The position numbers and the translations under genes were made by a program. A stretch of 52,011 bases of DNA, the filler included, from Catajapyx aquilonaris (Eukaryota): assembly GCA_000934665.2 (NCBI GenBank). It is 2 parts of 2 records of this genome, joined end to end, with 100 filler letters (N's around TTAATTAATTAA, not from the genome) between each part and the next. Parts side by side here need not be neighbours in the genome. Positions count along the whole stretch, not along the records: positions 26,065 to 52,011 come from JYFJ02005286.1; 1 more part is not named here. One strand, written 5' to 3'. Positions 1 through 52,011 of this stretch are shown here, piece after piece. The notes below the pieces were generated by a model, which made no database searches, was not told the DNA's origin, and saw only the letters and a program-made list of their open reading frames with translations. Position 1 is the stretch's first letter, and each line of letters begins with the position of its first letter.

Positions 1-27
1 CCACCCCACCAGCCACTACTCCGGAAA

Positions 28-758
28 TGTCATTTTCAAAACCATACATTTCCTTTTCTACATAATTACCGCCAATAACTATACACTTGCACCAACAATG
101 TACTAGTTTTTTCCTCCGGTTGGTATACAACTCTGTGCTGTGGGAGTGGCACCAAGCGTGAACAGCAGCCTAAACTTTTGCATTGGAGCTGGATTGATTT
201 CCCTTCAGGTGTGTGTTCATTTTTGGAGAAAGAAAGAAGTTGTAGGGCTCAAGATCTGGGCTGTACGCGGCGGATGACGAAGTGCAGAGAATTTGAGTTT
301 CTGGAGAAGGCGTCGTGAATGTTGAGTTCCTGACCGGTCGCAAACCTGTGCATTCTGAGGTGCATGGGGACACCCTCTAGGGGTTTTAGGCACACATGAA
401 CAGATGAACTCAAGAAAGGATGTCATTGTTCACCATGATAATGCTGAACCCCACACACACAATCACACCCAGAAGTGCAGATGCCCTCCAAGGACTCAAT
501 TTCTCTGGACTTCCTCATCCAACAAAACAGCCCATATCTTGTGCCCTGCAACCTTTTTCTTACTCCAAAAATGAACACCCGTGAAGGGCAATCGGTACAG
601 CTCCAATACAGAAGTTGACGATGCTGTTCATGCTTGTTGCCTCTCCCACAACCAAGAGTTGTATGCCGGCCGGAGGAAATAACTAGTTGTAGGTGCAAGT
701 GTACTGCTGTTGGTGGTGGTGATGTAGAAAATGAAAAATATGGGCTTGAAGAGGACAT
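28..758. mobile_element. Foldback element built from two inverted copies of a mariner 3' half
   Basis: About 28-315 is an imperfect reverse complement of about 480-758; the minus strand encodes AYSPDLEPYNFFLSPKMNTHLKG, resembling the mariner YSPDLAPxD motif. Confidence 0.7.
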
Positions 759-997
759 TGGAAGGTTGGAGATTGGAAGGTTCCGGATTTTAAAAATAGT
801 TGTGGCCGATTGTGTGCAATATTTAAAGTATCATGAATTAAAACTGACATTTAATGATATTGATGATTGTGAAACCACGATTGCACAATGTGGTAATCCT
901 TCAAGTGGCTGGCACTTTCAATTGACAAATTCATACTCTCTTTTACATTTCCCTGTCATCACTTTAACAATTGTGTTGATTTTCTACTATTGCGCAG

Positions 998-1523
998 GTA
1001 CTGCAACTTGCTTCCTCAGGACCGCTTTAGTGCCCTGGTGCCTATCTGCTGGTATGTGGACCGGGGAATAGATGATCTCAATTTCCGATTCCAAGCCACT
1101 CTCCTCTTGCCGATTAATTCACCTGTTCGGAAAGACATCCAAGGTCTTCCAATGCCCTCTGTGGTTTTAGCCAAAAGATCTGTTTACATGGAGGCCTGTA
1201 AAGTCCTGTATGAATTTGGGGAGTTGGATGAGGCCCATCTTCTGCCAGTTGGGAGGAAACCTACGGTGGAGTCAGATGATTGGGTAGAGCCCCAAGAGGA
1301 GCAGACCCTCCCGGGTGATCCCAAGGCGGGGACCAAGAAGAGGAGGCAATTTTACAAGATTGCTACACCAAAAGTATATTTAAGATCATGGCCAATAGTT
1401 GGGAAAGACATGTACATGCATGTAATCAAAATGGAGTCTGTGTTGGAGTGGGACCAGAAGATGCGGCCTCCCCAGATGAGCAAAAACAAATTTGGAATGC
1501 TGTGTGCCATCAGATTGCCTAAG
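998..1523 (+). CDS. Dcr-2: Dicer exon: DUF283/dimerisation domain and start of platform
   Basis: Acceptor tgcgcag at 991-997, donor AAG|gtattt at 1524; YCNLLPQDRF...LLLPINSPVR...GTKKRRQFY. Confidence 0.9.
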
Positions 1524-1886
1524 GTATTTTACCAACATTTGTTAATTTGACATTTTAAAATATTTTATCTTGCTAAATGTGAGAGAGATGGTAATTTGGT
1601 TTTCAATTTCCTGTATGTATTAAATAGTAAAGAGGGCGACACGGTGGCCGAGTGGTTAGCGCCGCAGCGTTCCACCTCTAAGGTCCCGAGTTCGATCCCC
1701 GGGTCGGACGGAGGATACTTATGTGGATAGAGTTTCGATGGGTTCTCTCCGTGTTCGCGTGGGTTTTCTCGGGGTTCTCCCGTTTCCTCCCACTATCAAA
1801 ATCCATCACATTACAGGCAAATGATTAAAGTCGGATATTCAAAAGATGATCCCCTAAGCTGCCCAAGGGGCCTATCACGGGGTATC

Positions 1887-1967
<81 letters not shown>

Positions 1968-4900
1968 ATAGTAAAGCTGAAAAATCAGGTTTAACCCTTT
2001 GACAGCGGGGTTTTTCTTTTCCTACCAAAATTGGCAGTAGGAGAGATATTAACCCTATGTCTCCCGCGCAATTTTGCACCGTTCAGGTGGGGGTTTAAAA
2101 AGAGCGCCCTAGGTGAAAATCACTGGATTTGGCACCATTGGTGGGGATTGCCTACCCTTCACATATCCTTCTGATTTTTTCCCCGGTGAAAAGTAAGTCG
2201 CAGCATTTGGGGAATTTTTTTATTGTTTTCAGCTGCACGTGCACATACCGGGAAATATGCTGCTGGGGGAGGATTCACAAAAGAGCGCAACTTTCGAGCG
2301 TGTAAGTGATTTACACCCATATCTTTACGCTCCCCTTACAACCGGTTGTAGGGAGAGGTGTAAAGTGATTCACAAAGCGGCGCAGCACTCGGTGTAAGGG
2401 GGGCACAAGGGTAAAAGTCACGTGTCATGTAACGGGGCTCGCTATTGGCTGCGTTGTTAGACGGCCACCCGAACCCAGCCAGAACCCACCCTAGCGCCAA
2501 CCTAGCGGAAGGCAAAGATACTAAGGAAAGGTGGGAAAATGCTTGGAAAGAGTTATCATCTTTGGTGGAAGACCTGAAAATTGTAGCACTCGGCTGAAAT
2601 TAAAAAAGGGAGACCAACTAGTTTATTGAGGGTTGGGGCTAGACCCCTGCTCAAGGCTGCCGCCGGATTGTCTAGGGGCAAGCCGGACTTGGACACATTC
2701 CACTATTCCCACTCCTTACCCGAGCTAACCAAATAACCTATTGGCAGTGGGCAGTCAGGCAAAGGTGGCCGAAACTGTTGCTTTGTCTGTGCCGAGGGGT
2801 AAATCACTCGGAAGTTGAGTGTACAACGGACTTGACGAGTGATTAACCCCTCGTCGTCTGCCGGCAGCAAGTGTCGTCGCGTCGGCCGGATTTTACGCCG
2901 TGAGTAGGCCTACCCATGGCCGGCATGTAACGGGGGGGGTCCACATGCGATCCCGGATTATCTGGGGAAAGGCTGGGTGAGGTCTATCTTCGACTTCTAG
3001 CTCCAGTCCAAATAGGAGCCATGTCACTTCTCCCACTTACACGTACCCCCCGACCAGGCGCAGAGATCCGCCCGGTGGTAAGTAGTTGCGCTGCTTTGTG
3101 AATCCAACTCGCAGCGCCACTCCCCCGGTGGCGAAAAATGAACTGAACTTACGAAGGTGTATCTGTTTGCGCTCTTTTGTGAATCCTCCCCCAGGGAGGT
3201 GTGTGTATTTAAATTCTTGCAGTAAGTGTTTGTTTCGGTTTGTTTACAATGAATGAGACCTTTGGCCTATGACGTCGTGCCATTAAAAATATCAAGCTAG
3301 TGGCCTAAATAGTCATGATCATAGAAACTATGAACATTTCTTAAAGCTATGGTGAATGAAATTTCCGTCGGGGTTATACCAGTGATTTTTTTTTTAAATA
3401 TTTTGTTTGGTTGTATTATTTATACAACCAAATCGGGTGCGGGAGACAAAGGGTTAATGAAAAACAATATGCTCCAATATTTATCATTTTAACTCGTGGT
3501 GGTCCCTTTGAATGTAAAATGCCGAAAAAAATTCATTGACAGTGTTCCAGAAAAAATGTTAAAAGTGCAGTTAACTTTAAATGTAATTAAATTTATTCAA
3601 ACTTTAAAAGTCACTATAAAATTGTTACTATGGTTACATAATAATGGGCCGTTCCATGATCACGTACGTGACATTTGTACGTGTTTTTTTTCCTAAATAA
3701 TTTTTTAAATAAGTTAATAATAAAACAAAATATATTTATGAACTTAATTTTTTATCTGAATTAGCACACTCTTGCACTCATATACAGATTTTTTTCAGAT
3801 GTATCGGAGAGTTATTAACAGTATGGCAATTAAATGTGGAACTGTCACATATGTGACAAATTTTGGAAGTGCATGATACGTGCACCTCTGAAATTTATTT
3901 ATTCGAATGTAAAATGATTTCAAGGCTGGAAAAAATTTTCCAATTGAAAGAAAGACTGCAGTTATGGAAAACATTTTATTTATACAGTATTTATACATTT
4001 AAAATCCCACTTACAAAATATTTAAAACCAGCTATCACTTATGTGACAGGGTACGAATTACGTGCTTTAAAAGTATATTGTGGCATTTATTTGTGTAAAT
4101 GGTTCATCTAGACAAATTCTGCTAGTAGCTGTAATTGAAACAAAACTATTTTACAAAAGAACACAAAAATAGGGTTTAGGATAAATGCAATTATTTGAAA
4201 TTAAATACGCTGCCTAAAACTTGAAACATTTTCAACATTTGCCAAAACAAAAGTCCCCACTCCAATGTCATTTCCATTGGACCAGAAACATCTGTCTAAG
4301 AATAATTTTAAACCATTCCTGGTTGTGGAGACCCACAATTACTATAAAAATGCAATTCGGAATGGGGAACTAGCCTTCATTTTGGAAACTACATAATAAA
4401 TTCGCCCATATTTTGTGATTTTTTTGGCGTATTCCGTTTTAAGATATCAGTTTCAGTTCCGGAGATATTGGCGTTTTTTCGTAGGCAAATGGTGACGTCA
4501 CTGTTTGCCTCGAAAATGTTGACGTCACGCGAAGTGAAATGAACGCAAGAATGATGTTATAGAACGCGCCCCGGCAGGGTCGTAAAATAATTCGTTGTAC
4601 TGTGCTGGACATTTTAGCAGTCCGAGTGTTTACTTAGTTGCCAGGTAACGTGCGAGTTTTTACTCTTAAGCCGCTCAAACCGCTTTGTACGTGGCAGTGA
4701 TGCCACAGCTCGGAAATATCTGTCTCCCGAATTAGGCACATAAGGGCCCCCTTTCTCCACCTCGATGGCCTACAGCCGCCTTGCGAAGGCTTTCCGTCGT
4801 GTCCGCGGTTAATTCAAAGTCAAATTCCTCATATCTCGCAGTCAACCAGGCATTTCAGTGTACCCTTTCGATTGGCACTACCCGGCTGCCCCGTTTTTCC

Positions 4901-7900
4901 CGCCAATTTTGAAGGCACTTTTAAATGTGCCGTAATTTATCCAGTAATGTCATTTTGATGCAACAGAGTGATGGAATGTATGTTTACAGGCATGGGCTAG
5001 CTAGTTATGAACAAAAATCCCAGATCCCAGACCAAGGCTAGTTCCCCATTGCGGCAAATAATTCCATGTACTTTTCTTATTCGTTTTTGCTTCCCTTGCT
5101 TTTGACCAATCTATTGATACCACCTCAGTTTCAATTTGCTTTTGCATAATAGACAGAGCAGTGACTTTTGCTGCAACAGCAGCAAAATCTGGATCTGTTT
5201 GAACGACTTCTCTTCGCCCCATCACTTCCGCACGCACTCGCGACTCTGCTGAACCACCTATTCCATATACCACACCTTCGCCATGAGCTGTGGCACTGAA
5301 CTTCCAATCAATGTAGAAATATTTTTTTTGAAATCTGAAATTTAATTCATGTAGAGAAAGTAAGCCATGGCACATTTGAATGGCACACATTACTGGCGCA
5401 CATGACAGTAGTTAATGTGAGCAGCGTTATTTTAGTTTGTAAATAACCATTTAGAGAAAGATGGCAAATTTCATTGGTGTCACATACGTGATGTCACATG
5501 TGATTGGGTTTGTCACATGCGTGATCGCCTAGAACTCTCAAACTAATTATATAAACAGTCTGCCAAAAAAAATTCCAGATGATAAAGCCAAACTAACTTT
5601 GCATTGGTGATATGAAAATATTTCCTGCACTAATGAGTTACCTATAACAATAAATGCAAGTTCTTATCACATACGTGACAGTAAGATTTTATGTATTCAT
5701 TGGAAGTAGAATAGTATGCAGGAATGGGATATAATAAATATTTTCGAAGTGTTATTCATTAGAACGAGGCGTGTCCAGAAAGTAAGTTCAGTTTTTAAAT
5801 TAGAAAAACCACAATCCACCCCCAGAATTTTTCTTTACACATCTGAAATTGACAACTGTCTACTTTTTTTCAAAATAGTTTCCAACCAAATTGGGGCATT
5901 TTTCATTGAGTTACACACGATTTTGTATGCCTATGTCATAAAAGTCTGCCGCCAGCCATTTCCGCGACCCCGGAACGCTGGATTGCAACTTGTCGTCATG
6001 GTCAACCTACTGCTTTGCAAACCATTTCTCCCTGTTCATGGACAGGTGGTAATCACTAGGCTCTAAATCCCAGGTGATCCCCTCATACCTGAGCTGAAGT
6101 TTGACGATGAGGAGGAGTTGCAATCCAGCATTCATGTATCGCAAAAATGGCTGGAGGTAGACCTCTATGACATAGGCATACAAAATACGGTGTAACGAAA
6201 TGAAAAATGTCCCAATTTGGCTGGGAACTATTTTGAAAAAAAGTAGACAGTTGTCAATTTCAGATGTGTAAATAAAAATTCTAGGGGTCCATTGCGTTTT
6301 TTAAAATAAAAAAACAGAACTTACTTTCTGGACGCGCCACGTAGATATACAGGGGTAGGACAAAATAACGGGGCCCCCTGCAAAAAGTGGGTGAATTTTC
6401 TCCTCCATTGTACTCGAAAACGGGAAAAGTTACCGAGATGGGCTTTTACTGATTTTTGAAGCTCTGACGATGTACTATGGGGCTCAAATTGTTTTGGCCG
6501 CTTTATCCTGGTCTTGAATCAACCCTTCACACACACACACACACACCCACACCTGCTGAACGTGGGGCCTGTGTGAAGGGTTGCTTCAAGACCAGGAAGA
6601 AGTGGCCAAAACAATTTGAGCCCCATATAGCCCAGGAGTTTTAGGTTTTTACCTGGACATAAATAATGTAAAGCTGAAAATTTGCACACAGGCTCTGTTG
6701 GCATGCTGAACAACATAGCAAAAGTCCCCGACTACCCCCTGTCCGCATCATGTTTTTTTTGGCTCAAGAAGTACATAAGTGACACTTGCCTTGTGATTTT
6801 TGTGTCATCTTCATGTCTGTAAATGTACATCGACAGAGCTTCAAAAATCAGTAAAAGCCATCTCTGTGAATTTTCCAGTTTTCGAGTACAACGGAGGAGA
6901 AAATTTACCCGCTTTTTGCAGGGCCCCCCCGTTATTTTGTCCAACCCCTGTATATTAAAATTAGGTTGCTATATTCGAAATATTTAAGAATACAGGTAAT
7001 CTTTATGAGCGTAATAAATTATCAAAAACACAAATGCTGACTACATGAAAATGAACGTTTTTTACATACTACATTTCAAGTGCTCCATTGCAGTCCTAAA
7101 TATTTTGGGACATTAATATAAATAACACCATTGGAAAGAGCAACATCTTGGCATAAATTAATGATTGTTACTCATAATTAATTAATAAACCTTTCAGAAA
7201 TTAGCTGTGGTTTCAAATTCCATGGAACGGCTCTAATACTAAAACACTGTACTATGAGAAATTCCTAAGAGTCCAGACTTACGGGACACCCTGTTCTGAC
7301 ACCGCGGGAAGGGGTATTTTTAGCTTATGCTAGGAGGCGGTAAAACTGATTAGCATACGCCATGGTAGTTGAGTCCCCTTCCACGAGGTGGTAGGAGCAG
7401 TTTGAGCCTCAAACTGCGCCATTTTTGTCTAAACTCCAGCGCACCCAGTTGAAAAACCAGCAGGACATCATATGATGATCGTAGGTCTCAAAGGGTTAAC
7501 CTCTTTAGTTCTGGAGTATCCTGTAGGATGTACAGTGTGTTCCAAGTATTTAGTCCTTTTAGTTACTGGTATTGCAAATTTTGAAGGAAGTTTGTGTGTG
7601 TGTGTGCGCATGTAGCATTTTGCACCCCGATCAAGGAGCCCAACTACAAAGTAGCAGCTGTATTTGACCACACTAGGAATAAATGGACGGTGTTATGCAA
7701 TAATGAGTCAACTCATATGAGAACAGTTTTGAGAAAAAACCGCTTTGAGTGTCCCACAAGTGAAATTAATTCATGTCCTTTTCGGTCATTTATGGAAGAA
7801 GTATGCAGATTTCGCCAGCTTGATTTTAACTGAATGAAGTAGGATCCTTTGGGTGTATGTTACTGGGCTTAACTCAATTTTGACATTTTTGTGGATTGAC

Positions 7901-10900
7901 ACACTATTGCATAACACCATGTAATTGGGCATTGTGGTGCAAAAAGCTACACAAAAATAACAACTTTGTGCAAAATTTGAAATAACTAAAAGGACTTCTT
8001 TCCACCTTATGGGAATGTACTATGAGCTACTATTTTTGGGGTAAAGCTGTAACAATGTTGCCGGATATGGCATATTTATGGACGTATTTTTTATGGCAGA
8101 TGACATTCAACTTGCCTTCCTTTCTGTGTGCTCTTCCCTCTATGACTGTGATGATAAATTTTCTGCAGGTATGCAAATTTCCTCTGTACTCCAAGTATGG
8201 CATGGTGTGGGTATCAGTGGAAGCAGTGTCAGAACTTTATCAAGGTGTGGGTGAGAAAGAAGTGGCTTTATTAGGCGCATTCCACCAGTACCTTTTCCAC
8301 ACGTTGTTGGGCGTGACACATGCAATATTGAAATTTGATGTACATGATGAGAGCAGTGAAGGAGGTCTTATTGTTCCTCTTCAAGGTACGTGCAATTTTC
8401 ATGCAAAGCAACTGGTGTCTTCACTATTGACTTGTGTTCCTAGCGCATTCTGAGGATATTGACTGGGAAATTGTCAGAAATGCTCCGAAGTTTGAAGAAA
8501 AAGTTATGCATACGGTCACCATGGCGAACTCCAGAGAATATGTCCCTGATATGGTTGATGCTGCACTTTTGGAGGATGCAGTAGTGATACCTTGGTACCG
8601 TGGGACTCCACTTAAGGTGAGGCAGAAGTTCTGAGTTGGTGTGAGGAGTTTTGAAAGTGACTTTGCCTAAGTTAAATTGTAAGAATGTGTTAAGGCTGTT
8701 TTCTCGAACAGTGGTTCAAATGTAAACCGGGTTCAAAGCCAGTTTAATCTCTGATTTGATTGTCGTTAGGCTGTTGTCAAGGGTTTAAACCGGCTTTAAA
8801 CCGGGTTTACATTTGAACCACTGTTCGAGAAAACGGCCCTTAAGGGGAGTTTAGGAGTTGGAAATACCTATATGTTTATTTTCATATGTGGAGGTTCTTT
8901 GTGTCTTTGCCAGGTAAAAAAAAAAGGCTTGTTGAATGCATGCCATATACAGGGCTTTCCAAGTATATTAGTCCTTTGGTTATAGAAATTTTCACTCAAA
9001 GCTGTTGCTTTTTTGTAGCTTGTTGCACCCCAATCTAGGTGCCTTATTACGAAGCAGTTGCTGCATTCAACTATTTGGAAGTAATGATGTCATCCAGCAC
9101 AGGCCTATGATTCCCGTTCTTGTAACAAATTATCTGGCAATTTTTAATCAACAGAGTCTACCCATTAAATGAAAGCCTGTGAAAAATGGACTTACCCCCT
9201 TCTTGCATCATACCCTTCGATAATAATTGAGAAAATGATATTGTGAAATGGATATTTGATGCAGATTTATTTAATACTTGCAATTGTGTAAAATTTTGAT
9301 AATGGTAATTTAATGTCCATTTTATTAAGGACTGTGTAGTATGCCTACAACATTTGTAAAATAAAAAAGTAAAGTTTTAACACATTTAAAAATTCAAATA
9401 TGTTGTGATGGTAGGGGCGGAAAAAAATACAAGGTGCTTCAAATATGAACGGGGCTGAATTTTTTTAGAACATTCCTTATTACACATTGACTTTTTTTAC
9501 ATGTCATCCTTTGAGACTTTCCCCACGGGATACTACACATTTTTTTTCCAGTGTTCTGGCAGCTGTTTTATCCCCTTTTCAAAAACGTTTTTTGGTTATG
9601 GGAGTATCCACTCTGGAACAATTATTTCCATCACAGCATCTTTGTCTTCACTCCGCGCACTCCGGCTGTAACCGACTTAAGTCTTCAAAAAAAGTACAAT
9701 TCACTAACTTGAGGTCACATCTGGGATAAAGTGTGAGTTTGGCAGGAGATCCCACCTTACTTTTGGATTATTTTTTTGGTGGTGTGGGGTCTCGCTTTGT
9801 CTTGGAGGAAGCATATCCGATTTCCTCCAGTCTTATTCTTGGATCAGATATGTTTCTTCCCCTCTGGTAAGATAATGGCTGAATGCTATTTTGCAGTGAT
9901 TGTTCTGCCTTCTGGTACCAAATCAACATGAATAATTTCCTTCCAATCCCCCAAAAAAGTCACCATAACTTTCCCAGTGGAACATGTCCTTCGCGGATTT
10001 TTGGGTCTTGAGGTTCTCCACTCTCTGTTCCCTTTCTGAAGGCTTTACACCACTCAAACACATGGGTTCGAGAGAAAAACACTTCTCCATACTGGGTTTT
10101 TACTCTCTGCCAAATTTCTAATGGCTTGACGTTGTCCCTAACGAGAAATCTGATGACAATGTGTTGTTCCATGCTCTGTGGCACTTTCTGCTCAGTTATC
10201 TCTTGGAAATTACAGATGAGACTGAGCAGGATACCTCATATGCTGAACAGAGGGGATTGGTTTAGGCTTCAATTTTGCAAGGTTGTTAATTTGTTGGACA
10301 GGTTTATTTGTTAGGGGGAAAAATCAGTACCTGTCATATTTGAACCTCTTTGTACTACCTTGGAAAATTTTTGGTGATATGTTGGGACAGTAGGGCATGT
10401 TAAAATAAATAGACAGAGATTGCAGGAAATAAATTTTGATTGGAAAATAACAGCTTTCAATACCACACTCTTTGACTCTTTAGCAAATATTGGTGCAAAT
10501 ATGCTGTTTATAAATATGTAGTGTTTATATTTAATTGCTTGGTTTTTATTTCATAGAAGGAATATTATTTACAGTACTACAGAATTGTGGAGATCTGTGG
10601 TGATATGACTCCTTGCTCCCCATTCCCTGAGGAGACTTATGCAACTTACAATGATTACTTCAAAGAGAAGTACAAGATCGATGTGCAGTACCAAGACCAG
10701 CCAATGGTTGAAGTCAAGCAAATTGGATCAGAGAGTTCATTCTCTGTTAACTTCTTAATTTACCAGTAAGCCATAGATAATTGTTTGCCTACAGTTGATC
10801 CTAAATTATGTTCAACATTTATTAATTTGGCATGTTACGTACATATGGTATCTATCATCGTGACATTTTTGTTATGCTGCTACATCACTCCTGCCTTATC

Positions 10901-13900
10901 ATTACAGGACTGGAAAGGAGGGATTGTCTGGTCCTTGCAATAGAGAAGAACGTCGAATGTCGCGCCATGCCTCTAATGGGGAGCACCTGGTTCCCGAACT
11001 CTGTTGTGTCCACCCAATGCCTGCGTCCGTCCTAGTTCAGGCATTACACATCCCTTCCGCTCTTTATCGCTATAGGCAACTACTACTGGCTGAGGAAATG
11101 TGCTCTTCACTTGGGTTTGAGCACAAATGTGAAACTGACTGGAAACCCTTGTCTTATGGACCCATCACAACTGTAGGAAATTGTGATGATGCTGATGGAA
11201 CTATGTCCAGATGGGTTTTCAATGATGTTTATTATGAGCAGACATTGGAGAATGGAAAAACACCATCAGGTAAGAAACATTCTTGGTTTATTAACTACTT
11301 TCAGACAGGTGATATTTATGGTGTGTCAACAGCCTTTGCAGTGATTCTAGGATTTTCTGCTACAAAAATGGGGAGCTATTTCGCAAAAAATCTATCTACC
11401 AAGAATTTGAAAAATAAAGCGATTGAAGGATATGTTGCAGGATCGTGTTTACCGTAAAATGCCACAATTTTTTGTGGAAGTGGTTCTTAATAATGTAAGA
11501 TATCAAAGTAGGCTGATGTAACCCTCTTGGTCGGAGTGACCTGTGGTATAGTTTCACCAAAATTAAGTGAAACTGGAGGAGGAGGGGAGAGATGGGGTAG
11601 AAGTGGGGTGGGTTATGGGGGAAGAGACCAAGTGTGCCCTCTTGTCAGGACAAGAATCGGCTGGACTCGTCCATGTTGGTGTTGACGATCTGCAACAAAT
11701 GAAGGTGGGAAGTTAGCCACTGGGAGAGCCCATTCAGCTAGCTGTTAGAGAGTTGGTCCTGAGTCACAGGGTTTCCTTCTTGAATCAATTATGAGTGAGG
11801 TACAATTCAGAGTAGGATGACAGTGCCATCATCTGCTCAACTTGCCCTGTGCTGCAGTCGATTATTTGTGATGATGGATTCATTTTAGGTGATTTTTTCT
11901 TCTAGAATCAAGCAAAAGTGTAAGGAAGTTGGTCTGGGGTTGCACGGTCACTTTTTCAAATTAATTGTGGGCATGGTACAGATCACAGGGGTGTGAAGGG
12001 GAGTAGGTAAGAGAAAAGGATGGATCTAGTAGACTACAACATCAAAGGTGTCTTTTAACATCACCAAGTGACAACAAATGACATCCATATTAGGGAAGAC
12101 GGATTTATCATACTTGTACATAATTAAGTTCCCTGATTGTGTGTGTCAATAGAAAGGAACACTCCCTATCTTTCTATCACAATGTATTTTACAATTAGGC
12201 TAGTGACCAGTGTTCACAATCACACAGAGACGTGTTGCATTAATTTTGCCAAAAAGGTGCCAGGAGAAAAATAATGGGGCCGTGCAGACGGGCCAACCTT
12301 AGCCGCGGCTGGCGTCGGCCCTGGCGTCGGCCCCGGCTTGCGGAGCCACGGCTGGCCACGGTACCCGTTCAGACGGGCACATATTTTAATAACAGCCACC
12401 CGCATTTGTAATAGTGGCCGGTAGTCATGGCAGCGACGAAAAACAAGTGACGCGCAGTATCCGTCGCCGAGGCCAAGCCGTGGCCAAGCAGCGAGCCAAC
12501 TTCCGGGAAGTCGGCCAACTTGGCCAACTTCTGAGCCGTGGCCTTTGCCGTCATCCTTTTGACTGTCCCTCCAATTCTGTCACATGGCCCCTTCCCATGG
12601 CATGATGCAAAAAAATTCCACTCACAGTCACCTGCTGTTGGAATTTTTTGGTTACTTAACACGTGAACTACTGACACATAATGTGTGTTCTGCGATTTTT
12701 TTAAACTCACGTGTGTAATGTACTCGTATGGCACAAATATGTGGGCCCCCCAAAAGGGAAATTGTTTACAGCGTTTCTAGATCTAACCAAGGCCTTTGAT
12801 AATGTTGAACATTGTAAGTTATGGCCGTTACTATACGATATAGGAATTAGCTCTAAGTTTATCCAATTGATAAGAGAGATCTATATGAGATTTAGAGTAG
12901 TTTCGACAAATGATCCCCAGGAGGTTGGCCTGAAAGTTGGTAAAGGTGTGTTACAGGGTGAGGTCCTTTCTCCCCTCCTTTTCACACTTTACACCTTGAA
13001 GCTGACCTCATTTTTAGAGGAGTCCGGGATACCAGGTATAAACTTTGGACCAAACATGAAAGATGTCCAGCTATTGATTTTTGCTGACGACGTGGTTTTG
13101 TTAACTCACCATCGTCTCTATTTGCAAAACTTGATAAACAAAACCCATGAATTTTTTGGCTCCTTGGGCCTCCAGATAAATATAAATAAAACCAAAGTAG
13201 TAGTTTTCAGGAAGACAGGAAGGCTAGCCGGAGACACAAAATTCACATTGGGCACTGAAAATGTCGAAATTGTAAACAGATACAAATATTTGGGAGTGAC
13301 CTTCTCAAGCACGGGAAAATTCCATGTACAAACAGAGCTGCAGAAAAGTAAAGCGATTGCGGCGATAAATTCTTTGTGGCATACGCTTCGAAATATGAAA
13401 CTTCGGGACTTTAAAATAGCAATGAAGTTATTTAATGCACAAATCGCGCCGATAATACAGTATGCAGCGCCTATATGGGGCATGCGGTACTTATCTGAAA
13501 TAGAGAGGGTTCAGAATGTTTTTGTTAAGAGATTCCTTGGCCTCCCAGTGTCGGCAGCGGGTTTTTTTATCAGAAATGAAACGGGAATATCCCCAATTAA
13601 GGTCAGGATCCTATTGCAGACGATTAAATTTTGGAGGAGATTAAAAGACAGACAGCAGGTGGTTTTGTGTACGCAGGCCTTGAACTACCTTATGTTGGTA
13701 CACGAAAGCAACAGCTATCCCCAGTACAACTGGTTTTCGAGTCTTCTCCGAAATTTGTCTGATTACGGATATGCATCAAGTGACTTGGAAACAGTGAGTC
13801 TGGCAAGTGCTCAAGATCAAATGGCTCTATATCATTTCAATGAGGACAGTCTGAGACTGAATTCTTCCTCTAGGTATGGCTATTCGTATAAAACAACACC

Positions 13901-16900
13901 ATTGATGGAAAATTATTTTTCGTTCAACGTGCCATTACCCCAGTTACGATTGTGGATAAATTTAAAGAACAACTCAATGTCAGTGTATCAATTGGGGAAC
14001 AAAATTTCTTTTGATTCTGAAAAAATGTGTGATTGGTGCAACATGGGTCAATGTCTTACGCAACATCATTTATTATTTGAATGTCAAATATTTTCAACCC
14101 CAAGGACAAAATTTCTTAGCAATGTCATTCGTTGTCCTCCTGATCGGATGTATTTACTATACGCAGATTGTACTAGACCACTTCTTTTGGGTATCTTTAA
14201 TTTTTTTCAACATGTTAGTAAATTTATGTCCTTTTGTACGATGTAGTGTGTCCCCCCATAGGAGCCCTGCTCCAGGCCGGGGTAATCAAATAAATAAATA
14301 AATAAAATAAATACTCGTATGGTAAAATGTATTCCACGGCTTTAATTGACATTAGAAGTATTTGAACAGTTATGGGTAAGTGACATGCAGAAGCAGAAGC
14401 ACTCAATACTGGAGGTCAGTCGGTAGCCTGGCAGTACATCATTATCGATAATATTTTCTTTCTCAAAAACGAAGCAAAATTGTTCGTTTAAATTTATGGG
14501 CAAGTTAGATATATGTCAGTAGTGTCATTGTACATTTTTACGTAATTTTCAAAAATACATTTTTTGAAATGTCAAAGGTCATGGATTTTGACCCCCATAA
14601 AAACGTTTTGAAACATAGCTTTTTAAAAATTTAAAATATAGATTGCAAAGTAGTTCCCTTTCCTAAAAATTTGATACTAAAATAATTAAGGTAAGATAAA
14701 TAACTACTCAGGAATAAATTCATTTCGAAACACGTGTATTCGGTTTTTGGAATTTTTCATTTGCTTGTAACTTGTGAACTATTGACCCCAAGATTCAAGA
14801 ATGTATATGTTATATTTCATTGTTATGGTGTAAGTTTATGTTCCAATTTTCAGTTTTATTAAAAAATAGAGGGGGTGAATCTTTGGGTGATCTCACATGG
14901 AATTACCCTCTCATGCTACACCGGCAGGGTACTGAACACACCACTGTACAGTAGTACACTACGTTGTACAGTACCCTGCCGGTGTAGCATGAGAGCGCCT
15001 TTTTCAGTGCAACCCGCGAGGCTAAAAACCCATCAACCAGGTTCAACCCAATGCATTTGCCATGCATTTGCCTTGCATTTGCCACTCCGCGCCAGTCAAT
15101 TCGAACAGAAAGTAGGACGTGACGTCACGCTGTACCGCCGTAATAAATAAATTGATTTCTGCCGTATTTCTAATTTTTTTTATGTGTGCGGGGCAGCAGA
15201 AGTGGCCTTAGGGACTGTGCAGATGGGACGGACCGCAGTGGGACGTTTCCAGGGGCGGGGGGCATCCCTTGAAGATGCCCAACTACGTACAGGCCACCAC
15301 GGCAGATTGATCCAAGTCGCCCAAAGCCGCCATCTTTGCTTTGGGCGACTGGCACAAACCCCTAGCACAAACTGGCTTCACTTTTTCTTAGCAGTTATGT
15401 ATCTAGAAGTTATATATAGCAGATATCTTTGGGTAGGTTGGTGCAGCTTGCCCTTGGGTTGGTCGGACCACACTACTTGTAGTGCAAACTTTGCACCTGG
15501 ACAGTGGCAGGGAGTTTTCATCTATACTTTGCTGGTTTGCCTTTAGGCATCCTCTCATATAATGCCTAGTCAATGCATGAAATTATAATCATTTCATACT
15601 TTGCCGGCCCATTTTAGGCATCGTATATAATGCCTAGGCATTATTAAAGATGTCGGATTTCACACATTGCTGGTAACATATACATTACCAAAAACTTCCT
15701 GCGACACCCCTGCAGGTAGCTGATTATTTTAACACAATCATAATGATCACATGTGTTCATTAGCAGTCTTACTGGGACAGAGACGTATCAAACTTGTCCT
15801 CCCCTTTCTTCCCTCCACCCCAAACTGAATTGCTGGCTATCATGTTAACAGGCACATGCTACCTTATGTTTCTCATGATATATCCTACCTGAAGATGTTT
15901 CCTCCCTGTTACAGCGGATGACCCAGTGAAGGTAACCGATGTTCAAGAGACATGTGACATGTTCAGAGGAATTGTAGACCCTGAAGACTGCCTCTTCAGG
16001 GCTACTCTGTCTGATGTAGAGATTTTCCACAATGCAGTGACCACTTTGCCTGCATCTCGGAAGCATGATGTCTGCATCGCAGACCACTCCAGACGCCTAG
16101 GAAAGAAGCACAAGTCTTCTGAGAAGAAGGGGGGTGCACATATTGGGTCCCACAGTCAAGTTATTGAGCCCTCTCTCCTACTGAAGACTCTAACATTGTC
16201 TGCTTGTAATGATGGATACAACTTGGAGCGCCTAGAAATGGTAGGGGATTCATTCCTCAAATTTGCAGTGTCAGTCCACCTTTTCTGTGTCTACAAGAGC
16301 GATAATGAAGGAAAGCTCAGCACTCGCAGGATGCGTCTCATTAAAAATAAGTTTTTATACAAGCTAGGGAAGATGAAGGGTTTGCCTGGATATATCAATT
16401 CCCACTCATTTGACCCAAGGCACTGCTGGACACCACCTGGATTCAAAGTAAGTGAAACTCCTAAGCCCATGGCTTATGCATGACTTGCAATTGAAAGAAA
16501 GCTTGGATTATTATTATTATTATCTGAGTTACAATCAATCAATGGTTCATAAGATCATAACTATTGCCCATTATTAGAAGATTAGAAGAATTAGAAGATA
16601 TGCTTAAAGTATTACACATCTAAATACAGGGTGAAGGGAAACTCACGGACAGTCACCAGGTAGACTGGTAGTACTCGTAAAACTAATATAGGGATGTGCA
16701 ATTTGTTTTGGGCTCCGTTGCATAGTTAATGCTTACGGCACTGTCAAAGTACATCCGTTCTGCCAGCTATAAAGAAGCAAAAGCCGTCTCAAGGGCCTCT
16801 GGTCCCTTGCCTTGGTCCCCTAACACATAGTCCATGTGCAATAGGTGATCAAATCTTGTCAGAGTAAGAATTCGGGTACAACACCCGTGCACTTTGTCGT

Positions 16901-19900
16901 TTTTACCTGGTATTTTACCATCCGGCCCTCCACACTTGAAAGGTGCTGTGCACATTAACTACGCAACGGTGTCAAACACTAATTGCACATCCCTAAATTA
17001 GTTTTGCGAGTACTATAAGTCTACCTGGTGATTGTCCGCGAGTTTCCCTTCACTCTGTATATAAACGAAGGTCAATGAAATGTAGCGTGATGATAATACG
17101 TAGCAAACCACACTAATCCTAAACCAAGTCACTAAGCATGACACTAGCTCAGCACCAAATATGTCCATGAACTATGGGATATTGCCTCACATTACGTTTC
17201 ATTTGAGAACACCCCTTATACCAGTGGTTCTTAAACTTTTGCTGTTGCACCTCACTTGGGGAAAATCATACAACCCACACCTCCCATGGTTGCGGCCTAA
17301 ACTTTAGGTTTAGGCAGCATAAGTTTTGGCTAGTTACTAATACTCGATCGTTCTAGAATTTTGTGTAACTGACATTATGGATGAAACTATTTCTTGTGGG
17401 GCAATTCACACCTTCCCTGGAGTCTATCTACACCTCCTCTGGGGAGGTGTACCCCACAGTTTAAGAATCCCTGCCATATACTAACATTATCATCAGATAA
17501 CTCTTAAGAAACATAGCAAACTTCTTTTTTATCCCTTCACATCAGTTTTCGGACAGAGGTTGCCATGTTGGATTTGTGGGTTGTTGGGTTTTTGCGTGAG
17601 AGGATGTGCCAGAAAATATGGCATATGGGTTGTCATCTAGTCTGTGTTGCCATCTTGTGCATGATATGTGAACTTGGAGTATACCAAACTGTTTGTCATG
17701 TGTTTTACGTAGTTGTTAGGTGTTCAGGTGAATTAAGATTTTCCACCACACCCCTCATGTCGCACACGTACTCAACATTCTGACACAATTTTCGTATCAT
17801 TGCACCAGGGCATGTCTTATACGTGAAAATACGAATATGCATGTTTGTTTTCATGTGTGTAGGTTCAATGCTTCTTGGCTATGTTAAAAACTTTCTGAAC
17901 CCCCATTGTAATTATGCTTATGGACAGGATCTATTATTATTATTATTATTGTCACATGAGTGTGACACTTGCAAAATGTAGAGTAGCACCATCATTGCTG
18001 TGAATTTCTACTGTATGCTGCTGTGTTTTCTGTCTTTCTTGTTAGCCTCCAGTAGCCCTTGAAGACATTCTTCTGGAACTGGGCTTAAATTATGCCATAC
18101 TTCAAGAATTTGAAGCTGCAGAACTATTTGAATTTAACCCTCAGCAGCTTCGATACCTGGTGGATTGTGTATCAGAAAGTATGACTGAGGACACACCAGG
18201 GAAAGTTGAGAACTATCGAGTTGGTGGAACCACTCGCTTCTTTCATCACCATAGCGTATCAGATAAGAGTGTGGCTGATTGTGTGGAAGCCATGACAGGA
18301 GCTCATCTGTTGGCATGTGGGAGTGATGCTGCCCTCAATTTTCTGTCCTGGCTTGGCATGCGGGACACGGGTATTGAAGGAAGGGAGATTTCATTGTGCC
18401 ACACACCACCAACAGCTGTTGTTAACCACCACAAAATGGGAATTGACAAGGATGAGGAGATCAGGAGTTATATTTATAGGTTGGATAGACTTGAGGAAAG
18501 CATTGGCTACAAGTTCAATGATGTCAGCTTTCTACTTCAAGCTGTCACCCATCCTTCATTCTTCCAAAATCGAATTACAGACTGCTACCAGCGGCTGGAA
18601 TTTTTGGGCGATGCTGTTCTGGGTATGTATGCAAACTTATCACTCAGGATTGTGCTATTGTGATGCAAAGTAGTGATTTCAGTACATTTATGGAATGGAG
18701 TATGACTAGTATGACATCAGCTAATTATAAATGTGCATTGATCTGCTTGTGGAGGAAGAGTTGGGATTGGTTCTCTTCAGGCTAGTGTGGCTTTTGTCAA
18801 GGTTTCACATTCTCCCTTTACAAATAATCCATGAATGTTGAGGTTATGAATGATTAGATGAGTGTTTTTAAGATCCCCAAATGCTGAGATGCACAATCGT
18901 GGGTTTTGCATGAAAACTGATTGATAGACCACACTTGAAGAGGCCTATCACAGAGTATATACACTTCTACCCTATTATCTATCATAAATGATTATGTTTT
19001 GTCCAGGTGTTGTAACATCCTTTCTTTTGTTGTTACACAGATTACTTGATAACTCGTCACATTTACGAGGATGGGCCCAATCTTACCCCTGGGCAGCTGA
19101 CTGACCTTCGTTCTGCCCTAGTGAACAACATAACGTTTGCCTCCATAGCTGTGCGAGAAGGACTCCATAAATATTTGCGACATTCTTCCTCTGAACTTCA
19201 GAAAATTATAGACAGATTTGTGCTTTACCAGGAAGAGAGTGGGCATGAAGTTACAGGCCATGTAAGTACTGTTTCATGCTTTTCATGCATGAACTGAAGG
19301 TGCAAATGAAGGGTTTGCGGGTTTTCAGTTTGAGCTTGTGTGTGAAGATGAGGACATTGCTGGCGAAATAGAAGTACCAAAGGTTCTTGGAGACCTCTTT
19401 GAATCATTAGTTGGTGCCATTTTTCTTGACTGTGGAATGTCCCTCAATAACGTGTGGGAGGTCGTCAAATGTTTGATGAATAGAGAGATAACCAAGTTCA
19501 CAAGGGATGTACCCATATCACCTCTCAGAGAACTGCATGAGCGATATCCCAATGGACTGGACATAAGGTGAGAACTCAGATCCAATTGTTATAAGTCCAT
19601 CTTTATTTATATAAACCAGAAAGTTCGTTTGTATTTATGCCTGGACTACTGAAAAAGCATAAACTTGTGACACAGGTGGCTTACGTGCTCCTGATTGAGG
19701 GAAAAGCCCCGAAAAGTAACTTCAAAATAATCTGAATCTATGAAGTGGAGGACAAATGTGGTTCGAAACTGACATTTCTTTGTGCATTCTCTCTTTGGCA
19801 GGAAAGTTGATTACGAGGAGTATGAAAAAGAGGGCTTTGAGGTGGTCCGCATATCTGTCCTTCATGGAAGAAAGAACTGTGTCTTTCATGGCCTAGGAAA

Positions 19901-19961
19901 GGGAAAGCAGAGTGCCATGGCAGCAGCTGCAAAGTTGGCCTTGAGGAAACTTAAAAAATAG
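998..19961 (+). CDS. Dcr-2: Dicer (Dicer-2-like) ribonuclease III, 3' part; helicase exons lie upstream of the window
   Basis: Ten GT-AG exons with matching phases: 998-1523, 8169-8385, 8444-8616, 10557-10765, 10908-11269, 15915-16447, 18046-18622, 19041-19261, 19329-19567, 19802-19961 (TAG). Motifs: DUF283 YCNLLPQDRF, PAZ YNDYFKEKY...QPMVEV...LVPELC, RNase IIIa ERLEMVGDSFLK / DKSVADCVEA, RNase IIIb QRLEFLGDAVLDY / PKVLGDLFES, dsRBD GLGKGKQSAMAAAAKLAL. Dicer-2 rather than Dicer-1 is inferred from the short RNase IIIa insert and overall divergence. Confidence 0.93.
1633..1961 (+). mobile_element. tRNA-derived SINE with V-SINE-like central domain and (ATT)n tail
   Basis: A box tggccgagtgg, B box gagttcgatcc, central gggttttctcggggttctcccgtttcctccca, (ATT)n tail from about 1888; 15-bp TSD tattaaatagtaaag at 1618-1632 and 1962-1976. 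Confidence 0.85.
2053..3453. mobile_element. piggyBac-like non-autonomous element
   Basis: TTAA on both sides (2049-2052, 3454-3457); 15-bp terminal inverted repeats (TIRs) ccctatgtctcccgc / gcgggagacaaaggg with 1 mismatch. Confidence 0.75.
2266..3191. mobile_element. GC-rich MITE (PIF/Harbinger-like) nested in the piggyBac-like element
   Basis: TIR ggggaggattcacaaaagagcgcaa and its reverse complement at about 3167-3191; flanks CTG/CAG (CWG); subterminal copies at about 2367 and 3083. Confidence 0.7.
4361..5050. mobile_element. MITE with 17-bp perfect TIR, family unclear
   Basis: aatggggaactagcctt (4361-4377) versus aaggctagttccccatt (5034-5050); no convincing TSD. Confidence 0.45.
5765..6341. 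mobile_element. mariner-derived MITE with long (about 150 bp) inverted arms
   Basis: cgaggcgtgtccagaaagtaagttc ... gaacttactttctggacgcgccacg+TA; the arms share acacatctgaaattgacaactgtctac. Confidence 0.8.
6350..6950. mobile_element. Tc1/mariner-type foldback MITE
   Basis: TA-caggggt...acccctg-TA; outer arms about 125 bp, plus an inner inverted pair (6475-6530 / 6571-6630) around a (CA)n loop. Confidence 0.85.
7531..7680. mobile_element. Tc1/mariner-like MITE end; related copy at about 8948-9075
   Basis: Both copies begin tacag.g..ttccaagtat..agtccttt and share ttgcacccc.atc.agg.gcc. Confidence 0.45.
8169..8616 (+). CDS. Dcr-2: Dicer exons 8169-8385 and 8444-8616 (platform region, 58-nt intron)
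   Basis: VCKFPLYSKYG...LIVPL, then DIDWEIV...DAVVIPWYR; splice phases match. Confidence 0.88.
8693..8839. mobile_element. Short palindromic PIF/Harbinger-like MITE
   Basis: Arms of about 55 bp (gttttctcgaacagtggttcaaatgtaaacc and reverse complement); TTA on both sides (8690-8692, 8840-8842). Confidence 0.8.
9430..10352 (-). mobile_element. Decayed, internally deleted mariner transposon
   Basis: TA-flanked imperfect TIRs (ttcaaatatga / tcatatttgaa); ORF 9960-10184 (-) MEQHIVIRFL...SRTHVFEWCKAFRKG resembles the mariner HTH. Confidence 0.8.
10557..11269 (+). CDS. Dcr-2: Dicer exons 10557-10765 and 10908-11269 (PAZ and connector helix)
   Basis: TPCSPFP...YNDYFKEKY...QPMVEV; HLVPELCCVHPMPAS...PSALYR. 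Confidence 0.9.
12275..12650 (-). mobile_element. GC-rich MITE fragment abutting a DNA-transposase fragment (Sola2-like, tentative)
   Basis: Minus-strand WNFFASCHGKGPCDRIGGTVKR at about 12550-12620 resembles a DD(D/E)-transposase third-acidic-residue motif; ggggccgtgcagacggg terminus at 12276. Confidence 0.45.
12732..14311 (+). mobile_element. 5'-truncated non-LTR retrotransposon (LINE) with open RT and C-terminal CCHC region; RTE-X-like (tentative)
   Basis: ORF to 14246: FLDLTKAFDNV, GVLQGEVLSPLLF, LIFADD, YKYLG, CDWC...HHLLFEC; (AAAT)n tail; 11-bp TSD tactcgtatgg at 12721-12731 and 14312-14322. Confidence 0.92.
14908..14995. repeat. Perfect 27-bp inverted repeat (88-nt hairpin)
   Basis: ctctcatgctacaccggcagggtactg (14908-14934) and its exact reverse complement (14969-14995). 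Confidence 0.9.
15915..16447 (+). CDS. Dcr-2: Dicer exon: RNase IIIa N-terminal half
   Basis: LTLSACNDGYNLERLEMVGDSFLKF...WTPPGF; donor AAA|gtaagt. Confidence 0.92.
16627..17057. mobile_element. Tc1/mariner-type MITE with about 105-bp TIRs
   Basis: TA-cagggtgaagggaaactc ... gagtttcccttcactctg-TA. Confidence 0.85.
17222..17473. mobile_element. hAT (Charlie-like) MITE
   Basis: TIR cagtggttcttaaact / agtttaagaatccctg; 8-bp TSD ccttatac / ccatatac with 1 mismatch. Confidence 0.8.
18046..18622 (+). CDS. Dcr-2: Dicer exon: RNase IIIa C-terminal half and start of RNase IIIb
   Basis: SDKSVADCVEAMTGA...LLQAVTHPS...CYQRLEFLGDAVL. Confidence 0.92.
19041..19961 (+). CDS. Dcr-2: Dicer terminal exons 19041-19261, 19329-19567, 19802-19961 (RNase IIIb and dsRBD)
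   Basis: TPGQLTDLRSALVNN, EVPKVLGDLFESLVGAIFLD, VPISPLRELHE, AAAKLALRKLKK*; AATAAA at 20050-20055. Confidence 0.92.
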
Positions 19962-20075
19962 CTAATCAAGGGTTCCTGTGTTGTGTGAAGAGAGTTTGTC
20001 TTACCTAGCTGCTGACTCTTTGTGATGACAGGTGTAGTAATATCTACCAAATAAAGCAAATTGATAATGCGATTG

Positions 20076-20731
20076 ACAGGTAAATTGCTTTCTATGGTGT
20101 GCGAGGGGGCGCTCGATCTCTCTGATTTGGAACTGCGAGCCTTGCCACAAAAATATACAGATCATCTCCGAGACCAGAGTTTGCAGTCGCTGGCGGTCTC
20201 GACCCGTTACACTCGCTATAGGGATTTTGTGTCACCCCAGCCGGCCTACTACTTGCAATACAGTTTGCCAATCAAAATTGCAAGACTAATGGCTAATCTT
20301 CGGAATGCTTCTACGAAGCTAAATCTTTCCGGATCACAGCTGAACTTTTCCTCGGAGGAAATCTGCACTTGGTGCAATGTAGGGGAATCATTTACTCTTC
20401 ATCATCTGTTTTTTTCGTGCCCTTTTTGTGTCACATCCTGCCACAACTGTTTGTTCAATATGCCCTCGTTCCCCCCCCCCCCNCCGAACGTCTTCACTGG
20501 CTATTCCTCAACACGCCTAAAGACGATGCATATAACTTGTTCAATTTCTTTGTGAATGTCATCAAGAGGATCAATATGTGTGCTGACTGATCTTTAATTG
20601 TGTTGATGTCGCAAGTTTCCCTCGAATGGTTTCTTGTTTTGTTTTTTGTAGTCTAGAGTGTGTCCCCCAAAAAGGGCTCTGCCCTGGAAAGGGGTATCGT
20701 AAATAAAAATAAATAAATAAATAAATAAAAA
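20076..20731 (+). mobile_element. Short 5'-truncated LINE, related to the intronic LINE
   Basis: C-terminal CTWCNVGESFTLHHLFFSC parallels CDWCNMGQCLTQHHLLFEC; (AAAT)n tail; 14-bp TSD tgataatgcgattg at 20062-20075 and 20732-20745. Confidence 0.85.
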
Positions 20732-20785
20732 TGATAATGCGATTGCAGGCAACTAATGATCTTTTTTTTTTTGCATTACCCCATA

Positions 20786-21340
20786 TCTATCTTCTCTCTA
20801 ATATATATAAAGCCCCACGCCGAGGATATAGGAGGATGGAAAAGATCTCCCACTTCCCGAGGTCGTACAGACCTCGGACTTACGCCGTTGGATTCCTTGC
20901 ACCCGCTAACCTATTTTCAAAAATCCTCATAATCGCAAAATTCCCAGCCGTTTTGGAGATCGCCAAATTAAATGTAGACGCAAACCCGAGATCGCGAAAT
21001 TAATGTATACCGCCAACTCCCCCCGGATCCCCGAGAACAATGGACCACCCACTCCCCTCCACCCGCTTGTCACTCAACCCCACAGCTCAAACCGCTCAAA
21101 CCAAGCCGTTGCAACGATACGTCACAGATGGTCCCACCTGTCCACCCAAGCGCTGTTTGGAACGATACGTCAGAGAGGGCACGTTCGGAAACTCCTCATC
21201 GCTACCGGTGACGTCACTGATTTCTGTAACCGGATGGATTAGGCGGAACACGGGCATAGCGCCGAAGGCGCGCCAATTGGGGCGCAGCCCCAAGGGGGGG
21301 TGTGGGGGGGCGGAGCCCCCCCACCTCGCAAAGCGAGTTT
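20786..21340 (+). mobile_element. Possible non-autonomous Helitron-like element
   Basis: A|TC start followed by ctaatatatataaag; GC-rich hairpins near the 3' end (gcgccgaaggcgc, ggggggcggagcccccc, ctcgcaaagcgag); no clear CTRR end. Confidence 0.4.
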
Positions 21341-21643
21341 ATATACATGGGGGGTGGATTACCACCATCAGATTTTTTTTTTTTTGGAGCGAGTTAAGAA
21401 TAATCTTATTAGTATACTCCTAGGTAGTTAGGAGGGGATGTGCAAAGTGCGTGTGCGCGGGCGAGTAGTGGTCATTTTGTGAACTCCCCCGGGTGGCTTA
21501 GTCTATCAGAAATTGCCACCCGAAACGAAGCCAGAGATGGCCCAACTCTGCACGAAAGAAGGTGGGAACCCCGGGTGGGGATTGAACCCGGGACCTTAAC
21601 TTTCGTGGGCGCGCGTGTTACCGCGGTGCCACTCCGTCTCCCT
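21341..21643 (-). mobile_element. tRNA-derived SINE
   Basis: Reverse complement has a tRNA-like head (gtggcaccgcgg ... gggttcaatcccc), a body and an A-rich tract; no clear TSD. Confidence 0.6.
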
Positions 21644-21686
21644 CTAACTAATAATCAAATGACAATCATCATCATCATTAGCATTA

Positions 21687-21817
21687 TCCCTACGTATCCC
21701 AGGGGGATTGGTTCCAGGCCTTACAATAGAGACCAAAATCTGCGAATACTCAAGTCTCTGGTATAAAATACTGTAATATACGTTTATGACCTATCCACAT
21801 CCTCCCGTATACTTGAA
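21687..21817 (+). mobile_element. Tigger/pogo fragment resembling mammalian MER2
   Basis: gtatcccagggggattggttccagg...ccaaaatctgcgaatactcaagtc...tataaaat...acatcctcccgtatactt matches my recollection of the MER2 5' end. Confidence 0.6.
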
Positions 21818-21979
21818 CTTTTTCAGTTGTCTGGACGATACTGAATTACAGTAAAATCTCGATATAACACTCCTGCATATAGTTTTGTTCATTTGTGTGA
21901 GTATGGAGGGGGAAGGTGAAGAGAAACGATTTAGGTTTATTTATTTATTTGATTTTGTTACTATATATTATAGTATGTA

Positions 21980-22409
21980 CAGTGCTGGACACAACAGCAT
22001 ATAACAAGTGTAAACAACGGCTTTGGCGTTACCTGGCAACTGGTCGTGTTCGGACATCGTCATGTGGAGAGTGCTTAGCGTTCTTTCTGTCGTTGCTACT
22101 AGAACATCCCTCTCATCTTTCCGGCCATTCCGTAACTCCATCATCGTGGGAATGAGACAGTGACGATAGTGTGATAATAACGAATCGCCTTCTCAAAATA
22201 ATATCCCCCTCAGCCCGCTTATTCCGATGCCATTCATTGGTAAGCATGCACACACCCTTCGTCCCAGCATCAATCGCTACCTGTAAACAGTGGCAACGAC
22301 AGAAAGAACGCTAAGCACTCTCCACATGACGATGTCCGAACACGACCAGTTGCCAGGTAACGCCAAAGTCGTTGTTTACACTTGTTATATGCTATTGTGT
22401 CCAGCACTG
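21980..22409. mobile_element. Tc1-like MITE with about 118-bp near-identical TIRs
   Basis: TA-cagtgctggacacaa ... ttgtgtccagcactg-TA; arms differ at very few positions. Confidence 0.88.
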
Positions 22410-22411
22410 TA

Positions 22412-22511
22412 CTATATCGCTCAAAAAGATAGAGACGATTGGCATTTGATTCAAGTGCAAGTTGCACTTGAGTCAAATGCAAAGTCGTCTCTATCTTTTT
22501 GGGCGATATAG
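22412..22511. mobile_element. 100-bp hairpin MITE sharing a TA with the preceding element
   Basis: TA-ctatatcgctcaaaaagatagagacga ... tcgtctctatctttttgggcgatatag-TA; almost fully self-complementary. Confidence 0.85.
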
Positions 22512-22751
22512 TACATTTCCCCCAGGAGCAATAGAGTAGGCCTATGTGTTTTTTTTGTAGATACTGGATATTCTTGTCATTATTGTTTTGGTGAGTGTAA
22601 ATAAATAGGACTGAGGACAACTTTTCTGCCTATATTTCTTCTCAAAATAATGTCAGGTTTGCATTTATTAGTTTCAGGATGAGGTTAGGGCAGGTTAATA
22701 TGAATTAAAATAACTATGACTCCTTGAATTGGCATATGAAGACCCATCTAT

Positions 22752-23000
22752 AACGCATCCCGGCAATAACAGGGGCACAAGTCCAACAATGACGATTTTG
22801 ACTTATTACTAGAGCAGGGTTTCATGACCGTGTGCACATTCAGAATGCATATTCTGATAGAAAAAATTAATATTTAATAATTCTGATTATTCGAATGCTG
22901 CATCAATACCTGATTTATGATAACACTATACAACTTTCAAAGTTCTCTCCTGTGAAATTGACTTTTTGGACTTGTGCCCCTGTTATTGCCGGGGTGCGAT
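22752..23000. mobile_element. MITE with about 35-bp TIRs
   Basis: cccggcaataacaggggcacaagtccaa / ttggacttgtgcccctgttattgccggg. Confidence 0.75.
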
Positions 23001-23521
23001 TATTAAAATGCTTACGGACTTTGACCGAGCCCTCTGATTGGTCCGCCCTCGTATTATTGCCACCACCTCTTCCTATTGGCCCCCGTTCCGAGCATGCGCA
23101 GTGGTGGTGTAACACGACGTCCAGTTGCCTGCTGACCTCCTTGGGTGAAGGTCGCTTTTTCCCCGGTCTCTCCCGCCGTCATCGTCACCTGCCGGACCTT
23201 CTCGCTTCACCCCTTCCCCAGCCACCCTGCCCCCCCCCCCCCCCCCCCCCCCCCAACCCCNCCCCCCCCCCCCCCCCCCCCCTCGCCGCGGAGGGGCCGT
23301 GGTGGCTCATGTCAAGTATACCCAAGACATTCGCCGAATCAATTTGTTCGTAACCTAGCAACTTACGATTCGGACCTGAGTGATGACAATCCCATCTGTA
23401 ACCCATCTGTATTCTGATCAAGCTCGAGGAATTAATTCCCGGTCACTTCCCCGACTTCAAACCCAGAAGCAAAACAACGAATCAAGGGGTCGGCAAGCCG
23501 CAGGTATACTGTTTCCTAATT

Positions 23522-23770
23522 GAGTGGGTCAGAATAATAATGGCATATCCCAATCACAAATGTTTTTGAGATATTCGAGGTTTAAAGGTGTGCAGAATAA
23601 TACTTTTTAATGTAGTCATATCAATGTAAATGTGAATTTAATAGAAAGGTATGGCTCCAAGCTGGCTCCAACTTATGGAACTGATTCATTGATGTATCTT
23701 GCAATCACAGCCACCAAAAACTCAAATTCGACCCTTGGGTGGGATGTGCCGTTATTGTTCTGACCCACTC
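23522..23770. mobile_element. Sola-like MITE (GAG...CTC ends, AATT TSD) lying inside another inverted-repeat element
   Basis: AATT-gagtgggtcagaataataatggca ... tgccgttattgttctgacccactc-AATT; outer inverted pair at 23311-23344 / 23771-23802. Confidence 0.7.
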
Positions 23771-24089
23771 AATTGATTCGGCGAATGTCCCGTATACTTG
23801 ACTCGAAACGTTAGCATTATTGGTCGGACTGCTTTGGATGTGTGCGCGTATAGGCCTACCCATGCGCGGTGCTTTCGCAGGTGGGAAGTACAGGACACTG
23901 TCTTCGAGGCACTTCTTTCGGTGTAGTGTGGGAAACTGACTATATACCGTCGAATGCTATGGTAGTAGAGTCACCATCCAAGAGATGGCAGGAGCATATT
24001 GAACCGGGTTTGGCACCGCAAAGTTCGCCTTCTCTAAGCACATCCACGCGCGCCAATTTCAAAATAGTGTGGTATGGTATGTCATCAAA

Positions 24090-25964
24090 ACAGCTCCCGT
24101 AGGATTTTCGTGCTGAAATTGATTTTATGGTGGTTTTGGGTTTATTTGGGACCAGGCTGTCCAAAAATGGCGGGGTGCAAATTTTCGGACCCCTACACCC
24201 CCCCTGAGGGGGGGCGGGGGGCATAGTGGTCTCGGAATGTCCCCCGGCACCTATCTCCGGTAATAATGAAGGGATTTTCAGGATCTTAAGGTCGTTTCAG
24301 GGGTTTCTGATGATACCGATCCCATTTATGATTATTTGGAAGCAACCGGAAGTACTTTCACCGCGGTACGGAAAAAAATTATCAATTTCTAGTGTTGCGT
24401 AAAGTCAAAATTCAACTTCATGAACCTAGCTAGTCATGCAGTATGACTTTTTCGGGGTTTTCAAACATGGGAAAACGTTTGGTGCAGTCGTTTTGTTCAC
24501 TACACATTCTTATTCCTAGATTCAAAATTAATGTGATACATTTCAGTTATTTATTGCGCATGATACACTGGTATGCTTCACTATACTAGTCATCATCTTC
24601 TTCCTCATGGACATCGCTGATCATATTTGTACAGTCCGCGGCATAGCACTTGCAGAGCGGCGTACAATGAAGGCCATTTTTGCAGCAACTACATCTGCCG
24701 GAACAGCCTGCCTTACATGCACATTTTGTAAGTTCAATCACAGCTCGACGGGCAGGCATTGTGAGGCATTTCACAGGCATGTAGACACCTTTGTCTAACT
24801 GCCAACCATTTTCTTCAATTGCAGGAAGCTTGGGGCAGTTTGTCACATACGACTTGTCACGCATGGCAATGTAATTCGATCTTATTATATATGGGGTAGG
24901 AGTGCAGCGCGAGTCGGAGTCAGCATTTCTCCTTCCAAGATTTTTGAACGGAACAATTGCCATCTGAGTGCTGGCAAGGTTATCGGTCCTGACGAAGAGT
25001 ACACTTGGCAGACAAATCCTGTGATGGAAGGTCGCCATTCACCAACTCACTCGGCAGATAACCATTTCCAAGCTCTAGAAAGCAGTTGACAATGGAATCA
25101 TCGTCATCAAGTTTCATGTATGCACTGACCCAGGTTTTCTTCGTGATACCCACAAATTTGCCTCCCCAGTCTGCACCAGAGAAGTTGTGGAGTCCAATTA
25201 GACCTTGGCACTTGCGACGTCCAATCACTCGTACTCTCTCCAGTACATCTATCTCTCTGTATTTCGTGGCGTTTCCAGTTAGAAACTTGAGACGAGTGCG
25301 ACTTCCAAAACGTCCACAAGAGGCCAGATCGAGAAGGATTGTCAGGACATCTGTATCTGGTGACCAAACACAAACTTCCCACCTGTCACTCTCAGCTACA
25401 TAAAAACACCAATGATGCTGAAACTCTCCGACCTCCAAGAGGCATTCATCAAGCGCATTGAGTTCATGATGGTTGGCTATAGTGAGGGACGAGTGGTGTT
25501 TGACCGTTTAACCTATACCAGGAGCAATCTCTAAAAAACAAGACACGTACGAAAAGAGCAGTGACATACACAGAATTTAAATTTTAAACTTAACTCACAA
25601 ATGAAACTGACCATGTCTCTGAGAGAGCTTCTGTCCTCATCAATGACCAAAGCCAGTCTTACATCTATGTTCGCCCAAGCTTTGCTGCAGTATTTCTCGA
25701 GTAGTAAGACGTTCAAGGTGGTTGTTGTCTATGATGTCAAGATTAAGAGCAACAACTTCGAGGAAGAACATTCACATGAAGAGGCCGACACACTGATACC
25801 TTATCAAGTCCTTGCTTCTGTAACTGAGAGTGACAGGCGGGAAGTTTGTGTTTGGTCACCAGATACCGATGTCCTGACAATCCTTCTCGATCTGGCCTCT
25901 TGTGGACGTTTTGGAAGTCGCACTCGTCTCAAGTTTCTAACTGGAAACGCCACGAAATACAGAG
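24090..25964. mobile_element. Academ (AcademX-like) transposon remnant: XPG-like nuclease and Cys-rich finger, present in both orientations
   Basis: HSHEEADT, SPDTDV, HNFSGADWGGKFVGITKKTW (XPG/FEN-like motifs) and C-terminal CACKAGCSGRCSCCKNGLHCTPLCKC; frameshifted. The left boundary is approximate. Confidence 0.65.
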
Positions 25965-26064
25965 NNNNNNNNNNNNNNNNNNNNNNNNNNNNNNNNNNNN
26001 NNNNNNNNTTAATTAATTAANNNNNNNNNNNNNNNNNNNNNNNNNNNNNNNNNNNNNNNNNNNN
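25965..26064. other. Artificial assembly linker/gap
   Basis: 44 N + TTAATTAATTAA (stops in all six frames) + 44 N = exactly 100 nt. Confidence 0.95.
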
Positions 26065-27665
26065 CAACTGGTCATGTCCACCGCCTTCAAGGTCAAGGTC
26101 AGTCCACTCGACGACCCTTTCCTCATCCACTTGTCTCGGAGGTCATCGGGGTCACTTGTGGGGGAGGGAGAGGTCCATCGAGTGATGACCTCGCCCCCTG
26201 CCAGTGCCCTCAGGCTGAAGGTGGCCAGTCGGATGGAGGAAGGTGGACAGTTGAAGGTGGAGACTGTCTGCTTCTTCTGCGGGGAAGGGGGTCAACCGAT
26301 GGTCATCGATCTGGGCGGTGTCAACCATGCAGACAGAGCAAGAACTGACAGGTTCTTCAAAAACTACGACATAAACAAGATGAACAGGAAGCCAGTTGTT
26401 TATGGAATGTACGTGTGGCCAGCTGACATGGAGGACGTCCGAAAGAGAACAAAGGAACTGGGTGAGGTTTACCTCAAGTATCACGAACGGGGCTACATCG
26501 TGGTCGAGGAAGGAAGCAACTGTTTCATTTCCGAGATTTACGTAAAGGATCCACAGAGTGTAGATCTGGAAACCAGGCTGGACAACGGAACTTGGGTGGG
26601 ATTGACAGCTGATTTGCTGTCAGGACGCGTGGATGCGGTAGGTGCTTTGCCTTTCAAGGAGGACTCATATCGACACACCCTCCTCATGGATCCCTACATT
26701 TACGTACACGGTACATTCCTGACCAGGAGACCCGGAGGCGTGATCAGCTGGAGGGTGATCTACAGGCCCTACGTCCTCCCCTTCTGGGTGTCCTTGGGGG
26801 TCACCCTGGCCCTCCTCCCCATCGCGATGGGCAGCCTCTCCCGCTGCGACCCATCTCGAGGGAGGTCAGAGGTCGAAGGGCAGTGACTGACCCTGCTGGG
26901 ATCCCTCCACGTCCTGGCCAGACACCTGGTAGAACAGCCCGTTCCCTTCCCCACATCCCGCCGCTTTCTCTTCCTGGCCTCCTCCTTCCTCTTCTTCTCC
27001 ACCGTGGTCATCACTGGCTACAAGGCCAAGATGGTCTCCTTCCTTACCTTCCCCCCGAGGGAGTTTGTCCCGAGGAACTGGGGGGAACTGGCGGAATCGG
27101 ACTGGACCATGGAAATGGATTTGATCAATTTTCTTTTCTGGAAGATATACCTTTCCTTTGTCGACGATCCTTTCTACCACTCACTGGATGCGAAGTTGTC
27201 CATGGGAGAGAGTGTCCACCATTGCCTGGAGAAGATGCAAAGAGAGCAACTCGTCTGCGCGGGTGCAAATCTACTCTTGGATCAGGAGATTTACCTATTT
27301 CGAGACACTTCTGGCCAACCAACATTCCGTTACTCCGATGACAACATATTTCCGAGTTACATGGGGTCCGCTTACCCCCGGGGACAAACCATGGCATATC
27401 ATATCGTAAAGACAGTAGTGAGATTTTTGAATGAAAATGACATGATAAGAGTGATCTGTCGTGACAACATGTACCTGATGTTCCTCCGCTCCTTGGATCT
27501 AATCCGGGCCAGGGAGAGGGACAACCCCCAAAAGGCAGATAGGAAGTGTTGACCAGGACAAAGCTCTCCGCCATCTTCAACATGTGGTTGGCTGCACTGT
27601 GTGTTGCTCTGGGTGCATTTGCAATGGAAATGTTCAGTAGCAAGTGTCGGGCTAAAGGGAAATAA
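26065..27665 (+). pseudogene. Divergent, intronless ionotropic (chemosensory) receptor with an in-frame TGA and a late frameshift
   Basis: S1 NGTWVGLTADLLSGRVD, first TM RPYVLPFWVSL, TM VITGYKAKMVSFLTFP; last TM LTRTKLSAIFNMWLAALCVALGAFAME is in a shifted frame from 27549. ORFs 26074-26886 and 27004-27552 are in the same frame, separated only by TGA at 26884-26886. Confidence 0.8.
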
Positions 27666-29289
27666 AGCCTGAGAGCGAGAAGACCAGTCATCCTCTGCCC
27701 TTCACCTTCTCAAGAAGTCAAAAATGATTTCAATGTCTGCTTTACGTAGGGCCAACATGTATCGTAGGATACTCTATATGTATATCACTCAAAAACATTG
27801 ATACGATTTTGCATATGGTTTCAGTGAAAAATCGCATCCATCTATTTGCGCGAATGTGCGATATAGTAGGCGACAGTCATGAACAACATCTGCTGAACAA
27901 AAAAGCATCTTATTTTAATAACAACTTTTAAAAACATAATGGCACAGTCTACTGAGATAAGTGGGATTTTGTTTTGCATAATTTGGCGTTGTCCGATTGT
28001 ATGGATAGCAGCAAAAAATGCAAAGTTCAGCTTCGAAGCGGCTCCTGTATATACTGTACTGTAGTCAATGCAGAGGCAGAAAATCTCGTTTCACACTTAA
28101 ATACGAAATTCACACAAATCGTTAAGTGGTGGCAAATACAGTAGAAAATATTTAAAAATAATAATCTGCAAGTGATCATAACGTCTTTTAAATTTCGATA
28201 TTTCTAAACAAGACTTATTAATATGAGAAAAAAATAATAAAACTGATAAGATGAGCGCCTAGCTTCAGCAGCGGCAGCCGCCATTTTATCCGCGATTTAA
28301 TTTTCTCGGCCCAAGTCAGATATTCGACACTAGGTGGCTACACCTATATTGAGGCCAGATTGTAACCATGGGATAGCAACATGTTACAGTTTTGTTGGCA
28401 TCACGAGTTGGCGCCAAAAAAAAAAATCTTATGCTGATGTCGACACCAGGTCTCAGGAGGATATAGCAGTTATATACCCTATGTATTATGCAGCTTGTTG
28501 TGACCCTAACCAGGTGCCCCATTCTATAGCAGCTGCTATATTCGACCAACTGGGGCACCTGGTTAGGGGCACAACTAGGTACAAAGAAATAACTGTTATC
28601 GAACAAATCAGATATGAAAAAAACTACCCGCGAAGAAACACCCTGAGTTTCAAAGTGGTTTCAGCTCACAACATGTATGTATATAGAACAAAGCCCGTCA
28701 CTGTTGCACCTACCCGATATGCAAAAAAAAACCACAAGAGCATAAGAGCATATGTGTGACTCAAATATAATTTATTGTGATGAGATGTCACGAGCATAAT
28801 TATGTAGCTTTTGACGCACTTCTTTCTGACTGCACAAGTGCCCGATATTTTGGTGCTTGGGATGATCAAGTCGACAATAATTCCTGTACCACTTTTAATA
28901 TAGCTTGAGCATCAAGTAATAATTCCTAGGGGCAAGTGTTTACGCATTTAATTGTGGTTGCACAAAAAGGGAGCCCAAAGTTGTATCTTTGGAAAGTGTC
29001 GGAAATGTGACAGATGTCATAAAATGAGATTTGATTGTCTTGCAATCCATAGTCAGTTATTGCACTATACGGTAGCCGATTCAAATATTTGCATCCACAT
29101 TATCGATATTTCTGACGTCTAACATGCAAAGCGAAGTAGCACAACATGCACAATAAAAAATAGCACTTTTCAATCCCACTATTTTTTCCTCGATGTATGA
29201 GTGAGTATAGAGTAACCAACCGATTTCATTTCTGCACCTTCAAGACAGTGTGTTCTATAATAATACACCCCAAATTTTTATACAACACT

Positions 29290-30010
29290 TACGAGTTCCA
29301 CAAGGTCTAATGTTCCTCAATTTTTATGCATGTCCTCAAAAAAGTACTGCAAAACTAGCCGGGCTGCTGCTTTATCTCAGACCTAATCACCGAGGCAGTC
29401 CCTGCAGAAATCTTCTATTGCAATGACTGCGGCTCCATGAATACACTCGTGTCCTTCAGAGAATAATCCAGTCAAATTGTTGATGGACCTAAAATATAAT
29501 ATAATATACCAAATACACTGTTCAAACATTCGGTATTCTTCTGATTCATCGGAACGTGCCTGCTTTTGACATTGCAAAATGTTAAAAACCGAATGTTAAT
29601 AGGAAAATAAGTACTTAGTCTCGTAGAGCATGGATTTGGGACTGTTGACAGAATATCAATAATGGGTGCTTGTTTCGGCTTGTTTCATGGAAAGGAACCC
29701 TGTGGTTTGAGGCATCGTGAAATACCTCAAAAATCGCGATGTGTTACTTTCACCTACTTGTACCGCTTATTCTACACATTATTAAATTCTATCTTGTTAA
29801 ACTGTACTATTTATTCCATATGTCCATCAACTGCCAGCTGTACATTTGTAATATGCGCTGGACTGTGCGTTCGTTTACAATGTCAATGATATGTGATGTG
29901 AGGTGAAGGGCTGTTACACCTGGAGCCATGGTCAGGAGTGCATCAAAGATTGCTTCATCTTCTAGTCTCAAGAACTCACAAGACCTCACTTGGTGCCCAT
30001 GGGCAGCAGC
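29290..30010 (-). pseudogene. Degenerate LRR-like exons (probable decayed F-box/LRR gene); partial second copy at about 37000-37190
   Basis: EAIFDALLTMAPGVTALHL and SINNLTGLFSEGHECIHGAAVIAI with splice-like boundaries, stops and frameshifts. Confidence 0.35.
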
Positions 30011-33000
30011 ATGCAGTAGAACAAGGTTGATTCACACTTCAAGGTTCAATATCTGTTTAACATGCAAAATTGTCCAGTACATTGTACATCGTGCCTAAAA
30101 ACAGATTTTGTCTTTGCAGGTGTCCACCCAAAATATTAAGTGCGAATACGCCTACACCTCAAGAGTAAATTTTTGAATCAATTACGGTTCTACTCGGTTC
30201 AGATAGAATGTTTCAAGCTGCAGTTCGTGCAGAATTAATGCATTTTTTAGCACGTTGGGTTCCACTTGCCCGGAAATGTGAAGTAAGTGCAACCCCGCCG
30301 TGAATCAACTGTTCCATAATGACGCAAGACCAAATGTATCATTCAAAATAACCAATTTTAAAACGTGCCCCAATTTAACAAGTACTTCTTAAACAATAAA
30401 ATAACCTAGTGAACATTAGTCATCCAGTTAATTAGAAGATAAATGACAGACTACTTCCTCTTGGAAAAGTGGCTCTCACGCCAACATGTCAGAACTGCCA
30501 GTGTACACACTTAATTATTGCTTTCAACTGACTTTATGATCACTCCCGCCATGTTCAGAGTTGAAAATCATTCAGGTAATTAAAAAATAATGTCACGCTA
30601 TCCAATTATTAGTTAAATGAAAATGAAAGTAGTCATTACATTTTAAATAACTTCCTAAGAATTTCAGAATTTGCCTTTATTTACTCCCCGTTTGTGCAGC
30701 TTCCATATTACACTTCGGTAAGGTAAGGTATGTAGTTAAGAGTGTCCGGAGGGTCATGATGACCCAAAACCTGTCTGAATAACTGCCAGACTTCGTGGGG
30801 CTTCCCTTGGTCATCTAAAGTCTAAAGTGTTGTATTCACTGCCGTCGTCATGCCATGGAGCTCAACGAACCTCGCACAGTTAAAACAGAGTTTGTTTATC
30901 GAGTCATTCCCTCCGCTCGGATGGAAATGCAAGGGTCTGGGTGGTTCGTGTGCGGGTAAACAAACGAGAAGGACACGCGGAAAGGCAGTAGAGCCATCTG
31001 CTTGTGTCGTCCGTGCAAGAAATCCCCACGGTTGCCAAGCAAAAGCGGTTGTGAAGCAGTTTGTTGATTACAAACTCTGTAGAAAACCTGCAGCGGGGGC
31101 TTGTAGTGAAAACAACTACTTATTTTCGAACAAAGATTTCACGTGGCACGAATTAGTGGAATGGCATCAGCACGAAGACGGCAATGAAAACATGGCTTAA
31201 GAGTAGGGCCATATCACTCCTTGTGCTAAGAGTGTCCGCATGGTCATGACCCAACACTTTCTCCCTCTTCTCCAAAACCTCCCTGTATGCCCGCAAGGCT
31301 TTGTCGTAATTTCCTGGTTTGCACAGCACCCCTGCAATGTTATGCTTGGTGCTAAGAGTGTCCGGATGGTCATGACCCAACACCTTTTCCCTCTTATCCA
31401 AAACCTCCCTGCATGCCTGCAAGGCCTCGTCATACTTCCCTAGGTTCTGTAGCATGCAGACTATGTCATGATTTGTCTGAAGAGTGATTGGATGGTCGTC
31501 ACCTATCCGTTTTTCCTCCTTTACCAACACTATCCTGTATGCTGCTAAAGCCTCGTTCCACTTGCCCGCTTCACGTAGGGAGTGAGCAGAATCGAGCATC
31601 TCCTTCAATACCCTCGCCTGATCATGATGTTGTTTTGAGTAGTGTGTCCCACTTGCATCCCCAGCTCCTTCCTGCCCACCTCCACTCGACCCATGAAGAC
31701 TACCTTTGGAATCGTCCATCCCCTTTGCTCCTTCCTTGCATCCAATACCGTCATTTCCGGATGACGTGTCAGTCTCTTCATGTGTGTCCTTGTCCAGGTG
31801 AGTGCTGCCCTGTTCTTTTCCTACCCCGAGTCTTCTCCTACTAGGTTTGGGGCTGTCCAGCTTGAGTCCTGCAGTGGTCCCACTTGATGATCCTCCTCCG
31901 TGTTCACCTGTGACGATATGTGCATCCTCTGAAGACATGATCGGGACCTGAAAGAGGCAATAAGTGCACGTCTTCACTTCTTCGCGTTAGCTATAAATCT
32001 TCGTTAAAATGTAACAAATCACCTTACCGTCTGATTTATTTATCACTCGCTAATTCCATGCAAAAGTATACATCAGTGTCAGATTTTAAAATAATTCATT
32101 TCTATGACATCATGGTCTTTTCTTAAAGCTGAGATTGTGTATTATTTATTTCTGAACAGATATTAGAGAATCGTCACATACATTCCAGGTAACAACACTG
32201 TTTATTTCCAATATGGTGGGTGTGCAAATTTCTTTGGTTCTAAGGCTCCATAAAAAATCTTCATAATTCAACAAGTAAGCAAAGTGTTTTTCATGCAGTA
32301 AACTATGATTTCTATCACATAAGAACTGGATTAATGTACCATATATTTAACTTTCCATTGCAATGACTTTTATTCAGCATAAAAATTAGCTCGGTTATGT
32401 ACCATCTTTGTGTGTCGTGTAAGTCACAATTTTTTGACCTTTTTAAAAATTTTAGCTGCAGCACCAAAATTGATATTAATTACCTTCTCACTAGACAGTA
32501 GTACCCTTCTAATAATAATAATAATTTTGTGGTAATTTTTGTCTGAACATTGTTACGGCCATTTAATTTTTGTCGTGTAAGTCACCTTTCCGCTTGGATG
32601 CCACTGTCACTGTTGTTCCCCGGCTGGTAAAATGGCACTTACAGTAGTTGAATGTAAGAAAAAGCAAACGTCGTAGTTAAAGCAAGAAGGGAAGTAAGAA
32701 GCTGTCCTGGACAAGTGCATTGGAAAGGCCATTTCTGTCTAGAGTCTAGTTCGCCCAATTAAAAAACCCGCAATAAAGCCATTGTTGCCTAAATGATAGT
32801 GACATTGAGTCGTGCGTACAAGGGCCTACTACCGGGAAGGTAAAAAGGTCTGTCGTCTGTTGAAAGAAAATCGACGCCAATTGAAATTCTGATTTCACAA
32901 TCAGAATTAGCGCCTATGAATGCCTAGCTGAAATTGTTCATGTGACAAAATTATTGCTGGCCAGTTTAATTATCCAGAAGGGATCAGAAGAATATACGAA

Positions 33001-33865
33001 AGACGATGACTACCTGAGTCGACTGCCGCGCCACATCTTGATCAGTGTCTCCAGATGTTTTATTCTCATTCAGCCTGAAATGCACGCAGAGAAAGGAATT
33101 AAAATAAAGAATGTCATTCCGGCAAAAATGATTGGGATCTCCCCTTTTTTTTTCTGCACACCAACCATTGAATGGGACAATTATTAATGAATTCATGGTA
33201 CACTAGGGTATTCCCTGCCAATGTCTAACTGTTGCCACCGCTCCGTCAACTTCCGCATTGCTGCAGAACCCTGCACCACCCATGGACAACCGAAATAAAT
33301 GTGACTTTGAGATGATATGATTTATTTATTTATTTATTTATTTTTTGGCCAGAAGATATAAAAACAAAAACGTTCGAACAGCGTTAGTCGGTGTTAGTCT
33401 TTTAATCTTAGTGTGTGAATGAATTTACCTGGCTTCCGCCTGATTTATTCCATGTTTGTCCATCTCGTCTTTCAGGTACGCCCAACAGGTCATCATGCCT
33501 GTTGGTTACAGCTGCCCTGCAAAAAATGATTTAAAAAAAATCATTGATTCTGATAGAAGGTGAAAGCGCAGCTTGACATAATGTGGCACATGTACAGTAG
33601 CTGAGTAGCATATAAGGGAAAGTTTGTTTGTTTGTCCAAATGGCAACAACAGTTTTCCAAACGGGCACTACCGCTAGTAGGTCACTCTGCTCTATAAAAA
33701 CCAGACAGACGAAGGAGGCCTGGTTTCCTTGCACAAAGAGTCTCTCTGTACCTGAGTAATTAGGGTATGAACTTGGCGCACTTGAAAAAGTATACTCCAA
33801 TCGTGCTCCAATCCCTGTTTGTCTGACACAGAAATGGTTTCTTCCCGGCGAGGCCACGACATATA
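29820..33865. repeat. Tandem segmental duplication, copy 1 (copy 2 at about 37003-42788)
   Basis: Colinear high-identity blocks: 29820-30248/37003-37420, 30528-30870/37788-38130, 30867-31150/38445-38740, TPR gene, 31980-32612/40945-41630, 32941-33865/41741-42788. Confidence 0.92.
31153..31938 (-). CDS. Short TPR protein (kinesin-light-chain-type 42-aa repeats, 3 units)
   Basis: G(H/D)DH(P/A)xTL x3. ATG at 31938 follows acceptor tttcag (31948-31953); the upstream exon has an in-frame stop, so it is likely 5' UTR. Confidence 0.8.
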   Translation of the reverse strand: MSSEDAHIVTGEHGGGSSSGTTAGLKLDSPKPSRRRLGVGKEQGSTHLDKDTHEETDTSSGNDGIGCKEGAKGMDDSKGSLHGSSGGGQEGAGDASGTHYSKQHHDQARVLKEMLDSAHSLREAGKWNEALAAYRIVLVKEEKRIGDDHPITLQTNHDIVCMLQNLGKYDEALQACREVLDKREKVLGHDHPDTLSTKHNIAGVLCKPGNYDKALRAYREVLEKREKVLGHDHADTLSTRSDMALLLSHVFIAVFVLMPFH

Positions 33866-34369
33866 TTCTGCGCCACATTTGTTCAACTTATTTCTAACAA
33901 TTAACAAGAAGTAAGTACACGCAAATCGACACCAATTTTACTTACACGACCACTAATGTATATTATATCATCAGCGCATGTATCTTTTTTTAAAACATAT
34001 ATTGCAATAATATTGTTGCCCGGTTGACTGTACCACCGGACATTGTTGACATGTGATCGGAATGAGCATAAATTTCGATCATTTTTTACACTGAACGTAA
34101 GTATTTATTGGGGACTTGATCATCTTACATTTACTCAGCGCATTGCAGGGAAGCATCACGTACATTGCACACGACTAGTACGTTACGCAAAGAACAGGGT
34201 CACAGCGATTGTTGTGGTAAAGAGTTCATCGACATGTGTAAATATATTGTTCTTGCAGGAACGTTCCGGTACCTTTTACATCGAGCTGAAGTGTGCTGCG
34301 TACACAGGCTGAAGCGCAGCCGGTCTGTGCATGTCTTGCTCAGCGCAGCGGAGGAGCATCGTCGACACC

Positions 34370-35702
34370 ATGGCGGGAGCCGTACCAGGCAATAACAAGG
34401 TGCGGCATAGCAAAGCTGGACAACAATCAATATATTGCTCCATAATCTATTTATTTAATTAATAATTAATTTGATTAGCTAATAATTTAATTGTCATCAA
34501 AATAGGTGTTAATTTGTGGGCCTTTTGATTTTCCAGACCTTTGATCACCTTCCGGAGGAGATGCAGGTGAAGTTGTTCTGGTACCTGCCGACCAGAGACC
34601 TGCTGGCGGCGTCTCTGGTGTGCCGCTCCTGGCGCAAGGCGGCCCTGGACCGGCGGCTGTGGAAGGAGGCCAGGCTGAGCAGCTGGAGGGTCAGCAAGTG
34701 GAGGGCCGGGCGACTGCTGGAGCAGATGCCGCTGCTGAGGAAGCTCACTCTGACCGACATGTTGGATCCGGACCAGCTCATTCGGAAGGTTGGGGACGGC
34801 CTGCCCTTCCTGGAGGTGCTGACCATCCGGCGGATGGCGCTGGCTCGCTCGGAGCCACTGGTGCACGTGGCCGAGAGGTGAGTTCGCACCTGCTCCCTAA
34901 ACCAAATGATGTAATTAACACATTTTCTGACAGGTGCACGGCACTGCGGGAGATCGTTATGGAAAACATGAGCACTCCAGCGAGCTTCCAGCATCCACTG
35001 GACATCTTCGCGGGATGTACCAAGCTGGAGAAGATCGACCTGGGCCGCTTCACCGGCCGTCGACGCCCGCTGGATCGCACCATCAAGCGGGAGTGGTCCA
35101 GGTTGTCTGAGGTCACCCTCAGCTTGGGGTCCAGGGAGACGTACTGCGCCGCAGACAAGGAGATGGAAGTGTTGGCCGACAGCCTGGGTCACCTCCGTAA
35201 GCTGCGTATCGGGGGATTCTGGCTGCCTCAAACGTACATGCTCCTAGGGCAATGCATCCGACTGGAGGAGCTGGACATCTCTGAGGCAAACTGGGACGCT
35301 CCGGCGGACGGCCTCCCCCAGGCGATGTGCAACTTGATCAGTCTCCGCCAGCTCAGCATGGGTGACACTTGGGAGCATACCGGATCCGATCTCCTTGCTT
35401 ATTTCTGCGATCCACAAGTCGTCGGACGGCTGGAGAGGTTGAGTCTCATAGAGAGCGACGCACTGACCGACACGTGCCTGGAGGCGATTGCAGACAACTG
35501 TCCGCTTCTCACGGACATCGCACTGCTCGACTGCCCAAGTATTTCCACACCTGGCGTGATCGACTTCATCACAGCATCCCAATCGCTTCGGTACATCCGG
35601 CTGCGGCACTGCAACGGCGTGGACCTCAGCGACGCTCATCCATGGATACGCGAGTGGTATCCAGACCTGCACATTCTGGAGCTGCCTGCTGGATGGAAGT
35701 AG
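34370..35702 (+). CDS. F-box/leucine-rich repeat protein (about 379 aa)
   Basis: Exons 34370-34399, 34537-34877, 34934-35702 in phase (alternative in-frame ATG at 34331); F-box FDHLPEEMQVKLFWYLPTRDLLAASLVCRSWR, followed by Cys-containing LRRs (CPLLTDIALLDCPSIS). Confidence 0.88.
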
Positions 35703-38135
35703 GTAGTGTCAAGATGTGTTCACATTTGGGTGTCGTATGATACATACAGGGGGGTTGATAGTGCAATTAACCGCAAAGTGTTCCAATATTATTGTGTGAA
35801 TCTCCAACCACAAATACTGCCATGGTTGATTGTGTTTCGCAATAATTATTTTTGAAAAGTTAACTTTTCACAACTTATGTTTAAAAAAAGGATGTGGGAT
35901 AATATTATGTAGTGCGATTGATATGTGTTGGTGATTTTAGTCGGTTCCGTCTCAGTCCATACTCTTTTTAACTAACTGCACAGGTACTTGTAAAATGACC
36001 AGGCAGCAACATTTATGTCTGGAAAAAAGGCTTTGAATTATGTTTAAAAGGGGAATAAAATATATTATTCAGAACTCTGTCGTTTGAGATATTCCGCATA
36101 ATTGAGGCATATACTGATGTAATACAGTAGAACAATTCTGTATGATACGCAACTGTATCAAAAATTATTCTGCAGCATGAGGCGAATGCGAATGTTCTTC
36201 TCCATGAGACTCGCCCTCTTTTGAGCGAAACACTCGCCTTTCATCGAGAGGATTCGCTCGGGAGGTATTGTGTGTAGCCAACTCCTAGTTCAGTTTTAGC
36301 GAAAGGCAACGGGCTTCGTTTTGGCCTTCGCTTTCCTGATGCATCTCGGCGAACTTGGCCTGCGGTTGCCTCGATATATGACCAACACTGTACTCTTCCA
36401 GCCTGAGAATGGCCTCCATCAAGAGGAACCTCAATTCGAGATGGTCTGGAAATGGGAAGTGAGTCGAGCTGTCCTTCGACTGATCGGGCCTTGAACATGT
36501 GAAAATGCAGCAGAAGTCTTGTCCGTTCGATGACTGCCTCTTACTTTTCAATAATAATTACTGGTATGCAGCAACTGAAACGTATCAACACACAGACGTT
36601 CATTGCACTGGAATGCTGCTTACTTAATTCCACTATCACAAATTCTGATGGCTGGAGTTGCATTTAATTTGTAACCTCAACCTCAGTAATACACATTGCC
36701 TCAGCAGTCATGTTGGATGGAAGGGATGATGGTAAAGGAAGGAGGGGCCGTGGAAATTATGAGGAATAATTGCAGACACACTGTATGATGTAACAGAAGT
36801 TTGATTATTCTTCATGCACATTCTGAACATGCTTTATTTATTCAAGTTACAAAGTCCATTAAAAAAATAAGCTGCGTATGTTTTATCAATATTGCTTGCC
36901 CATATGAAATAAAACAGTTGCAAGCACTATCATGTTTATCCTATGAAAGGTCAGAGAATGTTCAATCAGATATGATGTAGAGAGCAGTTTAGAGAGAAAA
37001 GATGTCCGTCAACTGCCAGCTGTACATTTGTAATATGCGCTGGACTGTTTGTTCGTTTACAATGTCAATGATATGTGCAGAGCTGTGACACCTGGAGCCA
37101 TGGTCAGGAGTGCATCAAAGATTGCTTCATCTTCTAGTCTCAAGAACTCCCACGACCTCACTTGGTGTCCATGGGCAGCAGCATGCAGTTGAACAAGGTT
37201 GATTCACATTGTGCCAATACTTTAAGGTTCAATATCTGTTTAACATGAAAAATTGTCCAGTACATCATTCCTAAAAACAGATTGTGTCTTTGCAGGTGTC
37301 CAACCATAATATTAAGTGCGATTACGCCTACACCTCAAGAGTAAGTTTTTGGATTAATTACGGTTATCGGTTCAGATAGAATGTTTCAAGCTGCAGTTCG
37401 TGCTGAATTAATGCATTTTTTTTTGCATAGATTTTTTCAAGTGCCCTTCATTTTCACATTACGTACTTCAATAGTAATGGACCAGGAAGTTTCTATTGTA
37501 TTCAGGAAATAAGGTTTGAAAGGGCATGAAGGTAACCCCACTGACATAAGAAAATTTAAAACTAATGTAAAAAAAATAATACAAAATTCAAGAGATAAAA
37601 ATATTGAAAAGAAATACAAATTTCATTTCAAACTGTCAAAAAAATTTACATTTGGGGTATTATGGCTCTTCCGCGACTGTAAACAAACACACGTGACAAA
37701 AGCGGTTAATTGGAACAGCATTTTTATGATGTATATGCACTTAATTATTGCTTTCATTAATTTATTACATTAAATGTACAGGGTAGTGACTTTATGATCA
37801 CTCCCGCCATGTTCAGAGTTGAAAATCATTCAGGTAATTAAAAAATAATGTTACGCTATCCAATTATTAGTTAAATGAAAATGAAAGTAGTTATTACATT
37901 TTAAATAACTTCCTAAGAATTTCAGAATTTGCCTTTATTTACTCCCCGTTTGTGCAGCTTCCATATTACACTTCGGTAAGGTAAGGTATGTAGTTAAGAG
38001 TGTCCGGAGGGTCATGATGACCCAAAACCTGTCTGAATAACTGCCAGACTTCGTGGGGCTTCCCTTGGTCATCTAAAGTCTAAAGTGTTGTATTCACTGC
38101 CGTCGTCGTGCCATGAAGCTCAACAAACCTCGCAC

Positions 38136-38141
<6 letters not shown>

Positions 38142-38206
<65 letters not shown>

Positions 38207-38445
38207 GTAATAAAATAATAATTCATACCCCGTTATCAGCCCTTTTCAGCTCTTTAGGGGGGAAGTTTTGTTTTGTCTGGAACTCTTTGCTTTCATTTTA
38301 CTGCGCTTTTTGGGATAGGATAGGGACGGGAGGAAGCGGCTGTGGCCTGTTAATTACAGAAACAACTCCGGAATTTTCCTGGGATCCCAGGACCTCCCAA
38401 TTAGCAGTCGGACGCCTTATTCACTATGCGAACCTGCTTCGGTCG
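38142..38445 (-). mobile_element. tRNA-derived SINE with (ATT)n tail, inserted after the duplication
   Basis: 16-bp TSD aacctcgcacagttaa at 38126-38141 and 38446-38461; the empty site is present at about 30868-30883. Confidence 0.88.
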
Positions 38446-38740
38446 AACCTCGCACAGTTAAAACAGAGTTTGTTTATCGTGTCATTCCCTCCGCTCGGAC
38501 TGGGATGCGAGGGTCTGGGTGGTTCGTATGCGGGTAAACGGCGCGAGAAGGACACACGGAAAGGCAGTACAGCCATCTGTTTGTGTCGTCCGTGAAAGAA
38601 ATCCCTGCGGTTGCCAAGCAAAAGCGGTTGCCAAGCAGCTTGTTGATTAGAAACTCTGTAGAAAACCTGCAGCAGGGGCTTGTAGTGAAAACAAGTACAT
38701 AAGTTACTTATTTTCGAACAAAGATTTCACGCTGCATGAA

Positions 38741-40903
38741 TTAGCGGCAAGACGTCAGCATGAAGACAGCAGTGAAAACAATGCTTAACAGTAGGGCCAT
38801 ATTCGTTTTTGTCTCAAGAGTGTCTGGATGGTCATGACCAAGGACTTTTTCCATCTTATCCAAAACCTCCCTGTATGCACGCAAGGCTTCCCCGTAATTT
38901 CCTTGATCCCATAGCACCCTTGCTATGTTATGCTTTGTCCCAAGAGTGTCCGGATGGTCATGACCCAACACTTTTTCGCTCTTCTCCAAAACCTCCCTGT
39001 ATGCCCGCAAGGCTTCGGCGTAATTTCCAAGTTTGCACAGCACCCATGCCATGTTATTCTTTGTCTCAAGAGTGTCCGGATGGTCAGGACCCAACACTTT
39101 TTCGCTCTTCTCCAAAACCTCCCTGTATGCCCGCAAGGCTTTGTCGTAATTTCCATGTTTGCACAGCACCCCTGCCATGTTATTCTTTGTCTCAAGAGTG
39201 TCCGGATGGTCAGGACCCAACACTTTTTCCCTCTTATTCAAAACCTCCCTGTAAGTCCACAAGGCTTCCTCGTAATTTCCTTGTTTGCACAGCACCCCTG
39301 CCATGCTATTCTTTGTGGTAAGAGTGTCCGGATGGTCATGACCCAACACTTTCCTCTTATTCAAAACCTCCCTGTATGCCCGCAAGGCTTCATCATAATT
39401 TCCTTGCTTCTGTAGCACCACTGCTATGTTATGCTTTGTCCCAAGAGTGTCCGGATGGTCATGACCCAACACTTTTTCCATATTTTCCAAAACTTCCCTG
39501 TATGCCCGCAAGGATTCATCATAATTTCCTTGGTCATCTAACACTATGGCCACGTAATTCTCTGTCCTAAGAGTGTCCGGATGGTCACGACCCAACACTT
39601 TCTCCCTCGTATCCAAAACCTCCCTGTATGCCCGCAAGGCTTCCTCGTAATTTCCTTGATTCTGTAGCTGTAGTGCCATGTTACTCTTTGTCAAAAGAGT
39701 GTCCGGATGGTCATGACCCAACACTCTTTCCCTCTGATCCAAAACCTCTCTGCAAACACGCAAGGCGTCATTGTAATTTCCCTGGTCATCTAACACCTTG
39801 GCCATGTTCATCTTTGTCCTAAGAGTGTCCGGATGGTCTTGGCCCAACACTTTTTCACTATTCTCCAAAACCTCCCTGTATATCCGCAAGGCCTCACGGT
39901 AATTACATTGATTCTGTAGCACCTTTGCCATGTTATGCTTTGTGCTAAGAGTGTCTGGGTGGTCATGACCCAACAGTTTTTCCCTCTTATCCAAAACCTC
40001 TCCGTAAACATGCAAGGCGTCATTGTAATTTCCTTTGTTATCTAACACTAGGGCCATGTTCATCTTTGTCTCAAGAGTGTCCGGATGGTCATGACCCAAC
40101 ACTTTCTCCTGCTTATCCAAAACCTCCCTGTAAATAAGCAAGGCTTCCTCGTACTTCCCTTGGTCACATAACACCCCTGCCATTTCATTCTTTGTCGAAA
40201 AAGTGTCCTGGTGGTCATGGCCCAACACTTTTTCCTGCTTATTCAAAACCTCCCTGTAAACCAGCAAGGCTTCTTCGTAATTTCCTTTACTCTGTAGCAC
40301 TTCTGCTGTGCTACGCTTTGAGCTAAGAGTGTCCGGATGGTCATGACCCAACACCTTTTCCCTCTTATCCAAAACCTCCCTGCATTCCTGCAAGGCCTCG
40401 TCGTACTTCCCTAGGTTCTGTAGCTTGCAGACTATGTCATGATTTGTCTGAAGAGTGATTGGATGGTCGTCACCTATCCGTTTTTCCTCCTTTACCAACA
40501 CTATCCTGTATGCTGCTAAAGCCTCGTTCCACTTGCCCGCTTCACGTAGGGAGTGAGCAGAATCGAGCATCTCCTTCAATACCCTCGCCTGATCATGATG
40601 TTGTTTTGAGTAGTGTGTCCCACTTGCATCCCCAGCTCCTTCCTGCCCACCTCCACTCGACCCATGAAGACTACCTTTGGAATCGTCCATCCCCTTTGTT
40701 CCTTCCTTGCATCCAATACCGTCATTTCCGGATGACGTGTCAGTCTCGTCACGTGTGTCCTTGTCCAGGTGAGTGCTGCCCTGTTCTTTTCCTACCCCGA
40801 GTCTTCTCCTTTTGGGGCTGTCCAGCTTGAGTCCTGCAGTGGCCCCACTTGATGATCCTCCTCCGTGTTCACCTGTGACGATATGCGCATCCTCTGGAGA
40901 CAT
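38741..40903 (-). CDS. Long TPR protein (14 kinesin-light-chain-type 42-aa repeats), 720 aa
   Basis: Uninterrupted ORF of 126-nt repeats, consensus KxNMAxVLxxQGNYxEALRAYREVLxKREKVLGHDHPDTLxT; Gly/Ser-rich N-terminus; hydrophobic C-terminus. Confidence 0.9.
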   Translation of the reverse strand: MSPEDAHIVTGEHGGGSSSGATAGLKLDSPKRRRLGVGKEQGSTHLDKDTRDETDTSSGNDGIGCKEGTKGMDDSKGSLHGSSGGGQEGAGDASGTHYSKQHHDQARVLKEMLDSAHSLREAGKWNEALAAYRIVLVKEEKRIGDDHPITLQTNHDIVCKLQNLGKYDEALQECREVLDKREKVLGHDHPDTLSSKRSTAEVLQSKGNYEEALLVYREVLNKQEKVLGHDHQDTFSTKNEMAGVLCDQGKYEEALLIYREVLDKQEKVLGHDHPDTLETKMNMALVLDNKGNYNDALHVYGEVLDKREKLLGHDHPDTLSTKHNMAKVLQNQCNYREALRIYREVLENSEKVLGQDHPDTLRTKMNMAKVLDDQGNYNDALRVCREVLDQRERVLGHDHPDTLLTKSNMALQLQNQGNYEEALRAYREVLDTREKVLGRDHPDTLRTENYVAIVLDDQGNYDESLRAYREVLENMEKVLGHDHPDTLGTKHNIAVVLQKQGNYDEALRAYREVLNKRKVLGHDHPDTLTTKNSMAGVLCKQGNYEEALWTYREVLNKREKVLGPDHPDTLETKNNMAGVLCKHGNYDKALRAYREVLEKSEKVLGPDHPDTLETKNNMAWVLCKLGNYAEALRAYREVLEKSEKVLGHDHPDTLGTKHNIARVLWDQGNYGEALRAYREVLDKMEKVLGHDHPDTLETKTNMALLLSIVFTAVFMLTSCR

Positions 40904-41483
40904 GATCGGGACCTGAACGAGGCAATAAGTGCACGTCTTCACTTCTTCGCATTAGCTATAAATCTTTGTTAAAATGTAACAAATCACCTTACCGTCCGAT
41001 TTATTTATCACTCGCTAATTCCATGCAAAAGTATACATCAGTGTCAGATTTTAAAATAAAGAATTTCTATGACATTATGGTCTTTTCTGAAAGCTGAGAT
41101 TGTGTATTATTTACTTTTGAACAGATATTAGAGAATCGTCACATACACTCCAGGTAACAACACTGTTTATTTCCAATATGGCGGGTGTGAAAATTTCTTT
41201 GTTCCAAGGCTCCATAAAAAATCTTCATAATTCAACAAGTAGCTAGTGTTTTTTCATACAGTAAACTGTGATTTCTATCACATAAGAACTGGATGAATGT
41301 CCTATATACAGTATTTATCTTTCAATTTCAATGACTTATTCAGCATAAAAATTAGCCAGTTTAAATACCATCTTTGTATATCGTGTAAGTCACCATTTTT
41401 TGACCTTGTTTAAAAATTTTAGCTGTAGTACAAAAATATAAAATTGATATTAATTACCTTCTCACTAGATGGTAGTACCCTTC

Positions 41484-41544
<61 letters not shown>

Positions 41545-42792
41545 TTTGAGGTAATTTTTGCCTGAACATTGTTACAGTCATTTAATTTTTGTCGTGTAAG
41601 TCATGTTTCAGCTTGGATGCCACTGTCCCTGTTTAAATTTTTAAAGTCATATAAAAAATAAGTCAATAAAATTGTTACTCTCGTTGCAAAATAATACTAA
41701 CACACTGTACTATCAGTTCTCCAAAGAGTCCATACTTCATGTAACAAAATTATTGCTGGCCAGTATAATTATCCAGAAGGGAGAAGAAAGACGATAAATA
41801 CCTGAGTCGACTGCTGCGCAACATCTTGATCAGTGTCTAAAGATGTTTAACTCTAATTCGGCCTGAAATTCACGCAGAGAAAGGAATTAAAATAAAGAAG
41901 GTCATTCAAAAATGATTGGGACTCCCAATTTTTTTTTCTGCACACTAACCATTTAATGGGACAATTATTAATGAATTCATGGTACACTAGGGTATTCCCT
42001 GCCAATATCTATGTACACTGTTGCCACCGCTCCGTCAGTTGCTGCAGAAAACAATATTCCTCTTCCCCACACCACTCATGGACAACCGAAATAAATAATG
42101 TGACTTTGAGATGATAGGATTTTTTCTTTGGCCAGAAGATATAAAAACAAACAAAAATGGTCGAATTCATCAGCGTTAGTCGGGGTTAGTCTTCTAATCT
42201 TAAATTAACATTAAGTGCAAAGTGTGCGAATGAATTACCTGGCTTCCGCCTGACTTCCATGTTTGTCCATCATGTCTTTCAGTTACGCCCACAGGTCACA
42301 TGGTTACACACTACACAGCTGCCCTGCACAAAATGATTGGGGGGGGGGAAAAAAAAATCATTGAATTCTGATAGGAGGCGGAAGCAGCTTGACATAAATG
42401 TGTCACATGTAACAGTACAGAAGGGAAAGTTTGCTTGTTGGTAATTGTCCACGCAAATGGGCCAACCGGGCACTACCGCTAGTAGGCTACTGTGCTCTAT
42501 AAATTAATATTATAATTATACATTTTAAACAATATTAGATTACAATTATTCAATGCATCGTTCTTTTATGCATACAGTGGGATTATTATTCCAACAACAT
42601 GTGCCGTGTGGACATGGACTGGAATGAATGGAGGCTGTGGTCCAGCCCCAGACGGTGTTCGAACCTTGCTGATCCTTGAGTCGCTGTACCTGAGTAATTA
42701 GGGTATGAACTTGGCGCACTTGAAAAGTACTTCCGATCCTGTCTGGTCCGACGCAGAAATGGTTTCTCCCCAGTGAGGCAACATATCTCCCG

Positions 42793-42842
42793 TATCGATA
42801 CTATCCGTTAATATCGATACTGTGAGATGCGTATCGTATCGG
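42793..42842. promoter_or_regulatory. DRE-like (TATCGATA) motif cluster
   Basis: Exact TATCGATA at 42793-42800 and 42812-42819. Confidence 0.5.
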
Positions 42843-43739
42843 TGGATTGAAACAACTCTGGAATTTACTTAATATTATTTACCGTAACAATGCAACACTG
42901 TTTAACAACCGTGTTTATAATAATTGGGTTCTTTAATATCTTTCTTCTGTAAGAATGTTCCATCACACTGCACAGCCACTGGAACGCACCCCTGTTCCTG
43001 CATGGAATAAATACCTCCATGATTAAAATAATGTGAAAATTCTAATTGCAAGAGGTTGGCTTGGACATTACTGGCTCATTTTCATTGCGGGAGCAGGTGG
43101 GAGGCTATAGCTCTTTGTACACGATGAAATCTGCTTCATTGAGATAGGTACTCAGATGTGGTATTGTTAATACAGTCACTAGAAGCGAGGCTAGAAATAG
43201 TGACCAAGAGCTCTTGAAGTGACTAGAACAATAGCCTACCTTATAATAATAATAATAATAATAATAAACAATACTGAATACTGGGACGGAATATTTTATT
43301 ATGCACTTCACCTTTCCGTATGACAAAACCATGACTCACAGCCAACATTTGGATTACATTAGAAAGACAAGCCATTTTGTCCAGGCCCAGTGCATAATAT
43401 TCCCGTTCGTCTCCTGAATAAGTACAAAATGTAGGGGGGTAAAAATAAACATGAGAGGCAAAAGACATACCAAAAATAATTTGTATTACATGCAAGCTGA
43501 GGATTCCAGATTTTCCTGACTCGTTAAATGCACATAGGTTCGGCGCCTGTGCTTCGGGAAAAGTCCCTCGCAACCGCTCGAGATGTCCATGAAGACACAT
43601 AACCTGAGCGCTGTTATCAAATAGTACGACTACAAAAACCTTTTGGATTCATGCATAACGTATGAATGCACAACGGAACATTACATTTTTGAAAATACGG
43701 CTTCAAACATACATGGAAATGAGGAAGTGAAAACTCTTT

Positions 43740-45072
43740 TTAGGGAGGTGTATGGTAGAATGGTCCCTGCGGCCCTGGTGAAGCGGCGTATGGGACACGG
43801 GGTGGGAAGTTTGGAGGCATGATCTGCGGCGGGTAGAATGGCGCAGATGGTCCCATCATGGTGGGAAAGCCCCTGCGGAAAGGGCCCGGGTGGGGCAAGC
43901 CTGCAGGGCCTGCGGGAAGCATAAGAGGAGGAGAGTTGGCTCCACGCAGCCTCGGTGCAGCAGCATATGGAGGAGGGTAGGGATAAGCTGGAGTTGGGAA
44001 CCTCTCTGGGTTGTATGAAGCAGCCGCAGGAGCAAACGATGTAGGATTAGCCGGAATGCGGTCCATCTTCTGATCCAGGGAGAGTTTCTGCACTGGATGA
44101 GTGTTCTCCGGACTCTTCTTCACAGGCGACTTCTTTCCCGGAGACCTGGAAGCACGTTTCTGATCTGGGCTGTTGACTTGACCTGGCTGCATGGACTGGA
44201 GCATCTCTAGTTTGGTAACCCCAACAGGGTGGGAGTAGACGTCCAGGACCTGGTGGCATATGTCTGCAACCGAATAACATGCTTTAGCTTAAGCGGACAC
44301 TACTAGCGTTGCTCTTACCTTCGAGTATGTCCAAGGTGATGCCATCCGCGTACATGTCCCACCACCGCAGATGACTGGGCTCCCTTCCGACCCAGTCGAC
44401 CACCTCGAACTTGAGCAGCTTCCCCGCCAGGTACATGAGAGCGATGGCGATGATCTCCGGCTCCCACTGGAGGCAGAGGGTGGTGCAGAGGCTGTCGTTG
44501 GCGAAGGTCCAGGTCATCTGCACCAGCTTCTGCAGCTTGTTCCTGTCTCCCCTGAGGCTCTTGGCGTAGGTGAGGAGGAAAGTGTAGGGATGCTCCACCT
44601 GCAGGTCGAACTTGATGGTGTGCAGGAGGATCCTCTCCAGGGTCATGATCTCCTCCTGCAGCCTTGCGTCCGTGGCGTCCACCCCAAACGCAGCCATGCC
44701 CCGCTCCGAATCGATGGCTCTTGCCGCCTTGATCACGTCCTTGCACCGCTTTGGCGTCTCCTCCACTTTGCCGGCTAGGAACAAGGCGGCACAAGCCGTG
44801 GCCTGTTGCTGCGGCATGAGTAGTATGAGTCAGACTCCCAAGGTACTCACGTGCGGTGGGAACTCCTTGAAGGAGTGGAAGAGGTAGAAGCGGTGGAAGA
44901 AGACGACCCCGGAGGCCATTGAGTCGCAGGTGAGCCCCATCCTGGAGCCAATGTCGATGATGAACCTGGCCCCTTCCTTCCTCTGCAGGCGCTCCACCTC
45001 CTGAGGAACCCCATCCTTGGCGCTCGGGCTACTCTCCAGAAGCTCACTCTTGTCGTAATACCACTGCGGCAT
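43740..45072 (-). CDS. CycK: Cyclin K (about 409 aa)
   Basis: Exons 45072-44851, 44802-44319, 44263-43740 (introns of 48 and 55 nt); [15 protein letters not shown]-like, [61 protein letters not shown], Pro-rich tail. Confidence 0.95.
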
Positions 45073-45858
45073 ATCAATGCTGGAACAACATGCAGGGCTA
45101 ATTCCACCCACTAATTAAGGTTGGTTGATTAGGAGGTGGGAGGGCAGGTGGTGCCTGACCCAGGATGGAACCAGGCCTGATGAAGCCGGTTCCAGGATAG
45201 AACTGGCTGAATCCTCAAGTTGTAACAACGCACGTGGTGACTTCAGCTGTCTGAATCCGATGCGATACTGTGCCCCCCCAGAAACATCGATACTTCTTGC
45301 TGGATATCGATGCCAACTGGGCATTAAAATCGGAACAACAAATTTGCTATCAATTATTTAGTAATTAGTAATAATCAATGATGTCGACTAATGACAACTA
45401 GTAATTTAATTAATTTAATATTTACCAGCATGTTTCATCCCAGCGATAAGAACGCACCGACTGTTCCTTCAATATGAGCAGAGGTATGGAACGCACCTTT
45501 TTGTTCCAAAATGGCGTCTGATTTTCTGTTGGATTAATCTTGTTGGTTTTGGCCCCTAGTTCCTGCCTCGAGTCGTGTTGGGGGCAAAGGAAGGGGCAGG
45601 TACGTTGTCGCCCCCCCCNCCCCCCCCCCCCAATAGGAGTCGCCTTGTGCTGTCTCATTGCAACATCTTATGTTACAGGTGTCAGACAGTCCCACAGAGG
45701 AGTAAGGCTTTTGTCAGTTGCGGCAAGAGCTAGTTATTAGCTCTTGGTTGCGGTGAAAGATGACAGGGAACCAACCAGTGAGGGTGCGACTAACACTCGG
45801 AGTACAAGTAACAGAAAAACCAATTTGCAGTATTGTGATGGTGTCAATATCATTTCAG

Positions 45859-46220
45859 GCTCCACTGATGACCTTTACTGACTTCCCACCTGAGATTAAA
45901 CTCAAGAGTGTTTTCTCATACTTGTCGCAAAAGGATGTCATCATTAGGGCAGCCTTGGTATGCAAAGAATGGCAGAAGTTGACCTTTTTCAAGACTGGCA
46001 GAGTGGGACGGCTGGAAGCAGGTGCGCCTTTGACCATGGCGTTTGCTCAGTGTGGTGGGAGTGCAAATGAAGGGGATCACTGGCGCGAAAGGGAATCAGA
46101 AGCACTCTTGAGGGCAATCGCCTGGTTTGCTCTTGACCCTTTGCCTCAAAACTTTTATCAGACCTTCCAAATAAAGTCTTGAGGAACATTTCAGCTGATG
46201 TTATGCCCCAATTGTAATGA
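45859..46220 (+). pseudogene. F-box gene fragment
   Basis: Acceptor catttcag at 45851-45858, then FTDFPPEIKLKSVFSYLSQKDVIIRAALVCKEWQKLT; the frame degenerates and stops at 46182. Confidence 0.7.
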
Positions 46221-46332
46221 TTCGCAATACATCTTGGGCTGTACATTAAAGGATATAAAATGTTTGAGAAATGTTCTTTAATCCACATTATTTTTGCATT
46301 TTTTTAAATCCGATACGATACCGTATCAGAAA

Positions 46333-46399
46333 CATCGATACGCCACATCTGAAATCGATACTCCAAGCCTTGATATCGATACACTTCCACATATCGATA
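46333..46399. promoter_or_regulatory. DRE-like motif cluster upstream of CDC16 (related cluster at 45285-45312 upstream of cyclin K)
   Basis: TATCGATA at 46374-46381 and 46392-46399; variants CATCGATA at 46333 and AATCGATA at 46353. Confidence 0.55.
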
Positions 46400-46857
46400 C
46401 CGGCTTGGATTTAAAATCCGGATAATATTTATAATAAATAATTAATTAATTAATTAGTATTGCAAAATAATGAGTACTCGCAATATTAATAGTTTCGTGA
46501 TTGTTTAGCTGCTTGTTCTATCACAGCGGTGGGAACGCACCGACTGTTCCTAAATTTCGAGCCAGAGGTATGGAACGCACGTTTTGTTCCATTCCATTAA
46601 TGGCGTCTCTTTTTTTTTTTGTGATTTCCGTTGTTTTAATCCTGTTGTGGTCGCCCCTAGTTCCTGCCTCGAGTCGTTTTGGGGGCACAGTAAGTCACCA
46701 AAGGAAGGGCCAAGGGTACGTCCACAGAGGTGCAGGAATTCTGACCCTCCCAAAGAAGGGAAAATGAACCATCAGCTCTCTTGAAGGTATACCTGAACAT
46801 TACAATTGAAATGAATTTTCAATCATTTCAGACCTACACCTGCAGAAAAAGGAAAAG

Positions 46858-48564
46858 ATGGACACATCAGTCAACCTTGATTACTACAGGAAGATAGTTC
46901 AGACTTACATTGAGCGACAGCAGTACTCGTCCGCATTGTTTTGGGCAGACAAAGTCGCCGCATTTTCTCAAAACGATGCAGGAGACCTGTACTGGCTGGC
47001 CAAAACCATGATGCTTAGCGGACAGTACCACCGTGCCGCTCATCTGATCAAATCCCGTAAGCTACAGAAGGTCGACTTGAAATGCAGGCATTTGGCAGCC
47101 AAATGCATGTTGGAGGTGAAGGACTACGGAGAAGCACTTGACCTGTTGGATGTCTCGGAGGACATGAGCGTGAAGAGTAGAAGCGAGGTCTCCGATATTC
47201 CGGAAGAAACAGAGGATCCTAACATCACGAGCGCATTGTTATGCTTGAAGGGGCATGTGTACGAGGCCATGTCTAATCGCAGCCTAGCCGCAGACTGCTT
47301 CCGTGAGGCACTGCAGTATGACGTTAATTGTTTCGAAGCCTTTGAAGCGCTTGTGCAGCATCAAATGCTGACATTAGACGAAGAGAAGGAATTACTGCGC
47401 ACTCTACCGAAAAGTTCAAAGAGTACAGCTTTAGCCCGGTTTTTGTACGAAGACAAACTGAAGAAGTATGGAAAGCCGGCCAAAACGGTTATTCCAACAT
47501 CATTCGACATGCTCAAGTACAACTCGGATTTTCTTGTGAACCAAGCGGAGCGTCACTATTACAACTGCGAATACGACGAGAGCTGCAGGATCACACGCAA
47601 GGTTCTCAAGAAAGATCCGTTTCATAGCTCATGTCTTCCACTACATGTCAGCTGCCTCGTGGAGAAGAAGCAATCCAATGAGTTGTTCCAGTTGGCTCAT
47701 CAGTTGGTGGACTTGTATCCAGCGACTGCGTTTGCATGGTTCGCTGTTGGATGTTATTACTTGCTCGTAGGAAAGCACGATGCGGCTCGGATACATCTTA
47801 GCAAATCGACCGCGATTGACAAACTATTCGGACCTGCCTGGCTAGCATATGGACACTCATTTGCCGTTGAGAACGAACATGATCAAGCCATGGCAGCGTA
47901 TTTCAAAGCATCGCACCTCATGCAGGGATGCCACCTGCCGCTTCTGTACATCGGTCTGGAATGCGGATTGACAAACAACCTGAAATTGGCAGAGAAATTC
48001 TTCCAACAAGCTTTGGAGATTGCGCCTGAGGATCCGTTTGTTCTGCACGAAATGGGTGTGATTGCGTATCAAAATGAAGATTACGAAGATGCGGAACAAC
48101 ACTTCCAGCAAGCCTTGGCACAGTTGAAGTCGGTTCGTCAGATGACTTTAACTGAGAAGTGGGAGCCGCTGCTGAACAACTTAGGAAATGTCTCTCGTAA
48201 GCTCCGGAAGTATGAAGATGCCCTTCAGTATCACGAACAAGCTCTTGTCCTCGTTCCGCTGTCACCGTCGACATATTCATCCATCGGATTTGCGCATGCT
48301 ATGATGGGCAATCTGGAAGCTGCAGTTGACGCTTTCCACAAAGCTCTAGGCCTGAAAAGGAACGACATCTTCAGCACAACCATGCTAAATTCAGTCATTG
48401 AGCAATTAACGGAGGATACGCCACCATTTACCGGATCAGCTGACGACACCCCAGACACATCCGGGTTGCAGCACTCCGGCAGCACCAGCCGAGACGCTTC
48501 TAAGACCAGCGACTCCTCACCTGATGTATGTCAACTGAATCTGAAGAGCGTGAGTAGAGATTGA
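46858..48564 (+). CDS. CDC16: Anaphase-promoting complex subunit 6 / CDC16 homolog
   Basis: 568-aa single ORF: QQYSSALFWADKV, GQYHRAAHL, AERHYYNC, WFAVGCYY, FGPAWLAYGHSFAVENEHDQAMAAY, GCHLPLLYIGLE, EKWEPLLNNLG; a terminal intron at 48526-48612 is possible. Confidence 0.96.
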   Translation: MDTSVNLDYYRKIVQTYIERQQYSSALFWADKVAAFSQNDAGDLYWLAKTMMLSGQYHRAAHLIKSRKLQKVDLKCRHLAAKCMLEVKDYGEALDLLDVSEDMSVKSRSEVSDIPEETEDPNITSALLCLKGHVYEAMSNRSLAADCFREALQYDVNCFEAFEALVQHQMLTLDEEKELLRTLPKSSKSTALARFLYEDKLKKYGKPAKTVIPTSFDMLKYNSDFLVNQAERHYYNCEYDESCRITRKVLKKDPFHSSCLPLHVSCLVEKKQSNELFQLAHQLVDLYPATAFAWFAVGCYYLLVGKHDAARIHLSKSTAIDKLFGPAWLAYGHSFAVENEHDQAMAAYFKASHLMQGCHLPLLYIGLECGLTNNLKLAEKFFQQALEIAPEDPFVLHEMGVIAYQNEDYEDAEQHFQQALAQLKSVRQMTLTEKWEPLLNNLGNVSRKLRKYEDALQYHEQALVLVPLSPSTYSSIGFAHAMMGNLEAAVDAFHKALGLKRNDIFSTTMLNSVIEQLTEDTPPFTGSADDTPDTSGLQHSGSTSRDASKTSDSSPDVCQLNLKSVSRD

Positions 48565-48957
48565 ACTGACCAGCTTTGAAGCAGCATCTCATTGCTTCAA
48601 ATTATGTTACAGGTGTCGGACAGTCCTACAGAGCAATAGTGCCGGTTGGGCATTCATGAGCAGCGGAGGAAGTGAGGATTAAATCAGTATTCATCAGTTG
48701 GGGAGACAGACAGCGGCAAACCAAATGGTAAATATGCAATCTGTGTACAAGTAATGGAAAACCTATTTACTCCATTGCTTACTGATGTAATGGAAAAAAA
48801 TATTAACGATGTCATTTCATTTCAGGGTACACCTTTTCCGACCTGTACAGAGCCGCAATCTCCATTTGCACCATCTGAAGCTGATTACGCAAAGGTGAGT
48901 CAGGAAAGGGAAATGTTGGACATCTCTCATTAAAGTCATGCCTTTTTGTCCATGTGC

Positions 48958-49821
48958 AGATGCAAGTCATTGAACGACTTTCGCCTGGAGGGTCATGAAC
49001 TTATCCCCTGATTATTATTTTAAGCCCTGTCTCCCATTTGTAGAAGTTTGTCCTCAGAACAAATAATGAATCAATGCTGCCAGAGTTTGACAGTTATGTT
49101 GCAACGATGCTGGGTCCCATGTTGCTTATTCTGAATCTGGTGACCATGTTTAAATTTGATGATAGTTGGATTAGGATGTGTAATAAACGTGATGAATCAG
49201 ACTTGCAAAGATATTAATTAATTTGCCTTTGTAATGGGGAGATTGAGTAGGGCTGTCACAGAGCAGATAATTCCAACCCTGGCTGTAAATTATGCTAGCG
49301 GAGGATGTGCTTCTCCAGCCGAGCGTCTCAAGTCCAGAAGCTCAGTTTGTTTCCGTCTGCATCTTTGTACTTGGGTCAACAGAAACAGCTTGGATTTTAT
49401 TCTTGTGTATTACAATGTACGCAACAGGTATGTTAAAAAGTAACTTATTGTAGCATTTGCAGTGTTGCGCTAAATCTGACATGTAGTGTGGAAAATTATT
49501 AGATATTTGTTTTTTCTTCTTGCCAGTGCGGATTCAAACCAGAGTATTTTGGGCTCATAGAAGAACTGGAGATGCCCCTACCTGAAGTACAGATCCTTTG
49601 AAGCCGTAGCTTCCGGATGCCGCCAGCTGAGAGAGCTGACCTTGCACAACTGCAGCCAGGTCACAACTTACAGCATCCTGTGGTTCGTTATCGATTTCCC
49701 CGATATCAAGTCACTGGTCCTTAGAAATTGCTGCAAGCTTAAGCTCACAGCAAGTTAGATTAACAATATTGAAATGAACAGTGGAGTTCTCGTAGAGACA
49801 GATTATGTGCGTGGAAACTAG
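48958..49821 (+). pseudogene. Decayed LRR exons of an F-box/LRR gene
   Basis: SFEAVASGCRQLRELTLHNCSQVTTYSILWFVIDFPDIKSLVLRNC parallels the C-terminal LRRs of the intact gene at 34370-35702; upstream parts contain stops and frameshifts. Confidence 0.65.
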
Positions 49822-51576
49822 TGTTGCCTACAATTGAGCAGGTCTGTTTGAAATAATATGAGTTGGGCAGACAAATTTTGCAACAATTAATCGAAGGAAG
49901 GAATGTTTTTCAGCATTTTAAAAATCCTTCAATGAATACCTGTTACGATGATTTTAGGAATTATTCTGTGGAACCATTGCATAAACTCTTTTTATTTATC
50001 GTATGGATCTCTGGCCGACGCTGGAGCTTCAAGATTTGTAGCACTGACTGTCACGATGTACGCTACATGATCATGTTTAATTTGAATGCACTTTAAATGT
50101 AATAAATGTGATGAGGACTTGCAAAGAGTTTTGGTATTTTTGTTTTGTTTTGGATGCTTCAGTGACTTTGGCGATATTTGTTGGTAACATGTTGCTTACG
50201 TAAAGGTGCGTCATTACAAGGTGTACTTTAGTTGTAATTATTTTTAACCTCCTTATGCCTTGATGATCCGTCGTTGATGCCTCGCTCTCAAATGCACTCA
50301 AATGTCTCCAGCTGCCTGATTCACACTTTGAGCCCATCTTATCTGATTGCAAATATGGATTATTGACCAGTGGCGTGAGGTGATATGAACCGCAAGTGGT
50401 ATCTAGATAATTGTTATTTTCAACCTGTAAACACTTGAGAAGCTCCTTCAAGGACTTCCTCAAAGAATTATCAAACAGTCACCTGCCATTGCTTCGACCA
50501 GACCAAAGCCTTTCATCACGAATTATCTCTTCAGACCTAATCCACTTAAACTAACTTATGTTAGAGGTAATTTTCATGCAGAACCTCCTAGAATAACTTT
50601 CTTGTTCCACATTGGTGTCACAAACTCACTGTAAATCAAAATAAAATATATGCAATTGGGTGTTATGTAGGAACCTTTTCTTGGCAATCAATTCACAAGG
50701 GGTGATACTGTGTCCACAAGGCTGAGAGCATGTTGCACAATCTCACCTTGCGATGAGCCCTATAGTCATGGAGACTGATTAACACTCACAGTGTATCTTA
50801 TCTGACTGTTAGCACGGATTGAAGCCAGTCTAATGCCAGATGTATGAAGCGCAATTTAAGGTGCGCACACTTGACAAAAAAAAAAATTGTAATCCAATGA
50901 TTAAGTGCTTGTGCATGACGTCACACCTTGGACTCTAGCAGAAATGCCTGGCAGGAATTTCACATGATCAACACGCGATTATCCGATATGAAAGTAACAC
51001 AAACCGTATACACATCTTTAATTTGCAACGAGCAATCTTTGAGTGCACATCATTTCTTTCTGCGCAGAAGATCAGGATATTTTCAACTCAACCCTGCAAA
51101 TCTGCATAGAGCAGGTGAGAGGTTATTATTTTATCCTTACGTCTTGTCTTGCTCGTACATAGGTCCATATACCCATCACTAGGAGGGGGAAACACCATTA
51201 TTAGGATTTACAAAGGGTTGTGACATATTCTGCAATTTTGTGAATGATTTATTTAGAACTGACTTTGAATATTATTGCAGTTTTAAGGAGGATTATATGA
51301 AGCAATTCCTATTGTCATGTAAAATATTTGATAGTGTGCATGATTCGACATAGGGTTTGTGAGGAATTGATTTAGGATTTATCGATGTAACAATCAGAAT
51401 TTACTCCGCACCTTGTACTGTACAGTACATGTGCCACATTTGTGACACTGTTTCCACCTCCCATCAGAATCAATGATTTTTTAATCATTTTGTGCAGGGC
51501 AGCTGTGTAGCGTGTAGCCATCTCCAGGTGGACTCGAGGTATCCCTGCTGCAGTCTTAACCAAACAATCCAGGGAA

Positions 51577-52011
51577 ATGGCATCAGCAGTAGAAGAGAAG
51601 GACAGGAAGAGCGAGCTGCACGTAGCAGCAGAAGGAGGGGATTTCAAGATGGTGGAGTTGCTCCTCCAACGAGGTGAAGACGTGAACATCCGAACGGATT
51701 TCCTTCGCCGGACCCCACTCATTTTGGCTGCGAGGGCTCCCTTCCTCGGGGTCTGCGAGATGCTGCTGTCACACTCTCAGTGTGACGCCAATGCCCAAGA
51801 CGAGTTGGGCAGATCGGCTCTGCACGAAGCGGCGGAGAAAGGCAGCGTGCACATATGCCGTCTTCTGCTGGACCCTGGTGCACAGGTGGACATCCGAACC
51901 AACGATGGGTTCACTCCCTTACACCTAGCGGCCAGGGCTGGTCATCTGATGGTGGCCAAACTCCTGGCCCAGAAGGGAGCTGACCTTTTGGCCAAGACTA
52001 AGGATGGAAAG
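51577..52011 (+). CDS. Ankyrin-repeat protein, N-terminal part (runs off the window)
   Basis: MASAVEEKDRKSELHVAAEGG...RTPLILAA...GRSALHEAA...GFTPLHLAARAGH: four ankyrin repeats, open to the window end; acceptor at 51497. Confidence 0.9.
   Translation, partial: MASAVEEKDRKSELHVAAEGGDFKMVELLLQRGEDVNIRTDFLRRTPLILAARAPFLGVCEMLLSHSQCDANAQDELGRSALHEAAEKGSVHICRLLLDPGAQVDIRTNDGFTPLHLAARAGHLMVAKLLAQKGADLLAKTKDGK

Follow-up and report, generated by a model that had tools for sequence, protein, structure and literature searches.

The window that we analysed, a 52,011-nucleotide stretch of DNA from the arthropod Catajapyx aquilonaris, carries on its minus strand an open reading frame for a TPR protein of 720 amino acids. 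This frame, which we call gene A, begins at a first ATG at position 40903 and matches exactly the interval 38741..40903 proposed in the initial annotation; from stop to stop it runs over 38741..40951 (minus strand). The animal host assumed at the outset was confirmed as an arthropod, given that a CDC16 gene in the window shares 60-62% identity with insect proteins. The next gene upstream of gene A is cyclin-like and ends at 43740, and scans of the whole window for tRNAs and Rfam families returned no match. Gene A is made up of the following parts.

38741..40903, minus strand: coding sequence of TPR gene A, 720 codons plus a TAA stop (38741-38743)
40580..40903, minus strand: N-terminal region (residues 1-108), disordered, rich in Gly, Ser and Asp, with a basic PKRRRL patch; orphan
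40454..40579, minus strand: unit U1, a degenerate capping TPR with 49-55% nucleotide identity to the other units
38819..40453, minus strand: units U2-U14, thirteen 42-residue TPR_12/TPR_10 (42PR) units of 126 nucleotides each, placed by repeat finder, Pfam and HPDT anchoring
39323-39445, minus strand: unit U10, 123 nucleotides, with one Glu missing
38744..38818, minus strand: last 25 codons, a final helix-A-like start followed by a hydrophobic C-terminal segment
38747-38803, minus strand: the hydrophobic C-terminal segment (residues 701-719), a candidate tail anchor

The coding sequence is apparently a single exon, since there is no GT-type donor at the 3' end that gene A has in common with its paralogue (below) and the same TAA ends both copies. 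We considered whether the tail could be read-through into an intron and rejected this; the sole GT falls within codons immediately preceding the hydrophobic tail, matches a donor site poorly and is CT in the paralogue.

Anchoring on the HPDT motif yielded fourteen repeats, the number originally reported, of which thirteen have 42 residues and one has 41. Tandem Repeats Finder placed the array at 38808-40424 (period 126, 12.9 copies, 81% matches, 0% indels, score 1764). The protein matches Pfam TPR_12 in 12 stretches (E 4.1e-161, 524 bits against a cut-off of 30.1) and TPR_10 in 13 stretches (E 1.5e-160, 517.7 bits against a cut-off of 27.5). Judged by these profiles, the repeats are of the TPR_12/TPR_10, kinesin-light-chain type, or 42PR in the nomenclature of Marold et al. 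2015 (as cited in PMC5642895). Designer pentatricopeptide (PPR) proteins came top in a sequence search of the PDB, which we attribute to units 11-13 resembling the PPR consensus by chance; a PPR identity was rejected because unit length, Pfam matches and kinesin light chain matches all indicate TPR. Structure modelling, suggested earlier as a check, gave the expected architecture, with alternating helices of about 16 and about 18 residues at a pLDDT mostly above 90, and the fold matches of the predicted structure are long TPR superhelices together with KLC1/2.

The degree of conservation among the units is lower than first described. Across U2-U14, 13 of the 42 positions are invariant and nine more deviate in one unit only, so that the scaffold is indeed conserved, but it is not near-identical as had been claimed: amino acid identity averages 0.674 and reaches at least 0.85 in 2 of 78 pairs, while nucleotide identity is 72-96%, corresponding to differences at about 20% of bases. 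Nor do only a few positions change, given that 12 of the 42 have an entropy of at least 1.5 bits. The three variable columns singled out as examples (position 2 after DTL, the residue after Ala and the pair after VL) were reproduced exactly.

Different features are found on either side of the array. Residues 1-98 are predicted to be disordered (pLDDT below 50), and a search with the N-terminal 125 residues against 1.84 billion representatives returned one match only (E 5.5e-4, in 16 stretches, low complexity). At the opposite end, the predicted structure has one 27-residue helix at residues 693-719, with mean pLDDT of 95 over residues 701-710 and 87 over 711-720. The Kyte-Doolittle 19-residue mean of 1.95 at residues 701-719 is the highest in the protein, and the corresponding value in the tail of the paralogue is 2.07. 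Tail-anchored proteins carry a single hydrophobic transmembrane segment, which lies at the very C-terminus. On hydropathy and the predicted helix, the C-terminal helix of gene A is possibly a membrane tail anchor.

Gene A has a shorter paralogue, which lies in the partner of a tandem segmental duplication.

31153..31938, minus strand: paralogue B, 261 amino acids, with the same N-terminus, units 1 and 2, a mosaic third unit and a hydrophobic tail
37002..42729, unstranded: segment A of the tandem segmental duplication, from blastn; partner at 29820-33792, with mosaic identity of 77.8-98.6%
38142..38443, unstranded: insertion carried by segment A and not by B, immediately 3' of gene A, seen as a gap between blastn blocks
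38139-38222, unstranded: (TAA)n tract within the insertion, from Tandem Repeats Finder
about 38300-38450, unstranded: very high-copy dispersed repeat in the insertion, from summed contig depth

The two genes document how the array has changed. Paralogue B matches Pfam TPR_12 (E 1.9e-27). Its first unit is 100% identical to U1 and its second is 98% identical to U2, while the third, taken by thirds, is closest to U11 (86%), U12 (100%) and U13 (93%). Within gene A, the nearest neighbour changes between thirds within most units, and a four-gamete check found all four combinations in 149 of 325 informative site pairs. The proposal of repeat recombination is borne out in that the units are mosaics and the tandem paralogue has 3 units against 14, a comparison of paralogues and not of individuals. 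The array has grown and been remodelled through unit duplication and exchange between units.

Contigs from sequencing runs, where all DNA runs containing the stretch amount to one sample, suggest that the family may extend beyond these two genes. Some contigs of single-copy depth fuse U5-like and U12-like halves in register, with only about 30 bases on the sides of the joints. Others, with 7 and 11 other letters per 128 bases, cover a stretch where A and B are near-identical, which points to at least one further copy, a third, elsewhere. The summed contig depth over the array is 26-1480, compared with 17-38 for exact single-copy contigs; summed depth is not the same as copy number, and as a lead only the values hint at many similar units elsewhere in the genome. 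In the dispersed repeat, at 38300-38400, summed depth rises to about 2.3-2.9e5. Sequencing run X5, which belongs to another study, has next to no cover over the array, and no conclusion was drawn from it.

Copies A and B could be young duplicates that are decaying or were never expressed, with a frame that is open through recency and not through function. Over 192 shared codons the copies differ by 2 silent and 7 replacement changes, an omega of 0.99 that is compatible with constraint having been relaxed in the N-terminal part at the least, and by one 6-nt indel. Furthermore, 11 units have been lost from copy B, and the duplicated segment combines very uneven identity with repeat insertions. 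Yet nine differences are too few to tell an omega of 1 from one of 0.3, the indel is in frame, both copies keep the same stop, and the tail has stayed hydrophobic in both despite many replacements. The units themselves argue for constraint on the scaffold, because the 720-codon frame is intact and 13 positions are invariant even though units have diverged at about a fifth of their bases. Scaffold residues are under purifying selection, with dN/dS of 0.4-0.6 (maximum likelihood [ML] omega of 0.61 for 36 non-groove codons and 0.43 for 30 core codons). We regard decay or silence of these duplicates as highly improbable.

Against this constrained background, the groove positions of helix A are the most variable. 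In the TPR domains of HOP, ligand contacts are described at positions 2, 5, 6, 9, 12 and 13 (PMC1261162), and we fixed this set of helix-A positions beforehand from the literature as the groove; the placement of variable sites in the groove rests on predicted secondary structure and published TPR numbering. The six canonical positions have a mean of 2.18 bits versus 0.62 (Mann-Whitney p 1.6e-4), in keeping with the earlier suggestion that groove residues are variable. The broader claim that variable sites map to the groove fares less well. While the six helix-A positions are indeed the highest, helix B holds 5 of the 12 most variable positions, and dN/dS there is about 1.

The codon-level tests that the initial annotation had called for gave a similarly divided answer. 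Groove codons have an ML omega of 3.2 (LRT 4.31, p 0.038), or 3.85 with a tree built from the other codons (LRT 5.73, p 0.017), and a partition model for the same codons gave an LRT of 4.52 (p 0.034). Parsimony counts returned 50 groove replacement changes over 15.4 sites versus 12 silent changes over 8.7 sites in codons 1-14, a ratio of 2.37 (binomial p 0.003), with same-helix non-groove codons changing at 0.77 of the silent rate. These values exceed 1 at nominal significance, but when groove replacements are set against silent changes in those six codons alone, the ratio is 1.23 (p 0.39). Among control sets, omega is 1.08 for helix-B variable codons (p 0.87) and 1.82 for other variable codons (p 0.38). 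Pooled over a variable set chosen post hoc, NG86 gives 1.10, and omega outside that set is 0.29. There is thus nominal support that the six groove-lining residues of helix A change at two to four times the rate of silent sites, from tests that involve only six codons and a saturated tree (about 15 changes per codon) and that assume one tree although the units are recombinant. Recombination among units can inflate tests of positive selection or yield false signals, and the mosaic structure of the units therefore weakens the dN/dS test on the groove.

An argument can be made that gene A is an ordinary structural or adaptor TPR protein in which the solvent-exposed positions, those least constrained in any 42-residue TPR, drift neutrally while packing residues are kept, with no diversifying selection or recognition role. 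For comparison we used 79 of 120 database arrays, those with at least six clean units. Variability per position in gene A tracks that of these bacterial and fungal arrays (Spearman 0.61, p 1.8e-5), and its internal identity of 0.67 is mid-range (median 0.62, maximum 0.86); 37% of the arrays are at least as internally conserved and 13% have as much groove-concentrated variability. By this comparison, the variable positions of gene A are the generic ones for the 42-residue repeat class. Neutral drift would also accommodate the ratio of 1.23 against the groove's own silent changes, the omega of 1.08 at helix-B variable sites and the capacity of unit recombination to mimic positive selection. Nevertheless, it would not predict an omega of 3.2-3.9 in three ML set-ups (p 0.017-0.038), nor the excess in the count test against local silent sites. 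Helix-B codons that are just as variable lack such a signal, and codons of the same helix outside the groove fall below the silent rate. On balance, we consider an ordinary, neutrally drifting TPR protein a possible but somewhat unlikely account of gene A.

The initial annotation had seen no NACHT or NB-ARC domain, and we agree: only TPR-type and helical-repeat Pfam families match the protein (best 25 of 41 matches), and a Pfam scan of 59 flank ORFs of the 96 listed, at 35750-38735 and 40960-43730 and so within about 3 kb, gave no match. As far as the protein and the scanned flanks show, gene A stands alone, without a nucleotide-binding switch domain. The same is not true of its look-alikes. 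Among the 120 best matches listed, most of which are unnamed, those named by organism are all fungal, bacterial or archaeal, with 32-51% identity; many of the listed matches carry NB-ARC, TIR, CHAT, NACHT or kinase domains, and the consensus of 33 of them has P-loop and LPLA motifs upstream of the repeats. This pattern would fit an origin of gene A by horizontal transfer from fungi or bacteria, in which the sensor arm of an NB-ARC-TPR receptor arrived without its NOD, then duplicated, and was either domesticated or tolerated. The uninterrupted coding sequence and the N-terminus without relatives would fit as well, as would the lack of a close relative for paralogue B, which had 9 matches among 5.8 billion proteins, the best at 41% identity over the TPR half and none spanning the N-terminus. 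However, a consensus-like repeat will score well against long consensus-like arrays of any kind, so that a ranking by score is not a phylogeny, and the best matches are only 40-51% identical. On its contig the gene is flanked by arthropod genes, and local repeats have inserted there. As a composition test for foreign origin, its GC3 of 0.53 is within the range of neighbouring arthropod genes (0.41-0.84); the RSCU correlation of 0.28 is uninformative, since gene A is a repeat gene. Missing animal relatives mean little because the species' own proteome is apparently absent from the database, and a protein atlas, which otherwise gave generic TPR clusters only, includes one rotifer "kinesin light chain family" cluster among the look-alikes, a lead only. 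We think horizontal transfer quite unlikely.

The reading that we prefer, and to which we give about an even chance, is that gene A encodes a candidate TPR binding module, restricted to this arthropod lineage and having a diversifying groove. The gene encodes a disordered N-terminus of about 100 residues for which no relatives were found, a continuous 14-unit TPR superhelix and a hydrophobic C-terminal helix; through this helix the protein may be tethered to a membrane, its array exposed to the cytosol. Unit duplication and inter-unit exchange have enlarged and reshaped the array. The protein would bind peptides or other proteins in a ligand groove that is undergoing diversification. Its part would be that of binder, adaptor or decoy, as opposed to a switch of the NLR type, and it may plausibly act in non-self recognition or genetic conflict. 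A fixed scaffold with a diversifying binding face recurs in recognition repertoires, including fungal and bacterial NLRs, lamprey VLRs and plant NLRs. The TPR arrays of this kind described so far, in fungi, bacteria and algae, come with a NOD switch. Searches of the literature for a hypervariable TPR family in arthropods or crustaceans found none.

A bolder form of this idea, which we rate as very unlikely, is that an arthropod lineage maintains a small, fast-evolving family of NOD-less, membrane-tethered TPR proteins, the groove of which is diversified by selection and unit exchange for direct-binding recognition of, or as decoys against, non-self or selfish-element proteins, perhaps after acquiring the sensor arm of a microbial NLR by horizontal transfer. 

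Should the family be expressed and its groove truly under diversifying selection, it would show that the sensor arm of such receptors can work, or be reused, without the switch, and among candidates for a new class of invertebrate intracellular binders it would be a tractable one. Otherwise, gene A is another lineage-specific TPR gene, and the pattern that we describe is the generic variability profile of the fold.

How gene A relates to known systems depends on which of its features are compared. Kinesin light chains bind the heavy chain through an N-terminal coiled coil. They have six TPRs and a non-TPR insert (PMC5642895 for TPR count), and cargo peptides bind a groove lined by helix A (PMC5642895). 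Gene A shares the 42-residue unit length of the 42PR class (KLC, Podospora 42PR); its sequence matches the KLC1/KLC2 structures (PDB 3nf1, 3edt, 6swu, 7ai4) at E 1e-32 to 2e-40 and the Podospora 42PR protein (PDB 4y6c, 4y6w) at E about 1e-21, and its predicted structure matches folds of this class at TM 0.55-0.69 on target. A kinesin light chain orthologue was ruled out, in that gene A has 14 uninterrupted units, a disordered orphan N-terminus and a hydrophobic tail. Bacterial NLR-like and CHAT-protease arrays have Pfam families and variable positions in common with gene A, but in those proteins the repeats are joined to NB-ARC, NACHT, TIR, CHAT or kinase domains, and the array of gene A is joined to none of these.

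IFIT genes form tandem clusters, with coding sequence almost wholly in one exon; their repeats are divergent and not internally conserved, and IFITs bind RNA. As stand-alone, NOD-less TPR proteins that act as direct binders in innate immunity (PMC12570964), the vertebrate IFITs offer a functional analogy only, a likeness by description of function alone that does not amount to membership. Closer in one respect are the NB-ARC-TPR candidate receptors of the brown alga Ectocarpus, a non-fungal eukaryote in which fast-evolving TPR repeats are proposed for recognition (PMC3341825). As described there, the Ectocarpus genes carry NB-ARC and diversify by exon shuffling, whereas the array of gene A is one uninterrupted exon with no NB-ARC.

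The most informative comparison is with fungal NLRs whose repeats have high internal conservation (HIC), a pattern to which gene A had been likened. By the definition of Dyrka et al. 2014 (PMC4986451), repeats within one protein count as HIC when they are more than 85% identical across at least 100 residues, and such repeats are rare in metazoans, at 0.8% in that one survey. The best ungapped 100-residue self-match of gene A has 83 identities (offset 42, start residue 518), below the 85% criterion, so the likeness does not extend to HIC in the strict sense. Beyond this lower internal conservation, gene A differs from the fungal receptors in its arthropod host, in having no NOD or N-terminal effector domain, and in its orphan disordered N-terminus and hydrophobic C-terminal tail. 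In PMC4986451, fungal HIC repeats are described as being under positive diversifying selection on the concave face and as varying in number among individuals. Like gene A, the HIC arrays of fungal NB-ARC/NACHT NLRs consist of 42-residue TPR_10-type units with a conserved scaffold and exchange between units (PMC4986451); the signs of positive selection described for the fungal arrays have a nominal counterpart in gene A. Unit number is likewise labile in both, from 2 to more than 14 among Podospora isolates (PMC4986451) and 14 versus 3 between the paralogues described here.

Our analysis points to gene A, the TPR gene of the window, as a lineage-restricted TPR binding module that lacks a NACHT/NB-ARC nucleotide-binding switch domain. 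In this best-supported reading, to which we give an even chance, a conserved scaffold is combined with unit exchange and a variable unit number, and the ligand groove is probably diversifying. The open frame runs from 40951 to a TAA at 38741-38743 on the minus strand, and its first ATG, at 40903, opens a 720-residue protein, in exact agreement with the coordinates of the initial annotation (38741..40903). Tandem Repeats Finder reported a period of 126 over 38808-40424 (12.9 copies, 81% matches, no indels, score 1764). Pfam returned TPR_12 (E 4.1e-161; score 524 bits, cut-off 30.1) and TPR_10 (E 1.5e-160), making gene A a member of the TPR_12/TPR_10 class of 42-residue TPR-like repeats (42PR). 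Unit borders anchored on the HPDT motif gave 14 units.

Repeat units of gene A, from N- to C-terminal, and its short paralogue
40579-40454, minus strand: U1, degenerate cap, 49-55% base identity to the remaining units
40453-38819, minus strand: U2-U14, 126 nt each, U10 excepted
39445-39323, minus strand: U10, 123 nt, one Glu missing
31153-31938, minus strand: paralogue B, tandem copy, 7.5 kb from gene A

Among U2-U14, 13 of the 42 positions are invariant and 9 more deviate in a single unit only. Repeats and a conserved scaffold had been proposed and are present, but not the proposed near-identity: units share 72-96% of their bases and on average 67% of their residues (range 55-88%, and 85% or more in 2 of 78 pairs). 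Entropy is at least 1.5 bits at 12 positions (2, 5, 6, 9, 12, 13, 14, 18, 22, 23, 29 and 31). When the Gly of the G-N-Y turn is numbered as TPR position 15, the three variable columns originally listed, which we recovered letter for letter, correspond to position 2 for the residue after DTL, 9 for the one after Ala and 12-13 for the pair after VL. An AlphaFold2 model (mean pLDDT 83.6, pTM 0.77) places helix A at -2 to 13 and helix B at 17 to 34, so that helix A contains six of the 12 most variable positions and helix B five, with position 14 falling in the turn that follows helix A. As an a priori set we adopted the six helix-A groove positions (2, 5, 6, 9, 12 and 13), where the TPR domains of HOP touch their ligands (PMC1261162). 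They average 2.18 bits of entropy, and the remaining 36 positions 0.62 (Mann-Whitney p 1.6e-4). The expectation that variable residues line the groove is therefore only partly borne out: the groove six are the most variable, but 5 of the 12 most variable sites are on helix B, which carries 39% of the summed entropy to the groove's 37%.

An argument can be made that these are simply the generic, weakly constrained sites of the fold. According to Magliery and Regan (PMC1261162), TPRs in general are most variable at 2, 5, 9, 12, 13, 33 and 34. In 79 of the 120 best database matches, each with at least six cleanly spaced 42-residue units, the same positions vary most (in the order 9, 13, 2, 12, 31; Spearman 0.61 versus gene A, p 1.8e-5). 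Within this set, which is biased to consensus-like arrays because it was picked by likeness to gene A, gene A is matched or exceeded in internal conservation by 37% of arrays, and in how strongly variability concentrates in the groove by 13%. The variability pattern is not special to gene A. We regard this main rival as possible, though on the unlikely side.

Selection on the units was considered by codon set. Pooled Nei-Gojobori comparisons over unit pairs gave an omega of 0.64 for the whole unit, 1.10 for the post hoc variable set and 0.29 for remaining positions. Likelihood tests used the codon model GY+F1X4.

Likelihood results by codon set (LRT and p versus omega = 1)
Groove six, tree from the other 36 codons: omega 3.2, LRT 4.31, p 0.038
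Groove six, tree from 30 core codons: omega 3.85, LRT 5.73, p 0.017
Groove six, partition model: LRT 4.52, p 0.034
Helix-B variable set: omega 1.08, p 0.87
A further variable set: omega 1.82, p 0.38
36 non-groove codons: omega 0.61
30 core codons: omega 0.43

Based on these values, purifying selection acts on the scaffold, variation in helix B looks neutral, and there is a nominal signal of diversifying selection at the groove. That signal has serious limits: it comes from only six codons, a saturated groove tree (about 15 changes per codon) and recombinant units. Recombination among sequences is known to inflate tests for positive selection. Parsimony counts on a FastTree tree depended on the silent reference. 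Groove replacements exceeded the array-wide silent rate (ratio 2.2, p 1.6e-4) and that of codons 1-14 in the same helix (ratio 2.37, p 0.003), where non-groove helix-A codons stood at 0.77. The codon-level check thus came out above 1 by likelihood (p 0.017-0.038), but against the groove's own silent sites omega was 1.23 (p 0.39; 50 replacement changes over 15.4 sites, 7 silent over 2.6 sites).

Reshuffling of the units by repeat recombination, as initially envisaged, is supported. Most units change nearest neighbor between their three thirds, and 149 of 325 informative-site pairs show all four gametes. Paralogue B shares the N-terminus of gene A, and its first two units are 100% and 98% identical to U1 and U2. 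Its single third unit is a mosaic, with thirds nearest U11 (86%), U12 (100%) and U13 (93%), after which it ends in the same kind of tail. With 3 units versus 14, B is 11 units shorter than gene A. Identity between the duplicated segments, 37002-42729 and 29820-33792, is a mosaic of 77.8-98.6%. In the 192 codons common to gene A and paralogue B, 2 silent and 7 replacement changes (omega 0.99) separate the two copies, along with a single in-frame indel of 6 nt. That they are young duplicates in decay is compatible with the anatomy of gene A; we consider it quite improbable.

Contigs from DNA runs of one sample were aligned to the window at 90% likeness. Some differ by 7 and 11 letters per 128 bases in a stretch with little or no difference between A and B, pointing to one or more further copies or to a divergent allele. 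In all three runs, contigs of single-copy depth link 40032 and 39147 across five intervening letters. This joint is exactly in register (U5 offset 43 to U12 offset 49), and therefore a chimeric unit exists somewhere in the sampled genome; its sides of about 30 bases fit an allele or a paralogue.

The 120 best of 6733 database matches to gene A have 32-51% identity, and many bear NB-ARC, TIR, CHAT, NACHT or kinase domains. All those with an organism name are fungal, bacterial or archaeal, although the absence of animal matches carries little weight because the database seems not to include the species' own proteome. Paralogue B had only 9 protein matches, whose best identity was 41%, over the TPR half. 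A consensus built from 33 of the gene A matches shows, ahead of its repeats, P-loop and LPLA motifs; both are absent from gene A. As initially noted, no NACHT or NB-ARC domain was found: Pfam detected neither these nor effector families among the 25 best of 41 matches to the protein, or in the 59 ORFs scanned of 96 listed in 35750-38735 and 40960-43730. Horizontal derivation of the array from the sensor arm of a microbial NLR is compatible with the anatomy of gene A, but we think it improbable.

PDB sequence relatives include the TPR domains of kinesin light chains (E 1e-32 to 2e-40) as well as the Podospora 42-residue-repeat protein 4y6c/4y6w. Among structures, the model's fold matches are long TPR superhelices and KLC1/2. 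For units 11-13 (38819-39322), designer pentatricopeptide (PPR) proteins lead the PDB sequence matches (E 6e-49), with a shared Cys-Lys-x-Gly ... Glu-Ala-Leu pattern; we judged this likeness to the PPR consensus to be chance convergence of two helical-repeat consensus sequences.

At the protein ends, residues 1-98 are predicted to be disordered, and a search of 1.84 billion representatives with residues 1-125 gave no relatives apart from one low-complexity match. The C-terminus is a predicted 27-residue helix (693-719) that begins like helix A and then enters the protein's most hydrophobic stretch. The 19-residue Kyte-Doolittle mean is 1.95 at 701-719 and, despite many replacements, 2.07 in the tail of paralogue B. 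Intron read-through was rejected: the sole GT is a poor donor, absent in paralogue B, and both copies share the same stop. From this we infer a true C-terminus and a candidate tail anchor.

The genes around the TPR copies are ordinary arthropod genes.

Neighboring features in the window
897-1550, 15893-16483 and 18046-18663, plus strand: Dicer-like exons (dimerisation domain, two RNase III pieces; Pfam)
34513-35702, plus strand: F-box gene (F-box-like E 1.9e-14) and the frame that follows it, between A and B
Last ORF ending at 43740, upstream of gene A: cyclin-like gene
46810-48564, plus strand: CDC16/APC6 homologue, 60-62% identical to insect CDC16 (best)
Neighbor gene: ankyrin repeats

The F-box gene is followed by a 385-codon frame without a Pfam match, and this stretch lies outside the blastn-aligned blocks of the two segments. 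CDC16/APC6 is a housekeeping gene that is normally multi-exon; here it is a single uninterrupted frame of 584 codons, and this intronless copy could be a retrogene. The Dicer-like exons are dispersed across some 18 kb and enclose a reverse-transcriptase ORF (12705-14246, plus strand; RVT_1 E 6e-21), presumably a retroelement in an intron. ORFs 24980-25507 (minus) and 25565-26020 (plus), neither with a Pfam match, encode a nearly identical stretch of about 40 residues on opposite strands and adjoin two 44-base N runs (25965-26008 and 26021-26064). The pair forms an inverted duplication at the site of an assembly gap and would be either a mobile element or an assembly artefact. Directly 3' of gene A, and missing from the paralogous segment, is a very high-copy dispersed repeat (38300-38450) with a summed contig depth of about 2.3-2.9e5 versus 17-38 for single-copy contigs. 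Its loose-end consensus letters are reminiscent of a tRNA-derived SINE; ARAGORN and Rfam gave no match in the window. (TAA)n microsatellites flank gene A at 38139-38222 and 41484-41544 (28 and 20 copies). In sea urchin Sp185/333, microsatellites beside repeat-variable immune genes have reportedly been proposed to promote rearrangement.

Gene A is not a kinesin light chain orthologue. Vertebrate IFITs are stand-alone TPR proteins, and gene A may be likened to them by analogy. Nor is it an NLR. Dyrka et al. (PMC4986451) define the high-internal-conservation (HIC) repeats of fungal NLRs by 85% identity over 100 residues, a threshold that gene A narrowly misses with 83 identities in its best 100-residue self-match. 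In its apparent mode of evolution, gene A resembles the fungal HIC sensors.
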